From positions 14,521 to 78,520 of the forward strand of contig JAKLIA010000002.1 of the NCBI GenBank assembly GCA_022709865.1: 64,000 bases of DNA. The letters run 5' to 3'. The stretch comes from Patescibacteria group bacterium. GTDB taxonomy: Bacteria; Patescibacteriota; Minisyncoccia; Portnoybacterales; GWB1-42-6. Shown piece after piece: positions 1-64,000 of this stretch. The translations under genes and the position numbers were made by a program. The notes beneath the pieces are model-generated. The model was given only the letters and a program-made list of their open reading frames with translations, made no database searches and was not told the origin of the DNA. Each line of letters begins with the position of its first letter. Within the stretch, counting starts at the first letter, position 1.

Positions 1-2
1 TA

Positions 3-878
3 TTGGCTGCCTGTTTGATCAAGCTGGCTTTCTGGTTGGCAGGCTTAATGGGCTTCAATTTGAACCAACAAATAATAGGCGCGGCGGTTTTTTCTTTGGC
101 AATCCTTTTTTCTGTTTATGGCTTTTGGAACGCTTTTAATCCCAGAATAAAGTCCATAGATGTAAAAATTAAAAATCTTCCTTTGGAATGGCAAGGAAAA
201 ACTATTGTTCAACTTTCTGATATCCATTTAGGCCACGTTCATGGGGCGGGTTTTTTGCAAAACATAGTAGAAAAAACTAATAGCCAGAAACCGGACCTGA
301 TCTTAATTACCGGAGACTTGTTCGATGGCATGGACGGCGATCTAAGCATTTTTGTTAAACCCTTAAGCGATCTTGAGGCTAAAAACGGAGTTTTCTTTGT
401 GACCGGAAACCACGAAGCTTATGTGGGCCTGGAAAGAGTTATGGCAATTCTTGAGCAAACGGATATTAAGGTTTTAAATAACGAGTTTGTTGATATAGAA
501 GGCTTGCAAATAATCGGGCTTAGCTATTCTTTGGGCGGCGATTCGGCCGGAGTGGCAGGCGAGATAAGCAACGAAGCAAAGATGATCAATTCTCTAAGCG
601 GTTTTGAAAAAAATAGATCCAGCATTTTAATGTATCACGCCCCAGCTAATATTGACCAAGCGATAAATAGCGGCGTGGATCTTCAGCTATCTGGCCACAC
701 CCATGACGGGCAAGTTTGGCCGCTTAATATTTTTACTCGGCTGATATATGGCAGTTATAATTATGGCTTGCGCGTTAAGGGAGATTTTTCGATCTATACT
801 TCCAGCGGCGCCGGCACTTGGGGCCCGCCGATGAGAACGGGCAATAGGCCGGAAATAGTATCGATTAAAATAAAATAG
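3..878 (+). CDS. Calcineurin-like metallophosphoesterase (YkuE-like). Possibly 5'-truncated by the window edge.
   Basis: Phosphoesterase motifs DIHLG, GDLFDG, GNHE, GHTHDG in the translation. ORF begins at nt 3. Confidence 0.75.
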   Translation: MAACLIKLAFWLAGLMGFNLNQQIIGAAVFSLAILFSVYGFWNAFNPRIKSIDVKIKNLPLEWQGKTIVQLSDIHLGHVHGAGFLQNIVEKTNSQKPDLILITGDLFDGMDGDLSIFVKPLSDLEAKNGVFFVTGNHEAYVGLERVMAILEQTDIKVLNNEFVDIEGLQIIGLSYSLGGDSAGVAGEISNEAKMINSLSGFEKNRSSILMYHAPANIDQAINSGVDLQLSGHTHDGQVWPLNIFTRLIYGSYNYGLRVKGDFSIYTSSGAGTWGPPMRTGNRPEIVSIKIK

Positions 879-884
879 ACTGAT

Positions 885-2036
885 ATGGCAACAAAAAAAT
901 CTAATTCCTTTGGCGAAAAAGCGATTATTTTACACAAAAAGCTTAAAGGAAAAATAGAAACAAAAAGTAAGGCGCCGGTTAAATCAGCTAAGGATCTGAG
1001 CTTGTGCTACACTCCGGGCGTTGGCGCAGTTTCTAGTTTTTTAGCTGAACACAAAGACCAGGTGCGTGATTACACAATAAAGCGCAATACCGTGGCAGTG
1101 GTTTCGGACGGTTCAGCCGTGCTGGGTTTGGGGAATATAGGCCCGGAGGGAGCTATACCGGTAATGGAGGGAAAATGCCAACTATTTAAGGCCTTTGGCG
1201 ATGTTAATGCTTTTCCGATAGTTTTAAATACCCAAGACGTAGAAAAAATTATTGAGACGGTTAAATTAATTTCGCCGGTTTTTGGCGGCATAAACCTGGA
1301 AGATATTTCCGCGCCGCGATGCTTTGAAATAGAAAATCGCCTGATCGAAGAACTAGATATTCCGGTGATGCATGATGACCAGCACGGCACGGCAATCGTG
1401 TCGTTGGCTGCCCTGATCAACGCCGCTAAAGTGGCCAATAAAAAAATACCGCAAATGAAGATAGTGATTGTTGGCGCTGGCGCGGCGGCCATTGCGGTGG
1501 CTAAGCTTTTATTGTTGGAGGGAGCCAAAGATATAATCTTGGTTGATAGCAAAGCGATCATTAGCCGCGATCGGACAGACCTTAACCCAGCTAAGTTTGA
1601 AATGGTCCAAAAAACTAATCCGCGCAACATTTCCGGCTCAATGGAAGAGGCGATTAAGGGCGCTGATGTTTTGATCGGCTTGTCAAAGGCAGGGCTTTTT
1701 AAAGTTGAACATATAAAAAGCATGGCGCCTCGCGCTATAGTTTTCGCTATGGCAAATCCCGTGCCCGAAATCCTGCCCAACGAAGCTAAAAAAGCCGGCG
1801 CTTTAGTGGTGGCCACCGGGCGTTCCGATTTTGCCAATCAGATAAATAATGTGTTGGGTTTTCCTGGCATTTTTCGGGGAGCGTTGGATAATAATGTAAA
1901 AAAAATTACGCCGGAGATGAAAATAAAAGCCGCTAGAAGCCTGGCGGCGCTGATCAAGAAGCCAACCGCCGATTATATTATTCCTTCGCCGTTTGATAAG
2001 CGGGTAGCTAAAGCGGTCGCTAAAGTCATAAAATAA
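885..2036 (+). CDS. NAD(P)-dependent malic enzyme (short, about 380-aa form)
   Basis: Typical malic enzyme blocks: SLCYTPGV, VVSDGSAVLGLGNIGP, AIPVMEGK, Rossmann VIVGAGAAAIA. Confidence 0.85.
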   Translation: MATKKSNSFGEKAIILHKKLKGKIETKSKAPVKSAKDLSLCYTPGVGAVSSFLAEHKDQVRDYTIKRNTVAVVSDGSAVLGLGNIGPEGAIPVMEGKCQLFKAFGDVNAFPIVLNTQDVEKIIETVKLISPVFGGINLEDISAPRCFEIENRLIEELDIPVMHDDQHGTAIVSLAALINAAKVANKKIPQMKIVIVGAGAAAIAVAKLLLLEGAKDIILVDSKAIISRDRTDLNPAKFEMVQKTNPRNISGSMEEAIKGADVLIGLSKAGLFKVEHIKSMAPRAIVFAMANPVPEILPNEAKKAGALVVATGRSDFANQINNVLGFPGIFRGALDNNVKKITPEMKIKAARSLAALIKKPTADYIIPSPFDKRVAKAVAKVIK

Positions 2037-2041
2037 ATTAA

Positions 2042-2818
2042 ATGGACCTATTCCATTCGATAATTTTAGGTTTTGTCCAGGGCATAACGGAGTTTTTGCC
2101 TATTTCTTCTACGGGGCATTTGATCTTAGTTGAAAAAGTTTTAAATCTTTCCCAGACCGATTTTTTAAAAAGCTTCGATATTATTATCCAATTGGGCTCT
2201 ATTTTAGCGGTGGTGGTTTTATATTGGCGCGAGTTATTCACTAATTGGGAAGTGCAAAAAAGGATTGTCGTCGCTTTTATTCCCACAGGCATTTTGGGAT
2301 TAGTTTTTTATAAGATCGTTAAAGCTTATTTGTTGGGAAACGACACGGTGGTTTTATGGTCATTGGCCCTAGGTGGCATTGCCTTGATCTTATTTGAGCT
2401 AAGGCATAAGGAAGAAGAGACTGATTTTGGAGAGCTAGCAAACTTGCCGTATAAAAATGCTTTTATAGTCGGGATTTTCCAATCTGTGGCGATGGTTCCG
2501 GGCGTGTCGCGTTCAGCCGCCACGATCTTGGGAGGCTTATTGATGGGCATTAAGCGGCGCACGATAGTAGAGTTTTCTTTTTTGCTGGCCGTGCCAACGA
2601 TGCTGGCGGCGACAGGGCTGGATCTAATAAAAAATGCAGAACAATTTTCAGGGGCGCAATGGGATTTTCTGGCAGCGGGATTTATTATGTCTTTTGTGGT
2701 GGCGATATTAAGCATAAAGTTCTTGCTGAGCTTTATTAAGAAGAGAAGCTTTATTCCTTTTGGCGTTTATCGTATAATAATAGCAGCCTTATTTTTCCTC
2801 TATATAATTTATAAATAA
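2042..2818 (+). CDS. uppP: Undecaprenyl-diphosphate phosphatase
   Basis: N-terminal GFVQGITEFLPISSTGHLIL signature of UppP/BacA and a polytopic membrane profile. Confidence 0.9.
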   Translation: MDLFHSIILGFVQGITEFLPISSTGHLILVEKVLNLSQTDFLKSFDIIIQLGSILAVVVLYWRELFTNWEVQKRIVVAFIPTGILGLVFYKIVKAYLLGNDTVVLWSLALGGIALILFELRHKEEETDFGELANLPYKNAFIVGIFQSVAMVPGVSRSAATILGGLLMGIKRRTIVEFSFLLAVPTMLAATGLDLIKNAEQFSGAQWDFLAAGFIMSFVVAILSIKFLLSFIKKRSFIPFGVYRIIIAALFFLYIIYK

Positions 2819-2833
2819 ATAATAACAAGACAA

Positions 2834-3832
2834 ATGATTTTTAGCTTAGCTTTATTATTAATCCTTGGTCTTATTATTATCACTGTTATGTCCTCAATAG
2901 CAGATAAAAAGATCGGCCCAAAAGAGGTCTTCTTGCAGCTGTTAAGCACGGCTGTCTTATATTTTTCAGCTATCAGTCTGGGAGTTTTGCTTTTTCAATT
3001 TATCAATATCTATTTCCCCGACATTTTAAAAGTTGATTTTTACCAGCGAGAAAGCTATTTTTCTTCGATGCGTTGGGCAGTGGCGGTGCTGGTGATAGTT
3101 TTTCCGGTATATATTTGGTCTTTGTGGTATACCAGGAAGGCAGAATTGGCCACGCCGGAGCTTAAAGAGATGCTAACTCGCAAGTGGCTTCTTTATTTTA
3201 CTGTTTTTGCGGCGGCGGCCGTGATCATTGGGGACCTGGTGACCTTAATCTTTAATTATCTGCAAGGCGAAACAACGACTCGTTTTGTTCTTAAAATAGC
3301 TTCGGTGTTATTTATTGCGGCGGCGGTTTTTGGTTATTATTTTTGGGAATTGCGCCAAGAAAAGAATCCTAAAGCGGCTAAGTTCGTTAAGATCGCCAAA
3401 TGGGGGATTGTTATTATTGTGGCCGGGTTGGTGGTTTTTGGGTTCTATTCAGCCGGCTCTCCGCAATCAGCCAGGGTTTTAAGGCTGGACCAGCAAAGGC
3501 TGAGCGATCTGCAAGGCATGCAAAACCAGATAGTTTATTTTTGGCAGCAGAAAAATCGTTTGCCCCTTAACGCAGCGGAATTAACGGATAGCATTTCCGG
3601 ATACGTAGTGCCTCAAGATCCGGAAACAGGCCTTTCTTATGAATATAATGTTTTAGGCAATTTAAAGTTTGAACTTTGCGGCGTCTTTAAAACAGAAGGC
3701 GAAACCGGGAATGTCCAAGTGCCGACAGAAGTTTCAAAGATTAACTTATACGCTGATAATTGGCAGCATAGCATTGGCCGGGTTTGCTTTGAGCGCGCCA
3801 TTGATCCGCAGTTATATAAGCTGAATAAATAG
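2834..3832 (+). CDS. Hypothetical polytopic membrane protein
   Basis: 332-aa ORF with multiple hydrophobic helices; no recognisable catalytic motif. Followed by an imperfect hairpin terminator (3845-3879). Confidence 0.5.
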   Translation: MIFSLALLLILGLIIITVMSSIADKKIGPKEVFLQLLSTAVLYFSAISLGVLLFQFINIYFPDILKVDFYQRESYFSSMRWAVAVLVIVFPVYIWSLWYTRKAELATPELKEMLTRKWLLYFTVFAAAAVIIGDLVTLIFNYLQGETTTRFVLKIASVLFIAAAVFGYYFWELRQEKNPKAAKFVKIAKWGIVIIVAGLVVFGFYSAGSPQSARVLRLDQQRLSDLQGMQNQIVYFWQQKNRLPLNAAELTDSISGYVVPQDPETGLSYEYNVLGNLKFELCGVFKTEGETGNVQVPTEVSKINLYADNWQHSIGRVCFERAIDPQLYKLNK

Positions 3833-3883
3833 GGCTATTTAAAAAACAGCCAAAAGCTATTGCTTGGGCTGTTTTTTATCGCC

Positions 3884-3912
3884 TTGACAAGGCCCAAGGG
3901 GAGCAATATACT
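3884..3912 (+). promoter_or_regulatory. Sigma70-like promoter for marR and the efflux operon (TTGACA, 17-bp spacer, TATACT). A short palindrome ATACT-TAG-AGTAT overlaps the -10 and could be a MarR operator.
   Basis: TTGACA at 3884-3889, 17-nt spacer, TATACT at 3907-3912, 21 nt upstream of the marR ATG. Confidence 0.4.
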
Positions 3913-3933
3913 TAGAGTATCTAACTATTATAT

Positions 3934-4383
3934 ATGTTAACAGCAAACGCTAAAAAAGGCGCTGATGAATTCGAAACTTTATTGCTGGGCATGCTAAGAA
4001 TGATTCATCTTCATCTTAAAAAATGCCACCGCGAAGATATAAAGTTCGGTTCGCCCTTGCAGATACAGGTTCTTCATTATATTAATGAGCGCCCAAAACT
4101 ATTAATGAAGGAATTAGCGGAGTTTTTAGCGGTTGCGCCGCCTTCAGTAACTTCTTTAGTCGATTCAATGGCTAAGGACGGCCTAATTGGCCGGAAATTA
4201 GATAAAGCCGACAGGCGGATCGTCCATTTGCAAATAACGGCCAAAGGAAAAAGCTTTCTGCAAAGGGGTTTTAAACAAATGAGAACTCATATCCGGGAAA
4301 TATTCGCCCATTTAACCGAACAGGAAAGGCAACAGATGACAGAGGTCTATAAAAAAATATATAATTATTTTAGTAAAAATTAA
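3934..4383 (+). CDS. MarR-family transcriptional regulator
   Basis: 149 aa with a winged-HTH MarR pattern (LQIQVLHYINE...PPSVTSLVDSMAKDGLIGR...DRR). Immediately upstream of the efflux genes. Confidence 0.8.
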   Translation: MLTANAKKGADEFETLLLGMLRMIHLHLKKCHREDIKFGSPLQIQVLHYINERPKLLMKELAEFLAVAPPSVTSLVDSMAKDGLIGRKLDKADRRIVHLQITAKGKSFLQRGFKQMRTHIREIFAHLTEQERQQMTEVYKKIYNYFSKN

Positions 4384-4387
4384 GCAT

Positions 4388-5992
4388 ATGAAAACTTTCA
4401 TAAAACAACATTATATTTGGACATCAATTATCATTTTAGTGGTTCTTGGCCTTGGCGCTTGGATATTTTTCGGTTCCGGCCAGAAATCTTCTTACGAGCT
4501 TACCAAAGTGGTAAAAGGAGATATTTCTCAGATAGTCAGCGTGACCGGCAAGGTTAGGCCGGCCGACAGCGTTGAGCTGGCTTTTGAAAAAAGCGGGAAG
4601 ATCGCTTACATCGGGGCAGATATAGGAGATAAAGTTTCAGCCGGACAGCGTTTAGCCAGCTTGAATAATTCTGATGTCTTAGCGCAGCTGGCACAGGCTC
4701 AAGCATCGCTTGATAAAGAAGAAGTGAAGCTGGCCGAGCTAAAAGCCGGAACTAGGGCTGAGGAGCTGCAAATCGCCCAAACCACAGTGGCTAATGCCGA
4801 AAGAACTTTAGCTGATGTGCAAAGTAAGGCGGAAGTAGACTTGAACAATTATTATGATGATGTAGAGAACATTCTAAATGATGCCTATGTTAAGGCCGAT
4901 GACGCAGTTAATAAACAAACAGATGAACTATTTACTAATGACAGCTCCGATAGCCCGAACCTAACTTTTTATACCGGCAGCCAGGCCGAAACCAATGCTG
5001 AATCCAAGCGCCGCCAAGCGGGCGTGGAATTAGCCGCGTTTAAAACGGAGATAGACAATTTATCAACCAGCCAAAGCAGTTTGGACTTAGCGCTGACCAA
5101 GGGAGAGGGCCACTTAAATATTATTTTAGACTTTTTAAATAGCGCGAGCACGGCTGTTAATGAAGCAATTGGTTTATCGGCAACCAACCAGACCAATTAT
5201 AAATATTATGTAAATGCCGGCCGGACCAATGTTAGCGCCGCTTTAACTAGCATTAGCACTCAGAAACAATATATTTCAGCCCAAAAAGCCACCAATCAAA
5301 GCAATATATCTGGTGCCCAAAACACCTTGGCGGCAGCGCAGGACCAACTGGCCTTGAAACGGGCCGGAAGCACTGCCGAAGAGGTTTCCGCACAAGAAGC
5401 ACAGGTAAAATATGCCCAAGCAAATGTGCAAAATTATCAAGCGGCTTTATCAAAAACAATTATTTCTTCGCCGTTAGACGGTATTGTGACCAAGCGCGAT
5501 ATCGAGCTTGGAGAAATTGTAGCTGCTAATACCACAGTTTATTCTATTCTTAGCGCGGCTAAGTTTGAGATAGAAGCGAATGTCTCAGAGAACGAAATAG
5601 CCAAAGTTGAATTGGGCGACTCGGTGAGCATCACTTTAGATGCTTTGGGTTCGGACGAAAAATTCGTGGGAAAAATAGTTAAAATAGACCCGGCCGAAAC
5701 CATTGTTTCTGGCGTTATCTATTATAAAGTCACTTCGGTTTTTGATATGGAAGACAGCCGCATTAAATCCGGCATGACCGCCAACCTTGATATCCAGACA
5801 GAGCAAAAGATCGGCGTGTTGACCCTGCCATATTATTTAGTCAAAGAAAAAGACGGGAAAAAATACGTCCAAATCATGGAAAATGGAGGAATAAAAGAAC
5901 AGCCTGTGCAGACGGGCCTGGAAGGAGAAACAATGGTAGAGATTATCAGCGGTTTATCCGAAGGGCAAGAAGTTATAACCAACGGGCAATAA
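4388..5992 (+). CDS. HlyD/MacA-type periplasmic adaptor (membrane fusion protein) with a long coiled-coil insert
   Basis: N-terminal TM anchor, biotinyl/lipoyl-like hairpin (VKPADSVELAFEKSGKIAYIGADIGDKVSAGQRLASL), an extended coiled-coil Q/A-rich region, and a C-terminal beta-barrel typical of RND/ABC adaptor subunits. Confidence 0.75.
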   Translation: MKTFIKQHYIWTSIIILVVLGLGAWIFFGSGQKSSYELTKVVKGDISQIVSVTGKVRPADSVELAFEKSGKIAYIGADIGDKVSAGQRLASLNNSDVLAQLAQAQASLDKEEVKLAELKAGTRAEELQIAQTTVANAERTLADVQSKAEVDLNNYYDDVENILNDAYVKADDAVNKQTDELFTNDSSDSPNLTFYTGSQAETNAESKRRQAGVELAAFKTEIDNLSTSQSSLDLALTKGEGHLNIILDFLNSASTAVNEAIGLSATNQTNYKYYVNAGRTNVSAALTSISTQKQYISAQKATNQSNISGAQNTLAAAQDQLALKRAGSTAEEVSAQEAQVKYAQANVQNYQAALSKTIISSPLDGIVTKRDIELGEIVAANTTVYSILSAAKFEIEANVSENEIAKVELGDSVSITLDALGSDEKFVGKIVKIDPAETIVSGVIYYKVTSVFDMEDSRIKSGMTANLDIQTEQKIGVLTLPYYLVKEKDGKKYVQIMENGGIKEQPVQTGLEGETMVEIISGLSEGQEVITNGQ

Positions 5993-5997
5993 AAGCC

Positions 5998-6714
5998 ATG
6001 CTTATTAAATTAGAGAATATTACAAAAAATTATCTTGATGACGGAGAGCCGACAACCGCTTTGCGCGGCGTTAGCTTGAATGTCGCCGAAGGCGAGTTTG
6101 TGGCTATTATGGGCGCATCGGGTTCGGGCAAATCAACGCTGATGCATATTATCGGTTTTCTGGACAAAAAAACTTCCGGCCAATATTTCTTTGATAATGA
6201 AGACATGGGGGATTTTGATGATGCTAAACTAGCGGAAATCCGGAACCAGAAGATAGGTTTTATTTTTCAGGCTTATAATCTTTTAGCGCGCACTTCGATC
6301 ATTGATAATGTGTTGTTGCCAACAATTTATACGCCGCATTTAGATAAGGCGGCGGTAGAAAAAAGGGCTTATGAGCTTTTGGGCCGCTTAAAACTGTCGC
6401 ACCGCATTAATTTTCCGCCTAACCAATTATCCGGCGGCGAACAGCAAAGAGCGGCGATAGTCCGAGCCTTGATCAATAATCCGCGCTTGGTGCTGGCGGA
6501 TGAACCGACCGGGAACCTCGACAGCAAATCCGGTCAGGAAGTTATGGAAATACTGCAAAGCTTAAATGATGAGGGCCACGCCATAGTTATGGTCACGCAT
6601 GAAAAAGACGTGGCCGAATGCGCTAAGCGCATTATCACCCTAAGAGATGGCGTGATCATCTCGGATGAATTGGTTGCCAATCGCCGCCAAGCAAAAGACG
6701 GGCTTATCAGATAG
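5998..6714 (+). CDS. ABC transporter ATP-binding protein (MacB/LolD-type ATPase, stand-alone)
   Basis: Walker A GASGSGKST, Q-loop, signature LSGGEQQR, Walker B LVLADEPTGNLD, H-loop VTHE. Confidence 0.9.
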   Translation: MLIKLENITKNYLDDGEPTTALRGVSLNVAEGEFVAIMGASGSGKSTLMHIIGFLDKKTSGQYFFDNEDMGDFDDAKLAEIRNQKIGFIFQAYNLLARTSIIDNVLLPTIYTPHLDKAAVEKRAYELLGRLKLSHRINFPPNQLSGGEQQRAAIVRALINNPRLVLADEPTGNLDSKSGQEVMEILQSLNDEGHAIVMVTHEKDVAECAKRIITLRDGVIISDELVANRRQAKDGLIR

Positions 6715-6733
6715 CTTTTGTTAAAAAAAGAGC

Positions 6734-7963
6734 ATGCGTTTTTTACAGATTTTAAAAAATACTCGCCGTAATCTTTCTTTGAATAAAACCCGGTCTCTCT
6801 TAACGATGCTGGGTATTATTATTGGCGTGGCGGCGGTAATCGCTATTGTTTCGGTTGGCGCCGGCGCGCAAGAATTGCTTTTAGCGCAAGTTAAAGCCAT
6901 GGGAACTAATCTCATTGGCATTTTACCCGGGGCGTCCGATGACCAAGGCCCGCCCGCGGCGGCTTTTGGCATTGAGATCACAACATTAAAATACGAAGAC
7001 GCCTTGGAGATAAGGAAGTTGCCCCATATCATTGCTATTAGCGCTTATGTCACGGGCCGCGGAACCGCCAGCTATTTTAATAAAACCAAAGAATATAATT
7101 ATTCCGGTGTTTTGCCTGAATATCCGACCGTGGAAGACACGGCGGTGGGAACAGGCCGGTTTTTGAAACAAGACGATATTGATAGTTTGGCCCGGGTTGT
7201 TGTTATTGGCAGCCAGGTGGCCAAAGACCTCTTTGGGCAAGATGACCCGCTGGAAAAACAGATAAAGATAAACCAGGTGGTTTTTAAAGTGGTGGGCGTG
7301 ATGAAAGAGCGCGGTGGGGGCGGTTTGCAAAACCAAGATGAGCAAGTTTTTATTCCTTTGCGCACTGCGCAAAAAATAATGCTGGGCATTGACCACGTAG
7401 CTTATATCCGGGCAAAGGTTGATAAAGAAGAAAATATCGACCCGGCAATTATCCAGGTTAAAAATATTTTATTGTTCCGGCACCATATAAAAGATGCGGC
7501 TAAAGGAGATTTTTCCGTGCGCTCAACCGCGCAAGCCTTGGATATTTTAAGTTCGATCACCCAAGCCCTAAAAATGTTCTTGGGGGCGGTGGCAGGAATC
7601 TCTTTAATTGTGGGCGGCATTGGCATTATGAATATTATGTTCGTGACGGTAACTGAGCGCACCAAAGAAATTGGTTTGCGCAAAGCCATTGGCGCCAAGC
7701 GCCGCGATATTTTGTTGCAGTTTTTAGCGGAAAGCGCCGTTATGACATTAGTCGGCGGATTGATAGGCATTGCTGTTGGGATTTTGATATCGGCTGCCAT
7801 TGCCTTGGGCGTTAATTATTTTGGCTATGAATGGCAGTTAATAATTTCTTGGTCTTCGATCCTGACGGCCGTTATTATGGCGGTTGGCGTTGGTTTGATA
7901 TTTGGTTTATGGCCCGCTAACCGCGCTTCTCTTTTAAGCCCGATGGAAGCGTTAAGGCGATAA
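6734..7963 (+). CDS. ABC transporter permease, FtsX/MacB family (first of two)
   Basis: MacB-type topology: TM1, a large periplasmic domain, then three C-terminal TM helices with the conserved GIGIMNIMFVTVTERTKEIGLRKAIGA block. Confidence 0.85.
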   Translation: MRFLQILKNTRRNLSLNKTRSLLTMLGIIIGVAAVIAIVSVGAGAQELLLAQVKAMGTNLIGILPGASDDQGPPAAAFGIEITTLKYEDALEIRKLPHIIAISAYVTGRGTASYFNKTKEYNYSGVLPEYPTVEDTAVGTGRFLKQDDIDSLARVVVIGSQVAKDLFGQDDPLEKQIKINQVVFKVVGVMKERGGGGLQNQDEQVFIPLRTAQKIMLGIDHVAYIRAKVDKEENIDPAIIQVKNILLFRHHIKDAAKGDFSVRSTAQALDILSSITQALKMFLGAVAGISLIVGGIGIMNIMFVTVTERTKEIGLRKAIGAKRRDILLQFLAESAVMTLVGGLIGIAVGILISAAIALGVNYFGYEWQLIISWSSILTAVIMAVGVGLIFGLWPANRASLLSPMEALRR

Positions 7964-7969
7964 CTTTTT

Positions 7970-9235
7970 ATGGATTTTTTAGCTACCACAAAACAATCTT
8001 TGATCGCCCTTAAAGCCAATAAAATGCGCTCGCTTCTTTCGGTTCTGGGAATTGTGATAGGAGTTGGCGCCGTAGTGATGATCTTATCTTTGGGGCAAGG
8101 CTTGAAGGGCCTGGTAACTAATGAAATGAATGCCTTTGGCCCGAATCTTTTGGATATTGCCGTAAAAATACCGGGAGTTAGCCAAACTCAATCTGTGGCT
8201 TCCATGGTCCAAGGCATCCAGATAACAACTTTCAAGTCAAAAGATATTAAGGATTTGAAAAATAAACAAGTTTTTCCTTATATAACAGCGGTTAACGGCC
8301 AAGCTATTGGGCAAGAATGGGTGGTCTATAGTAATAAGGAGAGGCGGGTTTTAGTTTATGGCTGCAGCCCTGATTATCCGCTGATCATGAAAACCACTAA
8401 ATTAGCTGCCGGCCGATTTTTTAATGATAATGAAAACGACAGTTTGGCTAAGGTGGCGGTTTTGGGCAGCACGCTGGCGGAAAAATTATTCAACCAAGAA
8501 GACCCTTTGGGAAAAAGCGTTAGAATGAAAGGCATGAACTTTAAGGTGGTGGGAGTTTTGGAGCCCGTGGGCGGCATGATGAGTTCGGCTGGAATGGACA
8601 TGAACGATTTTATTTATGTGCCGTTGGAAGTCACGCTGAAAGAGATCCTGGGCATTGATTATTTGACCGAAGCCCATGTTGACGTGAGCGACCAGCAATA
8701 TGTTGACCGCGCTATCGCCGATATCAGCCGCTTATTGCGCCGCAACCATAATATTACCGATCCCGATAAAGATGATTTTGAGATAATTACCATGGCAGAG
8801 ATATTAAAGCGCGTGGAGCAGGTGAGCGTTATTTTAAATCTATTGCTTGGTTTTTTGGCGGCTATTTCTTTATTGGTCGGCGGCATTGGTATTATGAATA
8901 TTATGCTGGTTTCGGTTAGCGAACGCACGCGAGAAATAGGTTTGCGCAAATCATTGGGAGCAACGAGCCAAAATATTCTTTATCAATTTTTAATCGAAAG
9001 CCTGGTAATCACGGGGCTAGGAGGCATAATCGGCGTTATCGGGGGAATGACCTTGTCGACTTTAATTGGCCTAGTGGCGCGCACTCAAGGTTTGCCTGAT
9101 TGGCCGTTAACAATATCGTGGCTAGCGGTTTTTGGCTCTTTTATGATATCGGTTTTGATCGGTCTGGTGTTTGGTGTTTATCCTGCCCGCCAAGCCGCTA
9201 AGAAGAGTCCGATGGAGGCGTTAAGATACGAATAG
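7970..9235 (+). CDS. ABC transporter permease, FtsX/MacB family (second paralog)
   Basis: Same architecture as the preceding gene; GIGIMNIMLVSVSERTREIGLRKSLGA block. Confidence 0.85.
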   Translation: MDFLATTKQSLIALKANKMRSLLSVLGIVIGVGAVVMILSLGQGLKGLVTNEMNAFGPNLLDIAVKIPGVSQTQSVASMVQGIQITTFKSKDIKDLKNKQVFPYITAVNGQAIGQEWVVYSNKERRVLVYGCSPDYPLIMKTTKLAAGRFFNDNENDSLAKVAVLGSTLAEKLFNQEDPLGKSVRMKGMNFKVVGVLEPVGGMMSSAGMDMNDFIYVPLEVTLKEILGIDYLTEAHVDVSDQQYVDRAIADISRLLRRNHNITDPDKDDFEIITMAEILKRVEQVSVILNLLLGFLAAISLLVGGIGIMNIMLVSVSERTREIGLRKSLGATSQNILYQFLIESLVITGLGGIIGVIGGMTLSTLIGLVARTQGLPDWPLTISWLAVFGSFMISVLIGLVFGVYPARQAAKKSPMEALRYE

Positions 9236-9331
9236 GCGAAGACCACTAGACAAAAATTAATAAGTGTTGTATATTATAAAGAGTCTTTCTTGAGAAAGCC
9301 GTAGTTCTTTAAAAAAAATATAGGGGGGAAA

Positions 9332-9727
9332 ATGAAAAAGATAATGATTGTAGACGACAGTCGGGATGAACGTGAGCTTTTAATCTGTTATTTAAAAAGT
9401 TTTTTTGAGTCTTTATCTGTATCTAATAAAGTTATGCCGGAGTTTATTGAAGCAAAAGACGGACAGGAGGCTTGGAGTTTTTTGACAAAAGAAAAACTTA
9501 TTCCGGACCTGATGATAGTTGATTTTCAGATGCCTGGAATGAACGGGGTTGAGCTAATAGAGAAGATAAAAAAAGAACTGAAACTTAATTCAGAGATAGT
9601 TTTGCATAGCGGCTGGATACCGGCCGACGCGGAGGCAAGAAGGATAAGCTGTAGATTTGTCTCCAAAATTGGAGGGCAAAAAAAGATCTTTGATCTAGCT
9701 TCAGAGTTAGGGTTATTTATTCCTTAA
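9332..9727 (+). CDS. Orphan response-regulator receiver domain protein (CheY-like, no output domain)
   Basis: 131 aa; acidic pocket DDSRDE, phospho-acceptor Asp in IVDFQMPGMNG. RBS GGGGGG 6 nt upstream. No histidine kinase in the window. Confidence 0.75.
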   Translation: MKKIMIVDDSRDERELLICYLKSFFESLSVSNKVMPEFIEAKDGQEAWSFLTKEKLIPDLMIVDFQMPGMNGVELIEKIKKELKLNSEIVLHSGWIPADAEARRISCRFVSKIGGQKKIFDLASELGLFIP

Positions 9728-9734
9728 ATAGCCA

Positions 9735-9766
9735 AAGGCGCTTTTAAACAAAAGCGCCTTTTTTAT
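9735..9766 (+). terminator. Rho-independent terminator after the receiver gene
   Basis: Perfect 11-bp stem AAGGCGCTTTT / AAAAGCGCCTT, 4-nt loop, followed by TTTTTTAT. Confidence 0.55.
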
Positions 9767-10053
9767 TTGCGCAAGAGCGTGATTCCTTATGCACTTATTA
9801 TCCGCCTTAATACTTGACAAGCTTTTAGACACTTGGTATCACTAATATATTAGAAATCTAGACATGTTCAAGAAGGGTTGTTTAGGTTTTTTTATTTATA
9901 AAATTAATAATATAAAGTGAAGGCAATGAAGCTCAGTCTTTATGTGGACGCCTAGACCGAGTGGAGCCAACGGCGTAACCGCTCACTCAATAAAGACTGT
10001 TCTGGCGGGCTGATTCCACAATTTACTCGCGGAAACAGCACTTTATAAAAAAA

Positions 10054-13000
10054 ATGAATAAGCAGAATAGGGGTTTTGTTTCCTCTGTTAAGAACGCCAA
10101 AAAGGGGCTCGTTTTTCTTGTTGCCGCAATCATAATGATTGGCGGTTTTTTTGTTTTATTTGCTCCACCGGCACATGCGGCGACGATCAATGTGAACGTT
10201 GCTTGTGTTGATACTGATTTAGAAACAGCTGTTTGTGATGACGGCGCTACTTATCGCACTATTCAAGGAGCGATTGATGCTGCCGTTACTGGAGACACGG
10301 TAGAGGTCGCAGCCGGAATCTATACCGAGCAGATTTTAATACAGAAAGATTTAATTTTAACTGGCGCTGGCAAGGAGGCAACCACTATTAAAGCCCCGGC
10401 CATTGTTCGCAACAGTGCACCGGGCTACACCAGCACAACTTGGTCTAGTGATAACTGGGAAAGCGATTATTTATTAGCGGCTTATCCAATGGCTCTTGGC
10501 GACAGCGACCCAACAATTAGCGTGAAGGTCACTGGTTTTACTTTTGACGCAGATAATCAACCAGGGCAGTTTAGCCGGTTTACGGGGATTTTATTCAGAA
10601 AAGTAGCGGGATCAACGGTTGCGGATGCGGGTTTATTCAACAGCGATATAAAAGGCTTTGCTAGCTCGGGAAGCACGGTTACCGGAATTAGGATTCTAGA
10701 TGGCTCAAAACTAACCTTAGATAATAATACGGTTGAAAAATATTATATGGGCGCAATCTCTTACGGGACGACTAACTTAACGCGTCCTATAGTTAATATG
10801 ACCAATAATATTTTTTACCCAAACTCCGGCAATATTAACGACGATATAGAATACCGAGAAGCTAGAGCAGGTTTAATTAGCGGTAACACGGTTAATTATA
10901 ACGGAATGAGCAGTAGCTTAAAGTACCCAATAGTTCTTGTCTCGTCTCACGGGTTAACGGTAGAAAACAACATCCTTTCCTATGCGGTAAATGGAATATA
11001 TATTTATAGTAACTCCGACAGCAACACTATTTCTGGCAATACAATATCTAATTGTAGTAGTAATGGTATTTATCTTTCCAACTCCGACAGCAACACTATT
11101 TCTGGCAATACAATATCTAATGTTAAATATTCTGGTTTTGGGAATACCATCGCCGAAGTTAATAATGGGGCGGCTGGCTGGGGAATTGGCTTTGACGGAG
11201 AGTATAATGACGGAAGCTTAATTGCCGGCACCGGCTCAAACAATAATACAGTAACCGGTAACACAGTTTCAGACAGCGATGTGGCGGTTGACGTTTATGT
11301 TGGGGCTGGGAATACAGTTAATAATAAAAATAATTTTTCGGGTAATTTTATTGCTGTTCACAATAACGAAGTCGCATTATTAGATGCAACAGAAAACTAT
11401 TGGGGTAGCGCGACTCCTGTTTGGGCTTCAACAATTTCCGGCAATATAACCTATGACCCCTGGTATGCTGATGAAGCAATGACAATTTTAAGCACACCGG
11501 AAGAGGTCTATGTTGATGATGACTATAAGGCCGAAAGTGCCGGCAGTCATATTTGGGGCATAGATGCCTTTGCAACGATCCAAGAAGGAATAAATAAAGT
11601 TGCGACCGGTGGAACCGTTAATGTGGCGGCAGGAACTTATGCGGATAATCTAACGATAAATAAATCAATAACTATTAATGGTGCTAATGCTGGAATAGCG
11701 GGTAATGCGTCTCGTGGTTCTGAGTCCATCGTTGATGGCGGAGATTCAGGCGCAGTGGTAACAATCACGGCAGACGACGTAACATTTGATGGATTTAAAG
11801 TTCAAAATTCTGGACTAACGGGTGTTGAGGCAGGAATTTTTATACAAGGAGTATCTGGCGTTAATGTTAAAAATAATATTGTAACGGATAACTTTGCTGG
11901 TATTGCACTAGCTGCCGCTACATTAAATACTGTCGAAAATAATGCGTTAACCCTTAATTATTTTGGTATCTATGTAGGTACCGACACAAATCCTTCAACG
12001 GGAAATACAATTAAGGAAAATGATGTTGCGACTACAATAAAAACCCCTCTAGGAGAAGACAAGTATTCAGGAGATGGTATTTACGTGGATAAAGATTGTA
12101 ATGAAAACATCTTTACTGATAACAATGTACACAATAACGACAAGGATGGCTTTTACTTCTGGAAATCGAGTAATAGTGAAGTGACCGGCAACATTATTTC
12201 CGGGAATGTTGCCTTTGGAATCGAAATGAAAGGTTCAAGTAACAACGCCGTCACCGATAATACGATTACTGAAAACAAAGATGGATTCCATATAAGAAAT
12301 ACTGCCGAAGTAGGATACTCGATAATAGGTAACAACATCAGTACGAATAAGATTTACGACAACACTCGTGTAAATCTTTATACGGATGCAAATCAAGACA
12401 CCAACTTTAAGGCGGAAAATAACTGGTGGGGAAGTGCCAACAAAACAACAATTGAAAGTAAATTGGCCGGCTATGGCTTTGATTTGTCCTCAGAAACCAA
12501 TACGACGCCAGGAACTCTAGAATATATAGATTTTGAGCCATACTATATCAGTAATGCTAAGGATATTTTAAATACCGACGCCGTAGATACTGTTTATGTA
12601 GATGATGGTTATTCAGACAATAACGCTGGCACTCACAGTTTCGGCTATGACGCATTCACCACAATTGCAGAAGGCATCAACGCGGTTGCTTCCGGCGGTA
12701 CGGTTAATGTAATGGCCGGAACTTATACTGAAAATTTAACGATTAGCAAATCGATTACTATTTTAGGAGAAGATAAAACCACGACCATTATTGACGGCAA
12801 CGGCTCCGGAGCAGTAGTAAAAATTACAGCTAACGACGTAGCGTTAAAAAACTTTACCGTGCAAAATTCCGGAACTGATATTCTTGAAAACGACGGAACA
12901 AATGGCGGTATTTTGGTTCAGGATGCCACCGGCTGTACCATTGAAAATAATATTTTTACAAATGACTTAAACAGCGTTCTTCTTTTAGCTTCAAGCAGTA

Positions 13001-16000
13001 ATAATGTTAAAGATAATACCATTACCGGAAGTGCTCGATATGGCATAGTCTTGGATTATAATCCTCTTGAGGGTGATCAAGGGACTATTCCTTCTACGGC
13101 AAACACAATTTCCGGAAACACGATTACGCTTAGCGGAAGAGACGGAATTTATATCGGAAGAGAGAGCGATGATAATATAATCACTACTAATACCGTTAGC
13201 GGAACCGTTGGAACCGATGAAACGCTTGTAACTGATAACGGCTTAGAAGGAAACGGTATTTATTTTTGGAAATCAAGCGGGAACACCGTAACAAATAATA
13301 CCATCTCTGATAACAATACAAATGGTATTGAGATGATGGGCTCAAATAACAATACTATTACAGGGAATTCTATCACGGGGAATAAAATAGGATTGCTTGC
13401 AAGACGCAGCGACTCTTTCGTCTTTTTCCCAAATACCTTCAGTGGAAATACTCTTACGGGTAATACGGAATATGCTGTTAGTACAAATTTTACTGAATCA
13501 GACGGATCTTTTATCGCCACTAGTAACTGGTGGGGCAGCGCGGACTACCAAACTATAAAAACAAAAGTTTCTAATAATGTTGATTATGCCCCTTGGTACG
13601 TTGACGAAAATAAAATCATCTTAAGCAATGACGTTTCCAGAAAACCGACAATCACGCTTTTGTCTCCGGCGGATGGTTTTTATTCCAAATCTGAAACAAC
13701 CTCCCATAAATTTAAAGTTTCCGATTCGGTGGATAGCTTAATAAGCTGCATTCTTCATTGGGGAGAAGCCGGCTCACAATCTTTTATCGATGTTCCGGCT
13801 GATAGCAGCGAATTTGATGCTGGCACATTAACTAATTCCGACGGCACGACAAATACTTGGTATGTTACTTGCTCCGATGGCGCGGGTAATTCCGGTGAAA
13901 GCGACCATTGGACTTTTACGGTTGATACTAGCGCGCCGGCAGAACCAACTATAGACGAAGTTTCTACCCCGACCAATATTTCTTCCCAAACCATTTCCGG
14001 AACAAAAGAAGCTAATACTTCGGTTTGGTTAAATGGTTTTGAAATTGTTTCTTTAGATGGCGGAGTAAATTGGTCTTATAACTTGTCTTTAACCGAGGGA
14101 ATTAATGAAATTTCAATTACCACAAAAGATGCGGCCGGCAACGAAAGCGAGGCGGTAACTTCAGCAATTATTTACGATACAACCGCCCCAGAAGGAACAT
14201 TGAGCATTAATGATGGCGCCGCATATACTAATAGCAGCGAGGTAACCTTAACTGTTTCAGCAACCGATGACGGTTCAGGCGTTAAATTAATGGCTTTTAA
14301 TAATGGAACAGGGGATTACAGCGAATGGGAAGAATACGCGACAACTAAAACCTGGACGCTTTCTGACAATGATGGCGCAAAAAAAGTTAGGGTAAAATTC
14401 CAAGATAACTTAGGCAATGTTACTGAAATTGGTATTCTGGCAGAAATAATTTTAGACACTGTGGCGCCGGTTATTACCATTGAACCTTATGACGACACCA
14501 CGCCAACCAGCCAAGATATAACGGTAACAGCCACGGCCGACCACGGATCATTTAACGAAAATCCGCATACTTTTACAGAAAACTCTTCATTCACTTTTAT
14601 CGCCACTGACTTGGCAGGAAACAGTACCAGTGAAAGCGTAGAGATAACTAATATCGATAAAGAAGAACCGGTTATTACCATTAATGGTCCGGATGTTGTT
14701 GAGATTGCATACGGTTCTTCTTATTCGGATGCCGGTGCGACCGCAACGGATAACCACGACGGCAGTATTACTGTAATTTCAAGCGGGGTAGATTCAGTTG
14801 ATACAAGCAAATTAGGCGATTATACGATTACTTATAACGCCACTGATAGCGCGGGCAATGCGGCTGTAGAAAAAACGCGAACAGTTAGTGTTGTTAAAGC
14901 GCTTTTAACAATAACCGCTAATGATGCCAGTAAAACTTATGGTGATGAAAAAGTTTTTGCCGGCACAGAATTTACGGCTACAGGCTTACAAAATAGCGAC
15001 ACCATAACAAGCACAACTATTGTCAGTAGCGGCTCTGATGCCAGTGTTTTCGCGGGAAGCTATGATATTGAAATTACCGATGCTCAGGGTAGCGGGCTTA
15101 GCAATTACGAGATTGCTTATAACAAAGGAACTTTAACGGTTAATAAAAAAGCTCTCACGGTTACGGCTGAAGCCAACAAAAAGACTTACGATGGCGATAC
15201 AGTCGCCGCCGCAATTCCGGTTATAACGGGAACTTTAGCCAATAGCGACACGGCCGGTTTTATTGAAGCTTACAGCAACGCCAATGTCGGCACAGGCAAA
15301 ACACTTGTGCCCAGCGGAATAGTTAATGACGGCAACGACGGAAATAATTATGCCGTGACTTTTGTAAATAACACCGCCGGTATTATTGTGGCTCAAGCGC
15401 CAAGTAGCTTCGCGGCAGATTCGGCAACGACTAATAGTTTAGCTTTGTCATGGACCAACCCTAATGCGAATTCTAATGATCATTATATTGTTAAGCGTTC
15501 AGCCAGCGAAATTACCGCAGAAAATTTTGATACGGCATTAACTTTAGGCGGCACACCAATACCGGCGACAGGCAATCAAGGTTATGCGGTTAAAAATTTA
15601 TCAGCTGACACAACATATTATTTCGCGATTAAATTAGTTGATAGCCTTGGCAACACGGCTGGTATCTCTACAGCTTCCGGCAAAACCTTGGCGGCGACTG
15701 ATATTTCCACCGATACCGTGGCTCCGAGCGCGATAGGCGACTTGGCGGCTCAGGCCGGAACAATAGCTACCAGTCAAATTAAATTAACCTGGACGGCAAC
15801 AGGCGACGATGAAACAACCGGCATCGCTACCAAATACATTATTAAGCGCTCTGGAAGCACTATAACGGCCGATAATTTTGATGCGGCCACAACCGTGTTT
15901 AATTCGCTATCACCGCAAAGCGCGGGTTCAGCCGAATCTTTCACGGTTACCGGTTTAACCTCGGGTACGACTTATTATTTCGCGATTAAGGCGCAAGACG

Positions 16001-17862
16001 AAGCCGGAAAGATTTCGGATATCAGTAATATCGCCAATAGAACAACCAGCTCTGATTTACCGACAAACACAAACGTGAATCCGGCGACCGGACAAAATGA
16101 CGGAGCGGTGGCGATAACGGTGACCGGAACAAATTTCGTTGATGGCGCCAATACTTTAAGATTTTCCAATTCCCAAAATTCTTTTGATTTAACGGCAACC
16201 TATATTAGCGCGACCAGCTTAACGGCCTCAGTGCCGGTGGGCACGCCGGTTGGCACTTATAGCTTGAAGGTTATTAATTCCAACGGCACCTCAGCTGCTT
16301 TGCTTTCAGCCTATGAAGTCACAGCCGCGCCGATTCCGCCGCCAACTGTCAACGATGTTATACCGTCAACTGTTGGCACTAACGACACTAATATTAATCT
16401 AACAATTATCGGTTCTAACTTTACGGGCGCGACTTCAGTGACAATCAATGGTGTGGCTCTTGATGTCCTAAGTGTGGATAGCGATACCAGTATCACCGGG
16501 GCGCTATCCGGTATTGGCGTAGCGGGCAGTTATGATGTAAAAGTTACAGCTAATGGCACCAATGAAATGAGCTCGGTTAAATTAACTGTTAAGGCGCCGC
16601 TAATTATTGATTCCACTACCCTGGAACAAACAACTAATGATCCGATTGATTTGAGTACCACCAACACTATTCCGGTTCAAATAACTTTGCAATCCGACGA
16701 CACAATTGTTAATACCGAAACCGTTGGTTCGGTAGAAGTGGTTATTCCACCGGCCACAGAGATATTGAAAGCCGATGGCACCGCCTACACCGGCAACATT
16801 AATCCACCGCAGATCGTTAAGCCGACCGAAGAAATTATCGCTAAAGCCGGAGCTGACGCGGTGGTCATAACGATGGGTAATCCAGAAGAAAAAATTACTT
16901 TTAGCAACGATTTTGTCACGACTGTTACGTTGGAAACAACCAATACCGCGGCTCCGTTAATTTGGTATTATAAACCGGATGGCACATTGGAATTAGCGGG
17001 TAAAGCCGGAATTAAGGATGGAGTGACTTACGCGGTTGGCGGTACGGTTTTAAACACGGTCAATAACGGCTCAATCTACACCTACACTATCGGCATTCTG
17101 ATGGATCATATGTCTAGTTATGTGGCGGGCGTTAATCCGACTATCAGCTCTCTTTCGCCGACTGCCAGTCAGTCCGGCAATACGATAACTATTACCGGCA
17201 CTAATTTTAGTGTTGGCGCCACGGTTACCTTTAACGGAGCAACCGTAATAAGTTCATACTTAAATACCACCAGTATGTCGGCAATCGTACCGGCTAGCAG
17301 CGTAGGAACTTATAATGTAGCCGTAATTAATACCGATGGTTTAAGTAGTAACAATAAGACCTTTGATATTATCCCAGTCCCATACAATCTTACTAGTGGT
17401 GGTTCTTTAGGAGGTAGCAGTGGTACTTCAATGGTGCAACCAACAATTACTGCTCCGGCAACTGAAATTACCGGCCAAGTCTTAGGCGAACAGACATTCG
17501 CGGATGGCGCAATGATCCGAGCGACTAACGGTTTTGATGTTTATATCGTTAAATATACGGGTAATAAAAAGTTTAAGCGCTTAATCTTAAATCCATCGGT
17601 GTTCAATAGCTATCAGCATTTGAAATGGGCCGATGTTCTGAATGTTGACCAAAGCGTGATAGACTCGTTCACAACCTCGGAGTTGGTCCGGGTAGTGGGC
17701 GACACCAGAGTCTACAAGCTGGCTCCAGCTGGTGATACCGGAACCAAGCAATGGGTTAAGACAGCTGCCGCGTTCAACAATAGAAGCTTTGATTGGGATG
17801 CAATCTATGAAATTAATGCCACCGATCGCAACTCCTATATCACCGGCGCAGAGATAGAATAA
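10054..17862 (+). CDS. Giant (2602-aa) cell-surface protein. N-terminal signal anchor; two blocks of right-handed parallel beta-helix (pectate-lyase/NosD-like) repeats; Ig-like and DUF5011-like domains; MBG domains; two FN3 domains; three IPT/TIG-like domains.
   Basis: N-terminal TM/signal (LVFLVAAIIMIGGFFVLFAPPAHA). Repeated NxISGNTI / GIYL beta-helix rungs. NWWGS...YDPWY capping motifs occur twice. ATDNHDGSITV...YTITYNATDSAGN (DUF5011-like). KTYGDE / KTYDGD MBG-type repeats. SWTNP...YYFAIK FN3 repeats (x2). ITVTGTNF...Y..KVIN IPT/TIG-like repeats (x3). No C-terminal TM or LPXTG. Confidence 0.85.
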   Translation: MNKQNRGFVSSVKNAKKGLVFLVAAIIMIGGFFVLFAPPAHAATINVNVACVDTDLETAVCDDGATYRTIQGAIDAAVTGDTVEVAAGIYTEQILIQKDLILTGAGKEATTIKAPAIVRNSAPGYTSTTWSSDNWESDYLLAAYPMALGDSDPTISVKVTGFTFDADNQPGQFSRFTGILFRKVAGSTVADAGLFNSDIKGFASSGSTVTGIRILDGSKLTLDNNTVEKYYMGAISYGTTNLTRPIVNMTNNIFYPNSGNINDDIEYREARAGLISGNTVNYNGMSSSLKYPIVLVSSHGLTVENNILSYAVNGIYIYSNSDSNTISGNTISNCSSNGIYLSNSDSNTISGNTISNVKYSGFGNTIAEVNNGAAGWGIGFDGEYNDGSLIAGTGSNNNTVTGNTVSDSDVAVDVYVGAGNTVNNKNNFSGNFIAVHNNEVALLDATENYWGSATPVWASTISGNITYDPWYADEAMTILSTPEEVYVDDDYKAESAGSHIWGIDAFATIQEGINKVATGGTVNVAAGTYADNLTINKSITINGANAGIAGNASRGSESIVDGGDSGAVVTITADDVTFDGFKVQNSGLTGVEAGIFIQGVSGVNVKNNIVTDNFAGIALAAATLNTVENNALTLNYFGIYVGTDTNPSTGNTIKENDVATTIKTPLGEDKYSGDGIYVDKDCNENIFTDNNVHNNDKDGFYFWKSSNSEVTGNIISGNVAFGIEMKGSSNNAVTDNTITENKDGFHIRNTAEVGYSIIGNNISTNKIYDNTRVNLYTDANQDTNFKAENNWWGSANKTTIESKLAGYGFDLSSETNTTPGTLEYIDFEPYYISNAKDILNTDAVDTVYVDDGYSDNNAGTHSFGYDAFTTIAEGINAVASGGTVNVMAGTYTENLTISKSITILGEDKTTTIIDGNGSGAVVKITANDVALKNFTVQNSGTDILENDGTNGGILVQDATGCTIENNIFTNDLNSVLLLASSSNNVKDNTITGSARYGIVLDYNPLEGDQGTIPSTANTISGNTITLSGRDGIYIGRESDDNIITTNTVSGTVGTDETLVTDNGLEGNGIYFWKSSGNTVTNNTISDNNTNGIEMMGSNNNTITGNSITGNKIGLLARRSDSFVFFPNTFSGNTLTGNTEYAVSTNFTESDGSFIATSNWWGSADYQTIKTKVSNNVDYAPWYVDENKIILSNDVSRKPTITLLSPADGFYSKSETTSHKFKVSDSVDSLISCILHWGEAGSQSFIDVPADSSEFDAGTLTNSDGTTNTWYVTCSDGAGNSGESDHWTFTVDTSAPAEPTIDEVSTPTNISSQTISGTKEANTSVWLNGFEIVSLDGGVNWSYNLSLTEGINEISITTKDAAGNESEAVTSAIIYDTTAPEGTLSINDGAAYTNSSEVTLTVSATDDGSGVKLMAFNNGTGDYSEWEEYATTKTWTLSDNDGAKKVRVKFQDNLGNVTEIGILAEIILDTVAPVITIEPYDDTTPTSQDITVTATADHGSFNENPHTFTENSSFTFIATDLAGNSTSESVEITNIDKEEPVITINGPDVVEIAYGSSYSDAGATATDNHDGSITVISSGVDSVDTSKLGDYTITYNATDSAGNAAVEKTRTVSVVKALLTITANDASKTYGDEKVFAGTEFTATGLQNSDTITSTTIVSSGSDASVFAGSYDIEITDAQGSGLSNYEIAYNKGTLTVNKKALTVTAEANKKTYDGDTVAAAIPVITGTLANSDTAGFIEAYSNANVGTGKTLVPSGIVNDGNDGNNYAVTFVNNTAGIIVAQAPSSFAADSATTNSLALSWTNPNANSNDHYIVKRSASEITAENFDTALTLGGTPIPATGNQGYAVKNLSADTTYYFAIKLVDSLGNTAGISTASGKTLAATDISTDTVAPSAIGDLAAQAGTIATSQIKLTWTATGDDETTGIATKYIIKRSGSTITADNFDAATTVFNSLSPQSAGSAESFTVTGLTSGTTYYFAIKAQDEAGKISDISNIANRTTSSDLPTNTNVNPATGQNDGAVAITVTGTNFVDGANTLRFSNSQNSFDLTATYISATSLTASVPVGTPVGTYSLKVINSNGTSAALLSAYEVTAAPIPPPTVNDVIPSTVGTNDTNINLTIIGSNFTGATSVTINGVALDVLSVDSDTSITGALSGIGVAGSYDVKVTANGTNEMSSVKLTVKAPLIIDSTTLEQTTNDPIDLSTTNTIPVQITLQSDDTIVNTETVGSVEVVIPPATEILKADGTAYTGNINPPQIVKPTEEIIAKAGADAVVITMGNPEEKITFSNDFVTTVTLETTNTAAPLIWYYKPDGTLELAGKAGIKDGVTYAVGGTVLNTVNNGSIYTYTIGILMDHMSSYVAGVNPTISSLSPTASQSGNTITITGTNFSVGATVTFNGATVISSYLNTTSMSAIVPASSVGTYNVAVINTDGLSSNNKTFDIIPVPYNLTSGGSLGGSSGTSMVQPTITAPATEITGQVLGEQTFADGAMIRATNGFDVYIVKYTGNKKFKRLILNPSVFNSYQHLKWADVLNVDQSVIDSFTTSELVRVVGDTRVYKLAPAGDTGTKQWVKTAAAFNNRSFDWDAIYEINATDRNSYITGAEIE
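11011..11121 (+). repeat. Perfect 42-bp direct repeat (two copies, 69-bp period) inside the giant gene, corresponding to duplicated beta-helix rungs
   Basis: aactccgacagcaacactatttctggcaatacaatatctaat occurs at 11011-11052 and again at 11080-11121. The 69-bp (23-aa) period matches the beta-helix coil length. In frame (NSDSNTISGNTISN x2). Confidence 0.8.
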
Positions 17863-17877
17863 ACATTGAGACAGAAA

Positions 17878-17903
17878 GAGCCCCGAGCTAATAAGCAAAG
17901 GGC
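17878..17903 (+). terminator. Rho-independent terminator after the giant gene
   Basis: AAGAGCCC / GGGCTCTT 8-bp stem followed by TTTGTT. Confidence 0.5.
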
Positions 17904-17944
17904 TCTTTTGTTAAGAGACAAATAATTGTGGTATTATATAAATA

Positions 17945-18979
17945 ATGTTTCATTTGCTAAAAAAGGACTTTATTCCTCATGAAGCCAATGGCCACCAGCC
18001 TCATATTTTAAGATGGGAGGCTCTTTTAGCTGTTTTAGGCTTAGCCCTTGGAATAGAGGTCTTTTTTTTAGCCCAAGTTTTTGTTTTAGGACCGCTTGGC
18101 AATATTTTTTCTTCTATTTTGCCTTCAACCTTAACCAGCTTAACGAATCTTGATCGCCAAAAGGATAATCTGTCGACCTTAACCGTTAATCCTATTTTAC
18201 AAAAAGCAGCCGAACTTAAAGCGCAGGATATGGCGGCTAAAAGTTATTTTGCTCACACGAGCCCCGAAGGCTTAACTCCGTGGTATTGGCTGGAAGAAGC
18301 CGGGTATAAGTTTATTGTCGCTGGCGAAAACCTGGCTATTAACTTTGTGGATTCGCAAGACGTGGAGAATGCCTGGATGAACTCTCCTGCGCACCGCGCT
18401 AATATTTTAAATAATAACTTCACAGAAATCGGCATTGCGACAGCCAAGGGGGTTTATAATGGCAAGGAAACATTTTTTATTGCACAATTTTTTGGCCGGC
18501 CGGCAGCAGCTGCTGCAATTGAACAAAAAGAAAAAGAAGTTGAACCGATAGCCACACCTTCTTTTTCTCTAAAGCCAAGCCCGGCTACCACCAGCCCAGA
18601 AATCGAGAGCCAAGAAACCTTCGCTTTAGTTATGGGAGAAACCAAAGAAGCGCAAGAGACACTAATAGTGTCGGAGCTGCCAATAACTCCAACTGCGCCC
18701 CAAAAAGAACAATTGGAATCATATAAATCCGTATTGGCAAACAAATCGGCTTTTTTATCTCAAGTGCAAAAAATCCTATCCGAGCCTCACAGTATGACTA
18801 ATTATCTTTTTATTATGCTTTTTACTATAATTTTACTGGCGTTAGTTTTAAAGATTTTTGTTAAAATTAAAATCCAATACCCTGCATTAATTGCTAACGG
18901 ATTAGTTGCCTTGTTAGTCATCTCTTCTATTATGTTGATTAACCAGTTTTTAAGCTTATATCAGGTTAAGATCTTTTAG
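17945..18979 (+). CDS. CAP-domain (SCP/PR-1/YkwD-like) protein with N-terminal TM anchor, Ala/Pro-rich linker and C-terminal hydrophobic helices
   Basis: CAP motifs YFAHTSPEG...WMNSPAHRANIL. N-terminal TM. C-terminal two hydrophobic segments. Confidence 0.8.
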   Translation: MFHLLKKDFIPHEANGHQPHILRWEALLAVLGLALGIEVFFLAQVFVLGPLGNIFSSILPSTLTSLTNLDRQKDNLSTLTVNPILQKAAELKAQDMAAKSYFAHTSPEGLTPWYWLEEAGYKFIVAGENLAINFVDSQDVENAWMNSPAHRANILNNNFTEIGIATAKGVYNGKETFFIAQFFGRPAAAAAIEQKEKEVEPIATPSFSLKPSPATTSPEIESQETFALVMGETKEAQETLIVSELPITPTAPQKEQLESYKSVLANKSAFLSQVQKILSEPHSMTNYLFIMLFTIILLALVLKIFVKIKIQYPALIANGLVALLVISSIMLINQFLSLYQVKIF

Positions 18980-19073
18980 TTCTTTGAGCTGTTTTGTTGA
19001 TTATTTTTTCGAATAGATTATAATTTAATAAGTTCTTTTTTATCCACAAAAATACTAAAAAAGGAGATTGTTT

Positions 19074-19244
19074 ATGGTGCAGCCGAAGATTGAGTCTTAT
19101 AAAAATGAAATAAACGACATCAAAGAAAAAATGTACAATGAGAGCAAGAGAGTTTCTTTAAGAAAGAGAAAAAGACGCTTAAAAAGAATTGACTTATTGA
19201 TGAGCAAAATAAACGATACTAATTTTAGGGAAGCAAATCCCTAA
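19074..19244 (+). CDS. Small basic ORF (56 aa), hypothetical
   Basis: ATG at 19074, 7 nt downstream of a canonical AAGGAG. Product MVQPKIESYKNEINDIKEKMYNESKRVSLRKRKRRLKRIDLLMSKINDTNFREANP is Lys/Arg-rich with a coiled-coil-like N-terminus. Below the 60-aa ORF-track cutoff. Confidence 0.35.
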   Translation: MVQPKIESYKNEINDIKEKMYNESKRVSLRKRKRRLKRIDLLMSKINDTNFREANP

Positions 19245-19349
19245 ACTCTTTAATGCCTTGGGCAACAATAATGCCTGGGGCATTTTTATTTTTATTGAAA
19301 TAGGGTTATTTTAAAAGCAGGGGATAAACAGGAGACAAAAGAGAAATTA

Positions 19350-20447
19350 TTGACAAGATATATCTTTTCTGTTATAATTTTACATATGGAATATTTGGCT
19401 CAAACAAAACAAAAAATAACCGGCTGGCTGGCAAAAGTAAGAATTGTTTTGCTGGAAGTTTTTGTGCCGAAAGAAACAAATAATTATTTACCCAAAGCTT
19501 TAAAGTCAAAGTATCTGTTTTGGTATGGCGCGTCTCTTTTGGCCGTTAAAATTATTTTTTTGTCTTTGGCTTTGGTTTTGCCATCGACCAGCCTTTTTTC
19601 ATCAATTACCTCACAGCAGCTCATAGCTATGATAAACCAAGAGCGCCAGGCCAGGAATCTTTCAACCTTAACGCTAGATAGCAACTTAAACTCTGTGGCC
19701 GGCTTGAAAGTAAACGATATGTTGGCAAAAAATTATTTTGACCACACCAGCCCTTCGGGCATCACTCCTTGGTATTGGTTTAAGCAGATCGGCTACAACT
19801 ATGTTTATGCTGGGGAAAACTTAGCTATGGGCTTTACCGAAACTGAGGCGGTTTTTCAAGCCTGGATGAACTCGCCGACCCATCGGGATAACATCTTGAA
19901 TCCTAATTATTCTGAAATAGGGCTGGCAGTAAAATCCGGCCAGATATTAAACCACGAAGACACCTTAGCGGTGCTAGTTTTTGGCAAAGAGCAATCTTCG
20001 GCAGTTAAAACTCAAGTTGCCCAGGCTTCGCCAACTCCTAGTGCTGTCGCGCCTGCGGCTCAAAAAACCGCAATTCCTTCTCCGGTAAAAACAACTCTGC
20101 CTAATGCTGAGCCGGTTATTTCAAATAGCCCTGTGGTAGCCGCGGCTACTCCTTCATCCAGCCCATCAATGGCGAACCAGATCGAATTAAAAACTATTGC
20201 CAAAGAAGAGGCGCCGATCTCTCGGGCAGCCCAAGAGGTAGCCCAAACCGGCTATGCGCCGCGGGTTTTAGGCGCGTTTGTTTCTAAGTCCGACGAAATA
20301 TTTAAAAGCCTTTATTTATACTTTACTTTATTCTTAGCTTGCGCCTTACTGGTTAATATCTTTGTGAAAATACGGATACAATATTGGCCAACCGTTATCG
20401 CTACGACTTTAATAACTTTATTGTCGGCTATATTAATTTTTGTTTAA
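19350..20447 (+). CDS. CAP-domain protein, tandem paralog of 17945-18979 (true start may be the internal Met at 19386)
   Basis: NYFDHTSPSG...WMNSPTHRDNIL. Same TM-CAP-linker-TM architecture as the upstream paralog. Confidence 0.8.
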   Translation: MTRYIFSVIILHMEYLAQTKQKITGWLAKVRIVLLEVFVPKETNNYLPKALKSKYLFWYGASLLAVKIIFLSLALVLPSTSLFSSITSQQLIAMINQERQARNLSTLTLDSNLNSVAGLKVNDMLAKNYFDHTSPSGITPWYWFKQIGYNYVYAGENLAMGFTETEAVFQAWMNSPTHRDNILNPNYSEIGLAVKSGQILNHEDTLAVLVFGKEQSSAVKTQVAQASPTPSAVAPAAQKTAIPSPVKTTLPNAEPVISNSPVVAAATPSSSPSMANQIELKTIAKEEAPISRAAQEVAQTGYAPRVLGAFVSKSDEIFKSLYLYFTLFLACALLVNIFVKIRIQYWPTVIATTLITLLSAILIFV

Positions 20448-20452
20448 CTATC

Positions 20453-21598
20453 ATGATGAAAAAGAACATAAAAGATATTCTTGGCTGTTTGCCTAAAGCC
20501 TTATTTGGCAATTTTATGATCGGCGCGGGCGCTTTATCTTTGGGCATTATCTTGGGTGGGCCTAAAATCTATATTTCTCTTAATACCGCAATCATTTCTT
20601 TTGCAGTTTTATTGGCTCTATATATTGTTTTAACTTGGTGGAGCGTTTGGGCATTATCTAGGGGGTGCAAAAACGACAATCTTTCTGAGCTAGTTATTAA
20701 TGGACCGTATGCGCTGACTAGAAATCCAATGTACGCGGCGATAATTTTTATTTTAAATCCGGCGCTAGGGATCCTTTTCCGTTCCTGGCTGTTATTTATA
20801 GCAATTATCCCGATCTATTTTTTTTGGCGCAAATGCGTGATAGCGGAAGAGCGAGGTTCGCTAACTACTAAGTTCGGCGCGGCGCACGAAGAATATTTAA
20901 AAACTACTCCGCGATTTTTTCCTAATTTTCGCCGCGTTAGCCCATTTTTATCCTATGGCCTAATCGGCATTTTTATCTTCTCGGTCAGTTTTATCTTTTT
21001 GAACTTTAACGCGCTGTATTTGCGCTGGGTGGTTTTTGAAACTAATGGCAAGATCACTTACGATGAGCCGGCTCCTAAAATGAGCGTTTTTCCGTCTACC
21101 CAATCGGGGAGTTTAACGACTAATAAAACGCCTTATTCGACTGAAACGCCCAATATCAATAGCGTAGAATATAATGCTAACGCCAATATGATAATCATTA
21201 GTCGTCTTGGCATTCGAGCTCCTTTGGTTATGGCTAGCGGCACAACCCAGAAGCAATTAAACGAATCGTTGAATCAGGGCGTAATAATCTATCCGGGCAG
21301 CGCTTTACCCGGGCAAAATGGTGAACTTGTTTTGTCGGGCCATAGTTCAATATTTCCATGGGTAAAAACCCAATACGGCCAAGTTTTTACTCTGCTGGAT
21401 AAACTTCAAGCAGGGGATACGGTTTCGGTGATATATAACCATCGCCAATATGATTACCAAATTACGGGGCAGGAAGTGTTGAATCCAAACCAAGTAAAAA
21501 TAGCCGAATCGGCTACACCGGCATTAAAAATGACAACTTGCTGGCCAATTGGCACTTCGGCTAAGAGATTGGTTGTTTATGGAGCGTTGATTCAGTAA
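20453..21598 (+). CDS. Fusion protein: N-terminal ICMT/PEMT-like membrane methyltransferase-family domain plus C-terminal sortase (transpeptidase) domain
   Basis: N-terminus: 4-5 TM helices with NGPYALTRNPMYAAII and EERGSLTTKFGAAHEEYLKTTPRFFP (ICMT family RHPxY and EE...Y motifs, with His replaced by Asn). C-terminus: sortase fold motifs LVLSGHSS (catalytic His), LKMTTCWP (TLxTC catalytic Cys), AKRLVV (Arg). Start taken at the in-frame ATG 20453, just after the upstream stop at 20447. Confidence 0.75.
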   Translation: MMKKNIKDILGCLPKALFGNFMIGAGALSLGIILGGPKIYISLNTAIISFAVLLALYIVLTWWSVWALSRGCKNDNLSELVINGPYALTRNPMYAAIIFILNPALGILFRSWLLFIAIIPIYFFWRKCVIAEERGSLTTKFGAAHEEYLKTTPRFFPNFRRVSPFLSYGLIGIFIFSVSFIFLNFNALYLRWVVFETNGKITYDEPAPKMSVFPSTQSGSLTTNKTPYSTETPNINSVEYNANANMIIISRLGIRAPLVMASGTTQKQLNESLNQGVIIYPGSALPGQNGELVLSGHSSIFPWVKTQYGQVFTLLDKLQAGDTVSVIYNHRQYDYQITGQEVLNPNQVKIAESATPALKMTTCWPIGTSAKRLVVYGALIQ

Positions 21599-21611
21599 AA
21601 CTCCAAGGGGC

Positions 21612-21641
21612 TTGACAAGAATAGATAAAATAGTATATAAT
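21612..21641 (+). promoter_or_regulatory. Sigma70-like promoter upstream of the secreted-protein and lipoprotein genes
   Basis: TTGACA at 21612-21617, 17-18 nt spacer, TATAAT-like ATATAAT at 21635-21641. Confidence 0.45.
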
Positions 21642-21725
21642 ACAAGATTACAGAAAAGGGTAGTAAATAAGAGAAAAAAAGGCAGTTCTTTAAACAAAAA
21701 AATAAAGAGATAAGGAGGCTAGACC

Positions 21726-22100
21726 ATGAAAAAGACCGTTATTACTATTTTCGTGTTAGCGGTATTGTTGGTGGGTAGCGGTCAAGTTTTTGGTTGCTCC
21801 CTCTGTGATAGGCTTACAAAGCTCGGTTATTCTAACCAGGAAATTGTAAGCATCATTAGCGGCAGCGCTACGCGCGCTGAAGCTGAAGACAGGATGCGGC
21901 AAGTGATTCTTCGGGGCGGAAACGTTCCTGTGAAAATGGCCCGTTATTCGCCTAACCGATCTGTTTTAGTTCCGTCGCAAAAAGCGAAAATACCAGATCT
22001 TTTTCCGGAGCAAAAACAAAAATACAAATATTCGGAAGAGGAACAAGAGGTTCCTCCGATGAATGGATCGGCCATGGCCGAAACGAAAAAGAGGAGGTAA
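21726..22100 (+). CDS. Small secreted hypothetical protein (signal peptide, CxxC, Lys/Glu-rich tail)
   Basis: RBS AAGGAGG 6 nt upstream. Cleavable N-terminal signal MKKTVITIFVLAVLLVGSGQVFG. Confidence 0.5.
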   Translation: MKKTVITIFVLAVLLVGSGQVFGCSLCDRLTKLGYSNQEIVSIISGSATRAEAEDRMRQVILRGGNVPVKMARYSPNRSVLVPSQKAKIPDLFPEQKQKYKYSEEEQEVPPMNGSAMAETKKRR

Positions 22101-22104
22101 GAAA

Positions 22105-22830
22105 ATGAAGAAGGAATATTTGTTGTTGAATGTTATTTTCTTGTGCCTCTTGTTTTTCCAAGGCTGCACAGGATTAATAGTCTCGCGCGCGGATGCGCCC
22201 GAGGAAATCATAATGCGGGAAGCTAAAACGGTAAAAGCCACGGAGCCTTATGAGGTGGACCAAAAACTTCTGCCGGCCAGAATGGATTTAATTTCTTCGA
22301 TTCCCCAAGGGGAATATAAGAAATTAAAGCTTGGCGGCAATCCCGTTGGCCCGGTATCCAAAAATACTGTGAAAAAACTTCAGGACGAAGCCCGAGAGTC
22401 AAAATCAGTCATTTTTATCAATAGAGAAAAAATGATAATTGAGACTCAAGGCGGCAACGGCAAATGGTATCGTGGTTGGGTAGAGCCTGAAACTGTTTTT
22501 CTAGCTAAGGCTAATTATGATGCTTCCACCGGCATTACCGAATATGAATTATATAAGCTCGGTATTTGCTGGAACCCGGTGCGAAATGTAAAAGTTCGCC
22601 AATTGCCGGTAATCTTGAAGATCACAGAACGATATCGCGATACGACAAAACAAATTATCGAACAGCGGTATCGAGACACCGACTATACGCCTGCTCTTTG
22701 GGCAGGGCTTGGAGGGCTTGCAGTTGGCGGCGTGCTTGGTTGGATATTGCATCCGGCGGCCACGACAACGGTTATTACTAAGACCCTCGGTTGTATCGGC
22801 GGTCCTGCACCCCTTCCCTTAGTTCCTTAA
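22105..22830 (+). CDS. Putative lipoprotein, hypothetical
   Basis: RBS GAGGAGG 7 nt upstream of the ATG at 22105. Signal with lipobox-like LFFQGC. Gly-rich hydrophobic C-terminus. Confidence 0.55.
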   Translation: MKKEYLLLNVIFLCLLFFQGCTGLIVSRADAPEEIIMREAKTVKATEPYEVDQKLLPARMDLISSIPQGEYKKLKLGGNPVGPVSKNTVKKLQDEARESKSVIFINREKMIIETQGGNGKWYRGWVEPETVFLAKANYDASTGITEYELYKLGICWNPVRNVKVRQLPVILKITERYRDTTKQIIEQRYRDTDYTPALWAGLGGLAVGGVLGWILHPAATTTVITKTLGCIGGPAPLPLVP

Positions 22831-23000
22831 CTCTTTATTTATCCAGGCGAGGCGCAAAGACAAAAAATCTTTAGCGCTTCGCCCTTCTACTTTTTTTCAT
22901 AAAAAATTGCGGAAAAAAGTAGGAGAAAAAAATAATTCACCCTGTTAAATAATTGCTTCGCAATTCCTGCGCAGCAGAAATTAACAGGATAAATAAAAAT

Positions 23001-25493
23001 ATGAAAAAGATAATTTCCATTTTAACCGTATTTTTAACTATAAGCGCTATCGTAGCGCCGATTTTGGCGAACGCCGATGGCTCACCGCAATTTAATATTC
23101 AGAGCGGTGATCTAAAAACATTAGCCGTGGCCAACAGAACCACCGCTACCGGCTGGCAGGATAACAGCGTATCCGCTAGCAGCAATAATAGCGTGGCTTT
23201 TAGGGTTTATTATCACAATGGAGTGATAGATTCAGTGGCCCATAACACTCGGGTCCGCTTAACGTTTTCCAATAACGCCCAAAGCACCATTACGGTAAAC
23301 GCGGCTTTAAGCGCCGACAACGCGCCGACAAAAAATGACAGCGTGATTATCTATAGTTCTCCGGCGCAAACATTAGCCATGGAAACTAGCTCGATTCGCT
23401 GGTACCCGAACCAATCAACAACTCCGACCTATGTTTCGGCGACTTCTTATGGTTCAAATTATATTGAGTTAAATATTGGAGATATTCAAGGCTGCTGGCC
23501 ATATCAGGGTTATATTACTTTTATTGGTAATTTATCTCCTGTTGCTACTCCCACCCCGACTCCAACTCCGACCCCTACACCTACTCCTACCCCAACACCT
23601 ACCCCAAACTTAAATTACAACCTAACTGTCAGCAAGACCGTTCGGAACCAATCAAGCGGAACTAGCTATGGGTATAGCACCAGCGCTGTTTTAAATGATA
23701 CTTTAAACTTTCAAATTAGCGTTGTTAACACCGGAAACACCTCGTTAAGCAATGTTGTGGTGAGGGATAATATTCCTTATCCTTTAACTTACGTTAACGG
23801 CTCAACCAATGAAAATGGCTCTTATTTGGCGGATGGCATAACCGGCAACGGAATAAATATCGGCTCGTTAGCGCAAGGCGCCACCAGGACGATCACTTTT
23901 AGCGCTTTAGTAAATTATTATTATTCCTCTCAGACTGCCACTAACTATGGGTATGCCCGCGCGGACAATGTGAGCGAGAAGAGTTCCTCAGCTTATATTT
24001 ACTTATCTTCGGCAACTCCGACCCCGACTCCAACACCTGGTTATAGTTATTTAACTATCAATAAAACCGTCCGCAATTTAACTAGCGGCACAAGCGGCTA
24101 TATGGAAAGCGTAAATGCTAATGGTAATGACCGCATATCTTTCCAGGTTCAGATCCAAAATACCGGCAATACCACGCTGAATAATGTTTATGTCTATGAT
24201 ACTTTGCCTAGCTACCTTTCTTATGTTTCGGGCTCAGCTCGATTAGATGGTTCATATATGTCTGATGGAATAGTTTCCGGCGGAGTGAATATCGGTTCGC
24301 TGTCTTCAGGCTCTACCAGAACCATAGTTTTTGAAGTTACGGCTAACTATTATTCGTATGCTTCAAACCAAAACTTGATTAACTACGCTTATGCCCGCGC
24401 GGACCAAGTAAGCGAGCGCAGCGATACAGCCACAGTGTATTTGGGCCAAAGTTATAGCCAAGGAAATCTTAATATTTCCAAGACCGTCCGCAATACAACC
24501 ACCGGCACAAGCATGCAAAGCTCTGTTAATGCCAGCATCGGCGACCGAGTGATGTTTTTAATTCAAGTCTCAACGCCTTCAAGCTTAGGTAATCTTTATA
24601 ACGTGCGCGTTTGGGATACTTTGCCTTCCGGTTTAACTTATGTTCCGGGCTCAACCCGCATTGATAATGCTTATACCAGCGACGGCTTAACAACCGGCGG
24701 AATAAGCTTAGGCACGATGTCTGCCAACCAAAATCGCAGCATTAACTTTGAGGCGACAGTCAATTCTTATGGCGGCGCCCAAACCATTACTAACTATGCT
24801 TATGCTTCGGCGGATAATGTTGGCCAGCAGTCATCTTTTGCGCAAGTGGTAACGACCACAGGCTCGGCTTCAACTGTTTATGTTCCGGCAGCGACAATTT
24901 CTACTTCCGGATTGACTAAACGGGTAGATAATTTAACTTCCGCCAATGGAACGCAAACCGATAACACGGCTTCTGTGGGCCATGCCTTAAAATATACTTT
25001 GAGCTACTATAACAGCGGCTCTAGCATATTAACCAATGTCCGGTTCGTTGATACTTTGCCTTCATATACGACTTTTGTCAGCGCTGATAATGGCGGCAGC
25101 TATAACGCCAGCACTAATCAAATAACTTGGTATATGGGCAGCTTGTCTTCAGGTGCTACCGCTACTGTTTCTTATCAGGTTAATGTGATGCAGGTGCCGT
25201 ATAACGGCTATGTTATTGCCAATAGCGCGGCTTTTGCAGCTGATAATTTAAGCGCTATCAATTCCAACGAGGTTCGCACGACTGTGTCGACCGGCGTGGT
25301 CTTAGGCGCATCAATTGCGGCTGTCACCGGCAGCAACGACTTGGCGCGCAATATAGCTATTTCTCTGATGGTTTCTTTATGGGGCATATTCTTGGTATAT
25401 CTCTACAATGAATACGGCCTAGCGATCAATTGGAACAAACTAAAGTTTAAGTTCGCGGTTTGGCGGATTAGGGTTAAAGAAAAGTTGATGTAA
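23001..25493 (+). CDS. Cell-surface protein with four DUF11 (conserved repeat domain) modules joined by Pro-Thr linkers. C-terminal TM segment plus basic tail.
   Basis: Signal peptide (MKKIISILTVFLTISAIVAPILANA). Repeated TVRN..SGTS...V.NTGNT.L.NV.V.DTLP..L.YV.GS....G.Y..DG...GG...G domain (x4), which is the DUF11 pattern. (PT)n linkers at 23546-23606 and 24012-24037. C-terminal ...AAVTGSN...TM...KLKFKFAVWRIRVKEK. Confidence 0.8.
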   Translation: MKKIISILTVFLTISAIVAPILANADGSPQFNIQSGDLKTLAVANRTTATGWQDNSVSASSNNSVAFRVYYHNGVIDSVAHNTRVRLTFSNNAQSTITVNAALSADNAPTKNDSVIIYSSPAQTLAMETSSIRWYPNQSTTPTYVSATSYGSNYIELNIGDIQGCWPYQGYITFIGNLSPVATPTPTPTPTPTPTPTPTPTPNLNYNLTVSKTVRNQSSGTSYGYSTSAVLNDTLNFQISVVNTGNTSLSNVVVRDNIPYPLTYVNGSTNENGSYLADGITGNGINIGSLAQGATRTITFSALVNYYYSSQTATNYGYARADNVSEKSSSAYIYLSSATPTPTPTPGYSYLTINKTVRNLTSGTSGYMESVNANGNDRISFQVQIQNTGNTTLNNVYVYDTLPSYLSYVSGSARLDGSYMSDGIVSGGVNIGSLSSGSTRTIVFEVTANYYSYASNQNLINYAYARADQVSERSDTATVYLGQSYSQGNLNISKTVRNTTTGTSMQSSVNASIGDRVMFLIQVSTPSSLGNLYNVRVWDTLPSGLTYVPGSTRIDNAYTSDGLTTGGISLGTMSANQNRSINFEATVNSYGGAQTITNYAYASADNVGQQSSFAQVVTTTGSASTVYVPAATISTSGLTKRVDNLTSANGTQTDNTASVGHALKYTLSYYNSGSSILTNVRFVDTLPSYTTFVSADNGGSYNASTNQITWYMGSLSSGATATVSYQVNVMQVPYNGYVIANSAAFAADNLSAINSNEVRTTVSTGVVLGASIAAVTGSNDLARNIAISLMVSLWGIFLVYLYNEYGLAINWNKLKFKFAVWRIRVKEKLM

Positions 25494-25502
25494 TTTTAGC
25501 TT

Positions 25503-25555
25503 GGGGCTTAATTCTTTTTGCAGAGCAAAAAGAATTAAGCCCCGTTTCTTTGTTT
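25503..25555 (+). terminator. Strong Rho-independent terminator after the DUF11 gene
   Basis: 17-bp perfect stem GGGGCTTAATTCTTTTT / AAAAAGAATTAAGCCCC, loop GCAGAGC, then a T-rich tract. Confidence 0.7.
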
Positions 25556-25670
25556 ATTTTTGTCATTCTGAGCAAAGCGAAGAATCTATAGATATCCTTC
25601 ATTTTGCTTAAAACAACAGAGAAGTTCTTAAACAAATTTAAAATATATAACAAAAAAATGGAGGCGCATT

Positions 25671-25853
25671 ATGACAGACTCTTTTTTAAGAGAATTTGCT
25701 GGTTTAATTATTGTCTTTATATTTAATTCTTTACTCTGTGGAATAACAGCCTGGAAATACCATAAAGATAGGATTATTTTGATTCCTGCCGTAGCAATGC
25801 TAGTTATCACAAGCTTGATAGTGGGATTTAATTTTGGTAAATTGTTAAAATAA
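25671..25853 (+). CDS. Small (60-aa) two-helix membrane protein, hypothetical
   Basis: GGAGG 6 nt upstream of the ATG. Two hydrophobic helices. An intrinsic terminator lies directly downstream (25879-25916). Confidence 0.3.
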   Translation: MTDSFLREFAGLIIVFIFNSLLCGITAWKYHKDRIILIPAVAMLVITSLIVGFNFGKLLK

Positions 25854-25878
25854 ATAGCAAAAGTTTGCCGGAAACCGA

Positions 25879-25916
25879 CCCATTAAGGATTTTATCCTTA
25901 ATGGGCTTTTATTTTG
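25879..25916 (+). terminator. Rho-independent terminator upstream of the hydrogenase genes
   Basis: 10-bp perfect stem CCCATTAAGG / CCTTAATGGG, 7-nt loop, then TTTTATTTTG. Confidence 0.55.
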
Positions 25917-25973
25917 CCCACAAAAAATTATCCACACTTTTTTATTTGAACTATTTTTGGTATAATTTTAATA

Positions 25974-27005
25974 ATGACTCAAGGAGGGTTGGAAAAATTC
26001 GTGGCTTATCTGCGCCAGAACGGCTGGCCGATTTTTGGGCCGGTTTTCTCAGCTGAAAAAACCGAAGAGGTTTCGCCGTTCTTAGCTGCTCACCAGCCAA
26101 AATCAGCGCATAAAGACGGACAGATCTATATTAAAGAAATCCAAAAAGCTGAAGACCTGGACTTATCCGGGCAATTGCCGTTCTATTCTTTTAAGCGTTT
26201 TTTTGTGCCGGAGCAAGAATGCCTTTTCCAATACGAAAAAGAGAAACTAGACCAGCCGGAAAAAGAACAAAAGGCAGCTTTGCTTGGCATGAGCATTTTA
26301 GACCTGAAAGCGGTTAACCTTTATGATCAAGTCTTTGAAAAGGACCCATATTATCAGCTCCGCCGGCGTAATTTGCTGATAATCGGCTATTCCTTAACTC
26401 CCGAGATACAAGGCAATCTTTTTGAAATAGAATATGAGGAAAATATTTTAGAGCATTTGCCTTTTGATATTTTTTTAGTAAAAACAGATAAAGCCTTTAA
26501 GGTTTTTACCGGCTCGATAAAAGGGCAAAGAGTGCTGGAGGATTTTGGCTATAAAGATTACCAGCATATCCAATACAGCGGGCCGGTCAAAGAAGGAAAG
26601 TTAGAAGAACGGATGGAGCGCTTGCGCGACCGGCTAAAAAACCATCCCAATCCCCAAATCTGGGAGGAGCTGGGCAAGATTTGTATTGAATGCGGCAAAT
26701 GCACCTTGGCTTGCCCGACTTGTTTTTGCTTCCGTATAGACGATAAGCCGGCTTTAAAAGAGGGCGCGGGCAAAAGGACTCGGGAATGGGATTCTTGTTT
26801 TTACCAAGAGTTTTCCGAAGTGGCTGGTGGGCACAAGTTTTTAAAGACCACAGCCGCCAGGATACTTTTTTGGTATTACCATAAGTTTGCCCGAATCCCT
26901 GACGAGTTTGATTTTATGGGTTGCGTGGGGTGCAAGCGATGCGCTAAAGTTTGCCCTGTGGGCATAAATATAGAAGAAGTTTTAAAGAAAATAGAGAACT
27001 CTTAA
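25974..27005 (+). CDS. Group 3b [NiFe]-hydrogenase (sulfhydrogenase-type) beta subunit, 4Fe-4S protein (HydB/AsrA-like)
   Basis: Two ferredoxin-type cluster motifs, CIECGKCTLACPTCFC and CVGCKRCAKVCPVG. Directly upstream of, and stop/start-coupled to, the gamma subunit. Confidence 0.7.
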   Translation: MTQGGLEKFVAYLRQNGWPIFGPVFSAEKTEEVSPFLAAHQPKSAHKDGQIYIKEIQKAEDLDLSGQLPFYSFKRFFVPEQECLFQYEKEKLDQPEKEQKAALLGMSILDLKAVNLYDQVFEKDPYYQLRRRNLLIIGYSLTPEIQGNLFEIEYEENILEHLPFDIFLVKTDKAFKVFTGSIKGQRVLEDFGYKDYQHIQYSGPVKEGKLEERMERLRDRLKNHPNPQIWEELGKICIECGKCTLACPTCFCFRIDDKPALKEGAGKRTREWDSCFYQEFSEVAGGHKFLKTTAARILFWYYHKFARIPDEFDFMGCVGCKRCAKVCPVGINIEEVLKKIENS

Positions 27006-27830
27006 TTGCTGCTGATGAATAATCCCTACGAATCACAATCAGCCAGAATATCTTTTATTTCCAGGCAGACAGACAATATTAAATTGTTCCGTTTTGAATT
27101 GGGCAAAAAAATTAAATACCAACCTGGGCAATTCGTGGAGTTGTCTTTGCCGGGTTTTGGCGAAGCGCCCTTTGCGCCTTGCGGCGATGCCAAAGAAAAC
27201 TATATTGAGCTTTGCGTTAGAAACGCAGGCAAATTAACCGCCAAGCTCCATGAAATGAAGGTTGGGGACAAAGTTGGCCTTCGCGGGCCTTTTGGCAATG
27301 GGGTTTGGCCGTTGAATAAATATGATTTTAAAAAGCAGAAAAATCTTTTTATTGCGGTTGGCGGGCTGGGCTTTGTTCCTTTGCGGACTTTGATCCTTGG
27401 TAAAGACGACTTATTGGGCAGTGGCACAAAAGTGCAGATATTTTATGGCGCCAAATCTCCGGATGATATGCTTTTCCGACACGAATACGACCGGTGGAAA
27501 AAGCAAAACATCCAATTGGAGCTCACGGTGGATAAAGAATGCGTTGGTTGGAAAGGGTGCACAGGGCTGGTTACGACGCTTTTTGACAAACATGAAGTTG
27601 TCCAAAACTCAGTCGCTTTTATTTGTGGGCCGCCTGTAATGTACCGGCCGATATTGGAAAAGCTTCAAAAATTGGGCTTTGCGGATGAGGATATTTATTT
27701 GTCGCTGGAGAGGAGAATGCACTGCGGCATAGGAGTTTGCCAACATTGCGCCGTTGGCCCATACTATACTTGCAAAGATGGCCCGGTTTTCAGCTGGGCG
27801 CAGCTAAAAACCATTCCTGAAGCAATTTAA
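27006..27830 (+). CDS. Group 3b hydrogenase gamma subunit: FAD/NAD(P)-binding oxidoreductase with C-terminal 2Fe-2S (HydG/AsrB-like)
   Basis: Ferredoxin-NADP reductase-like fold (RFELGKKIKYQPGQFVEL, GGLGFVPL). C-terminal CGIGVCQHCAV cluster motif. Confidence 0.75.
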   Translation: MLLMNNPYESQSARISFISRQTDNIKLFRFELGKKIKYQPGQFVELSLPGFGEAPFAPCGDAKENYIELCVRNAGKLTAKLHEMKVGDKVGLRGPFGNGVWPLNKYDFKKQKNLFIAVGGLGFVPLRTLILGKDDLLGSGTKVQIFYGAKSPDDMLFRHEYDRWKKQNIQLELTVDKECVGWKGCTGLVTTLFDKHEVVQNSVAFICGPPVMYRPILEKLQKLGFADEDIYLSLERRMHCGIGVCQHCAVGPYYTCKDGPVFSWAQLKTIPEAI

Positions 27831-27993
27831 ATTAGATAAGCTAATAATTAATAATTAAGATAATTTTTAAGGTTTTATGCGAAAATTCAAGTTAATGGTA
27901 GGAGACGATATAATGGACCTTCTTCCGTCTATCCTGACCGCATTTATCATAATTGCCGGATTTGTCACTTTAATAATAAAAAACTTATAGACC

Positions 27994-28188
27994 ATGTGCC
28001 TCACTATCCCCAAAAAAGTTATTTCAGCTGGAAAGGAGGCTATTGTTGTCAAAGCTGGGGAGAAAAAAGAAATAGTAGCCAGCCTCTTGCCGGTCAAAAA
28101 AGGGGATTGGGTCTTAACGCAGAGCCAAGTCATAATCAAAAAAATAACCGCTAAGCAGGCTAAAGAAATAAATAATCTCATTATTTAA
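27994..28188 (+). CDS. hypC: Hydrogenase maturation factor HypC/HupF family
   Basis: 64 aa beginning MCLTIP (the essential N-terminal Cys2 motif of HypC) and GDWVL near the C-terminus. Confidence 0.75.
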   Translation: MCLTIPKKVISAGKEAIVVKAGEKKEIVASLLPVKKGDWVLTQSQVIIKKITAKQAKEINNLII

Positions 28189-28198
28189 AAACTATCAT

Positions 28199-29104
28199 AT
28201 GCCAAATAAAGGATTTATTTTAGTTTTTTCGACCGCCATAATTTCCGGTTTTTCGGTTTTTATCAATAAGTTCGGCGTGGCGATAAATAATTCCGATATT
28301 TTTGCTTTTGCCAAGATCGCCTTGGTGGCGCTTTTTATCGGAGCGATTATTTTATTTTTTAATAAAAAACAGGAGTTTTTAGAGCTTTCCAAAAAACAGT
28401 GGCTTCATTTGTTTTTGCTTGGTTTAATTGGCGGCTCAATTCCTTTTTTGCTATTTTTCAGGGGGTTGTCGTTAACCGGAGCAGCTCAAGGCGCCTTTAT
28501 CCATAAAACTTTATTTATTTTTGTGGCGGCCGGAGCTGTTATTTTTCTTAAAGAAAAAGTTAATAAGGGCTTTTTTATCGGCGGATTAAGCTTATTGGCT
28601 GGTTTGATGTTAACTTTAAAAAGCTTTAATCTGTCATTTGGCTGGGGAGACTTGCTGATTTTGGCGGCAGTTTTGTTCTGGTCGGCGGAAAACATTTTAG
28701 CCAAACACATCCTAAAAAATCTTTCGGGGAATATGGTGGCTTTTGGCCGAATGTTCTTTGGTGCTATTTTAATTTTTGTTTATCTTGTTCTATCGGGCCA
28801 AAGCGCGCAATTGTTAAGTTTAAGCTGGCCGCAATTTGGCTGGATAGCAATAACCGCCGCCCTGCTTTTAGGCTACACGCTTACCTGGTATAACGGATTA
28901 AAACTCATGCCGGTTTCTGTGGCTACCACGATTTTACTAGCCGGTTTGCCGATAACCACCTTGCTTTCCGCTATAAACGTCGGCCAAGTCTCTGCCAAAA
29001 ATATTTATTCTGGAGCGCTGATTCTAAGCGGTTTAATTTTAATTATGGGCTTTGACCGAATATGGGAAAGAATAAAAATGGTAAAAAAATATGTCCGGTC
29101 CTAA
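28199..29104 (+). CDS. DMT-superfamily (EamA-like) transporter
   Basis: 10-TM pattern with two EamA-like halves. Embedded between hydrogenase genes. Confidence 0.7.
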   Translation: MPNKGFILVFSTAIISGFSVFINKFGVAINNSDIFAFAKIALVALFIGAIILFFNKKQEFLELSKKQWLHLFLLGLIGGSIPFLLFFRGLSLTGAAQGAFIHKTLFIFVAAGAVIFLKEKVNKGFFIGGLSLLAGLMLTLKSFNLSFGWGDLLILAAVLFWSAENILAKHILKNLSGNMVAFGRMFFGAILIFVYLVLSGQSAQLLSLSWPQFGWIAITAALLLGYTLTWYNGLKLMPVSVATTILLAGLPITTLLSAINVGQVSAKNIYSGALILSGLILIMGFDRIWERIKMVKKYVRS

Positions 29105-29807
29105 AATAGCTGCGCTTTACGGGCTAATCCCCAATAAGCTTGGCTTTTGCGGGCCAAAGCAGGAGTTGCTTAAAAAGTTTCTTGTTGGCAAGCTGTCTAT
29201 CCCGGAAATAATCCCGACCCTGGAAAAGTTTGAAGCTGCTTATGCTTATTATCAGTTAATAGCGAAAAAGAATAAAATAAGCAGCCCATTTAATAAAAAA
29301 GTTGTCGAAGCTTATTGGTTAGGGAATGATCTTCTGGATAAGTTCACTGCCAATGATCTGCGGCGGTTTGTTGAAGAAAGGTTTTGCCGGCCAGGGCTTC
29401 TATCCAAGAGTGAAGCTAAAAAACGCGCCCAATTGATTCCGGAAGGGGTAAAACCCCACCATAGCTTCCATGTTTTGGTTTTAGGCTCAATTACCGGCAG
29501 CGTTGATTTTACAGGTAATACTAAGCTAAAGGATATTTGCCGCATTGGCTGGGGAAAGGTAAAGCGAATAATAAAAAACAAGATTGTTATCAGCTACGTG
29601 CCTCTGGCGGGCAAAAAAAATATAAGCTTTGCCCCCCCAACGAACAAAACCATAAATTGGAACAAAGAGATTTTACCGTCGATTGATATTGGGGATTGGG
29701 TTTCTGTCCATTGGAATCACGCTATCCAAAAATTGAATGAAGAAAATATTATTAATTTGTTTAAATATACCCAGGACACATTAAACGCTTTAAATGCCAA
29801 AGAATAA
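29091..29807 (+). CDS. Hypothetical protein with a C-terminal HypC-like motif (GDWVSVHWNHAI)
   Basis: 238 aa. The C-terminal IDIGDWVSVHWNHAIQKL resembles the conserved GDYVLVHVGFAI core of HypC/HupF, but the protein lacks the N-terminal MCxxP. Overlaps the upstream stop and the downstream start, so it is translationally coupled into the hydrogenase operon. Confidence 0.45.
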   Translation: MSGPKIAALYGLIPNKLGFCGPKQELLKKFLVGKLSIPEIIPTLEKFEAAYAYYQLIAKKNKISSPFNKKVVEAYWLGNDLLDKFTANDLRRFVEERFCRPGLLSKSEAKKRAQLIPEGVKPHHSFHVLVLGSITGSVDFTGNTKLKDICRIGWGKVKRIIKNKIVISYVPLAGKKNISFAPPTNKTINWNKEILPSIDIGDWVSVHWNHAIQKLNEENIINLFKYTQDTLNALNAKE

Positions 29808-30564
29808 GAAACCAACCATCGCTATTGTTTCTTTGACCTGCTGCGAAGGCTGCCAGGTGGCAATTTTGGATTTGGGAACCAGGTTTTTAAAATTAGCTGA
29901 ACATATTAAGATCGGGGATTTTGCTTTATTGGAAGACGAGCCGGAAGCGCCAAATTACGACATTGTTTTTGTTGAGGGTTCGCCGATCACCAAAGAAAAT
30001 ATTGAGCGGTTGAAAGATCTGCGCGCCCGCTCTAAGGTTTTAGTGGCTTTGGGCGCCTGCGCGGCGCTGGGCGGCATTGCGGAAATTAAAAATTACCAGG
30101 ATAAGAACGAACGGATGCATTATGTATATAAAAACGTTGAGAGCATTAATAACCCCGATATCAAGCCTTTAAGTTATTATGTAAAAGTTGATTGGGAAGT
30201 TCCCGGTTGCCCTATAAATAAAGAAGAGTTTTTAAAAATCGTTAAACAGCTTCTGGCCGGCGTTCCGCCAACTATTGCCAGGCGCCCGGTGTGTTATGAA
30301 TGCCAGATAAGGCAGAATAAATGCTTATTGCAAGAAGGTTTGCCTTGCCTTGGTCCTTTAATGCTGGCTGGTTGCGGCGCTCCTTGCCCTTCAAGCGGTT
30401 ATCCCTGCGATGGTTGCCGAGGGCCGATTCCGGGCCTAGATCCCGAAAAATTAACGAAACAGCTTTTGTCGCAAAAATACAGCCAGGAAGAAGTGAATCT
30501 GATTTTAGAAAGATTTGGCTTGCAAGATAAGGTCTATCCGGAAGCGCCAACAAAACAATTATAA
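29794..30564 (+). CDS. Group 3b [NiFe]-hydrogenase small (delta) subunit
   Basis: N-terminal proximal-cluster motif IVSLTCCEGCQV and GSPIT. C-terminal Cys-rich region (CPINK...CYEC...C...CLGP...CGAPC...C..C). Confidence 0.75.
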   Translation: MPKNKKPTIAIVSLTCCEGCQVAILDLGTRFLKLAEHIKIGDFALLEDEPEAPNYDIVFVEGSPITKENIERLKDLRARSKVLVALGACAALGGIAEIKNYQDKNERMHYVYKNVESINNPDIKPLSYYVKVDWEVPGCPINKEEFLKIVKQLLAGVPPTIARRPVCYECQIRQNKCLLQEGLPCLGPLMLAGCGAPCPSSGYPCDGCRGPIPGLDPEKLTKQLLSQKYSQEEVNLILERFGLQDKVYPEAPTKQL

Positions 30565-30576
30565 TTTTGTCTTTTT

Positions 30577-31872
30577 ATGCATATTAAAATAGACCACATC
30601 GCTAAAATTGAGGGCCATGCCGGTTTTACGGCTGATATTATCGGTGGAAACGTCAGCAAAGCCCGGATAGACGTTATGGAAGGAGCCCGGCTTCTGGAGG
30701 GCATTTTGCGCGACCGCAGCATTTTTGAGGTTTCGCAAATAACCTCGCGCATTTGCGGGGTCTGCCCGGTAGTGCATAATTTAACCAGCCTTAAAGCATT
30801 GGAGCGGGCATTAAAAATAGAGATTTCGCCGGAAACGGTTTTATTGCGCAAACTAATGATGATGGGGCAAATCCTGAATAGCCACGCTTTGCATCTTTTC
30901 TTTTTTTCTTTATCTGATTTTTTCGGTTTTACTAACGACTTGGCCTTAATAGAAAAATATCCTAATCGCGCCCAGGACGCTTTAGCGCTGCGAGAGTTTG
31001 GCAATAAAATAATTGAGGTTATTGGCGGCCGCTCGATCCACCCATTAACTCCGACCATCGGCGGATTTTTAAAATTGCCCAACAAAGCCAAGCTAGCCGA
31101 ACTTTTCAATGAAAGCGACAAGGCTTTGGCCTCGGCAAAAAACCTAGTTAAACTTTTTCTCAGCCTGGACTACGAAAACTTTAGCCGCTCCGCGCCTTAT
31201 GCCAGCTTAACCCATATAAAAGATTATGCTTTCTATGATGGCTTGATCAAGGCAACGACAAAAGACAAAATTAATCCGGCGGATTTTATGGAAACCATAA
31301 AAGAGCATCAGCTGCAAAACAGCGTGGTCAAGCAATCTTATTATCAGGGCAAGCCCTTTATGGTTGGGGCTATATCGCGCCTGAACAATAACCATAGCCA
31401 ACTAAACCCTGAAGCTAAAAAAGCTTTAAAATCAGTTAAAATAACTCTACCGACTTTCAATCCTTTCCATAATATTTTAGGCCAGGCAATCGAGCTTATC
31501 CACTGCACGGAAGAAGCGCAAAAATTATTGCGCCAGACGCTGCAAAAAGATCTTCAGGAAGAAACAAGAGCCAAGCGCGACGAATTGATACAGGAAAAAC
31601 TAAAAGCCATAAAGAACACCGCCATGGGAATTGATGCCATCGAAGCTCCGCGGGGCACACTTTACTATTTTTATGAAATAAACGGCCAAGGAAAGATTAT
31701 AAATTGCAATATTATCACGCCAACCTCGCAGAACTTGGCTCGCCTGGAAAGGGACCTAGAAGAATATCTGCCGCAGCTAGTCGCCAAAAAAACAATAAAA
31801 AAGGAAATAGAAGAAAAAATTAAAGCGCTGATCAGGGCCTACGATCCCTGCATTACCTGCGCTACGCATTAA
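30577..31872 (+). CDS. [NiFe]-hydrogenase large (alpha) subunit, group 3b-like
   Basis: L1 motif RICGVCPVVH near the N-terminus and L2 motif DPCITCATH at the extreme C-terminus. The stop codon follows the His directly. Confidence 0.9.
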   Translation: MHIKIDHIAKIEGHAGFTADIIGGNVSKARIDVMEGARLLEGILRDRSIFEVSQITSRICGVCPVVHNLTSLKALERALKIEISPETVLLRKLMMMGQILNSHALHLFFFSLSDFFGFTNDLALIEKYPNRAQDALALREFGNKIIEVIGGRSIHPLTPTIGGFLKLPNKAKLAELFNESDKALASAKNLVKLFLSLDYENFSRSAPYASLTHIKDYAFYDGLIKATTKDKINPADFMETIKEHQLQNSVVKQSYYQGKPFMVGAISRLNNNHSQLNPEAKKALKSVKITLPTFNPFHNILGQAIELIHCTEEAQKLLRQTLQKDLQEETRAKRDELIQEKLKAIKNTAMGIDAIEAPRGTLYYFYEINGQGKIINCNIITPTSQNLARLERDLEEYLPQLVAKKTIKKEIEEKIKALIRAYDPCITCATH

Positions 31873-31875
31873 AAT

Positions 31876-32115
31876 ATGCACGATTTTCATTTAGCAGACC
31901 AAATAGTCAAGCTAGCCAAAGAATACGCTGCCAAGAATAATCTAGCCAAAATAACCAAGATCGTGTTAGAATTGGGCGACATTATAGAACACGGAGAAGG
32001 CATCAAGCCGGCCAATTTGGAATACAATATTAAATTATTAATGCCAATAGAAAAAGTGGAAATAAAAAAAATAGAAGGGGATAGCTGGAAATTGGTGAGC
32101 CTAGATGGCGAATAA
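31876..32115 (+). CDS. HypA-like N-terminal domain protein lacking the Zn-finger (79 aa, no cysteines)
   Basis: Begins MHDFHLADQIVKLAKEYAAKNNLAKI, resembling the Ni-binding MHE-start N-domain of HypA/HybF. No CxxC...CxxC is present. Confidence 0.45.
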   Translation: MHDFHLADQIVKLAKEYAAKNNLAKITKIVLELGDIIEHGEGIKPANLEYNIKLLMPIEKVEIKKIEGDSWKLVSLDGE

Positions 32116-32182
32116 AAAAAACACATTAACATCCAAACATTTTAACAAAAATGTTTTTTATATTTGTGTGTTAAAAAATAAA

Positions 32183-33103
32183 ATGCTATACGATCTAATC
32201 ATTATTGGTGCCGGTCCCGCTGGGCTTTCAGCCGCGATCTACGCCGTGCGCAAAAAAATAAAGACCTTGGTCCTAACCGATTCTTTTGGCGGCCAAATAG
32301 TAGATGCTCCTATGGTTGAAAATTATCTTGGTTTGCCGGAAATCTCCGGGCTCGACTTGATAGAAAAGTTCCGCGCTCACGCCAAGAAGTTTGCTCTGGA
32401 GATAAAGGAGAATTGCGAAATACAGAAGATCTCTCCAATGAGCAACGATCTTTTTGAAATAGAAACGGACCTGGGTTCTTTTTCGGCTAAAGCCATAATT
32501 GTTACCAGCGGCAAGAAATACCGGGAGCTCGATGTGCCGGGCGCTAAAGAGTTTGACGGCAAAGGGATCAGCTATTGCGCCACTTGCGATGCCCCGCTTT
32601 TTAAAAATAAGAACGTGGCGGTTATTGGCGCCGGAGATGCGGGGCAGGATGCGGTTTGGCAACTAACCCAATATGCCGCCAAGATCTATTTATTAAATAA
32701 ATATCCCGATCTGCGCGGCGCCAATATCCAAATGCAAGAGAAATTAAAGAGCAATGAAAAAGTTGAGATATACAACAACTACGAGCCGATCGAGGTAAAA
32801 GGCGATAAATTCGTTAAGGCTTTGGTCTTTAAGCATAATGGGCATGGCGAGATCAAAGAGATCGCAGTTAACGGGATTTTTGTGGAAATAGGCTCTGTGC
32901 CAGCTTCAAAGTTTTTAGCCGATATTGTAAAATTAAATGAAAAGGGAGAAGTTGTTATTGACCAAAAAACCAATGAAACTTCCCGGCCCGGCATCTTTGC
33001 GGCTGGCGATATCACCGATATTGCCCATAAGCAAATGATCATTGCGGCTGGCGAAGGCGCCAAAGCGGCCTTAACAGCCTGGGAATATTTAAAAAATAAA
33101 TAA
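32183..33103 (+). CDS. trxB: Thioredoxin-disulfide reductase
   Basis: FAD motif IIIGAGPAGLSAAIY, redox-active CATCD, NAD(P) motif VIGAGDAG, C-terminal GDITD. Start set at the internal ATG 32183 (MLYDLIIIGAG). Confidence 0.85.
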   Translation: MLYDLIIIGAGPAGLSAAIYAVRKKIKTLVLTDSFGGQIVDAPMVENYLGLPEISGLDLIEKFRAHAKKFALEIKENCEIQKISPMSNDLFEIETDLGSFSAKAIIVTSGKKYRELDVPGAKEFDGKGISYCATCDAPLFKNKNVAVIGAGDAGQDAVWQLTQYAAKIYLLNKYPDLRGANIQMQEKLKSNEKVEIYNNYEPIEVKGDKFVKALVFKHNGHGEIKEIAVNGIFVEIGSVPASKFLADIVKLNEKGEVVIDQKTNETSRPGIFAAGDITDIAHKQMIIAAGEGAKAALTAWEYLKNK

Positions 33104-33118
33104 TTAATATAAAACAAA

Positions 33119-33352
33119 ATGATAAAAGTATACAGCACCCCAACCTGCACTTATTGTGTGACCTTAAAAAAGTTCTTGACCGAAAAGGGGATAAAGTTCG
33201 AGGCAGTCGATGTTTCGCAAAACGAAGCCGACTTGCAAGAAATGGTTGATAAATCGGGCCAAATGGGCGTGCCGGTTATTGATATCGACGGACAAGTAAT
33301 AGTCGGCTTTAATCGAAACAAAATAGTAGAGCTATTAAATATAAAAGATTAA
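33119..33352 (+). CDS. Glutaredoxin-like / NrdH-like small thioredoxin-fold protein
   Basis: 77 aa, active site TPTCTYC, C-terminal GVPVIDIDGQVIVGFN. Confidence 0.7.
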   Translation: MIKVYSTPTCTYCVTLKKFLTEKGIKFEAVDVSQNEADLQEMVDKSGQMGVPVIDIDGQVIVGFNRNKIVELLNIKD

Positions 33353-33439
33353 CCATATAATAAAACTTGCCTTTTTGGGGCAGTAAATTAAAGAATCGTT
33401 GATTCTTTGTCTTTCTCAGAACGGCAAAAAAACAAAAAT

Positions 33440-33994
33440 ATGAATAAAGGATTAATAATTTTGCTAGTCGTTGTTTTGCTGATCGGCGGCTATGCTTGGT
33501 CGTTTTATAACGGCTTAGTCGGCCAAAGCCAGGCAATAGATAGCCAATGGGCGCAAGTGGAAAACCAATTCCAGCGCCGGTTCGACCTGATACCAAACTT
33601 AGTCTCTTCGGTCCAGGGCGCTATGAAACAGGAGCAAAAAGTTTTCAGCGATATCACTGATGCGCGCACTAAATATAGCGGAGCGCAAACCATAAATGAA
33701 AAAGCTGTTGCTGCCACGCAAGTTGAATCAGCGCTAGGCCGGCTTTTGGTTGTCATGGAAAATTATCCGCAACTAGCCTCTATTGAAACTGTGCAAACCC
33801 TAATGGCGCAATTAGAAGGAGCGGAAAACCGCATTGCGGTAGAACGTGGCCGTTTTAATGAATTAACTCGCGATTACAACACTCGCGTTACCCAACTGCC
33901 GGGAAAGTTCCTAGCGCCGATGTTTGGTTTTTCTGCCAGAGATTATTTTGAAGCCGCGGCCGGCGCAGAAGTAGCGCCGGAAGTGAAGATCTAA
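33440..33994 (+). CDS. LemA family protein
   Basis: N-terminal TM then the LemA core (QVENQFQRRFDLIPNLV...ENYPQL...RGRFNE). Start set at the ATG at 33440. Confidence 0.8.
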   Translation: MNKGLIILLVVVLLIGGYAWSFYNGLVGQSQAIDSQWAQVENQFQRRFDLIPNLVSSVQGAMKQEQKVFSDITDARTKYSGAQTINEKAVAATQVESALGRLLVVMENYPQLASIETVQTLMAQLEGAENRIAVERGRFNELTRDYNTRVTQLPGKFLAPMFGFSARDYFEAAAGAEVAPEVKI

Positions 33995-34010
33995 TTAAGC
34001 CAGCCCTTCA

Positions 34011-34907
34011 TTGATTTTGCCAAATAAAATAATTATCGTTTTGTCGGCTGTTATCTGCTTGATCGGCGGTTCTGTTTTGGCTTATTCTTCTCCTGGCTCT
34101 CCTTCGGGTTTTGTTAACGATTACGCCCAAATGATGTCGGCTGACGCGCGAGGGCAGCTAGAGCAAAAATTAGTCCAATTCGAAAAGGATACCGGCAACG
34201 AAATATCTGTTGCCACTATAAATAGCTTAGAGGGTGATACTATAGAAAACTTTGCTAATAAACTGTTTAAGGAATGGGGTATAGGCAAGAAAGATAAAGA
34301 TAACGGCGTTCTTCTCTTAATAGCTAAAAATGACAAGAAAATGAGAATTGAACCGGGTTATGGATTAGAAGGTGTATTACCGGATGCTACTTGCGATGAC
34401 ATCGTAAGAAATACTTTGCGCCCAGCTTTTCAAGCAGGCGATTATGATCTGGGTATAACCGGCGCAGTTGATAAAATTATCTCCGCAACTAAGGGTGAAT
34501 ATGTGCCTTCAGAAAGCCAACAAAGTTCTAGCAATAAAAATGCGATAGACTTATTTGATTGGTTTTGGATAATTCTATTTGTTCCTGTCTGGATAAGCAG
34601 TGTTTTAGCGCGTTCAAAATCCTGGTGGGCCGGTGGAGTGCTCGGCGCAATTATCGGTATTATTTTGATTTTTGTTTTTTCTTGGACAATTGGCTTAATC
34701 GCTATCTTGGTCCTAACTCCTTTGGGATTGTTATTTGACTACGGGGTCTCCAAAACCTATCAAAAGCATAAATCCTCCGGCACGCATTTTCCTTGGTGGA
34801 TTGGCGGCTTTGGCGGAGGGAGGGGTGGTTTTGGGGGCAGCAGCGGGGGTTTTGGCGGCTTTGGCGGCGGAAGTTCGGGCGGCGGAGGGAGCTCAGGAAG
34901 CTGGTAA
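34011..34907 (+). CDS. TPM-domain (YgcG/MOLO-1 phosphatase-like) membrane protein with Gly-rich C-terminal tail
   Basis: Signal, TPM core (VNDYAQMMSADARGQLEQKL...ISVATINSLEGD...KDNGVLLLIAKNDKKMRIE), TM, and a GGFGG-rich tail. Uses a TTG start. LemA-TPM is a conserved pair. Confidence 0.75.
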   Translation: MILPNKIIIVLSAVICLIGGSVLAYSSPGSPSGFVNDYAQMMSADARGQLEQKLVQFEKDTGNEISVATINSLEGDTIENFANKLFKEWGIGKKDKDNGVLLLIAKNDKKMRIEPGYGLEGVLPDATCDDIVRNTLRPAFQAGDYDLGITGAVDKIISATKGEYVPSESQQSSSNKNAIDLFDWFWIILFVPVWISSVLARSKSWWAGGVLGAIIGIILIFVFSWTIGLIAILVLTPLGLLFDYGVSKTYQKHKSSGTHFPWWIGGFGGGRGGFGGSSGGFGGFGGGSSGGGGSSGSW

Positions 34908-34934
34908 TAAAGAATAAAAAAATAAAATAAAAAA

Positions 34935-35204
34935 ATGAAACTATTTATAAAAAAATTATTGAACAACAGAATAGTTTCTTTTTTTATCCGTGGCCTGAAA
35001 AAAATTAGCCGCGGACTTAATTTTATTATTAACACAGCTCTTCTGTTAATTGTTTATATCTTTGGCGTTGGATTAACATGGCTCTTTGCCAAGATCCTAA
35101 AAAAGCACTTTCTTGAAATGCAACCCTCCAAAAACCGGCAAACATATTGGTCTGATGCAGAATTAAGAGGATCCGATGTAAGCGATTATTATAGGCAATT
35201 TTGA
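34935..35204 (+). CDS. Small membrane protein upstream of the carbamoyltransferase (possibly SxtJ-like), hypothetical
   Basis: 89 aa with one central TM helix. Position immediately 5' of the NodU/CmcH-family carbamoyltransferase. Confidence 0.4.
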   Translation: MKLFIKKLLNNRIVSFFIRGLKKISRGLNFIINTALLLIVYIFGVGLTWLFAKILKKHFLEMQPSKNRQTYWSDAELRGSDVSDYYRQF

Positions 35205-35208
35205 AACA

Positions 35209-36927
35209 ATGTATATTCTCGGCCTTAGCTGTTTTTATCACGATTCATCAGCTGCCTTATTAAGGGACGGCAAAATTGTGGCTGCTGCCGAAGAGGAAAG
35301 GTTTACCAGAAAAAAACACGATAGCTCTTTCCCTCTGAGCGCAATAAATTATTGTTTAAGCAGCCAAGGCATAACTATTAATGACATAGCTTATATAGGT
35401 TTTTACGAAAAGCCGTTTTTAAAGTTTGAGCGGCTTTTATCCCAATATTTAGAAACCTTTCCAAAGGGATTGTGGTCTTTTGTAAGCACACTGCCTATCT
35501 GGTTCAGCCAGAAATTGCGCCTTATAAAAATTGTCCGCAAAAAATTAAAATATAAAGGGAGCGTTTTATTTGTGCCGCACCACCTGGCGCATGCTGCCAG
35601 CGCTTTTTTAATAAGCCCATTCCAAAAAGCCGCTATTTTAACGATTGACGGAGTAGGCGAGTGGTCAACGACAACTTATGGAATAGGCGAAGAAAACGAG
35701 ATCAAGCTGTTAAAACACCTGGCCTTTCCTCATTCCTTGGGTCTGCTATATTCGGCTATCACGGCCTATCTTGGCTTTAGGGTGAACAACTGCGAATATA
35801 AAGTAATGGGGCTCAGCGCTTACGGAGAAAGCGATAAGGACAAAAACCAATATTATAAAAAGCTAAAAAATACCATTGATATAAAGGCTGACGGCAGCTT
35901 CTGTTTGGATATGGATTACTTTTCTTATTGTTTTGCCCAAAAAATGCCGTCAAAAAAACTTTGCCAATTATTGGGCTTGCCGATCAGGAAAGCCAGCGAA
36001 GAACTAACCCAAAGCCACAAAGATATTGCCGCTGCCTTGCAGACGATTACCGAAGAGGTGATCATGAAAATAATCAATCACCTGCATAAAGAAGTTGCTT
36101 GCGAGAACTTGGTGCTGGCTGGCGGCGTAGCTTTAAACAGCGTTTGCAACGGTAAGATCTTAAAAAATGCTCCTTTTAAAAATATTTGGATACAGCCTAA
36201 CGCTTCCGACGGTGGAACAAGCATCGGCGCAATATCCTATATATATAATTCTTTGCTTGGCAACGCCAGAAATTATCAGATGGAGGATGCTTTTCTGGGG
36301 CCATCTTTTTCAAACGAGGAGATAAAAACATTTTTAGATAAAGAAAAAATAAGCTACCAATTTCTTGGCGATAGCGAACTTGTAGAAATAGGCGCAAAAT
36401 TAATATTCGAAAATAAAATTATAGGCTGGTTTCAAGGAAGAATGGAGTGGGGCCCTAGAGCCTTAGGGAATAGAAGCATATTGGCCAACCCCTTAAATCC
36501 CGAGATGAAAGATATTCTAAATAGCCGCATTAAACACCGGGAATCGTTCCGGCCATTTGCGCCGGCTGTTTGCGAAGAATCTGTTTCAACTTATTTTGAA
36601 TGCGATAGCCCCTTGCCTGAAGCCGCCCGGTATATGCTTTTGGTCTATCCCATAAAAGAAGCGTGGCGCAGCGACTTGCCAGCTGTAACGCATTTTGACG
36701 GCACCGGACGTCTGCAAGCTGTGAATAAGGACCGAAACCCCTTATTTTATCGATTAATAGAGGAGTTTAAAGCTTTATCCGGCTTCTCGGTAATTTTAAA
36801 TACCTCTTTTAATACAAATAATGAGCCTATAGTTTGCACGCCAAGCGAAGCGTGGAATTGCGCCAAGCGCGCCGGGCTTAATTATTTGGCCATAGGCAAC
36901 TTTCTAATTAAACTAGATGAAAAATAA
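35209..36927 (+). CDS. Carbamoyltransferase, NodU/CmcH/NolO family
   Basis: Hallmark N-terminus MYILGLSCFYHDSSAALLRDGKIVAAAEEERFTRKKHD, the HHLAHAASAF motif, and a YrdC/Kae1-like C-terminal domain (RMEWGPRALGNRSIL). Confidence 0.9.
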   Translation: MYILGLSCFYHDSSAALLRDGKIVAAAEEERFTRKKHDSSFPLSAINYCLSSQGITINDIAYIGFYEKPFLKFERLLSQYLETFPKGLWSFVSTLPIWFSQKLRLIKIVRKKLKYKGSVLFVPHHLAHAASAFLISPFQKAAILTIDGVGEWSTTTYGIGEENEIKLLKHLAFPHSLGLLYSAITAYLGFRVNNCEYKVMGLSAYGESDKDKNQYYKKLKNTIDIKADGSFCLDMDYFSYCFAQKMPSKKLCQLLGLPIRKASEELTQSHKDIAAALQTITEEVIMKIINHLHKEVACENLVLAGGVALNSVCNGKILKNAPFKNIWIQPNASDGGTSIGAISYIYNSLLGNARNYQMEDAFLGPSFSNEEIKTFLDKEKISYQFLGDSELVEIGAKLIFENKIIGWFQGRMEWGPRALGNRSILANPLNPEMKDILNSRIKHRESFRPFAPAVCEESVSTYFECDSPLPEAARYMLLVYPIKEAWRSDLPAVTHFDGTGRLQAVNKDRNPLFYRLIEEFKALSGFSVILNTSFNTNNEPIVCTPSEAWNCAKRAGLNYLAIGNFLIKLDEK

Positions 36928-38014
36928 ACTGAAACTCTTTACTAAAAACATCTTATTACTAATAGCAACTTGTTTAGTTGTTTTTGCCGTTGCTGAATGC
37001 TTATCCAGGCTGTTTTTTAAGCCGCAAGAGCTTTTTAACGATGTTATTATAACGGCTCCTAAAAATACCGTGGTAAATAAAGATAATGGGCTTTCTTATA
37101 ATTTAACCACCAAGAAATTATTGACAGATAGATATACTCAATTTTTTTCTAATAATCCGCTTATAAAAAAAGAAAAACCGCCAGGAACATACAGAATAAT
37201 CACTCTTGGCGATTCGTATACTCGTGGGGCAGGCACTAAAAATATTTATGATGACAGCTATAGCATCCAATTGATGAAATTATTAAATAGCGGCCAAGAA
37301 ATAAAGGGTATTAGCAATTTTGAGATCCTGCCGATTTGCTATGATGGACTTAACACTTATCAGGAGCTTATTTTACTGCAAGAAATAGCGTTGGCCTATA
37401 ATCCGGATCTGGTCATTTTGCAATACACCGATAACGATGTTGAATACCCCCGCAATGAGATTGGGATAATGAAAAGTTCCGCGGAACATAAAAACGGAGA
37501 GTATTTTCAGTTTCAAAAGTTTTCAAGAATGAACTTTATTATCTATGACAATATATTTATCCCCGCACTGCCTCATTTTGATAACGAACTTGGCTGGCGA
37601 ATGCTAAAATATTCTAACTTTCTTCGCTTTGTCTCTTATAAATTAAATTATATTTTGCGGGAAGAAGAGGTTCCGGAAAATGATATAAACTCCAGCTTCA
37701 AATCTCTTGAAAAGATATCCGAGATAACAAAAGAAAAAAATATTCCCTTGATAATGTTCTATTTTCCGCCAGCGTCATGGACAGAAAATTATTGTGGCAC
37801 CAGGAACGCTGATTTTAGAAAAAGCCTAGCCGCCGAAGCTGCCAAGCTTCAAATTAAATATTTTTCAATGTGCGATTATGTGGCGGACATTAATTCGATC
37901 AGGGGCTTAACCGATGCTCCAAGCAACAACCATTATAATAAAGAAGGTTATGGTATTGCCGCCGAAGTCTTGAAGAACGGGGTTATTGATATTATTAATG
38001 TTGGTATTAAATAA
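36917..38014 (+). CDS. SGNH/GDSL-hydrolase-like protein with N-terminal TM anchor (paralog 1 of 3)
   Basis: N-terminal TM. GDS(L) block IITLGDSYTRGAG. C-terminal His block SNNHYNKEGY. Tandem with two paralogs. Confidence 0.6.
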   Translation: MKNKLKLFTKNILLLIATCLVVFAVAECLSRLFFKPQELFNDVIITAPKNTVVNKDNGLSYNLTTKKLLTDRYTQFFSNNPLIKKEKPPGTYRIITLGDSYTRGAGTKNIYDDSYSIQLMKLLNSGQEIKGISNFEILPICYDGLNTYQELILLQEIALAYNPDLVILQYTDNDVEYPRNEIGIMKSSAEHKNGEYFQFQKFSRMNFIIYDNIFIPALPHFDNELGWRMLKYSNFLRFVSYKLNYILREEEVPENDINSSFKSLEKISEITKEKNIPLIMFYFPPASWTENYCGTRNADFRKSLAAEAAKLQIKYFSMCDYVADINSIRGLTDAPSNNHYNKEGYGIAAEVLKNGVIDIINVGIK

Positions 38015-39103
38015 ATGGCAGGAAAATTAAAGCCGTTATTAAAAAACATACTGCTCTTATTGGCTGCTTGTGCGTTCTTTTTTTTATGCGCCGAGATAGC
38101 TTGCCGGCTGTTTTATGATGAAAAAGTTAATTATACTCCTTGGATATGGGAAAAGCTGCAAGAAGATGGCGCAAAAACTTTTTCCCTCACAGATCAAGAT
38201 ACTTATGTTAATAAAGATAATGGCTTATATTATTTGTTAGATAGCAATTCTTTAAATAAACAGAGATACGCCAGATTTAATTACCAAAAGACAGTAAAAA
38301 AAGAAAAAACAGCAGAAGAATACCGCGTTGCCATCATTGGCGATTCTTTTACCGGCTCTTCTGGTTTATCTCCCGATGAAAAAAACTATACAGCCATGCT
38401 ATCAGAGGCCTTAAATAATGCTGGCCAAAAAAGTTTTAATATCCTTCCTTTTTCCGAAGGGGGAATAAATACCTATCAAGAATTAACTATACTGAAAGAG
38501 TTCTTAGGAGATATAAAGCCCGATTTAGTTGTTCTCCAATATTGCGATAATGACGTTGAAGCGATAAAAACTCCCTATGGAGTAAACAACCATAATCTTT
38601 GGATCGATAGCCGAACAGATCCCATAATACTTGATAAACAAATCGTTCCCGCGCTGCCGTATTTGCCTAAAAGCCTAAGCAAGTTTTTATTGAGCAATTC
38701 GGCTTTCTGGCGTTTTTTTTCTTATAAATTAAATATCATTTCCACTTATTATGTCGACGCCACTGACACAAACTCAAGCCTCGAATCCTTAAAACAGATG
38801 AAACTGCTGCTGGCTAGCAAAGGAATCCCTCTGGTGGTTATCGATTTTCCGCCCGCGGTTAACGAACAAGATTATTGCGGCTATGTGTCTGGGGAGGGTG
38901 GGAAAAAACTTCAAGATGAGATCAGAAAGATGGCCGTAGAATTAAACTTTTCTTTCTTGAGCTTATGTGATTATGTTGATGATATCCATTCTTTGCAATC
39001 CAGCATAGAAAGCAACCATTATCACTATAATACGGAAGGCCATCGCCTTGCGGCCGAAGCGCTAAAAAAAGAGATATTAAACATAACAAAGAATGAAGAA
39101 TAG
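38015..39103 (+). CDS. SGNH/GDSL-hydrolase-like protein with N-terminal TM anchor (paralog 2 of 3)
   Basis: AIIGDSFTGSSG and SNHYHYNTEGH blocks. Same length and organisation as the flanking paralogs. Confidence 0.6.
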   Translation: MAGKLKPLLKNILLLLAACAFFFLCAEIACRLFYDEKVNYTPWIWEKLQEDGAKTFSLTDQDTYVNKDNGLYYLLDSNSLNKQRYARFNYQKTVKKEKTAEEYRVAIIGDSFTGSSGLSPDEKNYTAMLSEALNNAGQKSFNILPFSEGGINTYQELTILKEFLGDIKPDLVVLQYCDNDVEAIKTPYGVNNHNLWIDSRTDPIILDKQIVPALPYLPKSLSKFLLSNSAFWRFFSYKLNIISTYYVDATDTNSSLESLKQMKLLLASKGIPLVVIDFPPAVNEQDYCGYVSGEGGKKLQDEIRKMAVELNFSFLSLCDYVDDIHSLQSSIESNHYHYNTEGHRLAAEALKKEILNITKNEE

Positions 39104-40124
39104 ACTTCTAAAAAATATTATTTTAATTATTATTTCCCTTTTGATAACGCTGTTTTTTTTGGAAACTATTTTTAAGATTTGGGAGATCGATAAAAACATA
39201 AACGGCTCTGTGGTTTGGCCAGAGATAAACCGAATAAGCGGAGAAGGTTTGAATAATAGTTATATAAAAAAAGACAATGGCCTCTCCTACAAATTAGAAG
39301 ATGATAGCCTAAACGAAGATTTGTATATTCTTTTTGATAAGAGCCATTTTACCAAAACTAAACCGCCCGGAGTTTACCGAATAGCCATAGTCGGCGATTC
39401 TTATACCTGGATACCTAAAAATATCGATTGGATAAAGTTTTATGCCCCGCAATTAACAGAAATGCTGTCTAAAGAAAAAACGCTTTTCGAAGTTTTGCCG
39501 TTCGCCCAGCCCGGGCTAAACACCGAGCAGGAGTTCACTATCATCAAAGAGCTCGCTTTAAGTTATAATCCCAACCTAGTGATCCTCCAGAGCACAAACA
39601 ACGACAATGAATTGCCTAGAGCCTCCTTGCGTTTAGGCCCATCCACAGAATACGTAATTTCTAAAAGCGAAGTTATCGTCATTAACAACCGCGCTATTCC
39701 GGCTTTTTCTTTTTTGAGCCATAAAATAAACCTATTCATCCTTCAAAACTCGTCCTTCTTGCGCTATATCGCTTATAATTGGAACGTTATATTATATAAA
39801 TATCAGGCTCAGCCCTGGCAAAAAAATCTTGATACCATAAAAGAAATAAAAAAAATTACGGAAGAAAAAAATATTGATTTTTTAGTTATTTTTACTCCAT
39901 CAGCATTGAATAACCCCTGCGCCGAAGAAACCATTAAAAGCTTGGGCGAACAATTTAAGAGCCTGAGCGAAGAGATCAAAACCCCTATCCTTAATCTTTG
40001 TGATAATGTTCTGGATTTTAGCGCTTATAAGGCTAAGGAAGGGGACGGCCACTACAACACCGAAGGATATAAAATAGTAGCCGAAGCTTTAAAAAACGAG
40101 ATATTAAAAATAATAAAAAAATAA
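39093..40124 (+). CDS. SGNH/GDSL-hydrolase-like protein with N-terminal TM anchor (paralog 3 of 3)
   Basis: IAIVGDSYTW and DGHYNTEGY blocks. Confidence 0.6.
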   Translation: MKNRLLKNIILIIISLLITLFFLETIFKIWEIDKNINGSVVWPEINRISGEGLNNSYIKKDNGLSYKLEDDSLNEDLYILFDKSHFTKTKPPGVYRIAIVGDSYTWIPKNIDWIKFYAPQLTEMLSKEKTLFEVLPFAQPGLNTEQEFTIIKELALSYNPNLVILQSTNNDNELPRASLRLGPSTEYVISKSEVIVINNRAIPAFSFLSHKINLFILQNSSFLRYIAYNWNVILYKYQAQPWQKNLDTIKEIKKITEEKNIDFLVIFTPSALNNPCAEETIKSLGEQFKSLSEEIKTPILNLCDNVLDFSAYKAKEGDGHYNTEGYKIVAEALKNEILKIIKK

Positions 40125-40128
40125 ACAT

Positions 40129-40290
40129 ATGCCAGAAAATAAAAGTTTCCTGATAGAGCTTTGGGATTTTTTAAAGATCCGTAAAAAATGGTGGCTGTTG
40201 CCGATCATTATTATGTTAGCTCTGGTAGGCCTTCTGATCATTTTTGGCCAAGAAAGCGCACTTTCGCCTTTAATTTATACGATTTTTTAA
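40129..40290 (+). CDS. DUF5989-like micro-protein (53 aa) of the kind found next to carbamoyltransferases (SxtK-like)
   Basis: Below the ORF-track cutoff. Product MPENKSFLIELWDFLKIRKKWWLLPIIIMLALVGLLIIFGQESALSPLIYTIF has the L..LW.FLK.RKKWWLLPI...L.LGLL...G.S...PFIYTLF pattern I recall for DUF5989. Tightly packed between its neighbours (5-nt and 1-nt gaps). Confidence 0.55.
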   Translation: MPENKSFLIELWDFLKIRKKWWLLPIIIMLALVGLLIIFGQESALSPLIYTIF

Positions 40291-40291
40291 T

Positions 40292-42043
40292 ATGGCCGCA
40301 CTGAGCGGATACTTGAAAAATATTGCCCTGAACATAAAAAAAATAGCTCTGTTGCCGGCTAATTTTGTTTTGTTAACCGCTGTTTTAATAATTTTGACAG
40401 TTTTTTTTAATAAACAAATCCTGGCTGATTATCTAACAATAAGGCCTTTTTTTAGCTACTATTTTTTTGGGGCTATAATCCTTTTGATAGTCGCTATTAT
40501 AGTTTTGGCAACTATTAACTGGAAACGGTTAAAGTTAGTGCTAGTTCAAGACAAATATTTAATAGTTTTAATTATTATTTTATTGGCTATTTTAGTCGGA
40601 TTGATCATGGCTGGGCCGGTTCTGGTCAGGGTAGACAAAGAAACGTCCGCTGTCTTGGGGAGCCTGGACTTTGAATTAAACGCCTTATCATCTTTTTCGG
40701 TAATTTTTCGCGCTAAAGCATATTTTTTAATAATGCATTTTTTGGCATATATTATGCCCATAACGATAAAAAGCCTGTCTGTGATAAATGCTTTTTTGAT
40801 AGTTTTTCAGATGTTATTAGTGTATTTAATATTAAAATTGCTGCTGAATAATAATCGCCTAGCTTTTCTAGCCAGCCTTTTATTCATATTTTATCCCAAC
40901 AATTTATTGATCGGGCGGGCGCCAGACTATGCTTTTGCTGGGCAGATCTTCGGCACCTTTAGCTTGTTTACGCTGCTTCTTTTTGTAAAATACAAAGACC
41001 GGCTTTTGCTTTTTTGGAGCTTGGCTATTTTGAGCTTGTCTTTGTTTTTGAGAATAGAGATGATCTTTTGGCTGCCTTTCTATCTTTTTCTTTTATGGCG
41101 CAATTTAGATGATGAACAAATAAGGAAAATCAAGAACATTATTAATGTTTTTCTTTTGCTAAGCCTGCCCTTAATGCTGGCAACGATCATTTGTTTTTTT
41201 ATCAGCCCAACCGGTTCGATTTCTGATGTCAGCTTTTACAACTTAAGGCTGACTAGCGGCTGGAATCTTTTACAGCAAATAACAAATTACTATCATTTTG
41301 TTATAGACAGAAACTTAGCCTTTAATTTGAGCTATCTGATTTTTGCCATACCTCTTTTTTGGATTACGCCTTTGGCTTTAGTGTTTTTTCGCGATAAAAA
41401 GATATGGGATTACATATTATATTTTTTCTTTTTTTGGGCTATCATTACTGTTTTCCATTGTAACGAAAGAATCGATTCTTATGAGTTCCTTTCTTATTTA
41501 ATAGTTCCTCTGGTAATTTTGGCTGGTTTGGTTATAGGGCATCTTTCAAAAATCCATAAATACGGCTGGTTGGCTTCTGCCGCCTTAGTCCTGTTTCTTA
41601 TCATTTTTGGCTTTAAGCTCTATCAGCCAGCTTGGTTTTTCACTGATAACGTCACAATTTTTTGGAATAACGAATACCAGCTTATAGAAAAACATCTGGG
41701 CCAAATAAATAATGACTCAGTTATTATTACTAATGATAAAATAAGCTTGATCTCTTCGGTGGTAAACAAAAAAAACGAAAAGATCGTCCAGGCCTTGCCC
41801 GATATAACTAAACAGATCAAGGAGCTAAAAAACAAGTATAATAATGTTTTTGTTATACAAGGCTCGCTTAACGCTTCCCGGCCAAGCATATCGACTTTTG
41901 AAGCAAATCAATTTGAAAAAATAATAAAAGATAATTTTAATTTGGAAGTGGTCTATCGGGAAAGGCTCGGAGAAGACGGCTTAAACCAGCCCGGAATAGC
42001 ACCGATAAAAAACGCTTTAATTTTTCTATACAAGATTAACTAA
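40292..42043 (+). CDS. Large polytopic membrane protein (about 11 TM helices plus a 170-aa C-terminal soluble domain). Putative GT-C-fold glycosyltransferase or related glycan-modifying enzyme.
   Basis: 583 aa, dense hydrophobic helices through about residue 410, then a hydrophilic C-terminal domain. This architecture is shared with ArnT/PMT-type GT-C enzymes. No family-specific motif recognised. Confidence 0.55.
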   Translation: MAALSGYLKNIALNIKKIALLPANFVLLTAVLIILTVFFNKQILADYLTIRPFFSYYFFGAIILLIVAIIVLATINWKRLKLVLVQDKYLIVLIIILLAILVGLIMAGPVLVRVDKETSAVLGSLDFELNALSSFSVIFRAKAYFLIMHFLAYIMPITIKSLSVINAFLIVFQMLLVYLILKLLLNNNRLAFLASLLFIFYPNNLLIGRAPDYAFAGQIFGTFSLFTLLLFVKYKDRLLLFWSLAILSLSLFLRIEMIFWLPFYLFLLWRNLDDEQIRKIKNIINVFLLLSLPLMLATIICFFISPTGSISDVSFYNLRLTSGWNLLQQITNYYHFVIDRNLAFNLSYLIFAIPLFWITPLALVFFRDKKIWDYILYFFFFWAIITVFHCNERIDSYEFLSYLIVPLVILAGLVIGHLSKIHKYGWLASAALVLFLIIFGFKLYQPAWFFTDNVTIFWNNEYQLIEKHLGQINNDSVIITNDKISLISSVVNKKNEKIVQALPDITKQIKELKNKYNNVFVIQGSLNASRPSISTFEANQFEKIIKDNFNLEVVYRERLGEDGLNQPGIAPIKNALIFLYKIN

Positions 42044-42117
42044 GTATGCCTAGGCATTATATTAAAATAAAAATAGTGATATAATATAAAAATAAACGAT
42101 AATAACTATTTAAAATT

Positions 42118-43107
42118 ATGATAAAAATTGCTATTAATGGCTTTGGCCGAATAGGCCGGCCGGTTTTAAGAAGGATCTTAGACAAGCATCCTAATCTTGA
42201 GGTGGTGGCTATAAATGACCTGACGGACGCACTAACTCTAGCACATCTTTTAAAATATGATTCTTCTTATGGGCGATACGATAAAGAGGTAAAAACCGAG
42301 GGAAGCGACCTAGTGGTTGGCGGCAAAAAAATAAAGATATTAGCAGAAAAAGACCCGGCTAAGCTTCCTTGGAAAGAGCTGGGTATCGACGTGGTTTTAG
42401 AGTGCACGGGACTTTTTACTAAAATTGATGGCGCGAAAAAACATATTGAAGCTGGAGCTAAAAAAGTTGTTCTGTCCGCGCCCACCGACAGCGAAGAAAT
42501 ACCCACATACCTGCTAGGCGTTAACGCCGATAAATACCAGGGCGAACAGATTATTTCTATGGGTTCCTGCACCACCAACTGCTTGGCGCCAGTGGTTAAA
42601 ATATTAAATGACGCCCTGGACATTGAGCATGGCTTCATGACCACTATCCATTCTTACACCAACGATCAGCGTATTTTGGATCTACCGCATAAGGATTTGC
42701 GTCGAGCTCGGGCTGCTGGGCAGAATATAATCCCAACTACGACCGGAGCGGCTAAAACTTTAGGAAAATGCATTCCGGAAATTGCTGGCAAGCTTGATGG
42801 GCTGGCGATGCGGGTTCCAACGCCAACAGTCTCGATTACCGATTTTGTCTGCACCGTTAAAAACCCGCTAGGCGCACCGGGCATAAATGATCTTTTTATT
42901 AAAGCAGCCCAAGGTTTATTGCAGGGAATCCTAGCCACCACCAACGAACCCTTAGTTTCTATGGATTTTAAAGGGGATAGCCATTCCAGCATCGTCGACC
43001 TGTCTTTAACTATGGTTAAAGATGGCATGATAAAAGTTGTGTCTTGGTATGACAACGAATGGGGTTATGCTTGCCGGCTAGCTGAAATGGCCGAATATAT
43101 AAAATAA
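42118..43107 (+). CDS. gap: Glyceraldehyde-3-phosphate dehydrogenase (type I)
   Basis: INGFGRIGR NAD motif, catalytic SCTTNCLAP, YDNEWGY near the C-terminus. Confidence 0.9.
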   Translation: MIKIAINGFGRIGRPVLRRILDKHPNLEVVAINDLTDALTLAHLLKYDSSYGRYDKEVKTEGSDLVVGGKKIKILAEKDPAKLPWKELGIDVVLECTGLFTKIDGAKKHIEAGAKKVVLSAPTDSEEIPTYLLGVNADKYQGEQIISMGSCTTNCLAPVVKILNDALDIEHGFMTTIHSYTNDQRILDLPHKDLRRARAAGQNIIPTTTGAAKTLGKCIPEIAGKLDGLAMRVPTPTVSITDFVCTVKNPLGAPGINDLFIKAAQGLLQGILATTNEPLVSMDFKGDSHSSIVDLSLTMVKDGMIKVVSWYDNEWGYACRLAEMAEYIK

Positions 43108-43329
43108 CTATTTTTTATTGAATATTTGCTATCCCATCCCATTCGTTGAGGGGGCGAAGGGGGAGCGTAGCTCCCGCCTTGGCGGAAACATTAAAACCGA
43201 GGGGTTTTAAGGAGTGAGAAGAAAAACGACGAACGACAGAATGGTGGTTATGCTTGTAGATTGGCAGAGATGGGGGAACAGATAGCCAAATAATAGCTTT
43301 CTGAAAAACCGATGGAGGGACATAAGATT

Positions 43330-44958
43330 ATGAAGATCCTATTTATTTTTCCTTTTATAAACACTAAGGGAGGCGATCCTATTAAGTTTTTGCCAATTGG
43401 CCCAGCGGCTTTAATTGGAACTTTGAAGCCAGATTTTCCAGAAATTATATTTGAGCAAATAGAACTAGAAGAAGAAATAAGAGAAAAAAAGAGACAAGGA
43501 AAGATTGATAAAAAATACGAAAAATTATTAGAGAGCTTTAATCAGAATAAAGCTCTTTTTCCGTCTAGCAATGCTGTAAAAGAATATAAAGGGTTTTTTG
43601 ACAAATTAATTAATTTTTTTCAAATAGACCAATACGACCACTACTTTTTTTCTCGCTATGATGACGATTGCGGCCTAAGAGCTAATCTTTTTTTTGCCAA
43701 ATATTTAAAAAGCCTTTTTCCTGACAAAAAAATTATTTTTGGCGGAATTAATAACGCTAGAAGCAATGAAATCGACAATAGCCTTTTTAATAGTTTGAAC
43801 TTCATTGATTCTTTTATAGTTGGTCCGGGAGAAAAATCAATGAGGCTAATTTTGCAGAAGCTTTTAGATAGCGAAAAACTAGATACAAAATATTCTTTTT
43901 GGGTTTCGCCTCAAGAAAAAATTAAAAACCTTCCCGACTACAAAAGCAATCGGAGTTTATCCCTTTTTAAGCACTCGGTAAAAGAACTGGAAGGCAAAGA
44001 GGGTGGCTCAAAAAACTTAATATCAATACCGTATTATTTTTCAATTGGCTGTTTTTGGAGTCAATGCGCTTATTGCGCTAACTCGCACTTTAAGGGGTCT
44101 AGCCCCAGCCAAAAACAAGCGCATAAATCAATTGACCAGATAATCTCTGATTTGACCAGACTAAAGAAAGATTATAAAACAAAGCATTTTATTTTTTTTA
44201 ATCAAAACTTTAATTTTGACCTGGATTTCACTAAGCAACTATTAAAAAGGATCATAAGCGAGAAATTAGATATTTTATGGACGGATTATTTTAATTTAAC
44301 GATTTTTGACGAAGAGTTGCCCAGCCTTCTAACTCAGGCGGGGTGCTATCGAATAGATCTTGGAACTGTCACTTTTAATGATAAGCTTCAAAAGCTTTAT
44401 AGTAATTTATTTAAAAATCAACAGCTCAAATATTTAAAATATATCAGCGACGCCGGAATATGGATTAACTTAAACATCATCGCCAATCTCCCTTATTCTT
44501 ATTCAATAGAGGGAGAAAAGAAGGTATTGAAAAACTATTTAAAATATTTTGATTCGGCAGACATTAATTTTTATAGGAACTTTTCTATTTCTGATTTAGC
44601 CTTAAATTATCGCTTCTACGATTTAAAAACCGCTGATAAAAAAATAGTTTTTAAAGAAGGATTGACCGGCAATTTATCGTTTATCGAAAAAAATGGAGGC
44701 AAAAGCGTAGACGAAAAAGCGGTAATCTCGCAAAAAAACTACTTAGATTGGGAAAGATTTTTAATTAAAAACGGCAAGGTAATAAATAACCATAATTTTG
44801 CCTATTTATCGTATTTGTACGATGCCCATGGTTTTAATAATAAAGAAAGAATCAAAAAACTTTTCTGTTCTGCCAAGAATAATACCTGTCTGCTACCAAA
44901 AGAATCAAAAGATAAAGTAGGGCCAAAGGGACGGCTATCTTTAGTTAAAAAGCCCTAA
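43330..44958 (+). CDS. B12-binding-domain / radical-SAM-like protein with a non-canonical Cx4Cx2C cluster motif (hypothetical)
   Basis: N-terminal MKILFIFPF... (B12-binding-radical-SAM-like start). Putative cluster motif GCFWSQCAYC. Start set at ATG 43330; an alternative is the upstream in-frame ATG at 43312. Confidence 0.45.
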   Translation: MKILFIFPFINTKGGDPIKFLPIGPAALIGTLKPDFPEIIFEQIELEEEIREKKRQGKIDKKYEKLLESFNQNKALFPSSNAVKEYKGFFDKLINFFQIDQYDHYFFSRYDDDCGLRANLFFAKYLKSLFPDKKIIFGGINNARSNEIDNSLFNSLNFIDSFIVGPGEKSMRLILQKLLDSEKLDTKYSFWVSPQEKIKNLPDYKSNRSLSLFKHSVKELEGKEGGSKNLISIPYYFSIGCFWSQCAYCANSHFKGSSPSQKQAHKSIDQIISDLTRLKKDYKTKHFIFFNQNFNFDLDFTKQLLKRIISEKLDILWTDYFNLTIFDEELPSLLTQAGCYRIDLGTVTFNDKLQKLYSNLFKNQQLKYLKYISDAGIWINLNIIANLPYSYSIEGEKKVLKNYLKYFDSADINFYRNFSISDLALNYRFYDLKTADKKIVFKEGLTGNLSFIEKNGGKSVDEKAVISQKNYLDWERFLIKNGKVINNHNFAYLSYLYDAHGFNNKERIKKLFCSAKNNTCLLPKESKDKVGPKGRLSLVKKP

Positions 44959-45003
44959 TTTTAGAGATTTTAGAGTATTTCTAGCTGCCTCTGTTATGGG
45001 GCT

Positions 45004-45037
45004 TGACAGAGCCCTATAAACGAGTAAAATAGACTGT
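45004..45037 (+). promoter_or_regulatory. Candidate rRNA promoter (TTGACA, 16-bp spacer, TAAAAT)
   Basis: gcTTGACAgagccctataaacgagTAAAATag, about 370 nt upstream of the 16S gene. Confidence 0.35.
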
Positions 45038-45399
45038 GTTAGCAATAATAGAAACTTATATGTAAAAACTCATTTTTTACATCGTGAAGATTTAGTGGTA
45101 TTTTATGCCCGCTTCTTCGCGGGTTTTCTAGTGCATGAATTAAACCGCAAGGCTAACAAAAATGAACCTTAACAATTGAAGACCTTTGAATTTCCAATAA
45201 TTCCATACAATTTAGTTTAGTTTCCACAACAGTGAAAATAACAAAAGATTAGTTTCTTTTAGTTATCTCGTAAAATCCGTGTCTATAGCAACTCTGCAAA
45301 GATTTGCGGCAAGACGCGGGAAGATCGGAGCGTATGATTTATTAAACCGCTTTACCTTAACGGGTCGAAGATCGGTTTAATGAATTGAAACTCTTTTCT

Positions 45400-46902
<1,503 letters not shown>

Positions 46903-47081
46903 CTAGATTTTTTTATTTACTTTATGTAAATGCATCTTCTAGAAAAGTGTCGATTATTCTGTTTACAGAGTAGGTCGCGGCGTAGACCTTAAATTCGCTG
47001 GTTCATAATTGTGTAACCCTTAAATGACCAATTCGAGATAACTAAAAGAACCTAATTGTGGAATTGCGAAATAACAAAAAA

Positions 47082-47108
47082 TGCCTCTTGATTTGAGGCG
47101 TTTTTTTG
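47082..47108 (+). terminator. Hairpin plus T-tract downstream of the 16S gene
   Basis: GCCTC-TTGATTT-GAGGC followed by TTTTTTTGTT. Confidence 0.4.
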
Positions 47109-47142
47109 TTTATAATAAAAACTGCGTAAATAAGGGCGATTA

Positions 47143-47428
47143 GCCCCTCACTTGAAAAGGATATGTTTTATGTTTATGTCCTAAAAAGTGAAGTAGATGA
47201 TAAACTGTATATTGGCTATACAGATGATCTACGACGCAGAATTGAAGAACATAGCAAAGGAAAGTCAAAGGCAACAAATCCAAGGAAACCATTTAAGCTG
47301 GTTTATTACGAGGCCTACTTCTCCCGAAGCGATGCTAAATATAGGGAAAGTCAATTAAAAAGATTTTCTGGTTCATACACACATCTGAAAAGAAGAATTA
47401 AAAATTCAATCCTTTTCAAGTGAGGGGC
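47143..47428 (+). mobile_element. GIY-YIG ORF cassette bracketed by a perfect 20-bp inverted repeat, inserted at the 5' end of tRNA-Ile
   Basis: Left arm gcccctcacttgaaaaggat (47143-47162) and right arm atccttttcaagtgaggggc (47409-47428) are exact reverse complements. The 11-nt gggcgattagc is directly repeated at 47134-47144 and 47425-47435; the second copy is the start of tRNA-Ile. Confidence 0.5.
47163..47423 (+). CDS. Small GIY-YIG nuclease-family protein (86 aa)
   Basis: MFYVYVLKSEVDDKLYIGYTDDLRRRIEEH: the GIY-(10 aa)-YIG spacing and the conserved Arg and Glu of the GIY-YIG fold. The stop codon lies inside the right IR arm. Confidence 0.8.
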   Translation: MFYVYVLKSEVDDKLYIGYTDDLRRRIEEHSKGKSKATNPRKPFKLVYYEAYFSRSDAKYRESQLKRFSGSYTHLKRRIKNSILFK

Positions 47429-47498
47429 GATTAGCTCAGGTGGTTAGAGCGCGTCACTGATAATGACGAGGTCCGAGGTTCAACTCCTCGATCGCCCA
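47425..47498 (+). tRNA. tRNA-Ile (anticodon GAT)
   Basis: GGGCGAT acceptor, D-arm AGCTCAGGTGGTTAGAGC, anticodon loop CTGATAA, T-arm GGTTCAACTCC, 3' ATCGCCC plus discriminator A. CCA not encoded. Confidence 0.9.
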
Positions 47499-47565
47499 CA
47501 AAAAAAGGGAGAGACAAAAAACTGTCCCGATAAACCTCCTTTTTAAGGAGGTCATTTTGTATCAG

Positions 47566-47638
47566 GGGCCGATAGCTCAGTTGGTAGAGCACCTCGTTTG
47601 CAACGAGGGGGTCTGGAGTTCGAATCTCCATCGGTCCA
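47566..47638 (+). tRNA. tRNA-Ala (anticodon TGC)
   Basis: Acceptor GGGCCGA/TCGGTCC with the G3:U70 Ala identity pair. Anticodon loop TTTGCAA. T-arm GGAGTTCGAATCTCC. Confidence 0.9.
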
Positions 47639-47656
47639 CTTTTCTTTTATCAATTT

Positions 47657-47932
47657 ATGAAAAAGAGACTGGAATGTTTTATTTTTGGCCGAGTCCAATT
47701 GGTGATGTTTCGGGATTTTACCCAGCGCAAGGCTAAATCTCTGGGCTTGGTTGGCACGGTTAAGAACCTGCCGGATGGCTCGGTTTTTGTGGTGGCGGAA
47801 GGCGAAGAAGAAAAACTTGCTCGGCTGCTAGAAAAATTAAAAAAAGGTTCTTTATTATCCCGGGTAGACAAGCTTGAAGAAAAATGGCTGCCAGCAACAG
47901 GGGAGTTTATTAATTTTAAAATAGTATTTTAA
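47657..47932 (+). CDS. Acylphosphatase
   Basis: 91 aa. The GRVQLVMFRDFTQRKAKSLGLVGTVKNLPDGSV pattern resembles the acylphosphatase VQGVxFR / GxVxN signatures. Confidence 0.7.
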   Translation: MKKRLECFIFGRVQLVMFRDFTQRKAKSLGLVGTVKNLPDGSVFVVAEGEEEKLARLLEKLKKGSLLSRVDKLEEKWLPATGEFINFKIVF

Positions 47933-47938
47933 TTTTCT

Positions 47939-48646
47939 ATGCCTAACGACAAAATACCAGGCGGCCCAAAAACCATCGGCGTTATCATGGATGGCAACCG
48001 GCGCTGGGCCAAAGAACAAAGTTTACCAACCATGGAAGGGCACAAAGTCGGGCTTAAAAAAATAAAAGATCTGACTAAGTGGGCCAAAGACCTAGGAGTC
48101 TCTACAATTTATCTCTACGCTTTTTCAACTGAAAATTGGAACCGCGAAAAAGAAGAAGTGAATTATTTGATGAAGCTTTTTTTACAAGCTTTTAGAGAAG
48201 ACTCAAAAGAACTAGTAAAACAAAAGGTGCGAGTTAAGTTTGCCGGCCAAACAGAAAGGTTTTTTCCGATTTTGCGCCAGAGCATTAAAGCGCTAGAAAG
48301 AATGACCAAAAACTTTTCTGGCTTAACCCTGGTTTTTTGCCTTTCTTATGGCGGGCGGGCAGAGATCGTTGCTGCCATTAAAAAAATAGCAAAACAAAAA
48401 ACCGCCCAGGAAATAGAAACCCTTACCGAGGATGATTTTTCTCGATTTTTATGGACCAACGGGCTGCCAAACCCAGAGCTGGTAATCCGCACTTCCGGAG
48501 AAGTCCGCACCTCAAACTTTTTGCCCTGGCAAACTGCTTATAGTGAATGGTTTTTCTCTAAGACTTATTGGCCAGCCTTTACCAAAGAAGAGCTTAAACA
48601 AATATTAGAAGATTTCTCAAAACGGGAGATTCGCCGCGGCCGATAA
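47939..48646 (+). CDS. uppS: Undecaprenyl (isoprenyl) diphosphate synthase
   Basis: GVIMDGNRRWA, YAFSTENWNR, RTSGEVRTSNFLPWQ blocks. Confidence 0.9.
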   Translation: MPNDKIPGGPKTIGVIMDGNRRWAKEQSLPTMEGHKVGLKKIKDLTKWAKDLGVSTIYLYAFSTENWNREKEEVNYLMKLFLQAFREDSKELVKQKVRVKFAGQTERFFPILRQSIKALERMTKNFSGLTLVFCLSYGGRAEIVAAIKKIAKQKTAQEIETLTEDDFSRFLWTNGLPNPELVIRTSGEVRTSNFLPWQTAYSEWFFSKTYWPAFTKEELKQILEDFSKREIRRGR

Positions 48647-48883
48647 TTGTTCATTGCCCGGCTTTTTGCTATAATTTTCAATAAGTAATCTTTAATTTAA
48701 AAATATGGTCGAGGACATAAAATATGAGCTTCAAAAAATTAAAGACTCCATAGGGGAGCTGGAAAGGGGTAATCTATATATGGTTAAAGAAAGGCTGCGA
48801 GAAATCCTCTCCACGCTAAACGATATCAAGAGCCGGCTGGACGATATTAAAAACAGCTCTCAAAACTAGCTTAGATCAATTTT

Positions 48884-49390
48884 ATGCTAAACAAAACCAT
48901 TCAGAAGTTTTTGGATTTAAATAAAACAAAATACGAAGTCATCGAGCATAAAACGGTTTATACCGCCTTTGATAAGGCTGCCACGCTGCGCGCCAAACCC
49001 CAAGAAGTAGGGAAAACTGTAGTGGTTTCGCTAGACAACAAAGAATACGCTTTGGGCCTGATTCCCTCTAATAAAAATCTGGACAAGAAAAAGGTTTTGC
49101 TGATTTTTAATAAATTGCGCGCTAAAAATAAAGAAAAAAACTATAAAAAAATAGATTTTGCCAAAGAGCAATGGATGAAAAAAAGCTTTAAGGGGGTTGC
49201 CCTTGGCGCCACACCGCCCTTGGGCGAACTTTACAAATTACCATTTTTTATAGATAACGCCTTAACCAAGCCAAGCAAAATTGTCGTTAATGGGGGAGCC
49301 TATGAAGTTTCTCTGAAGCTTTCGCCGGCCAATCTGATAAAGCTAAACCAGAATTCCTTAAAAGGCAGCTTTTCAATGGCAAAAAAATAA
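48884..49390 (+). CDS. YbaK/ProX-family aminoacyl-tRNA deacylase-like protein
   Basis: KTVVVSLDNKEYALGLIP and GVALGATPPLGE...IVVNGGAYEVSLKLSPANL resemble YbaK (KTLLVA...LAVAVTP; GGISPLG...VSGGKRGLDIEL). Confidence 0.55.
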   Translation: MLNKTIQKFLDLNKTKYEVIEHKTVYTAFDKAATLRAKPQEVGKTVVVSLDNKEYALGLIPSNKNLDKKKVLLIFNKLRAKNKEKNYKKIDFAKEQWMKKSFKGVALGATPPLGELYKLPFFIDNALTKPSKIVVNGGAYEVSLKLSPANLIKLNQNSLKGSFSMAKK

Positions 49391-49508
49391 AACTTTTTCG
49401 ATAACTCGTTTTTATTTGGAGCCTTCGGGCTCCTTTTTTGTCTTCGCGCCGAGTAAAGCAGGGGTTTATTTGAAAAACACAACTAATAAAGTATAATGGA
49501 CTAAGAAT

Positions 49509-50465
49509 ATGCTTCAGATATTAACCTCACTTTTAATACTCCTTAATCCGGCAGTGGCTTTTTTTACTCCCAGCCACCAACCGGCACAAAACGCTTCTCC
49601 TTCTATCGAAAAAGAAGCGGCTTTTATTGATTTTGACGAATACAAACTACCTTTATCAGAAAATATCTTTTTAGCGGCCCAACTCATTCCAACTTATCCC
49701 ATTAGAAATTGGAACTCAGCCGACCCGGAAATATCCGCTAAGATCGCTTTTGTTTTTGAGGCAACCCGACAAAAAGTTCTATGGCAAAAAGATGGTTTGC
49801 GAGAAGCGCGGCCTATTGCCAGCTTGACCAAACTAATGACAGCTTTGGTGGTGATAGAAAATAGCAAGCTAGATGATGTTTTTGTTGTTAGCAAAAAGGC
49901 CGTCCAAACGCCAGGAGAACTTGGCGGGCTAATCGTTGGCGAAGAATTATCCGCTGAAAAACTCCTCTATGCTTTGTTGGTTGAATCCAGCAACGATGCG
50001 GCGGTGGCGTTGGCTGAAAACATCTCATCAAAAACCGCTAAAGATTTTGTTGGCCTGATGAACCAGAAGGCTAAAGCCTTAGGGCTAAACAACACAACTT
50101 TTTCCGACCCCAGCGGCCTAGACCCCGAAAACCAATCTAGCGCTTGGGACCTAAATATCATAATGCAGGAGTTTTTAAAGTATCCTATTTTGCAAAAAAT
50201 AACTCAGACCGCTTCCATTGATTTTACCTCCCAAGACGGGAAGTTCAACCATCATTTGGCCAGCACGGATAAATTATTAGGCTTATATCCGGAAATTATC
50301 GCCGGTAAGACCGGCTACACGGAAGAAGCGGGAAATTGCATGATCCTAGCCTGGCATGCGCCAAATAGCCAAGGAACTGTCATCTCTATCATAATGGATA
50401 GCCAAGATAGAATGGCAGAAAGCGCTGCGCTCCTAAAGTGGACGAAAGAGGCCTACTTGTGGTAA
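49509..50465 (+). CDS. D-alanyl-D-alanine carboxypeptidase (low-molecular-weight PBP, class A serine peptidase)
   Basis: SxxK (ASLTKLMTA), SxN (SSND), KTG (KTGYT) motifs. Signal peptide. Confidence 0.8.
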   Translation: MLQILTSLLILLNPAVAFFTPSHQPAQNASPSIEKEAAFIDFDEYKLPLSENIFLAAQLIPTYPIRNWNSADPEISAKIAFVFEATRQKVLWQKDGLREARPIASLTKLMTALVVIENSKLDDVFVVSKKAVQTPGELGGLIVGEELSAEKLLYALLVESSNDAAVALAENISSKTAKDFVGLMNQKAKALGLNNTTFSDPSGLDPENQSSAWDLNIIMQEFLKYPILQKITQTASIDFTSQDGKFNHHLASTDKLLGLYPEIIAGKTGYTEEAGNCMILAWHAPNSQGTVISIIMDSQDRMAESAALLKWTKEAYLW

Positions 50466-50558
50466 AATCCGTATAAGCAGATAGGGTTTAGCCACCAGAA
50501 ACTAAGCCTATTTTGTTTTATATCTCTTAACTAATCGTTATTGCTTAGCCGTTAAATT

Positions 50559-51611
50559 ATGTCTGATTTATTCCAAATCTCACGAATTTTAGGCCTAGGA
50601 GCGTTTTCTTTCGTAGTCGCTTTTGCCCTGACCCCTCTCTGGGTCCATTTCTTAACTAAATACCGCTTAGGAAAACAGATCCGCTCGGAAGGCGCGCCGG
50701 TTTTTAATCAGCTGCACCGCAAAAAAGAAGGCACGCCAACTATGGGAGGGCTTTTGATTTGGCTGACGGTCCTGGTTCTAGCCCTTCTTTTTTGGATACT
50801 AAATTGGCTGGGCGTAGATAATTTTATGGGCAAGCTAAACTTTTTAAGCCGCTCCCAAACTTTTCTTCCCTTGGGCGCGTTAATTGCTTCCGCTCTGGTT
50901 GGTTTAATGGACGATCTATTGGGAATATTCCGCATCGGGCCCAAAGGGGGCGGGTTAAAAATGCGCCACCGAATATGGATCTACACAGCTATTGCCAGCT
51001 TTGGCGCTTGGTGGTTTTTTTCTAAACTTGAATGGAGCACAGTCCATATTCCTTTTGTCGGAAACTTTGACATCGGACTTTGGTATATCCCAATTTTTAT
51101 TTTTATTTTAGTGGCCACTTCTTTTTCGGTTAATGAAACCGATGGGCTAGACGGGTTGGCTGGTGGCACTTTAATGACGGCTTTTGGTGCTTATGGCGTT
51201 ATTGCTTATGCGCAAGGCCATTATGATCTATCGGCTTTTTGCGGCGTGATTCTAGGGGCATTATTAGCTTTCTTGTGGTTCAATATTAATCCGGCTAAGT
51301 TTTTTATGGGCGACACCGGCGCTATGTCTTTGGGCATTACTTTGGGCATTATCGCCATGCTAACCAATCAATTCCTGCTCTTGCCGCTCATCGGCTTTAT
51401 TTTAGTGGCAGAATCATCTTCTGTTTTAATTCAACTAGTTTCAAAAAAGCTGCGCGGCGGGAAAAAAGTATTCATATCAGCGCCGCTCCATCACCACTTA
51501 GAAGCTATCGGCTGGCCCGAATCCCAAATCACTATGCGATTTTGGATAGTTTCTTTTATGGCGGCGGCTATCGGATTAATAATCGTGTTTCTGGATAGAT
51601 TTTATCTTTAA
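50559..51611 (+). CDS. mraY: Phospho-N-acetylmuramoyl-pentapeptide transferase
   Basis: 10-TM protein with MraY blocks (KEGTPTMGG, DDLLGI, NETDGLDGLA, GDTGAMSLG, APLHHHLE). Confidence 0.9.
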   Translation: MSDLFQISRILGLGAFSFVVAFALTPLWVHFLTKYRLGKQIRSEGAPVFNQLHRKKEGTPTMGGLLIWLTVLVLALLFWILNWLGVDNFMGKLNFLSRSQTFLPLGALIASALVGLMDDLLGIFRIGPKGGGLKMRHRIWIYTAIASFGAWWFFSKLEWSTVHIPFVGNFDIGLWYIPIFIFILVATSFSVNETDGLDGLAGGTLMTAFGAYGVIAYAQGHYDLSAFCGVILGALLAFLWFNINPAKFFMGDTGAMSLGITLGIIAMLTNQFLLLPLIGFILVAESSSVLIQLVSKKLRGGKKVFISAPLHHHLEAIGWPESQITMRFWIVSFMAAAIGLIIVFLDRFYL

Positions 51612-51619
51612 ACCTTTTT

Positions 51620-53059
51620 ATGGAATTAAAAGATTTTAAAGACAAAAAAATAACAGTTATGGGCATCGGGCTCCACGGCGGGGGAGTCGGTGTGATTAAG
51701 TTTTTGGCTGAACAGGGCGCCAAGATCATAGCGACTGACTTGCGCCAGAAAGAAGAATTAACGAGCTCCCTTGAAGCTTTGGCCGGACTAGAAAACATTG
51801 AGTATGTTTTAGGAGGACATCGGCTAGAAGACTTTGCAGGCGTTGATATGATAATAAAAAACCCGGGCGTGCCCGAGGATTCAGAATATCTGGCTGCTGC
51901 CCGCGATAAAAACATATCCATTGAAAGCGATATTGGCATTTTTCTGGAACTCTGCCCTGCCCCGATAATCGGAATTACCGGCACCAAAGGAAAATCCACC
52001 ACCGCCTCTTTGCTGGCCCATATTTTAAGGCAGCATTATCCCCAAGTTGTTTTAGCCGGTAATATTCGCAGCTCGGTGCTAGCCGAATTGCCGGAGATAA
52101 CCAAAGACACTATTGTAGTTTTGGAACTTTCTTCTTGGCAGCTAGCCGATGCCCAAAAACACAAAAAAAGCCCGTATGTTTCCGTTATAACCAATATCAA
52201 ACAAGACCATCTGAACCGTTATGGCAATTTCCAAGATTACATAGAAGATAAAAAACTTATTTTTAAGTTCCAAAAAGAAAAAGATTATTTGTTTTTGAAT
52301 TATGATGAGGAGATCCTGCGCGATCTTTCCCGAGAGGCAGCCTCCCGAATCTATTTTTATTCAACAGAAGGCGACAAACTTATCCACGCCGAACTTCCGG
52401 CTTTAAACCAAAAAGCCAGAATGGGCGCATATGTGAAAAGCAAAAAAATATATTACGGCGCAGCCCAAAGGCTTATTTCAAGCGTTAAAGACGTGAAGAT
52501 AATCGGCCAGCATAATATTAGCAACGTCCTGGCGGCAATTTCCGTTGCCGACCTTTATAATGTTCCAGCTGAGAAGATCAAGGCCGCTTTACGCTCTTTT
52601 AAGGGGCTGGAAGGCCGATTGCAATTTATCAGTAAAATAAAAGACGTAAAGTATATAAACGACACTACCGCCACCGCTCCCGATGCGGCTATTGCGGCTA
52701 TTGAGACTATCCACGAAGAGTTTCCCAGAAAAGACAAGCAGAAAAATATTATTTTGATTTCCGGCGGCGCAGATAAAAAATTAGACTTTGACCATCTTGG
52801 CAAAACTATTTCCGAACATGCCAAAGCCGTTATTTTATTGCCCGGCACCGCTACCAAAAAATTGGCCAAAGAAATCTCTCCGGAAATAAAGATAGAATTA
52901 GCCGATACCATGGCGCAAGCCGTGTTGTTGGCCAGCCAATTAGCCGAGCCCCAAGATATCGTTCTGCTCGCCCCGGGTTGCGCCAGCTTTGGCTTATTTC
53001 AACACGAGTTCGATAGGGGGCGCCAATTTAACGAAGCAGTGCTTTCATTAAAATCATAA
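51620..53059 (+). CDS. murD: UDP-N-acetylmuramoyl-L-alanine--D-glutamate ligase
   Basis: N-terminal Rossmann VMGIGLHGGG, Mur ligase P-loop GITGTKGKSTT, C-terminal domain. Confidence 0.85.
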   Translation: MELKDFKDKKITVMGIGLHGGGVGVIKFLAEQGAKIIATDLRQKEELTSSLEALAGLENIEYVLGGHRLEDFAGVDMIIKNPGVPEDSEYLAAARDKNISIESDIGIFLELCPAPIIGITGTKGKSTTASLLAHILRQHYPQVVLAGNIRSSVLAELPEITKDTIVVLELSSWQLADAQKHKKSPYVSVITNIKQDHLNRYGNFQDYIEDKKLIFKFQKEKDYLFLNYDEEILRDLSREAASRIYFYSTEGDKLIHAELPALNQKARMGAYVKSKKIYYGAAQRLISSVKDVKIIGQHNISNVLAAISVADLYNVPAEKIKAALRSFKGLEGRLQFISKIKDVKYINDTTATAPDAAIAAIETIHEEFPRKDKQKNIILISGGADKKLDFDHLGKTISEHAKAVILLPGTATKKLAKEISPEIKIELADTMAQAVLLASQLAEPQDIVLLAPGCASFGLFQHEFDRGRQFNEAVLSLKS

Positions 53060-53077
53060 ACGAAACTTCAGTTCAGA

Positions 53078-54175
53078 ATGAAACCTAACCAGCCCGATTA
53101 TATTTTATTATCGGTTATCGCCATCTTGGTTGTTTTTGGTTTAATTATGGTCTCTTCGGCTAGCGTGGGCTTATCTCAAGAGCGTTTTGGCGAAAGCTAT
53201 TATTACCTAAAAAGCCAATTGCTCAAAGGTGTTTTGCCGGGCTTGTTTCTGGGCCTCATTGCTTATTTTTTACCCTATCGATATTTAAAACCTTTAGCCT
53301 TGCCGGCGCTTATTGCCACTATCATTGCCTTAATTATGGTTTTCGTTCCGGGCATCGGGCAAGAACACGGCGGCGCTAATCGCTGGATAAAGATCGGGCC
53401 TTTAGTCCTCCAGCCAACAGAGTTTTTAAAATTAAGCTTTATAATTTATTTATCCGCTTGGCTATCTAGCAAGGGAAAAGCGGTCAAAGATTTTTCCCAA
53501 GGGCTAATTCCGTTCTTATTCATTGTGGGGGCAGTGGCTCTTTTAATAATAAAAGAACCGGACATTGGCACTCTTGGCGTTATCGGTTTTAGCTCCGTTA
53601 TTATTTATTTTCTAGCCGGCGCGCGCATCTCGCATCTGGGCATCATCGGCTTTGGCTCAGTAATTGCTTTTTATCTTTTGACAAAGTTCTATGCCCACGC
53701 GGCTAGCCGCTTGCAGGTTTTCATGAATCCGGAGCTTGACCCAAAAGGCATTGGCTATCAAATTAACCAAGCAGCGCTGGCTTTGGGTTCAGGAGGATTT
53801 TTTGGTGTGGGGCTAGGCCAAGGCCTGCAAAAGTTCAAATACTTGCCCGAGCCCGCTTCCGATTCTATCGTAGCAGTGATTGGTGAAGAGCTGGGTTTCA
53901 TGGGCATTATGGCCGTGCTGTTATTGTTTTTGATTTTTACCTTTCGCGGCCTCAAGGTTGCGCAAGGAGCGCCTGATGATTTTGGCCGCTTGCTGGCCGG
54001 AGGTTTAACCGCTTGGGTAGTAGTTCAGGCTTTAATAAATATCGCCGCTATCTGCGGCCTGATTCCTTTAACCGGCATCACCTTGCCATTTATTTCGCTG
54101 GGCGGCTCTTCCTTGGCTATTACTCTGGCAGGCATGGGCATACTTTTGAATATTTCAAAATATAGTAAAATCTAA
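53078..54175 (+). CDS. ftsW: SEDS-family peptidoglycan glycosyltransferase (FtsW/RodA)
   Basis: 10-TM SEDS pattern with the conserved periplasmic-loop blocks (QPTEFLK, PEPASDSIVAVIGEELGF). Located between murD and murG. Confidence 0.85.
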   Translation: MKPNQPDYILLSVIAILVVFGLIMVSSASVGLSQERFGESYYYLKSQLLKGVLPGLFLGLIAYFLPYRYLKPLALPALIATIIALIMVFVPGIGQEHGGANRWIKIGPLVLQPTEFLKLSFIIYLSAWLSSKGKAVKDFSQGLIPFLFIVGAVALLIIKEPDIGTLGVIGFSSVIIYFLAGARISHLGIIGFGSVIAFYLLTKFYAHAASRLQVFMNPELDPKGIGYQINQAALALGSGGFFGVGLGQGLQKFKYLPEPASDSIVAVIGEELGFMGIMAVLLLFLIFTFRGLKVAQGAPDDFGRLLAGGLTAWVVVQALINIAAICGLIPLTGITLPFISLGGSSLAITLAGMGILLNISKYSKI

Positions 54176-54192
54176 TTTTAACTTTTAATTTT

Positions 54193-55320
54193 ATGAGAAT
54201 TGTTTTAACCGGCGGCGGCACAGGCGGGCACCTTTTCCCAATCCTAGCTGTTGTCCAAGAAATAAAAAATCTAACTAGCGCCAATATTTTCCAAATCCCG
54301 TTCGGCGAGGGCAATAGCGTTGAGTTCATGTTCATCGGCCCCAAGACCGTCGGAGAAGAAGCGCTAGCCAAAGAAGGAATCGTCCATAAAATAATAATGG
54401 CCGGGAAACTCCGCCGTTATGCCTCGCTGCAGAATATTTTTGATATCTTCAAGATTCCGCTCGGCATACTCCAATCTTTTTGGCACCTTTTCTGGTTTAT
54501 GCCTAATGTAGTTTTTAGCAAAGGAGGATACGGTTCAGTGCCGGTGGTTATTGTGGCTTGGCTTTTCCGCATTCCTATCATTATCCACGAAAGCGATTCC
54601 GTGCCCGGGCTGTCTAATAGGATCTGCGCTTTTTTCAGCCGCCGGGTAGCTATTTCTTTCGACGAGTCCGCTAAATATTTTTCCAAAGAAAAAACCGCCT
54701 TGATCGGCAATCCTGTCCGGCCGTCGCTTTTTGGCGGCGATAAAGAAACCGCTAAGCAATTATTCGGCTTAAGCGGCACCAAGCCGGTTCTTTTGATCTT
54801 AGGCGGCAGCCAGGGTGCGCAAGCAATTAACGACCTAATTATTTCTTCCTTAATTCTTATTTCTAAAAGATGCGAGATTATCCATCAATGCGGGGCGGCC
54901 AATTTTGAATCGGTTAAACAAACTATCGGCAATCGAATGCCTACCGATTATCATCTCTATCCTTTTTTGGACGATGAACAAATGAAACAGGGCATGACCA
55001 TAGCGGATCTTATCATAGCGCGCGCTGGAGCCGGCACCATCGCGGAAATTGCCGCCCTAAGCACTCCTAGTATCTTAATCCCTCTGCCTAACGCCGCTGC
55101 AGACCACCAATTAAAGAACGCCACTGAGTTTGCTAACTTTGGCGCCACCGTTATTATGGAAGAAATGAACTTGACTCCCCATCTTTTCCAAAACCAGGTT
55201 TTTTCCTTGCTGGATAATCCGGAACTTTTGAAAAAAATGGGGGATAATGCCAAGGCTTTTTCCCGGCCCGATTCAGCCCAAAGATTAGCGCAGGAAGTTT
55301 TAAATCTGGCTAAATATTAG
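54193..55320 (+). CDS. murG: UDP-N-acetylglucosamine--N-acetylmuramyl-(pentapeptide) pyrophosphoryl-undecaprenol GlcNAc transferase
   Basis: GGGTGGHLFP N-terminal motif and GT-B fold. C-terminal GAGTIAEI / DHQ..NA blocks. Confidence 0.9.
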   Translation: MRIVLTGGGTGGHLFPILAVVQEIKNLTSANIFQIPFGEGNSVEFMFIGPKTVGEEALAKEGIVHKIIMAGKLRRYASLQNIFDIFKIPLGILQSFWHLFWFMPNVVFSKGGYGSVPVVIVAWLFRIPIIIHESDSVPGLSNRICAFFSRRVAISFDESAKYFSKEKTALIGNPVRPSLFGGDKETAKQLFGLSGTKPVLLILGGSQGAQAINDLIISSLILISKRCEIIHQCGAANFESVKQTIGNRMPTDYHLYPFLDDEQMKQGMTIADLIIARAGAGTIAEIAALSTPSILIPLPNAAADHQLKNATEFANFGATVIMEEMNLTPHLFQNQVFSLLDNPELLKKMGDNAKAFSRPDSAQRLAQEVLNLAKY

Positions 55321-55332
55321 AGATAATTAGAA

Positions 55333-55370
55333 ATAAAAAAACGGCGAATTTTTTTAATCCGCCGTTCCGA
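55333..55370. terminator. Bidirectional terminator between murG (+) and the convergent minus-strand gene
   Basis: AACGGCG / CGCCGTT stem flanked by A-rich (5') and T-rich (loop/3') tracts. Confidence 0.5.
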
Positions 55371-55377
55371 GCACCTT

Positions 55378-55758
55378 TCATTTTACCATCAATTTTTCTG
55401 CCAGCCTTTTTTCAACGGCCGCCTGTTTTTCTTGGTATCGATATATTATTATCGAAGCCCCGATCCAAAGAGCAAGCGCTAGCACCACAGACCAAAACCA
55501 ACCCCAAAAATTAGAAAAGTCGCGGAAGAAAGTAATTCGAAATATTATGCTGGCAACACCGGCAACAATAACAATATCCAGCAACGCAACGCCAAACGCA
55601 ATCAAAAACTCCTTTTTGCTTAATTTTCCCATCTCGCTAAAAAAGTCCGATGAGTTCTGTTTTCTAGCCCAGCCTTTGATTTTTTCCCGGCATTGGCTTA
55701 AAAACAATTCCTTCCTGCCATCTCTTATACACCGACTCTTTGCCCTTAAAATTGACAT
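55378..55758 (-). CDS. Hypothetical small membrane protein (start set at the internal Met with GGAGG RBS)
   Basis: Minus-strand ORF. GGAGGT lies 5 nt upstream of the ATG at 55758 (reverse complement of acacCTCCaaaag). Two hydrophobic helices. The longer ORF-track version would run into the gltX promoter region. Confidence 0.5.
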   Translation of the reverse strand: MSILRAKSRCIRDGRKELFLSQCREKIKGWARKQNSSDFFSEMGKLSKKEFLIAFGVALLDIVIVAGVASIIFRITFFRDFSNFWGWFWSVVLALALWIGASIIIYRYQEKQAAVEKRLAEKLMVK

Positions 55759-55843
55759 AAACACCTCCAAAAGAAAATGTTTGTTATTTGTTGAAAAGAA
55801 CAAAAAAGACCCTTTAAACGTATATAAATAGTATAAACAATTT

Positions 55844-57316
55844 ATGAACAAAAGTCAAGTCCGAACCCGTTTTGCCCCCAGCCCCACCGGTTATCTCCAT
55901 ATCGGCTCTTTGCGCACCGCGCTCTATTCTTATTTATTTGCCAAACAGCATAACGGCAAGTTTATTTTGCGTTTGGAAGACACGGACCAAAAGCGTTTTG
56001 TTGAAGGCGCCACCGACGCTATTTATAGCGGCTTGAAATGGGCGGGTGTTAATCACGATGAAGGCCCGGATATTGGCGGGCCGTTCGTGCCGTATATCCA
56101 ATCGCAGCGTTTGGACTTATATAAAAAATACGCGCAAGAATTAATTGATAAAGACAAAGCCTATTATTGTTTTTGCGATGCTAAAACCTTGGAAGAAATG
56201 CGCAACGAACAGGTCGCCAGAAAACAGGCACCTAAATACGACCGGCGCTGCCTAAAGCTATCTAAAGAAGAAATCGCGCAAAAATTAGCCGCCGAAGAGC
56301 CGTATGTTATCCGAATGAAAATACCAGAGAATAGGACTATTGAAATAAACGATCTAGTGCGCGGCAAAGTGGCGTATAGGTCCGAAGAGCTGGACGACCA
56401 AGTCCTATTAAAATCCGACGGCTACCCAACGTATCACTTAGCAGTGGTGGTGGATGACCACTTAATGCAAATAACCCACGTCACCCGCACGGAAGAATGG
56501 TTGCCCTCAACCCCAAAGCATATTTTGCTTTATGAGTATTTTGGCTGGGAGGCGCCGCTTTTTGCGCATTTGCCGCTGCTGTTAAATGCCGACAAAACTA
56601 AAATGTCCAAACGCAAAGGAGACGTGGCGGTGGGAGATTATATTAAAAAAGGCTATCTGCCCGAAGCCATGGTCAACTATCTGGCGTTTTTGGGTTGGAA
56701 TCCCGGCTTGTCCTCCGAAGCCTCGGCGAAGGGGGAGCGAGAAAAAGAAACCTATTCCATGGAAGAATTATTAAAAGACTTCTCCTTGGAGCGGGTGCAT
56801 AAAGCCGGTGCAGTTTTTAACATTGAAAAATTAAATTGGTATAATAATTATTATTTAAAACAAAAAAGCGCCCAGGACCTAAGCGCCTTTGTTTGGCAGG
56901 GAGAAGAAAAGCCCAAAGCCCCAGAACCTCAAATCACCAAAGCCACGGCGATAGAATGCGAACGCAGCAATAACGCAGAGGAAATCAGAGAAAAGGTTAA
57001 TTTGCTTTTTAATCCGCCCGCTTTTGATAAATCCTTGCTTAATTGGAAAGCCATGGAAGAAAAAGATATAAAAGAATCTTTGGAATCATCGCAAAAAATA
57101 ATTGCCGGCATTCCAGAAAAAGATTTTAATTCTGAAAACCTAAAAAACATCTTAATGGAAGAAGCGGCCAAAAGAGGGGATAAGGGTTCTCTGCTTTGGC
57201 CCTTGCGCGTTTCGCTCTCGGGCCTAAAAAACTCTCCGCCGCCGTTTGATATTGCCGAAATTATTGGAAAAGAAAAAAGTTTAGCTAGAATAGCCCAGGC
57301 GATTAAATTGCTTTAA
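55844..57316 (+). CDS. gltX: Glutamate--tRNA ligase
   Basis: Class I HIGH motif (PTGYLHIGSLRTA), KMSKS motif (KMSKRKG). Typical GluRS catalytic-domain blocks. Confidence 0.9.
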   Translation: MNKSQVRTRFAPSPTGYLHIGSLRTALYSYLFAKQHNGKFILRLEDTDQKRFVEGATDAIYSGLKWAGVNHDEGPDIGGPFVPYIQSQRLDLYKKYAQELIDKDKAYYCFCDAKTLEEMRNEQVARKQAPKYDRRCLKLSKEEIAQKLAAEEPYVIRMKIPENRTIEINDLVRGKVAYRSEELDDQVLLKSDGYPTYHLAVVVDDHLMQITHVTRTEEWLPSTPKHILLYEYFGWEAPLFAHLPLLLNADKTKMSKRKGDVAVGDYIKKGYLPEAMVNYLAFLGWNPGLSSEASAKGEREKETYSMEELLKDFSLERVHKAGAVFNIEKLNWYNNYYLKQKSAQDLSAFVWQGEEKPKAPEPQITKATAIECERSNNAEEIREKVNLLFNPPAFDKSLLNWKAMEEKDIKESLESSQKIIAGIPEKDFNSENLKNILMEEAAKRGDKGSLLWPLRVSLSGLKNSPPPFDIAEIIGKEKSLARIAQAIKLL

Positions 57317-57328
57317 TAAAACTTTTTA

Positions 57329-58582
57329 ATGTTTAGAAATCTGCTTATTTTTATTGCCGCATTGGTTATGGCTTTTGGCCAGCCGGTTTTTGTTCTAGCC
57401 GAAACCACCGCGGAGCTGGAAAGTGAAATAAGCCAAAAACAGGCGCAAATCCTGGAATTAGAAAAGCAAATCGCCCAATATAAAGAAACATTAAAAAGCA
57501 CCCAAACCCAAAGCGCCACTCTAAAAAACGCGGTGGCTAAAATGGAAGCACAGATCAAAAAGTTGGAAACGGAAATCAGATTGACCCAAACAAAGATTTC
57601 CCAAACCACCCTCAAAATACAAAGCCTTGATAGCGATATCACCACTCAAAACGTAGAACTAGAAAAACAAAAAAATAACCTAGCGCAAACTATCCTGCTC
57701 CTTAACGAATACGACCAGACCGGCCCGCTGGAGCTAATTTTAGGCAACGGAAACTTTTCCGATATTCTAAACCAGGCCCAATATATCACTAATCTGCAAG
57801 GCGGCCTGCAGCAAAAGCTGGTTGCCATCAAGGAATTAAAATCCCAGCTAGAAGGACAGAAAGCCCAATCCGAAGCGCAAAAAGCGGCGTTGCAAAATCT
57901 GCAAACCCAATTGCGCGGCCAGACTTTGGTGCTGGATAATGAACGAGACGAGCAAAAAAGTTTATTAACCACCAGCAAAAACCAAGAAAAAATATATCAA
58001 GCCACTTTAACCACTCTGCAAAAACAGCAAGCACAAGTAGAAAATGATATTTTCCTGGCTGAAGAAAAATTGCGCCAAAAGATTAACGCCAATTCCATCC
58101 CCGGCGCCAAAACAGGAATCTTGGCGCGGCCGGTTTCCGGCACCATGACCCAAACCTACGGCTGCATAGTTTCTTATTTTGCCCGCATTTCCTATCCCGC
58201 TTGCAACGAAGGCAAAGGAAACGGAGGATTCCATAATGGCATAGACCTTGATTTGGATACGGGTGATTCTGTTTATGCGGCACTGGACGGCACGGTCTCT
58301 GGCGTTGCCAATATGGGCAAATACGCTTATGGCAAATGGATAACCATTAAGCATGATAACGGATTAACCACGCTATACGCCCATCTTTCCGTGCAAAGCG
58401 TGAGCGTTGGCCAAAGAGTAAAAACAGGCGACTTAATCGGTTATGGCGGCTCAACGGGTTATTCCACCGGCTCCCATTTGCATTTCTCGGTTTACGCCAC
58501 TAACACTTTCTCGATTGGCTCCAACCGCTACGGATATCCCACACCTCTTGGCGGCCCGCTAAGCCCGTTGTCATATCTATAA
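57329..58582 (+). CDS. M23-family metallopeptidase with N-terminal coiled-coil (EnvC-like murein hydrolase activator/peptidase)
   Basis: Signal peptide, about 230-aa Q/L-rich coiled coil, then the LytM domain with HNGIDLD and GYSTGSHLHFSVY zinc-ligand motifs. Confidence 0.8.
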   Translation: MFRNLLIFIAALVMAFGQPVFVLAETTAELESEISQKQAQILELEKQIAQYKETLKSTQTQSATLKNAVAKMEAQIKKLETEIRLTQTKISQTTLKIQSLDSDITTQNVELEKQKNNLAQTILLLNEYDQTGPLELILGNGNFSDILNQAQYITNLQGGLQQKLVAIKELKSQLEGQKAQSEAQKAALQNLQTQLRGQTLVLDNERDEQKSLLTTSKNQEKIYQATLTTLQKQQAQVENDIFLAEEKLRQKINANSIPGAKTGILARPVSGTMTQTYGCIVSYFARISYPACNEGKGNGGFHNGIDLDLDTGDSVYAALDGTVSGVANMGKYAYGKWITIKHDNGLTTLYAHLSVQSVSVGQRVKTGDLIGYGGSTGYSTGSHLHFSVYATNTFSIGSNRYGYPTPLGGPLSPLSYL

Positions 58583-58628
58583 AATTAAAGGTCGAACAAT
58601 TTTTATAATTTTTAACCACTAATTTTTT

Positions 58629-58847
58629 ATGAAAATAATCAATTGCATTTGTTTTGGTTTAGTGCTGATTGGCGCTTTGAATTGGGGCCTAGTTGGCGTT
58701 TGGGATTTCGATCTGGTTGCCTGGCTCTTGGGCGTTGGCTCAACCTGGACCAAAATTGTTTATGATCTAGTCGGTTTAGCTGCAATCTATACAGCCGTAT
58801 TTGGTTGCCGGAAAATGTGTTCTTGCTGCAACGGCAACACCCAATAA
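58629..58847 (+). CDS. DUF378-family small membrane protein
   Basis: 72 aa. The LIGALNWGLVGVW...DLV hallmark of DUF378. Confidence 0.6.
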   Translation: MKIINCICFGLVLIGALNWGLVGVWDFDLVAWLLGVGSTWTKIVYDLVGLAAIYTAVFGCRKMCSCCNGNTQ

Positions 58848-58906
58848 TTTTTTCGCCAAGGCTAATAAAAAACTCCTGCTAGCATTTTGGCTTCGGGAGT
58901 TTTTTA

Positions 58907-59245
58907 ATGGACAAATTATCGCAAAAATGCTATAGTTATTTTGTTCTTCAAAATCAAAATAACGAAAGGAGAAGGCTTATGGACAAGATGGTAGAAAAGA
59001 TAGTAATAGCCGTTAAACAGTTAAGAACTTGGCCGGTCAAATATCCGCCATTTTTTTACGCAATCACAACTATTTTAGTCATTTTACCGGCTAATATCTG
59101 CATATTTTTAGCCATAAAAGAAAATCCCATACTCAAAACCGCTCCGGAAATTATCGCCTCGCTCATCCTGCCTTCTGCTATCGCTATTCTCTGGATCAAA
59201 GCTCTTTGGCTTCTTCAAAATAAGCAATTTGCCAACGAGCAATAA
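58907..59245 (+). CDS. Hypothetical small membrane protein
   Basis: 112 aa, two or three hydrophobic helices. A terminator hairpin follows (59258-59285). Confidence 0.4.
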   Translation: MDKLSQKCYSYFVLQNQNNERRRLMDKMVEKIVIAVKQLRTWPVKYPPFFYAITTILVILPANICIFLAIKENPILKTAPEIIASLILPSAIAILWIKALWLLQNKQFANEQ

Positions 59246-59316
59246 CCCCCCGCCAAGGAGCTGCCAAAAACAGCTCCTTTTTTATTATCCCGTCGGTCGA
59301 GACTGACAGGATTTAT

Positions 59317-59346
59317 TTGACCCCAAAACCCTATTTGCAGTATTAT
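59317..59346 (+). promoter_or_regulatory. Sigma70-like promoter driving the Cys-rich micro-ORF
   Basis: TTGACC at 59317-59322, 18-nt spacer, TATTAT at 59341-59346. Confidence 0.4.
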
Positions 59347-59376
59347 TTAAATATAAGCAAATAATCCAACAAAACC

Positions 59377-59520
59377 ATGGCCGATAGAAAATGCCAATGC
59401 GGCATGCCGTTGGACGAAACTACCGAATGCTCCTGCCAGCCAGGTGTTTGCTGCTATTGCTGCACCTGCCAACCGGATTGCGAATGCGGCTGCCAGCAAA
59501 AAAAGGCGGAGCAAAAATAA
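59377..59520 (+). CDS. Cysteine-rich micro-protein (47 aa, 12 Cys), metallothionein-like
   Basis: MADRKCQCGMPLDETTECSCQPGVCCYCCTCQPDCECGCQQKKAEQK, rich in CxC and CC motifs. Has its own promoter and a downstream hairpin terminator (about 59588-59615). Weak RBS. Confidence 0.4.
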   Translation: MADRKCQCGMPLDETTECSCQPGVCCYCCTCQPDCECGCQQKKAEQK

Positions 59521-59655
59521 CTTGATTTTATTATGTTAACCAAATCCCACAACCAAATAGGGAAGTGGGCGATTGATGCTTATCCCCCAAGCGCATTTTA
59601 AAGTGCGCTTTTTATTAACCTTAAATAAAAAATTAGCTAATAGCCAATAAAAAGT

Positions 59656-61389
59656 ATGCCAGACACATTTACATTTGATGCCGAAGACAAAAAAATAGAA
59701 GATATTTTATTTTCTAGTAATAAATTTAGAATACCCCGATATCAGCGCCCTTATTCGTGGGATACAGATAAGGTAGAAGAGTTTTGGAATGACATTCAAA
59801 CAAATAAAGAAACTTTTTTTCTTGGTTCATTTGTTTTTAATTTCGAAAATTTTAAAGAAAACCAATACATAGAAATTATTGATGGCCAACAACGCCTCTT
59901 AACAATTACTCTTTTTATGGCCAGCATTAGAGATCTCGCAAAAAAAATGGGAGAGAATGATCTGGCTAAAAGAATTCAAACTAGCTGTATTGCCTTTGAG
60001 GATCGCAGAGGCAATCAAGAATATAGGATAGAATGCGGAGATTCAATTAAGGATTTTTTTAAAAACTATATCCAAAATCTTGATGCAGTCAATTTTCCAG
60101 GAAAAACCACAAAAGAGCAAAAATTAATAATAGATAATTATAATTTTTTTAAAAAAAGATTAGAGGACGAAATAAACAGTATAACTGAAAAGACAGAAAA
60201 AAAGGATTTTTTATTAAATCTTTGGGATAAAATTGCTGATCTTCGTGTTATCTGGATAGAAATTAATAGTGATGAGGAAGCATACACTATTTTTGAAACC
60301 GTTAACGCTCGAGGAGCAGAATTGACAGTGGCTGACCTCTTAAAAAATATGATTTTTAAAAACGTAAGAAAGAAAGACGGAGGGATAGATATCGCTAAAC
60401 AAAAATGGACAAAACTAGAAGAATCCATTTCAGAAACAGATATAGAAATATCTAAATTTATTCGCCACTATTGGCTATCAAAATATTCCTTTGTTGGAGA
60501 AAAAAATCTATATAAAGAAATAAAAAAACATATCGGAGATTTTGAAAAGTTTTTAAACGAACTAGTAGAAGCGTCATGTTGGTATAATAAATTAATTGCC
60601 GGCAACAATGATGACTGGCAAGAGATTAAAAACGGCAAAAAAATCTATGATACGCTTTTAGGCATCAAAGCTATGGGAGCAAAACAATGTCAAGTTCTAT
60701 TTTTAAGCCTTTTAAGAAATGTAAGTAAAGTTAATTTCAGCATCGCATATTATTTCCAAATTATAGAAAATTTTACATTTAATTATTCGGCTGTTTGTAA
60801 ATTACAAGCCAACAGAATAGAAAAGCTATATTCAAAAACAGCTATTGAGATAGAAAAGCAAATTTCAAATTCTAATAAAAAATTGGCTCAAAAAAACACA
60901 CAAAGAGCATTAGATTTACTAGTTAGAGAGTTAAAAGACCTACTGCCACCATATTCTCTTTTTGAAGAAAAATTTAAAGAAATCTCTTATAAAAATTCTG
61001 GAGTGTCTAGAATTTTTATAAAATACTTACTTTCAAAAATCAACAAAGAGAAAAGCGGAGGAGAGATAAAATTAGATTTCGATATCGTTAATATAGAGCA
61101 TGTTTTACCACATAAACCAAGTGATAAATGGAAAATTAAAAAATCAGAAATAAGAGACTATGTTGATTTACTTGGAAACCTAACCCTTGTTGATAAAAAG
61201 ATAAACTCTGAAGCGGGGAATAGATCCCCAAGAGAAAAAAGTAAAATATTAAAAAAATCTAAAATAGAGATAACGAAAGAAATTGCAAAACTTTTAAAAG
61301 ACCAAGATTATAGATGGAATCAAGAAGATATACTAAAAAGACAAAAACAATTATCTAAAACTTCCTATGCAAAAATCTGGAAGTTATAA
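59656..61389 (+). CDS. GmrSD-family type IV (modification-dependent) restriction endonuclease-like protein: DUF262 (ParB-like NTPase) plus DUF1524 (His-Me finger) domains
   Basis: N-terminal DUF262 motifs (RYQRPYSW, IIDGQQRLLTITLF, FETVNARG). C-terminal DUF1524/HNH-like motifs (NIEHVLPHKP, GNLTLVDKKINSEAGNRS). Very AT-rich, Lys-rich composition relative to its neighbours. Confidence 0.8.
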   Translation: MPDTFTFDAEDKKIEDILFSSNKFRIPRYQRPYSWDTDKVEEFWNDIQTNKETFFLGSFVFNFENFKENQYIEIIDGQQRLLTITLFMASIRDLAKKMGENDLAKRIQTSCIAFEDRRGNQEYRIECGDSIKDFFKNYIQNLDAVNFPGKTTKEQKLIIDNYNFFKKRLEDEINSITEKTEKKDFLLNLWDKIADLRVIWIEINSDEEAYTIFETVNARGAELTVADLLKNMIFKNVRKKDGGIDIAKQKWTKLEESISETDIEISKFIRHYWLSKYSFVGEKNLYKEIKKHIGDFEKFLNELVEASCWYNKLIAGNNDDWQEIKNGKKIYDTLLGIKAMGAKQCQVLFLSLLRNVSKVNFSIAYYFQIIENFTFNYSAVCKLQANRIEKLYSKTAIEIEKQISNSNKKLAQKNTQRALDLLVRELKDLLPPYSLFEEKFKEISYKNSGVSRIFIKYLLSKINKEKSGGEIKLDFDIVNIEHVLPHKPSDKWKIKKSEIRDYVDLLGNLTLVDKKINSEAGNRSPREKSKILKKSKIEITKEIAKLLKDQDYRWNQEDILKRQKQLSKTSYAKIWKL

Positions 61390-61453
61390 AATAATAATAG
61401 TATTGTGCGACATAATAAGTGTAATCAACCTAAATTAACTTAAATCAACCAAT

Positions 61454-61885
61454 ATGCCTCAAATAGCGCTTATAGCCATAGTTTTACCCTTACTTTTAGC
61501 CCCATTAGGCTCTGTTTTGGCCCAGGACGCGGCTTCAAGCACCGAGGCGGTAAATCCTGCGTTTGAGCTGCCAAAAACGCCTTTAGACGATGTTATAAAT
61601 AAGTGGTTCGGGGACGGCAAACTGCAGGAGGCAGCCCAAGATGCCATGAATAAGGCTCAATCAGGGCTGCAGAACGCTGCCGGGCAGGCTGTTGATACTG
61701 CCAAAGACGCTGCTCAAGCCGAAATTGAACGCCAGGCTGATTTGGCTATCCAAGGCGCCAGAGAAAAAGCCGAGGGATATGTAGGCGGGGTGGTATCTAT
61801 AGTTAAGAATGTAATAAATGATTTCATTTCTAAAATAAAATCTTTTTTCTCTGATCTGTTTGCTAAAGAAGCATCAACGTACTAA
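61454..61885 (+). CDS. Small secreted Ala/Gln-rich hypothetical protein
   Basis: Signal peptide MPQIALIAIVLPLLLAPLGSVLA. A hairpin terminator (GAGGGCT...AGCCCTC) follows at about 61905-61930. Confidence 0.45.
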   Translation: MPQIALIAIVLPLLLAPLGSVLAQDAASSTEAVNPAFELPKTPLDDVINKWFGDGKLQEAAQDAMNKAQSGLQNAAGQAVDTAKDAAQAEIERQADLAIQGAREKAEGYVGGVVSIVKNVINDFISKIKSFFSDLFAKEASTY

Positions 61886-62189
61886 AAAATAAAAAGACAG
61901 AAGTGGGTGAGGGCTTACGAAACAAGCCCTCTCTTATTAGGCTTATTCAGTCGCAAAAGGTATCTTGTGCGACATACTGTATAGCTCGCCTTGACACTTC
62001 CCTCTAAGTTATCCACAGCTAGTTTTTGTCCTTGCCTCCAAACCTTACTAGGCTATCTTTTAAATATTTATTACAAAAATATTTTTATATAAATAATTAT
62101 TTTATTTATTTTTCTTTTTTTATTTTTTGTAAATAAAAAGGGGCAGTCTTTTTTGACTTGCCCCTATCCCCTAAGGTTGGCCCTACCCC

Positions 62190-62495
62190 TTATTGAAGCG
62201 TTAGCTTATTAAGGTTAAGAAAGGGGTTAGATATTTTAACATGCCAACCCGTCGGCCTGACAATATAACTTTGCTGCGGCCTGATATTTGTCCATTTGCC
62301 ATTCTCATCAACCCATTTTACTTTTTTTGAAACGCCGCTAACCAATTCATACCCCAGAGATCTTATAGAAACCCTTTCTCCGCAAGTGGGGCATAACAAG
62401 TCGCCCTTCAGCATAAGCATCACCTCTGTTGAAAGCAGCACGCCGCAATACTCGCAAATGCCAAGATTATTAACTCCGACTATTATATCGGCCAT
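62190..62495 (-). CDS. Zinc-ribbon hypothetical protein (CxxC...CxxC)
   Basis: 101 aa, CEYCG...CPTCG. Imperfect hairpin plus T-tract downstream on the minus strand (about 62130-62165). Confidence 0.45.
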   Translation of the reverse strand: MADIIVGVNNLGICEYCGVLLSTEVMLMLKGDLLCPTCGERVSIRSLGYELVSGVSKKVKWVDENGKWTNIRPQQSYIVRPTGWHVKISNPFLNLNKLTLQ

Positions 62496-62609
62496 ATTAT
62501 GACCTCCTTTTAAGAACTATTTTAATATAACCATTATACAACAATAATTGCTCTTAGTCAATATTTTAGGCAAAATAAAACCTAGCTGATTGCAGCTAGG
62601 TTTTTATGG

Positions 62610-62999
62610 TTAATGGAGGGTTATGGCTTGGCCTAATGATTTTATTTTGGCTTCCTGGGTTTTAGCAATTTGTTCGTCCAGGATTTTTATAAAATCTTCA
62701 GGCTGCACAAACTCTCCCTGCTCAACTATATCTTCTAATCGCTCCTTCACTGTTAAATAAAGAAGGAAGGCGTTTTGGAACAGGCGGTCTTTTGCTTCCT
62801 CCAAAGCTTCATCAAGGGTTCCGCCAAACTCCCCTTCTTCTGTTTCTTGAATAAATAATTGGTCGCTGAAGCACTGAGCGATAATTTCTTTGTTCTCTTC
62901 TTTTTCTTCCTCCGAAAGAATGTTTAAGATCTGGTCAAAATTAATTAACGCTTGCTTATCTGATATGGAAACCGCGAAAAGTACAGAACGCATAAACAT
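62610..62999 (-). CDS. Highly acidic hypothetical protein (129 aa). Start set at the internal Met with a GAGGAGG RBS.
   Basis: GAGGAGGG 8 nt upstream of the ATG at 62999. Glu/Asp-rich. The longer ORF-track form would overlap the upstream gene by 89 nt. Confidence 0.45.
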   Translation of the reverse strand: MFMRSVLFAVSISDKQALINFDQILNILSEEEKEENKEIIAQCFSDQLFIQETEEGEFGGTLDEALEEAKDRLFQNAFLLYLTVKERLEDIVEQGEFVQPEDFIKILDEQIAKTQEAKIKSLGQAITLH

Positions 63000-63027
63000 A
63001 CGCAATCCCTCCTCTTGGTTCGTTTGG

Positions 63028-63351
63028 TTAAGCGTGGCCGACTTTATTCCAGTCGAATTGTTCGTGCCAGGTATCCCCGATAGAAATTGAGAAAGTGGCT
63101 CCCGGACGAAAAGCATTTCCCTTTTCTTTATTTATACAAGAATATAGTTCGAGTAGCTTAGAATTAAGGGAAACTATGACTTCTTTTTTTTCTTCCTCGG
63201 AAAAATATAGCTTATGCTTGTTTTTTTGGATCACTTCAGCGTATACTACCATATCATTTATCTCTTGAATTAAATAACAATGTTTTCTTTTTTCTTTCTC
63301 GGTCAACGACGACAAATACTGCTCAACATCAATTTCAAAAACAGTCTTCAT
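63028..63351 (-). CDS. Hypothetical protein (107 aa), first gene of a three-gene minus-strand block
   Basis: ORF with no recognisable motif. Divergent from the PD-(D/E)XK nuclease gene. Confidence 0.4.
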   Translation of the reverse strand: MKTVFEIDVEQYLSSLTEKEKRKHCYLIQEINDMVVYAEVIQKNKHKLYFSEEEKKEVIVSLNSKLLELYSCINKEKGNAFRPGATFSISIGDTWHEQFDWNKVGHA

Positions 63352-63481
63352 ATTTCCCCCTTTCTGTTCAATTGTTAAACAACAAAGGTGTAATTATCTT
63401 CTTCTATTTTTAGAATACGCCCAATTTAATTTAGGGTCAATCTTTCGTTTTATTGCCTAGAATGTTAAAATTGCCCTATAT

Positions 63482-64000
63482 ATGAGAATCTCTTATTCGG
63501 CGCTGGAAACCTTTAAGCGCTGCCCATTAAAGTTTAAGTTCCAATATATTGACCGCCTTAAAACGCGAAAATCCAAAGACGCGCTTTTTGGCACGTTGTT
63601 GCATAGCGCTTTAAAACTCCTGCATGAACCGGGGCTTATAATTCCCACCGAGGAAGATATTTTAAAGTTTGTCAGCGATAAGTGGGACTCTACCCCCTAC
63701 TCCACCGAGCAGGAATCTGCGCTGGCTTTTGGCCAGGCAATAAAAATCGTTAAAGATTATTACGCCAAAAATTATCCGGCTGATTTTGACGTGCTGGCGC
63801 TGGAAACTCCTTTTGAAGTGCCACTGCAAATCGGAAGTGAGCAGCATTTGATTACCGGTAAAATTGACCGGGTGGATAAGCTGGCCGACGGAGCGCTGGA
63901 AATCATCGATTATAAAACCACTAAAAAAATGCCTTCGCAGGAAAGCGTGGATAAAGATTTGCAGCTGGCAATTTATCACTTGGGAGTGGCTAATCGCTGG
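63482..64000 (+). CDS. PD-(D/E)XK nuclease-superfamily protein (RecB/Cas4-like nuclease domain). 3'-partial; it runs off the window.
   Basis: N-terminal SYSALETFKRCPLKFKFQYI (typical of RecB-family nuclease domains) and GKIDRVDK...LEIIDYKTT (D...D/ExK catalytic core). No stop before nt 64000. Confidence 0.7.
   Translation, partial: MRISYSALETFKRCPLKFKFQYIDRLKTRKSKDALFGTLLHSALKLLHEPGLIIPTEEDILKFVSDKWDSTPYSTEQESALAFGQAIKIVKDYYAKNYPADFDVLALETPFEVPLQIGSEQHLITGKIDRVDKLADGALEIIDYKTTKKMPSQESVDKDLQLAIYHLGVANRW

Follow-up and report, generated by a model that had tools for sequence, protein, structure and literature searches.

The window, that is, the whole stretch of 64,000 nucleotides of DNA analysed here, carries a gene in which a complete sortase is joined to an ICMT/PEMT-like membrane domain, and this fusion is real and conserved. 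In its product, four helices form a core of ICMT/PEMT fold, which is followed by a fifth membrane helix and, after a disordered linker of ∼40 aa, by the sortase domain. Sortases are usually held by one membrane helix; here an entire enzyme fold serves as the anchor, and its conserved pocket is predicted to face the cytoplasm. Literature searches for a sortase-ICMT fusion found none, and the architecture is apparently undescribed so far.

A single conserved gene encodes the fusion

The gene and the parts of its product were located as follows.

20453..21598, + strand: ICMT-like::sortase fusion gene, stop codon included; single ORF, 381 aa
20453..20932, + strand: ICMT/PEMT-fold core, aa 1-160; four membrane helices plus cofactor-pocket helices predicted to be cytoplasmic
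20720..20734, + strand: RNPMY, variant of the RHPxY cofactor motif with His replaced by Asn at aa 91 (from the translation)
20846..20923, + strand: EE...KFG..H..Y....RFFP, C-terminal cofactor-pocket motif, aa 132-157; aligns with 4A2N
20942..21022, + strand: fifth membrane helix, aa 164-190; not in Ma-ICMT, corresponds to the signal-anchor helix of ordinary sortases
21038..21172, + strand: disordered, poorly conserved linker, aa 196-240; low pLDDT, low identity
21173..21595, + strand: sortase catalytic domain, aa 241-381; Pfam Sortase and fold match
21341-21343, + strand: His297 (LSGHSS), sortase triad
21539-21541, + strand: Cys363 (TTCWP), sortase triad
21566-21568, + strand: Arg372 (KR), sortase triad

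The sequence-only reading of this DNA had proposed that one ORF joins an ICMT-family domain to a complete sortase, naming N-terminal motifs together with LSGHSS, TTCWP and an Arg; the translation contains all of them, in a single 381-aa protein with the triad His297/Cys363/Arg372. The ORF runs without interruption from a TTG at 20384 to 21598, and the ATG at 20453 (MMKKN...) agrees with the N-termini of the homologues. The protein was found to be 100% identical to P0001/HRY52717.1 ('sortase [Candidatus Portnoybacteria bacterium]'), and three contigs obtained from different sources (121 kb, 131 kb and 287 kb long) encode this same protein. Also, the junction between core and sortase is collinear in ∼90 homologous clusters from independent assemblies. 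Because the frame is continuous and the same junction recurs in independent assemblies, we rejected an artefact uniting two genes, be it a chimeric assembly, a mis-called gene or the frameshift or join near 20950-21100 that the sequence-only reading had entertained, and regard its probability as negligible.

A search for the same fusion in relatives, as had been suggested, returned ∼90 database clusters with the same architecture, at 32-100% identity and wholly from Patescibacteria assemblies, the named ones being Portnoybacteria, Parcubacteria or plain Patescibacteria. About 14 full-length clusters (50% identity) were present among the 150 best matches in a search of 1.84 billion representatives, and the fusion is present in eight species genomes. 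The family comprises two deeply diverged groups, main and distant, with very different gene neighbourhoods. No split version of the fusion appeared among the matches listed in any search, and a metagenome scan with the distant-group alignment yielded one unrelated stand-alone ICMT-like locus only. The fusion has long been kept in a lineage of very small genomes, where unused domains seldom persist.

The C-terminal half is a complete sortase and the N-terminal half has an ICMT-type fold

The C-terminal half scored 82.9 bits with Pfam Sortase (PF04203; cut-off 26.6, E 2e-23) and 46.1 bits with TIGR01076 (cut-off 39.35). Foldseek related it to class C, D, A and E sortase structures (probability 1.00, E ∼5e-10), and the pLDDT of the domain was mostly 80-94. 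None of the NCBIfam sortase class models reached its cut-off with the window protein; class E (NF033747) was the best of them, with 69.2 bits against a cut-off of 160. Throughout the family the triad is nearly invariant, His and Cys being present in 86 of 86 members and Arg in 85.

The N-terminal half carries RNPMY, within NGPYALTRNPMY (aa 83-94), in place of RHPxY, and so the Asn that had been noted at the position of the canonical His, a cofactor residue found throughout the superfamily, is indeed there (nt 20720-20734). The C-terminal pocket motif, with EE and FG..Y..Y...R..P, is present as AEERG...KFGAAHEEYLKTTPRFFP (aa 131-157), in which the first Tyr is His in the window protein; the cofactor-pocket elements are GPY..R-N-PMY, EE, FG..Y..Y and FFP. 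In the ICMT family this His and Glu contact SAM (PMC11069360), the residue roles used here being taken from secondary sources. Judged from the sequence, the change from His to Asn in the window's clade probably weakens cofactor binding and need not abolish it.

Profile searches had been proposed as a check on both halves; they bore out the sortase and left the window protein under the Pfam gathering scores for PEMT (PF04191, 23.9 against 25) and ICMT (PF04140, 11.1 against 24). Matches to PEMT and/or ICMT are recorded for most homologues of the fusion. When six distant fusions were scanned with both models, four scored just under both cut-offs, P0134 just reached that of ICMT (24.0) and the remaining one gave 17-21 bits. 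The equivalog model for protein-S-isoprenylcysteine O-methyltransferase (NF040696) gave 32.6 bits, below its cut-off of 160, and similarity to the lipid A phosphate methyltransferase LmtA was weak (E 1.5e-4). Compared with known structures, the family profile matched 4A2N with an E of 8.6e-13 (positions 1-155 against residues 29-193 of 194) and 5VG9 with an E of 9e-5. The N-terminal half, modelled and fold-searched separately, showed the ICMT fold; in the fold search with the full-length model the 50 matches listed were all sortases, with no ICMT among them.

The pocket of the ICMT-like half is conserved

We then compared residue conservation across the family. At the position of the RHPxY His, the 86 members carry His in 50 cases (58%), Asn in 22 (26%), Ser in 9, Tyr in 4 and Asp in 1. 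Arg90 and Pro92 are present in all 86, and in the same tally E132 is kept in 93%, E/D133 in 100%, F141 in 94%, Y148 in 94% and P157 in 100%. Pairwise identity reached 0.49 in the ICMT core and 0.59 in the sortase, compared with 0.27 in the linker, the corresponding values within the Asn clade being 0.67, 0.72 and 0.39. These values speak for purifying selection on the ICMT half. The pocket residues are conserved to the same degree whether or not the His is present, and only polar residues (N, S, Y and D) take its place; part of the conservation among non-His members reflects their lower overall divergence. Loss of the His in 42% of the family, in at least four ways, also fits drift to a non-catalytic scaffold.

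As a separate observation, His at position 145 (in place of Tyr) was found in 11 of 22 Asn-clade members and in 2 of 50 His-type members. As regards a compensatory role for His145, this association is confounded by phylogeny.

The two halves probably lie on opposite faces of the membrane

Lys and Arg residues are distributed very unevenly along the membrane half: the N-terminus and loops 2 and 4 together hold 15 of them, loops 1 and 3 only 2. Because the ICMT cofactor motifs sit in the Lys/Arg-rich loops and helix 5 is needed to lead the chain outward, pocket and sortase would stand on opposite faces. A cytoplasmic methyltransferase pocket and an extracellular sortase are strongly supported by the charge distribution together with homology, and this places a predicted extracytoplasmic catalytic domain behind a membrane anchor. 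Structure 4A2N stops just ahead of helix 5, which spans 164-197 in the predicted models, and ordinary single-helix sortases align to the family profile from about position 150-170 on. The linker that follows has a pLDDT below 50 for aa 201-236. In two members, P0134 and P0271, the insertion amounts to exactly two extra hydrophobic segments, so that the sortase would stay on the same side. Two further stretches, GGPKIYI in loop 1 and LNPA...FRSW at the turn between helices 3 and 4, are nearly invariant; they are predicted to lie on the extracellular face and are not canonical ICMT motifs. Loop 1 was modelled as a short strand beside the strand after helix 5.

An adjacent DUF11 protein is the probable substrate

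The following features surround the fusion gene.

19350..20447, + strand: CAP-domain membrane protein, 6-nt gap upstream of the fusion; Pfam CAP E 4.2e-19
21612..21641, + strand: promoter-like site TTGACA-18-TATAAT, 12/12, between the fusion and the lipoprotein/DUF11 genes; consensus scan only
21726..22100, + strand: small putative lipoprotein, 124 aa; N-terminal signal with ...VFGC
22105..22830, + strand: putative lipoprotein, 241 aa; lipobox FFQGC
23001..25493, + strand: DUF11 (PF01345) surface protein, 830 aa; four DUF11 copies, Pfam E 9.7e-42
25317..25490, + strand: candidate C-terminal sorting signal of the DUF11 protein (from the translation)
25502..25544, + strand: terminator-like hairpin, 20-bp stem, directly after the DUF11 gene; consensus scan only

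A canonical LPXTG had been reported absent from the neighbouring proteins, as is the case, and the AAVTG-TM-basic tail of the DUF11 protein had been put forward as a possible shared C-terminal motif. This tail is the likely signal, and the sole credible one of its type within the window: AAVTG is followed, after a 7-aa spacer, by a hydrophobic helix of 18 aa and then by a basic, amphipathic tail of 28 aa. Both in the window contig (L001) and in six further loci of the main group, the DUF11 gene is found 1-2 kb downstream of the fusion; the N-domain of its product shows homology to the protein that neighbours the distant fusions (E 1e-27). In 10 of 10 informative loci (L001, the six main-group loci and three distant-group loci), a homologous secreted protein with (A/P)xTG, a TM segment and a basic tail adjoins the fusion. 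When the 10 signals were aligned, the T and G were invariant, the window's group showing xA(V/I/R)TG and the distant group VPxTG. The cognate tails are amphipathic and basic, and measure ∼25-28 aa in the window and most loci and 11 aa in one. No conserved Cys or lipidation site was seen at the cleavage site in the aligned signals.

Because a signal-bearing homologue adjoins the enzyme in every informative locus, the DUF11 protein is the probable dedicated substrate of the fused sortase, as far as sequence can tell. The synteny could partly mirror genome collinearity in one lineage, the main-group flanks being syntenic as well. A homologue search with the DUF11 C-terminus gave only 3 matches, too few to judge whether the tail is specific to fusion-bearing genomes, and no adjacent substrate was found in three ordinary Patescibacteria sortase neighbourhoods (L014-L016).

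The remaining neighbours vary in how far they are kept. The CAP gene, whose true start probably lies downstream of 19350 and which has a 12/12 promoter consensus at 19350-19378, abuts the fusion in L001-L004, L011 and L013, and not in L005 or the distant group. The 124-aa lipoprotein has no family match and has positional equivalents in L002-L004. The 241-aa lipoprotein, which lacks a Pfam match, contains a Gly-rich hydrophobic segment and a Cys/Pro-rich C-terminal tail, with CxN and C..GGP motifs kept across main-group loci; homology between it and the Pro-rich neighbour of the distant group was undetectable. Two other candidates were rejected, namely the VAQTG of the upstream CAP protein as a second signal, which is not kept in CAP homologues elsewhere, and a 2602-aa neighbour as substrate, which has neither C-terminal helix nor signal.

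Proposed mechanism and alternatives

We tentatively propose that the fusion unites, in a single membrane protein, two different active-site folds on opposite sides of the membrane, a sortase for the DUF11 protein and an ICMT-like half with a client in the inner leaflet, a proposal on which we stand slightly on the doubting side of an even balance. The chain would start in the cytoplasm and make four crossings as an ICMT/PEMT-fold domain whose pocket would lie at the cytoplasmic face; the fifth helix would add one more crossing, as counterpart of the ordinary sortase signal anchor, and the flexible ∼40-aa linker would lead to an extracellular sortase with an intact His-Cys-Arg triad. Homology and context suggest that the DUF11 protein, once exported, would be retained in the membrane through its C-terminal helix and basic tail, then be cut between the Thr and Gly of AAVTG as Cys363 forms the acyl-enzyme, and be handed to an amine acceptor, most likely a cell-wall precursor. 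The role of the ICMT-like half is the least certain part. It would have no access to the sortase product, would most likely still bind its pocket ligand (SAM), and might act at the inner leaflet on a membrane-embedded client, by analogy with RhlM and LmtA, which act on amphiphilic acids; bacterial members of the ICMT family work from the inner leaflet when they methylate amphiphilic carboxylates (PMC11069360). The fusion would bring such a step to the site of surface-protein anchoring.

The N-terminal half could also be a pseudoenzyme, a five-helix anchor that positions the sortase and/or docks the helix and basic tail of the signal, which we find somewhat unlikely. The sequence-only reading had raised a non-catalytic anchor or lipid-binding module, and this survives as a live rival: 36 of 86 members have lost the cofactor His, whereas the sortase triad shows an invariant His and Cys and an Arg kept in 85 of 86, the window protein falls under the Pfam thresholds, the near-invariant GGPKIYI and LNPA...FRSW would lie on the extracellular face, and the cognate signals have unusually long amphipathic basic tails. 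An ICMT-like protein, Tam46, is moreover a subunit of a protein-import motor, and in SrtE1 a cytoplasmic N-terminal extension is required for function in vivo and has been proposed to mediate interactions (PMC5148588). A pure anchor, however, would not need Y86, R90, P92, Y94, E132, E/D133, F141, Y148 and P157, which are kept at 92-100% at ∼32% identity, in non-His members too, and the residues that replace the His are all capable of hydrogen bonding. If on the other hand the halves are coupled, which we judge unlikely, the ICMT half would recognise a membrane-embedded partner of the sortase from the cytoplasmic leaflet and, in His-type members, methyl-esterify it, and this step would gate or direct transpeptidation at the outer face. 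The partner would be the signal, through its helix and tail, or else a wall precursor of the polyprenyl-linked kind. A decidedly unlikely possibility is that the ICMT-like domain binds or methyl-esterifies a polyprenyl-linked wall precursor in the inner leaflet, for example the lipid II stem-peptide carboxylate or polyprenyl phosphate, and so prepares the sortase acceptor. Lipid II is the usual sortase acceptor, the fusion argues for a common client, and the weak similarity to LmtA (E 1.5e-4) points the same way, as does the lateral lipid tunnel that defines the ICMT family and holds an isoprenoid or acyl chain beside the acid group (PMC11069360). This proposal is purely inferential, the acceptor would need flipping before the sortase could use it, and the conserved cassette contains no cell-wall synthesis gene in main- and distant-group loci. 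We know of no methyl-esterified peptidoglycan precursor.

The fusion might also record nothing beyond co-expression, an upstream lipid methyltransferase gene having fused to a sortase with no mechanistic coupling. Such an event would be topologically trivial, because an ICMT ends and a sortase begins on the cytoplasmic side, and the linker is disordered and poorly conserved. That the fusion stays intact across the two deeply diverged groups, despite their different neighbourhoods and with no split version among the matches listed, and that the ICMT half has conserved loops suggesting contact outside, makes this very unlikely. As for methylation of the new C-terminal carboxylate by the fused ICMT domain after signal cleavage, the CAAX-like idea of the sequence-only reading, it has in its favour the analogy that ICMT follows an endoprotease in eukaryotes. 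SAM is a cytoplasmic cofactor, and sortase chemistry passes through a thioester to an amide, with no free carboxylate formed; with the two sites predicted on opposite faces and no conserved Cys or lipidation site at the cleavage site, we rejected it on topology and chemistry as extremely improbable.

Comparison with known systems

Among sortases, the closest parallel is the class E enzyme SrtE1 of Streptomyces coelicolor (LAXTG). Both proteins have the His-Cys-Arg sortase fold and are built of a cytoplasmic N-terminal part, a membrane helix, a flexible linker and a catalytic domain. The class E signal has Ala at P3; the signals of the window's group read xAxTG and those of the distant branch VPxTG. 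Unlike the soluble tail of class E, the N-terminal part of the fusion is a folded four-helix ICMT-type membrane domain; the fusion scores far under the cut-offs of all classes, resembles class C and D sortases in structure as well, and occurs in Patescibacteria, whereas class E belongs to Actinobacteria.

On the methyltransferase side, the fusion differs from Ma-ICMT (PDB 4A2N) in its cofactor His, replaced by Asn, in scoring below the Pfam and NCBIfam cut-offs, and in lacking the first helix, the profile match beginning at residue 29 of the 4A2N chain. RhlM is a rhamnolipid carboxyl methyltransferase. Relative to the ICMT/PEMT superfamily, RhlM and LmtA included, the fusion has an extra C-terminal helix followed by an enzyme domain predicted to be extracellular, together with family-specific conserved loops on that face. 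CAAX processing (Rce1/Ste24, then ICMT) likewise brings a cleaver of C-terminal signals and an ICMT-type domain into one context, but both of its steps act on the cytosolic face and on a prenylated Cys, whereas the fusion would have its sites on opposite faces, contains a transpeptidase and has no prenylation signal. Tam46 (At5g59500), the ICMT-like subunit of the chloroplast Ycf2-FtsHi motor (PDB 8XKV chain G), is a separate subunit, eukaryotic and organellar, and unrelated to sortases.

Functional coupling of the two halves would mean that the cell could control the anchoring of surface proteins from within, and a function would be gained for one branch of the bacterial ICMT family, of which few members (RhlM, LmtA) have known substrates. 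A coupled machine would be the first sortase whose choice of substrate or acceptor is set by a fused SAM-dependent membrane enzyme, and would give this large, mostly uncharacterised family a new function linked to protein sorting. For Portnoybacteria-type Patescibacteria, the analysis also yields a likely major surface adhesin together with the route by which it would be anchored; the biology of the cell surface is of central importance for the host-attached life that these bacteria are presumed to lead. As the system is compact (one enzyme and one adjacent candidate substrate, with AAVTG or VPxTG), it is testable by heterologous expression despite the uncultured hosts. Exosortase, archaeosortase and rhombosortase systems also pair a polytopic enzyme with a dedicated signal of motif, helix and basic tail, the substrate often being encoded next to it, but there the polytopic domain itself holds the active site, and the folds and catalytic domains are unrelated to those of the fusion.

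Reality and distribution of the fusion gene

The 381-aa ICMT-sortase fusion is encoded in an ORF that, upon translation, was uninterrupted from 20384 (TTG) to 21598. The ATG at 20453, where the protein begins MMKKNIKDILGCLPKA, agrees with the start of all homologues and was taken as the initiation codon. In a search across 5.8 billion protein clusters, ~90 clusters of equal length and equal two-domain architecture were recovered (35-100% identity), with source assemblies from NCBI, JGI, ENA and Logan; the exact window protein, which NCBI names 'sortase [Candidatus Portnoybacteria bacterium]', was found on contigs of 121, 131 and 287 kb. The sequence-only reading had named an assembly join or frameshift at the junction as the event that would undo the fusion. 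This objection fails because the junction region was collinear in every family member aligned and the gene recurs in many independent assemblies, so that an artefact can be practically dismissed.

When 1.84 billion representatives clustered at 50% identity were searched with a profile, ~14 full-length fusion clusters were found among the matches listed, including a distant, low-GC-looking branch (P0129, P0130, P0132 and P0134). Ranked below the fusions in these matches were ordinary sortases only, matching the profile from position ~150-170, that is, from the fifth helix, onward. By a scan relying on one sequence pattern, which matched 8 of 185,579 species genomes, the fusion is confined to a small group of lineages, all uncultured. 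One distant member (P0273, locus L019) bears the deposited name 'sortase [Candidatus Pacearchaeota archaeon]'; the gene content of its contig is typically bacterial (MreB, GatCA, NusG, SecE, L11, RF-1, FtsX), and the archaeal name probably stems from an error of binning or classification. In two other proteins, P0134 (507 aa) and P0271 (528 aa; locus L020, 10001-11587), an insertion of ~110-130 aa separates helix 5 from the sortase domain.

Databases already record both Pfam domains on fusion proteins, one record being named 'putative isoprenylcysteine carboxyl methyltransferase', and full-text literature searches found no paper mentioning an ICMT-sortase fusion. This real and conserved architecture should be mildly to moderately surprising to a specialist; the role given below to its ICMT-like half is a proposal.

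The N-terminal half has an ICMT/PEMT fold with a conserved pocket

All motifs quoted in the sequence-only reading were present in the translation at their reported positions. On the single window sequence, the N-terminal part was borderline (PEMT, 23.9 bits versus 25; ICMT, E 0.58). The NCBIfam isoprenylcysteine methyltransferase model gave E 6.6e-8 and 32.6 bits versus an equivalog cut-off of 160, a score far too low for orthology to protein isoprenylcysteine methyltransferase. The N-terminal domain gave these structural matches:

4A2N (Ma-ICMT): 12.5
8XKV chain G (Tam46, ICMT-like): 11.8
4QUV (sterol reductase, same superfamily): 10.1
5VG9 (beetle ICMT): 9.8

The N-terminal half is therefore a genuine ICMT/PEMT-fold domain and no generic multi-helix anchor, the outcome that had been envisaged as fatal to its ICMT-family assignment. 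The fusion belongs to this fold superfamily as an atypical member.

Residue conservation over 86 full-length fusions (window numbering)
Gly84, Arg90, Pro92, Pro157: invariant
Tyr86, Tyr94, Glu132, Phe141, Tyr148: 92-95%
Position 133: Glu or Asp in all

The His of the RHPxY cofactor motif contacts SAM together with Glu, according to secondary sources (PMC11069360; PMC12643142). At this position (aa 91) we found His in 50 of the 86 fusions, Asn in 22 (the window included), Ser in 9, Tyr in 4 and Asp in 1; all replacements were polar and none hydrophobic. Pocket residues were equally conserved in fusions with and without this His. Since the distant branch retains RHPF(Y/F), and its four members named above, which were read individually, also keep the acidic EE run that follows, the ancestral fusion most likely had a canonical cofactor pocket. 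Mean pairwise identity was 0.49 in the ICMT core, 0.59 in the sortase domain and 0.27 in the linker across the whole family (0.67, 0.72 and 0.39, respectively, in the Asn clade). The ICMT-like domain, whose core lies far above the linker in both sets, is thus under purifying selection even in His-less members. The first Tyr of FG..Y..Y (aa 145, nt 20885-20887) is His in 11/22 Asn-clade versus 2/50 His-type members, the window reading FGAAHEEY; this may be a compensatory His moved into the pocket or merely one inherited change.

The C-terminal half is a sortase outside the defined classes

Its assignment as a sortase is unambiguous: PF04203 scored 82.9 bits versus a gathering score of 26.6 on the C-terminal part, and TIGR01076 also passed its cut-off. 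The catalytic His and Cys were invariant and the Arg was present in 85/86 fusions. As every testable feature of the sortase superfamily was found, the fusion is a member of it. No NCBIfam sortase class model exceeded its cut-off (class E was best, 69 bits versus 160) and the fusion is not within any defined class; structural matches were distributed across classes C, D, A and E.

The two halves are predicted on opposite sides of the membrane

The N-terminus, loop 2 (holding GPY..RNPMY) and loop 4 (holding EE...RFFP) carry 15 Lys+Arg versus 2 across loops 1 and 3. The 4A2N chain stops directly after its RLFP motif; the fusion adds a helix (aa 164-190), followed by a linker (aa 201-236, pLDDT <50) and the sortase. 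The insertions in P0134 and P0271 contain exactly two extra hydrophobic segments each, an even number that would leave sortase orientation unchanged. SAM is a cytoplasmic cofactor. The orientation of ICMT-family pockets is also known (PMC11069360). Taken together, these points of sequence and homology predict a cytoplasmic methyltransferase-type pocket and an extracellular sortase.

A DUF11 protein is the candidate substrate

Besides the fusion, no second sortase or ICMT-like ORF was found in the window. The single credible C-terminal sorting signal ends the 830-aa DUF11 protein (23001-25493) and consists of AAVTG, SNDLARN, an 18-aa hydrophobic helix and a 28-aa basic amphipathic tail. This arrangement was repeated in all six other main-group loci (those related to the window's) having sufficient downstream DNA, with QAVTG, AAVTG, QAITG, RAVTG, RAVTG and TARTG as motifs. 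In three distant-branch loci the fusion adjoins a secreted protein whose C-terminus carries VPVTG, VPTTG or VPKTG plus helix and basic tail, and whose N-terminal domain is homologous to that of the window DUF11 protein (37% identity, E 1e-27). The AAVTG-helix-basic tail, suggested earlier as a shared signal, hence has equivalents beside the fusion in both groups. Alignment of ten signals showed an invariant Thr-Gly, with V-x-G a few residues upstream. Given the recurrent pairing and the invariant Thr-Gly, the fusion and the DUF11 protein are best read as a putative dedicated sortase-substrate pair. The Ala at P3 resembles the LAXTG signals of class E (PMC5148588).

Just upstream of the CAP genes, 10054-17862 encodes a giant 2602-aa secreted protein with beta-helix/NosD repeats and Ig-like and MBG domains. 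It has no C-terminal sorting signal and is thus not an obvious substrate; it was missing at the equivalent position in the other loci compared.

Possible roles of the ICMT-like half

Sequence and homology support a scheme in which the DUF11 precursor would be exported and held by its C-terminal helix and tail, the tethered sortase domain would cut after the Thr of AAVTG through Cys363, and the protein would then be passed to an amine acceptor, presumably in the cell wall. From the cytoplasmic side on which its pocket is predicted, the ICMT-like half cannot work on what the extracellular sortase produces, and the CAAX-like methylation of that product put forward in the sequence-only reading becomes very hard to credit. 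We tentatively favour a ligand-binding, possibly still active inner-leaflet methyltransferase whose client is common to the sortase reaction. A non-catalytic scaffold or dock for the signal's helix and long tail seems less probable, even if the RHPxY His is patchily lost and two nearly invariant extracellular loops, GGPKIYI and LNPA..FRSW, are not ICMT motifs. [quoted passage not shown] That the ICMT-like half modifies or recruits a polyprenyl-linked wall precursor is improbable, and slightly more so is that the two halves are merely co-expressed and uncoupled.

Gene cassette and neighbourhood

The main-group cassette runs DsbA-like gene (often present), CAP-domain membrane protein, fusion, one or two genes for secreted proteins or lipoproteins and DUF11 protein, the CAP gene abutting the fusion gene. 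Synteny in the window's group extends to the flanks, a NiFe-hydrogenase cluster among them, so this conservation is partly lineage collinearity; the three distant-branch loci retain only the fusion-substrate pairing in otherwise different neighbourhoods. Consensus scans of the window gave:

19350-19378: promoter-like site, 12/12 sigma-70-type consensus match, pattern only
21612-21641: promoter-like site, 12/12 sigma-70-type consensus match, pattern only
25502-25544: strong terminator-like hairpin, 20-bp stem, consensus scan only

These elements bracket the cassette and suggest a CAP-sortase and a lipoprotein-DUF11 unit. As the 19350-19378 site overlaps the proposed TTG start of the CAP ORF, the true start is probably an ATG ~36 nt downstream and the transcript possibly leaderless.

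The CAP proteins (17945-18979, 19350-20447; L002-L004, L011, L013) have a common C-terminal module, P(R/K/Q)VLGxFxS...LYLYF.LFL...NIF(V/I)KI.IQ(Y/H)(W)P and a second helix, forming a two-helix membrane hairpin behind the extracellular CAP domain; a gene of this architecture abuts the fusion in most main-group loci. The putative lipoprotein family (22105-22830 and equivalents in the same five loci) has an internal Cys motif (ICWNP, ICGN, WCGN), a Gly-rich hydrophobic segment and a Pro-rich tail with a conserved Cys (C..GGP, CPPGG, TCPT), and often lies near a DsbA-like gene. The L003 tail holds AAVTGG, identical to the substrate motif. No homology was detectable between this family and the Pro-rich neighbour of the distant group. 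Directly downstream of the cassette, 25974-31872 encodes a Fer4_22 protein, an FAD/NAD-binding protein, EamA, DUF6390, Oxidored_q6 (small) and NiFeSe_Hases (large), a cytoplasmic-type NiFe-hydrogenase cluster in a Patescibacteria genome, syntenic in L003-L005.

Other features of the window

A complete bacterial 16S rRNA gene (45400-46902) is followed by tRNA-Ile(GAT) and tRNA-Ala(TGC) (tRNA region 47425-47639). The rRNA operon appears split, since the next 16 kb contain protein-coding ORFs and no 23S rRNA. At 4388-9235, ORFs of 534, 238, 409 and 421 aa match the sizes of the YknX-like, ABC ATPase and MacB/FtsX permease genes upstream in L005, which suggests, judged by ORF size, a MacB-type efflux/export system.

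What the first reader, a model, noticed from the sequence alone, without database searches (positions are those of the whole stretch)
25974..32115. Group 3b [NiFe]-hydrogenase operon split by hypC, a DMT transporter and a HypC-like gene, and trailed by a cysteine-less HypA-like gene plus thioredoxin reductase and glutaredoxin
The four structural genes occur as beta-gamma and delta-alpha pairs separated by about 2 kb. The inserted block contains hypC (MCLTIP start), an EamA-type transporter and a 238-aa ORF whose C-terminus mimics HypC. The same co-directional block continues into a 79-aa HypA-like N-domain with no Zn-finger cysteines, then trxB and a glutaredoxin-like gene. Cytoplasmic bidirectional hydrogenases are reported in some CPR lineages. 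This arrangement is non-canonical: maturation factors are embedded, there is no HypB/D/E/F or protease, and a thiol-redox pair sits adjacent. It may reflect a minimalist maturation pathway, or coupling of H2 to thioredoxin or polysulfide reduction.
Basis: partly seen in the sequence, partly recalled or inferred. Interest (0 to 1): 0.55.

Follow-up and report, generated by a model that had tools for sequence, protein, structure and literature searches.

The report
CPR hydrogenase operon with embedded maturation cassette
This is a complete operon for a cytoplasmic NAD(P)-linked nickel-iron hydrogenase of an ultra-small Portnoybacteria bacterium; the enzyme type and its split gene order are already published, but the three genes that split it form a widespread, unstudied helper cassette that probably helps build the enzyme's metal centre.

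Summary
All ten ORFs exist as described, co-directional and tightly packed, at 25974-33352. The four structural genes best match Pyrococcus and Thermococcus group 3b subunits.

The order beta-gamma | hypC-eamA-DUF6390 | delta-alpha is not an oddity. It recurs in at least 10 CPR species-level genomes, and Jaffe 2020 noted the split for CPR clade hyd1.

New here:
- The "HypC-like" gene is DUF6390, a new helical N-domain fused to a HypC fold. Cys20, His124, Cys150 and His207 are invariant in 79 sequences.
- hypC-eamA-DUF6390 is a conserved cassette. It ends group 3b operons and large, apparently group 1h-type hydrogenase operons in CPR, DPANN, Chloroflexota, Actinomycetota and Bacillota.
- No protease gene is needed, because the large subunit stops at the His of DPCxxCxxH.
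- The 79-aa gene belongs to a real family of zinc-finger-less HypA proteins.

No HypD or HypF, and only a truncated HypE fragment, lies near DUF6390 in about 160 loci. Genome-wide absence could not be tested, and related Chloroflexi carry canonical hypCDEF clusters. I propose that DUF6390 is a HypC-type metal chaperone coupled to a membrane permease; this is inferred, not shown. Novelty is moderate: a new variant of a known kind.

The parts
25502..25905 (+). Two terminator-like hairpins (25502-25544, 20-bp stem; 25879-25905, 12-bp stem) that close the upstream genes and mark the probable 5' boundary of the operon. A weak promoter-like site lies at 25946-25975.
25974..27005 (+). Hydrogenase beta subunit (HyhB/ShyB-like Fe-S electron-transfer subunit, AsrA-like), 343 aa.
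   Evidence: Pfam Fer4_22, 108 bits. NCBIfam ShyB 140 bits against AsrA 124 bits, both far below their equivalog cut-offs. Best PDB hit is P. furiosus sulfhydrogenase I beta, 9nez_B, E=2e-24.
27006..27830 (+). Hydrogenase gamma subunit (FAD/NAD(P)-binding diaphorase with a 2Fe-2S domain), 274 aa.
   Evidence: Pfam FAD_binding_6, NAD_binding_1 and DHODB_Fe-S_bind. NCBIfam PRK08345 'hydrogenase subunit gamma' 217 bits. Best PDB hit is P. furiosus sulfhydrogenase I gamma, 9nez_C, E=2e-49.
27994..28188 (+). Stand-alone HypC chaperone, 64 aa. It starts MCLTIP. The His equivalent to E. coli HypC His51 is replaced by Gln.
   Evidence: Pfam HupF_HypC 50.4 bits, above the cut-off of 28.5. Alignment with E. 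coli HypC.
28199..29104 (+). EamA-type DMT permease, 301 aa, with two EamA repeats. It overlaps the next gene by 14 nt. Substrate unknown.
   Evidence: Pfam EamA 96.7 bits, two stretches. An EamA gene sits directly upstream of DUF6390 on the same strand in 47 of 48 loci that have one. No His, Cys or Met is conserved.
29091..29807 (+). DUF6390 protein, 238 aa. Residues 1-150 form a helical N-domain with no PDB analogue. Residues about 150-238 form a HypC fold. Cys20, His124, Cys150 and His207 are strictly invariant. The gene overlaps delta by 14 nt.
29794..30564 (+). Hydrogenase delta (small) subunit, 256 aa.
   Evidence: Pfam Oxidored_q6, 85 bits. NCBIfam ShyD 154 bits and HydD 154 bits, against VhuG 109 and FrhG 64.
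30577..31872 (+). Hydrogenase alpha (large, catalytic) subunit, 431 aa. Carries RICGVCPVVH and the C-terminal DPCITCATH. The protein ends at that His, so there is no extension for a protease to cut.
   Evidence: Sequence. PDB hits: Tk HyhL 5yxy 244 bits and Pf SHI alpha 235 bits, against 169 (7t2r), Mvh 159, Hox 140 and Frh 137. NCBIfam ShyA 282 bits, against VhuA 155 and FrhA 130. C-terminal comparison across loci.
31876..32115 (+). Mini-HypA, 79 aa. It is the HypA nickel-binding domain (MHD start, invariant His2 and His39) without the Zn-finger insert and without any Cys.
   Evidence: Pfam HypA 25.0 bits, below the cut-off of 28.9. A family profile hits T. kodakarensis HypA 3a43 residues 1-64 at E=3e-7. 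56 clusters found among 1.84 billion representatives, nearly all 79-87 aa.
32105..33103 (+). Low-Mr thioredoxin-reductase-like flavoprotein with a CATC redox motif. The ORF is 332 aa; the true start is probably Met27 at 32183. The NADPH-specific HRRxxxR motif is replaced by NKYPDLR.
   Evidence: Pfam Pyr_redox_2; NCBIfam AhpF 306 bits and TRX_reduct 295 bits, below the cut-off of 343. Motifs in close homologues. The homologue in L172 is called at 307 aa.
33119..33352 (+). Glutaredoxin-like protein of the YruB family, 77 aa, with a CTYC motif. Probable substrate of the adjacent reductase.
   Evidence: TIGR02196 97.9 bits, above the cut-off of 88.55. The TrxB-Grx pair recurs after the cluster in L003, L004, L009, L012, L041 and L172.

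Best explanation
**What it is.** The region 25974-33352 is one operon of a Candidatus Portnoybacteria (CPR) bacterium. It encodes a cytoplasmic, NAD(P)-linked group 3b [NiFe]-hydrogenase, with alpha and delta as the hydrogenase module and beta and gamma as the diaphorase module. Its own streamlined maturation set travels with it.

**Why it looks split.** A three-gene accessory cassette, hypC-eamA-DUF6390, sits directly upstream of delta-alpha, so beta and gamma appear separated. The conserved core in this CPR clade is hypC-eamA-DUF6390-delta-alpha-miniHypA. The electron-transfer module upstream can be swapped.

**Maturation, as inferred.**
1. The large subunit is made without a C-terminal extension, so no endopeptidase step is needed.
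2. Nickel is delivered by a HypA reduced to its MH(D/E) nickel-binding domain.
3. The iron-site step uses the stand-alone HypC plus DUF6390.

**Proposed role of DUF6390.** Its C-terminal domain is a HypC fold that keeps the two residues HypC needs for binding its iron cofactor (Cys150 = Cys2, His207 = His51). Its new helical N-domain adds an invariant Cys20 and His124. I propose these four form a Cys2His2 metal site that carries iron, or the Fe(CN)2CO unit, to the apo-large subunit. The His-less stand-alone HypC would then act mainly as a holding chaperone.

**Proposed role of the permease.** The translationally coupled EamA permease would supply or remove a small molecule or metal needed for this step. 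Its substrate is unknown.

**Physiology, as inferred.** The enzyme re-oxidises glycolytic NAD(P)H as H2, or works in reverse. The co-transcribed TrxR-like and glutaredoxin-like pair draws on the same nicotinamide pool for thiol reduction.

**Shown versus inferred.** Gene identities, folds, invariant residues, conservation of gene order, and the link between the missing extension and the missing protease are shown. The metal site, the cargo, the role of EamA and the physiological direction are inferred.
For: **Group 3b identity.** Best PDB and NCBIfam matches for all four subunits are Pf SHI/SHII and Tk Hyh. The L1 and L2 cysteine motifs are intact.

**Organism.** An identical DUF6390 protein is named Candidatus Portnoybacteria. 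Contigs of 121-287 kb carry the same locus.

**Conserved order.** beta-gamma-hypC-eamA-DUF6390-delta-alpha-miniHypA recurs in L003, L013, L015, L016, L023, L070, L078, L082, L161-L163 and L172. L173 has a NuoE/F/G-like diaphorase in the beta/gamma position.

**The cassette is general.**
- Of 40 DUF6390 loci with at least 8 kb on both sides, 31 have a NiFe large subunit, 30 have EamA and 24 have HypC.
- EamA is immediately upstream in 47 of 48 loci that have one.
- The cassette also closes hydrogenase operons in Ktedonobacteraceae that I read as group 1h-type from their gene content: a small subunit with NiFe_hyd_SSU_C, a 624-aa large subunit, a NifU-Rieske protein and HycI.

**DUF6390 structure and residues.**
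- C20, H124, C150 and H207 are invariant in 79 sequences at 30-100% identity.
- C150 and H207 align with HypC Cys2 and His51.
- Only 6 of 40 neighbouring stand-alone HypCs keep that His, while all 40 keep Cys2.

**Operon position.** The order is (hypA)-(hypB)-hypC-eamA-DUF6390, so DUF6390 occupies the slot after hypC. HypA or HypB co-occur with it in about 25 loci. HypD and HypF never do, across about 160 loci and 1.8 Mb.

**Extension and protease.** 0 of 15 extension-less large subunits have a protease gene nearby, against 27 of 30 with an extension. Fisher p = 2e-9, not corrected for phylogeny.

**Mini-HypA.** Profile match to TkHypA at E=3e-7. It is a consistent family of about 80 aa. It was found only next to extension-less large subunits.

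**Glycolysis neighbours.** GAPDH, PGK, enolase and PGM flank the cluster in 7-8 CPR loci.
Against: - No biochemical data exist for DUF6390; no paper mentions it.
- I could not inspect model coordinates, so the spatial clustering of the four invariant residues is not verified.
- Cys150 is internal, whereas HypC's functional Cys is N-terminal.
- A Cys2His2 set would fit nickel or zinc as well as iron.
- Nine Acidimicrobiia loci carry DUF6390 next to FtsH, with no hydrogenase, HypC or EamA within 10 kb.
- The conserved residues of EamA include generic family positions and give no clue to its substrate.
- Nearly every gene in this window is on the + strand. Co-direction alone is therefore weak evidence that trxB and grx belong to the operon.
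Confidence: 0.6

Rival explanations
1. EamA plus DUF6390 is a nickel-acquisition module. The permease imports Ni2+ or a nickel chelate. DUF6390 takes it up on its Cys/His site and docks on the apo-large subunit through its HypC-like domain. This would stand in for HypB or SlyD, which CPR loci lack.
For: - Translational coupling of the permease and DUF6390.
- Invariant Cys2His2 plus the HHSFH motif.
- No HypB in the window or in CPR loci.
- Hydrogenase operons often carry their own nickel transporter (established knowledge).
Against: - EamA has no conserved His, Cys or Met of the kind seen in nickel permeases.
- DUF6390 co-occurs in the same operon with HypA in about 25 loci and with HypB in 6. 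A replacement would predict the opposite pattern.
- A Nik-like SBP_bac_5 ABC system sits next to DUF6390 in 6 loci.
- The residues shared with HypC are those implicated in iron-cofactor binding, not nickel binding.
Confidence: 0.2
2. In CPR and DPANN, the cassette is a non-orthologous replacement of HypD, and possibly of HypE and HypF. DUF6390 would combine the HypC and HypD ligand sets in one protein. The permease would import a ligand precursor or a preformed cofactor. The result would be a truly minimal maturation pathway.
For: - No HypD or HypF lies within 10 kb of DUF6390 in about 160 loci, nor in the 64-kb window.
- DUF6390 occupies the operon slot after hypC, where hypD normally sits.
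- In one Ktedonobacteraceae lineage, a truncated HypE fragment (AIRS_C domain only) follows DUF6390.
- The stored part of the gene table of a curated Parcubacteria genome with two 3b hydrogenases names a maturation protease but no HypA, C, D, E or F. This is weak evidence because the file is cut.
Against: - The N-domain shows no homology to HypD (hhalign probability 0.4%).
- It lacks HypD's Fe-S cysteines, with only two invariant Cys.
- Chloroflexi closely related to DUF6390 carriers have canonical hypF-hypC-hypD-hypE clusters.
- Genome-wide absence in CPR was not testable here.
- No known route to CN ligands works without HypE and HypF.
Confidence: 0.12
3. The thioredoxin-reductase-like and glutaredoxin-like genes are functionally wired to the hydrogenase. 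This would be H2-driven thiol or peroxide reduction, or the TrxR-like protein acting as an alternative electron partner. They would not be mere neighbours.
For: - TrxR-like genes lie within 10 kb of DUF6390 and the hydrogenase in 11 of about 35 CPR/DPANN loci. The rough binomial p is 6e-10 against a 2.5% expectation.
- The pair directly follows DUF6390 in L009, L012 and L041.
- Jaffe 2020 noted a PF07992 family near the hyd2 clade.
- No terminator lies between mini-HypA and trxB.
Against: - Several of the neighbouring TrxR-like proteins lack the CATC motif, so they are a different kind of flavoprotein.
- The window already has a full beta/gamma diaphorase.
- The counts are not phylogenetically independent.
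- No electron-transfer interface is known.
Confidence: 0.3
4. The beta and gamma genes are an AsrAB-type sulfite reductase pair unrelated to the hydrogenase. On this view the inserted genes simply separate two independent units.
For: The beta and gamma proteins also score against AsrA (124 bits) and AsrB (192 bits).
Against: - Those scores are far below the AsrA and AsrB cut-offs of 323 and 289, and no AsrC is present.
- The best PDB hits are sulfhydrogenase I beta and gamma.
- Beta and gamma co-occur with delta and alpha in 27-28 loci across phyla.
Confidence: 0.02

Closest known systems
Pyrococcus furiosus sulfhydrogenase I/II and Thermococcus kodakarensis Hyh (group 3b [NiFe]-hydrogenases)
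   Same: Same four subunit types. All four are the best sequence matches in the PDB or NCBIfam. The active-site motifs are the same.
   Different: - The archaeal genes are contiguous.
- The Tk large-subunit chain extends 4 residues past the final His. From memory, these archaeal enzymes are processed by a protease and matured by full-length HypA plus HypB-F.
- Here the large subunit ends at the His, the accessory cassette sits inside the operon, and HypA has no Zn finger.
CPR 'hyd1' clade of group 3b hydrogenases (Jaffe et al. 2020, BMC Biol, PMC7304191)
   Same: Same lineage and the same subunit set. That paper already reports that beta and gamma are sometimes not directly upstream of the small subunit, and that a hypC-like family lies nearby.
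   Different: The main text of that paper does not describe the EamA-DUF6390 pair, the extension-less large subunit or the mini-HypA.
HypC-family chaperones and their paralogues (HypC, HybG, HupF, HoxL)
   Different: - The Cys is internal (residue 150), not N-terminal.
- A 150-residue helical domain with no PDB analogue precedes it.
- Its Pfam HypC score is below the cut-off.
- It is tied to a membrane permease.
HypA nickel metallochaperone (T. kodakarensis HypA, PDB 3a43 / 5yxy)
   Same: An N-terminal MH(E/D) motif, and a nickel-domain sequence that aligns over residues 1-64.
   Different: The CxxC...CxxC zinc domain is absent. The protein is 79 aa rather than about 115-140 aa. It has an extra invariant His39.
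[NiFe] large subunits that naturally lack a C-terminal extension (sensory HoxC/HupV, CooH, Ech; cited from memory)
   Same: The protein ends at, or close to, the last metal-ligand motif, and no dedicated endopeptidase is present.
   Different: Those belong to groups 2 and 4. Here the feature appears in a group 3b clade, and it is perfectly anti-correlated with protease genes in the loci examined.
Clostridium pasteurianum Cp34/Cp9, an NADH-dependent TrxR-like protein paired with a glutaredoxin-like protein (cited from memory)
   Same: A low-Mr TrxR-like flavoprotein whose top NCBIfam match is AhpF (306 bits, just above TrxR at 295), paired with a YruB-type glutaredoxin-like protein.
   Different: No peroxiredoxin lies next to it here. 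Nucleotide preference is only guessed from the missing HRRxxxR motif.

Membership tests
Group 3b [NiFe]-hydrogenase | Large subunit with both Ni-Fe ligand motifs (RxCGxCxxxH and DPCxxCxxH) | tested here: met
   RICGVCPVVH and DPCITCATH are present.
Group 3b [NiFe]-hydrogenase | Large subunit closer to characterised 3b enzymes than to groups 3a, 3c or 3d | tested here: met
   PDB: Tk HyhL 244 bits and Pf SHI 235 bits, against 169, 159 (Mvh), 140 (Hox) and 137 (Frh). NCBIfam: ShyA 282 bits, against VhuA 155 and FrhA 130. No tree or HydDB classifier was run.
Group 3b [NiFe]-hydrogenase | Four-subunit set with an AsrA-like Fe-S beta subunit and an AsrB-like FAD/NAD(P) gamma subunit | tested here: met
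   The subunits co-occur in 27-28 loci.
Group 3b [NiFe]-hydrogenase | NAD(P)-linked H2 turnover or sulfhydrogenase activity | not testable with these tools
   Needs enzyme assays.
HypC/HybG/HupF family (the 64-aa gene) | Small OB-fold protein starting Met-Cys, scoring above the Pfam cut-off | tested here: met
   MCLTIP start; PF01455 50.4 bits against a cut-off of 28.5.
HypC/HybG/HupF family (the 64-aa gene) | Conserved His equivalent to E. coli His51 | tested here: not met
   Gln occupies that position. Only 6 of 40 cassette HypCs keep the His.
HypC family (the DUF6390 C-domain) | HypC fold | tested here: met
HypC family (the DUF6390 C-domain) | Functional Cys at the N-terminus of the polypeptide | tested here: not met
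   The aligned Cys is residue 150 of 238.
HypC family (the DUF6390 C-domain) | Sequence score above the Pfam gathering threshold | tested here: not met
   PF01455 20.3 bits against 28.5. The family profile hits PDB HypC only at E=0.02.
DUF6390 (PF19927) | Full-length match above the gathering score | tested here: met
   140.1 bits against 25, covering residues 2-237.
HypA nickel metallochaperone | N-terminal MHE-type nickel-binding motif and nickel-domain sequence | tested here: met
   MHD start; M1 and H2 are invariant in 12 homologues. The profile hits TkHypA residues 1-64 at E=3e-7.
HypA nickel metallochaperone | Zinc-binding CxxC...CxxC domain | tested here: not met
   The 79 residues contain no Cys. 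Family members are 79-87 aa.
HypA nickel metallochaperone | Score above the Pfam or NCBIfam cut-off | tested here: not met
   PF01155 25.0 bits against 28.9; TIGR00100 23.8 bits against 88.1.
HypD (tested for the DUF6390 N-domain) | Sequence homology to HypD, with its CGxHxH / GPGCPVC / GFETT motifs and Fe-S cysteines | tested here: not met
   hhalign probability 0.4%. The motifs are absent. Only two Cys are invariant.
EamA / DMT permease | Two EamA repeats | tested here: met
   PF00892 96.7 bits, two stretches.
Nickel permease (functional class considered for EamA) | Conserved metal-ligand residues (His, Asp or Cys motifs) in the membrane helices | tested here: inconclusive
   No His, Cys or Met is conserved at 80% or more in 49 sequences. 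The conserved charged residues (K39, K103, E119, E164, R184) sit at positions typical of EamA proteins in general.
Low-Mr thioredoxin reductase | CxxC redox-active disulfide in a Pyr_redox_2 fold | tested here: met
   CATC is present. Pyr_redox_2 125 bits.
Low-Mr thioredoxin reductase | Equivalog score, and the HRRxxxR motif that binds the NADPH 2'-phosphate | tested here: not met
   TIGR01292 294.8 bits against 343.45. NKYPDLR replaces HRRxxxR (the motif is cited from memory).
YruB-family glutaredoxin-like protein | Score above the cut-off, and a CxxC motif | tested here: met
   TIGR02196 97.9 bits against 88.55. CTYC is present.
Anaerobic sulfite reductase AsrABC | AsrA and AsrB at equivalog score, plus the catalytic AsrC | tested here: not met
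   123.6 bits against 323, and 191.5 bits against 289. No AsrC-like gene lies in the window.

The most novel reading that the evidence does not exclude
In CPR bacteria, and perhaps in DPANN archaea, hypC-eamA-DUF6390 together with a mini-HypA would be the entire [NiFe] maturation machinery. DUF6390 would be a single-polypeptide substitute for the HypC-HypD iron scaffold. The coupled DMT permease would bring in a ligand precursor, or a cofactor made by the host. HypD, HypE, HypF, HypB and the endopeptidase would all be dispensable. That would be a second, previously unknown route to the NiFe(CN)2CO centre.
Probability: 0.12. Interest if true: 0.9.

Novelty: new variant of a known kind. Interest (0 to 1): 0.55.

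Why it matters
Group 3b hydrogenases are the main predicted hydrogen enzymes of CPR bacteria and DPANN archaea. Whether these tiny genomes can mature them has not been examined.

This locus yields three testable points:
- **A new candidate maturation factor.** DUF6390 has thousands of members and no publication. Its gene context ties it to [NiFe]-hydrogenases in both bacteria and archaea: group 3b enzymes and large enzymes that look like group 1h. It carries a clear candidate metal site of two Cys and two His, and it has a dedicated membrane partner.
- **A natural protease-free group 3b enzyme.** The large subunit needs no C-terminal processing. That is useful for heterologous expression.
- **A minimal HypA.** It isolates the nickel-binding domain from the zinc domain.

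If the cassette does replace HypD/E/F in CPR, it would change the accepted view that six Hyp proteins are universal for [NiFe] centres. If it is only an extra chaperone, it still adds a widespread component to hydrogenase operons, including those that by gene content resemble the group 1h enzymes studied for atmospheric H2 oxidation.

Tried and rejected
2. **N-domain as a remote HypD.** hhalign gave a probability of 0.4%, so I rejected this.
3. **Nearby genes as HypF/HypE surrogates.** I considered the NodU-type carbamoyltransferase (35209-36927), the radical SAM gene (43312-44958) and the acylphosphatase-like ORF. The first two have no counterpart next to DUF6390 in other loci. My query for the acylphosphatase ORF was in the wrong reading frame, so that one remains untested.
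4. **Short 'HypE' proteins as a new mini-HypE family.** All 120 hits were 196 aa or shorter. The two long-contig examples I looked up are frameshift fragments of canonical hypF-hypC-hypD-hypE clusters in long-read Chloroflexi assemblies, and several other hits are partial gene calls. Only the AIRS_C fragment directly after DUF6390 in one Ktedonobacteraceae lineage looks genuinely truncated.
5. **Genome-wide test for HypB/D/E/F in this organism.** This was not possible. The supplementary gene table of a curated Parcubacteria genome names only a maturation protease, but the stored file is cut.
6. **Substrate prediction for EamA.** The conserved residues include generic EamA positions, so no substrate could be predicted.
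7. **Structure of mini-HypA.** I used a profile-to-PDB match instead.
8. **Literature.** No paper mentions DUF6390, EamA with HypC and NiFe, or Parcubacteria with HypD.

Full report

Yes. The ORF list reproduces every gene at the stated coordinates, all on the + strand:

| Gene | Coordinates | Length |
|---|---|---|
| beta | 25974-27005 | 343 aa |
| gamma | 27006-27830 | 274 aa |
| hypC | 27994-28188 | 64 aa, MCLTIP start |
| EamA-type transporter | 28199-29104 | 301 aa |
| 238-aa ORF | 29091-29807 | 238 aa |
| delta | 29794-30564 | 256 aa |
| alpha | 30577-31872 | 431 aa |
| cysteine-free ORF | 31876-32115 | 79 aa |
| trxB-like | 32105-33103 | 332 aa |
| glutaredoxin-like | 33119-33352 | 77 aa |

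Pfam and NCBIfam confirm each assignment. Gamma and delta are 1963 nt apart.

Genes overlap by 11-14 nt or are 3-15 nt apart. The only larger gap is 163 nt, before hypC. Two strong terminator-like hairpins lie just upstream (25502-25544 and 25879-25905), and none of comparable strength lies inside the cluster.

The identical proteins occur on metagenome contigs of 121-287 kb assigned to Candidatus Portnoybacteria, a CPR lineage.

**2. The enzyme**

All four structural proteins are closest to characterised group 3b enzymes.

- *Alpha.* It scores 244 bits to T. kodakarensis HyhL (5yxy) and 235 bits to P. furiosus sulfhydrogenase I alpha. The next best are 169 bits (7t2r), 159 (Mvh, group 3c), 140 (Hox, group 3d) and 137 (Frh, group 3a). 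NCBIfam ranks ShyA (282 bits) and HydA (263) above VhuA (155) and FrhA (130).
- *Beta and gamma.* They hit sulfhydrogenase I beta and gamma best.
- *Active site.* Both Ni-Fe ligand motifs are intact: RICGVCPVVH and DPCITCATH.

The AsrA and AsrB scores are far below their cut-offs, no AsrC is present, and beta and gamma co-occur with delta and alpha in 27-28 other loci. I ran no HydDB classifier or tree, so the group call rests on score ranking and subunit architecture.

**3. The 'split' is a conserved order, and it has been seen before**

I scanned one genome per GTDB species for relatives of the 238-aa protein. More than 592 loci were found and 80 were kept. A metagenome scan added 80 more.

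- The order beta-gamma-hypC-eamA-(238-aa gene)-delta-alpha-(79-aa gene) recurs in at least ten CPR species-level genomes and several metagenome contigs. One is a 531-kb Portnoybacteria contig with the same TrxB-Grx-LemA tail.
- Jaffe et al. 2020 (PMC7304191) defined the CPR clades 'hyd1' and 'hyd2' of group 3b. [quoted passage not shown]
- Another CPR lineage is informative. A NuoE/NuoF/NuoG-like diaphorase occupies the beta/gamma position. It is followed by hypC-eamA-DUF6390, two unrelated genes, the small subunit, a 45-aa ORF, the large subunit, the mini-HypA and GAPDH.

The stable unit is therefore the cassette plus delta-alpha plus mini-HypA. The electron-transfer module upstream is exchangeable.

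**4. The 238-aa gene is DUF6390, a HypC fold with a new N-domain**

Pfam gives PF19927 at 140 bits. No paper in the library mentions this family.

- *Invariant residues.* In 79 sequences from CPR, DPANN, Chloroflexota, Actinomycetota, Thermoplasmata and others, at 30-100% identity, only about a dozen positions are strictly invariant. They include Cys20 (in a GxCG loop of lower model confidence), His124 (in the HHSFH motif), Cys150 and His207.
- *Match to HypC.* Cys150 and His207 align with Cys2 and His51 of E. coli HypC. From the literature as I remember it, these are the residues HypC needs to bind its iron/CO2 species.
- *A complementary pattern.* All 40 stand-alone HypCs next to DUF6390 keep Cys2, but only 6 of 40 keep the His. 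The window's HypC has Gln there.

**5. hypC-eamA-DUF6390 is a general hydrogenase cassette**

- Among the 40 loci with at least 8 kb on both sides, 31 have a [NiFe] large subunit, 30 have EamA and 24 have HypC within reach.
- EamA lies directly upstream on the same strand in 47 of 48 loci that have one, usually overlapping DUF6390.
- In Ktedonobacteraceae and other Chloroflexota, the cassette closes operons with a small subunit carrying NiFe_hyd_SSU_C, a 624-aa large subunit, a NifU-Rieske protein and HycI. I read that gene content as group 1h-type.
- In Bacillota, Dehalococcoidia, Thermoplasmata, Woesearchaeota and others, it closes group 3b operons.
- The typical order is structural genes, protease, (hypA), (hypB), hypC, eamA, DUF6390.

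I used E. coli HypA-F and HycI, taken from MG1655, as tblastn queries. Across about 160 loci, 1.8 Mb in total, the results were as follows:

| Query | Result |
|---|---|
| HypD | none |
| HypF | none |
| HypE | three hits, all a 105-126-aa AIRS_C fragment immediately after DUF6390 in one Ktedonobacteraceae lineage |
| HypA | detected (4 and 12 loci in the two searches) |
| HypB | detected (2 and 4 loci) |
| HycI | detected (1 and 7 loci) |

The HypA, HypB and HycI hits show that sensitivity was adequate. DUF6390 therefore sits in the operon slot after hypC, where hypD normally lies.

There are limits to this inference.
- Closely related Chloroflexi do carry canonical hypF-hypC-hypD-hypE clusters. 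The cassette is therefore not a general replacement for HypDEF.
- Nine Acidimicrobiia loci have DUF6390 alone, next to FtsH.

**6. Why there is no protease**

I compared 45 large subunits from the genome loci.

- Fifteen, all CPR, end exactly at the His of DPCxxCxxH, as the window's alpha does. None of these 15 loci has a protease gene nearby.
- Thirty carry an extension (usually FLxxxxx). Of these, 27 have a nearby endopeptidase gene: either clear HycI (69 bits) or a divergent HycI-like family (E=0.007).
- Fisher p = 2e-9. The counts are not phylogenetically independent.

The T. kodakarensis reference chain extends 4 residues past the His.

**7. The 79-aa gene is a HypA without its zinc domain**

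- Twelve homologues share an invariant Met1-His2, Asp or Glu at position 3, and His39.
- Their profile hits T. kodakarensis HypA residues 1-64 at E=3e-7. Single-sequence Pfam and NCBIfam scores are below the cut-offs.
- An exhaustive search of 1.84 billion representatives finds 56 clusters. Nearly all are 79-87 aa and align end to end. This is a small but genuine family, not a truncated gene.
- In the loci studied, it occurs only beside extension-less large subunits: 11 of 15 against 0 of 30.

**8. The thiol-redox pair and metabolic context**

- *The reductase.* It has the CATC motif. It misses the TrxR equivalog cut-off, scores highest against AhpF, and has NKYPDLR where NADPH-specific enzymes have HRRxxxR.
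- *The partner.* It is a YruB-family glutaredoxin-like protein with CTYC, scoring above its cut-off. The pair resembles the clostridial NADH-dependent TrxR-like/Grx-like system, as I remember it.
- *Recurrence.* TrxR-like genes recur near the cassette in 11 CPR/DPANN loci. Several of those lack the CxxC motif.
- *Strand bias.* Almost every gene in the window is on the + strand. Co-direction by itself therefore means little.
- *Glycolysis.* GAPDH, PGK, enolase, phosphoglycerate mutase, TIM and aldolase genes flank the cluster in several CPR lineages. This fits a role in balancing glycolytic NAD(P)H through H2.

**9. Mechanism and rivals**

I favour DUF6390 as a HypC-type metallochaperone acting at the iron-site step, with moderate confidence. 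The reasons are:
- it keeps the HypC ligand residues;
- it adds a second Cys/His pair;
- it co-occurs with the nickel factors HypA and HypB rather than replacing them;
- it follows hypC in the operon.

*Nickel-delivery reading (about 0.2).* It is weakened by the co-occurrence with HypA and HypB, and by the lack of metal-type residues in EamA.

*Full replacement of HypD/E/F in CPR (about 0.12).* This is the most novel reading still open. It cannot be judged without whole genomes.

The substrate of the permease is unknown.

**10. Verdict**

- The enzyme type, and the separation of beta/gamma from the small subunit in CPR, are already published.
- New here are four things: the recognition of a widespread hypC-eamA-DUF6390 cassette, the anatomy of DUF6390, the extension-less large subunit that explains the missing protease, and the mini-HypA family.
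- This is a new variant of a known kind, of moderate interest. It offers a clear, testable and potentially important question about [NiFe] maturation in reduced genomes.

Noticed in passing
window 9910-9993 (+), upstream of 10054-17862: A c-di-GMP-II riboswitch (64 bits against a gathering score of 53.5). It lies directly upstream of a 2602-aa surface protein with beta-helix, NosD and Ig-like domains. This suggests c-di-GMP control of a giant adhesin-like protein in a CPR bacterium.
   Followed up: no
window 45400-47639: A 16S rRNA gene (45400-46902) is followed by a GIY-YIG endonuclease ORF (about 47163-47423), tRNA-Ile(GAT) and tRNA-Ala(TGC). No 23S rRNA follows; protein genes resume at about 47658. 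The rRNA genes therefore appear to be unlinked.
   Followed up: partly
L094 10914-11252; L170 3668-4048; L171 8513-8893: In one Ktedonobacteraceae lineage, a 105-126-aa fragment of HypE (AIRS_C domain only) directly follows DUF6390. Some copies end PRIS instead of the catalytic PRIC. It looks like a decaying or repurposed hypE in the slot after the cassette.
   Followed up: partly
L173 6114-8795 and 13631-16193: One CPR lineage pairs the same cassette, small/large subunit pair and mini-HypA with a NuoE/NuoF/NuoG-like diaphorase (as in group 3d) in place of the AsrAB-like beta and gamma. TIM and aldolase lie upstream and GAPDH downstream.
   Followed up: no
L168 3889-10552; L169 3423-10318: Canonical Chloroflexi hyp clusters have two HypC genes, each followed by a SIS-domain protein (hypF-hypC-SIS-hypC-SIS-hypD-hypE). 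In these long-read assemblies, hypD, hypE and hypF are split by frameshifts. This creates many spurious short 'HypE' entries in protein databases.
   Followed up: partly
window 35209-40290: A NodU/CmcH-type carbamoyltransferase (572 aa) is followed by three GDSL/SGNH-lipase-like proteins and a DUF5989 mini-protein. The carbamoyltransferase is distantly related to the HypF catalytic domains, but it is not conserved next to DUF6390 elsewhere.
   Followed up: partly
window 20384-25493: A sortase gene is followed by small secreted proteins and an 846-aa surface protein. The surface protein has repeated domains joined by (PT)n linkers and a C-terminal membrane anchor.
   Followed up: no
L171 4128-4601: In Ktedonobacteraceae group 3b operons, a cNMP-binding-domain protein is inserted between the beta and gamma genes.
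   Followed up: no
L010, L035, L038, L042, L050, L054, L060, L063, L080 (around position 10000): In Acidimicrobiia, DUF6390 stands alone between an FtsH-like protease gene and an L,D-transpeptidase-like gene. No EamA, HypC or hydrogenase lies within 10 kb. All four invariant Cys/His residues are still kept.
   Followed up: partly

Follow-up and report, generated by a model that had tools for sequence, protein, structure and literature searches.

Textbooks present the C-terminal tail of the large subunit, together with the protease that acts upon it, as the final stage of [NiFe]-hydrogenase assembly and as its quality check. The need for the tail is still debated (PMC7294309). A hydrogenase operon from a metagenome-assembled genome (MAG) of Candidatus Portnoybacteria (CPR/Patescibacteria), contained in the 64,000-nucleotide stretch of DNA analysed here (hereafter the window), raises the question of whether this step can be dropped and, if so, how such an enzyme might be completed. 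From position 31840 the gene for the large, catalytic (alpha) subunit reads TAC GAT CCC TGC ATT ACC TGC GCT ACG CAT TAA (Y-D-P-C-I-T-C-A-T-H-stop), such that His431 is the final residue of the protein; the stop codon is followed by AAT and then by the ATG of the ORF for a small HypA-like protein (mini-HypA) at 31876. An earlier note on this DNA had claimed that the large subunit ends at the DPCxxCxxH histidine with the stop codon adjoining it, and the same codons are read here at 31840-31872.

The position of this stop is shared by the relatives of the protein. Among the 120 top-ranking homologues in the database, which come from many samples and sources and show 54-100% identity, 118 contain the motif. 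Each of these 118 terminates at the same His; in the remaining two the C-terminus is variant or truncated. An alignment of the homologues revealed R58, C60, C63 and H67 of the N-terminal ligand motif, and D423, P424, C425, C428 and H431 of the C-terminal one, to be invariant. Across 13 tail-less loci the codon after the His is variously TAA, TAG or TGA, the downstream DNA is unrelated, and neither the +1 and +2 frames nor the DNA past the stop encode a tail or anything like the usual FLxVxF. The earlier note had allowed that an extension recoverable in a shifted frame, or a cognate endopeptidase elsewhere combined with homologues that retain extensions, might overturn its claim; a recoverable extension is missing from all 13 loci and a retained one from 118 of 118 close homologues, with tails being kept by most other group 3b representatives. 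The missing extension is confirmed as natural and as a real feature of the gene.

The large subunit is encoded in an operon with the order beta, gamma, HypC, EamA, DUF6390, delta, alpha, mini-HypA, thioredoxin-reductase-like flavoprotein and glutaredoxin (Table 1). The same order is seen in two further CPR loci, L081 and L083, whose alpha subunits are 67% and 58% identical to that of the window: the downstream flavoprotein-glutaredoxin order is kept in both, the EamA transporter occupies the same place in these two and in L001, and HypC has the same operon position in L081, with no HypC gene called in L083.

Table 1. Features of the hydrogenase operon, with positions numbered along the window
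Feature	Coordinates	Strand	Basis
Beta subunit, hydB-type (4Fe-4S dicluster, AsrA-like)	25974..27005	+	Pfam Fer4_22 4.2e-31; NCBIfam sulfhyd_ShyB 8.1e-41
Gamma subunit, hydG-type (FAD/NAD(P)-binding, AsrB-like)	27006..27830	+	FAD_binding_6, NAD_binding_1, DHODB_Fe-S_bind; NCBIfam 3.5e-64
HypC chaperone, 64 aa, MCLTIPKK start, Cys2 present	27994..28188	+	Pfam HupF_HypC 2.5e-13
EamA-family membrane transporter within operon	28199..29104	+	Pfam EamA 1.8e-27
DUF6390 protein: N-terminal helical domain and C-terminal HypC-like OB-fold domain	29091..29807	+	
Delta (small) subunit, hydD-type	29794..30564	+	Pfam Oxidored_q6 3.8e-24; NCBIfam ShyD 4e-45, HydD 5.3e-45
Alpha (large, catalytic) subunit, hydA-type, 431 aa	30577..31872	+	ORF translation; Pfam, NCBIfam, solved relatives
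N-terminal nickel-iron ligand motif RICGVCPVVH, residues 58-67	30748..30777	+	Sequence
C-terminal ligand motif DPCITCATH, residues 423-431	31843..31869	+	Sequence
TAA stop, directly 3' of His431 codon	31870..31872	+	Sequence read
Mini-HypA, 79 aa nickel chaperone domain, MHD start, without zinc finger	31876..32115	+	Homology, AlphaFold/Foldseek
Thioredoxin-reductase-like flavoprotein	32105-33103	+	Pfam Pyr_redox_2 3.6e-36
Glutaredoxin	33119-33352	+	Pfam Glutaredoxin 4.6e-19

The presence of a tail was examined in the best 150 matches from a library clustered at 50% identity, in which a single sequence stands for each cluster. Forty-two of the 133 motif-bearing representatives among them are tail-less. 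In a quick neighbour-joining tree based on this library the query falls into a single clade that comprises about 47 tail-less leaves and whose sister sequences are tailed (one such cluster holds an Aenigmarchaeota protein), with a few further tail-less sequences scattered elsewhere. Patescibacteria account for most of the named members of the large tail-less clade, which further includes one MAG labelled Thermoleophilia and one labelled Korarchaeota. Most other group 3b sequences have tails of 4-14 aa, typically of 7-9 residues (FLEVKFV) or of 4 residues (VARL, IVRL). The N-terminal segment before [RK][IV]EG has a median length of 9 residues in tail-less versus 12 in tailed sequences; given a sample drawn mostly from one clade, this gives only a hint that a shorter N-terminal segment accompanies tail loss.

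We then compared the presence of the tail with that of a protease gene, using an HMM that was seeded with the C-terminal, protease-like domain of each of three fusion proteins and iterated on the ORFs of 80 related loci; two of its matches were confirmed as Pfam HycI. The sample comprised, among the matches listed, 75 genes for group 3b large subunits, each followed by no less than 700 bp of sequence; the five CPR loci in this set come from genomes other than that of the Portnoybacteria, and L081 and L083 were added separately for CPR context. Among the matches listed, a HycI-type protease gene is found in the locus of 54 of 66 tailed genes (directly downstream in 49) versus 0 of 9 tail-less genes. 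Fisher's test, which here counts genes or loci rather than independent evolutionary events, gives p = 2.3e-6 when a protease anywhere in the locus is scored and p = 2.5e-5 when it must be adjacent. In a quick neighbour-joining tree of the locus sequences the tail-less genes belong to at least four lineages, each without a protease gene: an actinobacterial group, a CPR group together with an Archaeoglobales MAG, a Dehalococcoidales MAG and a Gemmatimonadota MAG. A HycI/HybD/HoxW endopeptidase is absent from the window and from the ±10 kb surrounding the 8 other tail-less genes. Within the window, searches with Pfam and the protease HMM found no HycI/HoxW-type protease ORF (some ORFs being screened by the local HMM alone or by eye), and a six-frame scan found no protease remnant, the best match having an E-value of 2.4. 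This bears out the statement in the earlier note that the locus has no protease gene, in terms of both ORFs and six-frame remnants. Loss of the tail and loss of the neighbouring protease gene thus co-occur, as protease-independent maturation predicts, and this comparison of loci supports such a maturation for the large subunit of the window.

An endopeptidase encoded elsewhere in the genome might nevertheless act in maturation without cleavage, for example as a chaperone for the nickel-loaded subunit. The window covers 64 kb of the genome, and the 12 of 66 tailed genes that also have no protease gene in their locus (again among the matches listed) indicate that proteases can be encoded at a distance; moreover, a Salmonella protease described in work cited in PMC7654741 binds a large subunit that has no peptide, so a distant protease may still act. 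Against this stands the lack of a protease within 10 kb of nine tail-less genes from at least four lineages, and across the 31 kb upstream and 32 kb downstream of alpha in the window. Furthermore, small CPR genomes seldom retain functionless genes. We therefore consider a role for a distant protease unlikely and favour maturation in which no protease takes part.

The next issue is the kind of enzyme to which this large subunit belongs. The alpha ORF matches the Pfam NiFeSe_Hases model (5.7e-37), and its best NCBIfam matches are the sulfhydrogenase alpha models ShyA (8.7e-84) and HydA (3.9e-78), whose alignments end 4 positions short of the model end. The closest solved structures are Thermococcus kodakarensis HyhL (3.5e-71) and the Pyrococcus furiosus SHI alpha subunit (1.8e-68), with weaker matches to 7t2r (1.5e-48), the Mvh/Vhu-type enzymes (2e-45 and 4e-41), and the NAD-reducing (1.6e-39) and F420-reducing (1.1e-38) enzymes. 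For beta, delta and alpha the ShyABCD/HydABDG models outscore every other NCBIfam family and for gamma the best match is a generic hydrogenase gamma-subunit model, the ShyABCD/HydABDG scores of all four subunits lying below the equivalog cutoffs. Its sequence places the enzyme in group 3b of the [NiFe]-hydrogenases, as a sulfhydrogenase-type complex of four subunits with a predicted H2/NADP(H) activity, and it is a member of the CPR clade hyd1 (Jaffe et al. 2020, PMC7304191).

This assignment bears directly on the idea that the protein is a sensor-like or degenerate relative, comparable to the tail-less group 2b sensors, rather than a working catalytic hydrogenase. The tail-less state is indeed typical of regulatory hydrogenases, and HypD, HypE and HypF were not seen in the 64-kb window. 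However, the protein retains its four Cys ligands together with the other invariant residues, there is strong conservation over hundreds of homologues, catalytic group 3b enzymes rank first among the solved relatives, and the operon is a complete beta-gamma-delta-alpha set of the NAD(P)-linked sulfhydrogenase type with accompanying maturation genes. Unlike a group 2b sensor, the enzyme has its best affinity to group 3b and diaphorase-type beta and gamma subunits in its operon; no histidine kinase or response regulator adjoins the operon, the nearest lying more than 16 kb away at 9332-9727. A relationship to Ech and other group 4 enzymes is equally contradicted, with NuoD models matching at 9.5e-6 or worse and no membrane antiporter-like (NuoH/NuoL-like) subunits in the operon. 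A sensory or degenerate protein is thus highly improbable. The earlier note had likened the inferred maturation to that of sensory hydrogenases and Ech: the likeness holds for the maturation logic alone, protease-independent maturation being supported by the contrast between 54 of 66 and 0 of 9 loci, as the enzyme is of the four-subunit sulfhydrogenase type and no sensor.

The proximity of the mini-HypA gene allows a further reading, in which readthrough of the TAA yields a large subunit with HypA fused to it as a C-terminal extension. The distance between the two starts (31876 - 30577 = 1299 nt, or 433 codons) places alpha and mini-HypA in frame, and the stop plus one codon make up the entire gap between their ORFs. 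This arrangement is not conserved in the relatives: the two genes are 78-460 nt apart, with several in-frame stops in the spacer of L081, out of frame in L001 and separated by an extra gene in L002 and L004. As, in addition, no recoding signal is evident and TAA terminates ordinary genes across the window, we dropped readthrough as extremely improbable. The chance that the TAA arose through faulty sequencing or assembly, or belongs to the truncated pseudogene of a tailed protein, is negligible, for although metagenome-assembled genomes do hold errors, the same terminal His recurs in 118 of 118 close homologues from many independent samples, the stop codon varies among relatives that have no tail in shifted frames, a conserved HypA-like gene begins 3 nt downstream and every ligand residue is intact.

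We next examined the maturation genes. HypC, located by phmmer with HypC queries from L002, L003 and L012, scores 50.4 bits against a Pfam cutoff of 28.5. Profile and sequence searches found none of HypB, HypD, HypE and HypF in the 64-kb window; in two other CPR loci, L002 and L012, HypC-HypD-HypE lie beside tail-less large subunits, and L002 additionally has a C-terminal fragment of HypF. Their adjacency to the hydrogenase suggests that the lineage keeps the canonical cofactor machinery. A NodU-type carbamoyltransferase (35209-36927) and an acylphosphatase (47657-47932) in the window were considered as a split HypF; this is unsupported: both are surrounded by glycan and cell-wall genes, and the neighbourhoods of L081 and L083 lack the carbamoyltransferase. 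The maturation genes of the operon, namely those for HypC, the DUF6390 protein and the zinc-less HypA, had not been mentioned in the earlier note.

Mini-HypA scores below the cutoff with both Pfam HypA (2e-5) and the corresponding NCBIfam model. Its family comprises 136 homologues of 78-85 aa, of which, in a set of 120, 115 have the MHD start and 78 have no Cys at all; the MHD is invariant in the alignment of the family, with Asp where HypA has Glu. No CxxC is found in mini-HypA, and hence no two-pair zinc-binding domain. The family profile matches the T. kodakarensis HypA (3a43) at 2.3e-6. A Foldseek search of the PDB with the AlphaFold model (pLDDT 93.3) recovered HypA in all of the best 13 matches, with a query-normalised TM-score of up to 0.79, and the structural match skips the zinc domain. 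As modelled, mini-HypA is therefore the HypA nickel-binding domain with the zinc domain excised: it resembles HypA (PDB 3a43, 6g81) in opening with Met-His-acidic and in how its nickel-binding domain folds, and differs in its length (79 versus 113-139 aa), in Asp3 replacing Glu3 and in the missing zinc-binding domain. The gene lies 3' of alpha in the window, L001, L002, L004, L081 and L083. In the window it occupies the position that the protease gene has in tailed operons. Its start there, 3 nt past the alpha stop, suggests translational coupling, and mini-HypA is probably coupled in this way to the large subunit. We also considered mini-HypA as a replacement specific to tail-less enzymes and rejected this, since zinc-less HypAs also occur in the tailed, protease-bearing loci L061, L071 and L023 and are thus not tied to tail loss.

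The DUF6390 protein is characterized by an invariant Cys20 and HHSFH in its helical domain and an invariant Cys150 in its OB-fold domain. No structural match was found for the N-terminal helical domain of about 130 residues, and a literature search recovered no paper on DUF6390. Like the second HypC paralogues HybG, HoxL and HupF, each of which chaperones a specific large subunit, it has a HypC-like OB-fold, and its gene accompanies that of a canonical HypC within a hydrogenase operon; unlike them, its Cys is internal, at the start of the HypC-like domain (position 150 rather than 2), and it has the extra 130-residue helical domain with its Cys and HHSFH. We speculate that it may serve as an additional chaperone of the HypC type, keeping the apo-large subunit in an open state.

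Together, these observations point to a maturation route from which one step has been removed. Translation of alpha stops at the very His after which HycI/HybD/HoxW-type proteases cut other large subunits, which suggests that the proteolytic step was lost from the lineage; the protease gene normally found 3' of the large-subunit gene would have been lost together with it. The presence of HypC, the DUF6390 protein and the zinc-less HypA in the operon suggests that the ordinary chaperone route was kept and the proteolytic step alone dropped. Thus, Fe(CN)2CO would be delivered by the operon-encoded HypC, with HypD, HypE and HypF encoded elsewhere in the genome, and nickel by the zinc-less mini-HypA. 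The active site would then close and the small subunit dock with no cut being made, for which the regulatory hydrogenase of Ralstonia/Cupriavidus is the precedent. The DUF6390 protein may keep the apo-large subunit open, and would thereby perform one of the functions that the tail has elsewhere. We infer both the order of these events and the activity of the enzyme. Taken as a whole, an explanation in which alpha is made at its mature length, proteolysis and the protease gene were lost, HypC and mini-HypA serve maturation without cleavage, and the enzyme is active appears to us very probable.

Such a route follows the logic known from the regulatory hydrogenase, which is tail-less and yet receives its normal cofactor from the Hyp proteins (PMC7294309). 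Hydrogenases in which the tail is naturally missing employ the canonical Hyp machinery (PMC7294309, PMC7654741). In the account of the immature T. kodakarensis HyhL given in PMC7294309 (after Kwon 2018), the tail sits in the place of the N-terminal strand, and the displaced N-terminus forms an arm that holds HypA; tail-less enzymes must reach this state by other means. When the tail is deleted by engineering, E. coli Hyd-2 and the soluble hydrogenase of R. eutropha no longer take up nickel (PMC7294309), and a tail-less state is therefore no guarantee of function. A reduced and self-contained route peculiar to hyd1-type CPR enzymes can also be envisaged, in which the DUF6390 protein, with its Cys/His-rich helical domain, would take over the holding and checkpoint role of the tail and protease and the zinc-less HypA would insert nickel without HypB. 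We regard this as unlikely; if true, it would represent a third, undescribed way of finishing the [NiFe] active site.

The structural model of tail function derives from a group 3b enzyme, the T. kodakarensis HyhL, and it is within this group that we observe a large natural clade without tail and protease, alongside at least three further independent losses. The tailed and tail-less group 3b relatives hence provide closely matched natural pairs for asking what replaces the tail, and HypC, the DUF6390 protein and mini-HypA form a short, testable list of candidates for accessory roles. In genome annotation, a missing protease in CPR genomes should not be taken as evidence against a functional hydrogenase, and in heterologous production the tail-less enzymes should need one helper fewer. 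To the specialist these observations are likely to be useful more than surprising.

With regard to known systems, the CPR hyd1 enzymes of Jaffe et al. (2020, PMC7304191) share with the window the type of organism and the set of large, full-length small, beta and gamma subunits; in both, a protein family resembling HypC is encoded nearby. The terms "C-terminal", "protease" and "maturation" do not occur in the main text of that study, and the missing tail, the missing protease and mini-HypA are thus not described there. P. furiosus SHI (PDB 9nez/9e15) and T. kodakarensis Hyh (5yxy) share the four-subunit architecture and the ligand motifs and align with the window's enzyme from end to end. However, the HyhL and SHI alpha precursors have 428 residues, the match ending at 424 and leaving 4 residues past the His that the window's protein lacks; in SHI and Hyh these tail residues are removed by an endopeptidase, and the N-terminus of the window's alpha is slightly shorter. 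As the deposited 424-aa SHI alpha chain ends at the matching His, the gene in the window encodes the processed length of those enzymes. T. kodakarensis processes its 3b and its 4d enzyme with a single protease (PMC7654741), and in the literature some group 3b operons include the protease, as in the hyhGB-hupSLD cluster of Frankia.

Natural hydrogenases without an extension are known from several groups, namely the H2 sensors (2b and 2d), the CODH-linked 4c, Ech (4e) and 4g (PMC7294309). Like the protein in the window they end at the conserved His without a proteolytic step; they differ from it in phylogenetic group, in partners and in physiology, being involved in sensing or membrane-bound energy conversion. 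Group 3b is missing from this published list of tail-less groups (PMC7294309), and literature searches on hydrogenase maturation in Patescibacteria and on M. smegmatis Hyd3 with an endopeptidase returned nothing relevant. The enzyme itself is known; the modest addition made here is to the protease-independent hydrogenases, among which group 3b had not previously been noted in the literature searched. The engineered HoxG-proc and truncated HoxH of R. eutropha and HybC of E. coli end at the same His, with HoxG-proc maturing, though less efficiently, and the truncated HoxH and HybC remaining nickel-free (PMC7294309). Whereas those proteins are artificial, the large subunit in the window is a natural and evolutionarily stable form.

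Tail-less large subunits, i.e., those lacking the C-terminal extension after the histidine of the DPCxxCxxH motif, are not confined to the window: among the related group 3b [NiFe]-hydrogenase loci from the database, they are also encoded by L013, L028, L041, L045, L047 and L051, which come from Gemmatimonadota, Archaeoglobales, Dehalococcoidales and actinobacterial MAGs. A gene for the HycI-type protease, the endopeptidase that cuts the tail in other [NiFe]-hydrogenases, is absent from each of these six loci. The tail has therefore been lost repeatedly within group 3b. The tail-less CPR hydrogenases are accompanied by a HypA without its zinc domain (see table for this and other features), which is also found in some tailed, protease-bearing operons of Omnitrophota and Hadarchaeota.

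Features of the window and of related group 3b hydrogenase loci (L handles; coordinates are those of the respective locus)
Feature	Coordinates	Strand	Remarks
c-di-GMP-II riboswitch	9910-9993	+	64 bits, exceeds gathering score
HypC, 64 aa	27994-28188	+	MCLTIPKK...; between gamma subunit and EamA genes
EamA-family transporter	28199-29104	+	within hydrogenase operon
DUF6390 protein	29091-29807	+	within hydrogenase operon
HypA, ~80 aa	31876-32115	+	starts MHD; entire zinc domain absent
Thioredoxin-reductase-like flavoprotein and glutaredoxin	32105-33352	+	3' of hydrogenase genes
NodU/CmcH-type carbamoyltransferase cluster	35209-40124	+
16S rRNA	45400-46902	+
GIY-YIG endonuclease-like ORF	47163-47423	+	3' of 16S rRNA
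Putative HypF C-terminal part, 370 aa	L002:8826-9938	-	Kae1-like
Putative HypF C-terminal part	L012:4009-4353	-	Kae1-like
HypA, ~80 aa	L061:3691-3954		MHD start; whole zinc domain absent
HypA, ~80 aa	L071:11764-12006		MHD start; whole zinc domain absent
HypA, ~80 aa	L023:12256-12501		MHD start; whole zinc domain absent

The hydrogenase operon further contains a genuine HypC gene, which is readily overlooked because a longer spurious minus-strand ORF (27867-28181) overlaps it. The DUF6390 gene, also present in the hydrogenase operons of L081 and L083, codes for a protein in which Cys20, an HHSFH motif and Cys150 are all invariant and whose C-terminal part has a HypC-like fold. All named proteins among its best 120 homologues belong to Patescibacteria or an unclassified bacterium, and the papers searched make no mention of DUF6390; it is a possible candidate for a new maturation factor. 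The EamA transporter gene is likewise conserved within the operon in L001, L081 and L083; that it helps to supply metal or cofactor is no more than a guess. Conservation of the downstream flavoprotein and glutaredoxin in L081 and L083, there with intervening genes, suggests that the hydrogenase is tied to thiol redox metabolism. In the CPR loci L002 and L012, HypF may consist of just the Kae1-like C-terminal part, devoid of the acylphosphatase, zinc-finger and YrdC domains; the HypF-like ORFs are adjoined by HypC, HypD and HypE.

Elsewhere in the window, the riboswitch lies immediately upstream of a 2602-aa ORF (10054-17862). After the carbamoyltransferase come three ORFs paralogous to one another (343-365 aa), the first of which, the sole one scanned, gave a weak GDSL/SGNH hydrolase match below the Pfam cutoff, and then a large membrane protein; this is probably a glycan-modification cluster unrelated to HypF. 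The rRNA region (45400-47639, plus strand) is ordered 16S rRNA, GIY-YIG-like ORF, tRNA-Ile and tRNA-Ala, after which an acylphosphatase gene was found instead of a 23S rRNA. The rRNA genes seem unlinked, and the spacer may hold a mobile insertion.

Several database homologues of the large subunit show fusions. The group 3b large subunits P0252 and P0267, and probably P0230, carry their own HycI-type protease domain at the C-terminus, thus combining substrate and protease within one chain; P0134 is C-terminally fused to an FmdE domain, not a protease. In P0128 and P0143 (also P0165 and P0197), a tail-less large subunit is preceded by a fused, truncated small subunit, an Oxidored_q6 portion of ~150 aa; these look like a fused version of the CPR hyd2 type of group 3b hydrogenase.
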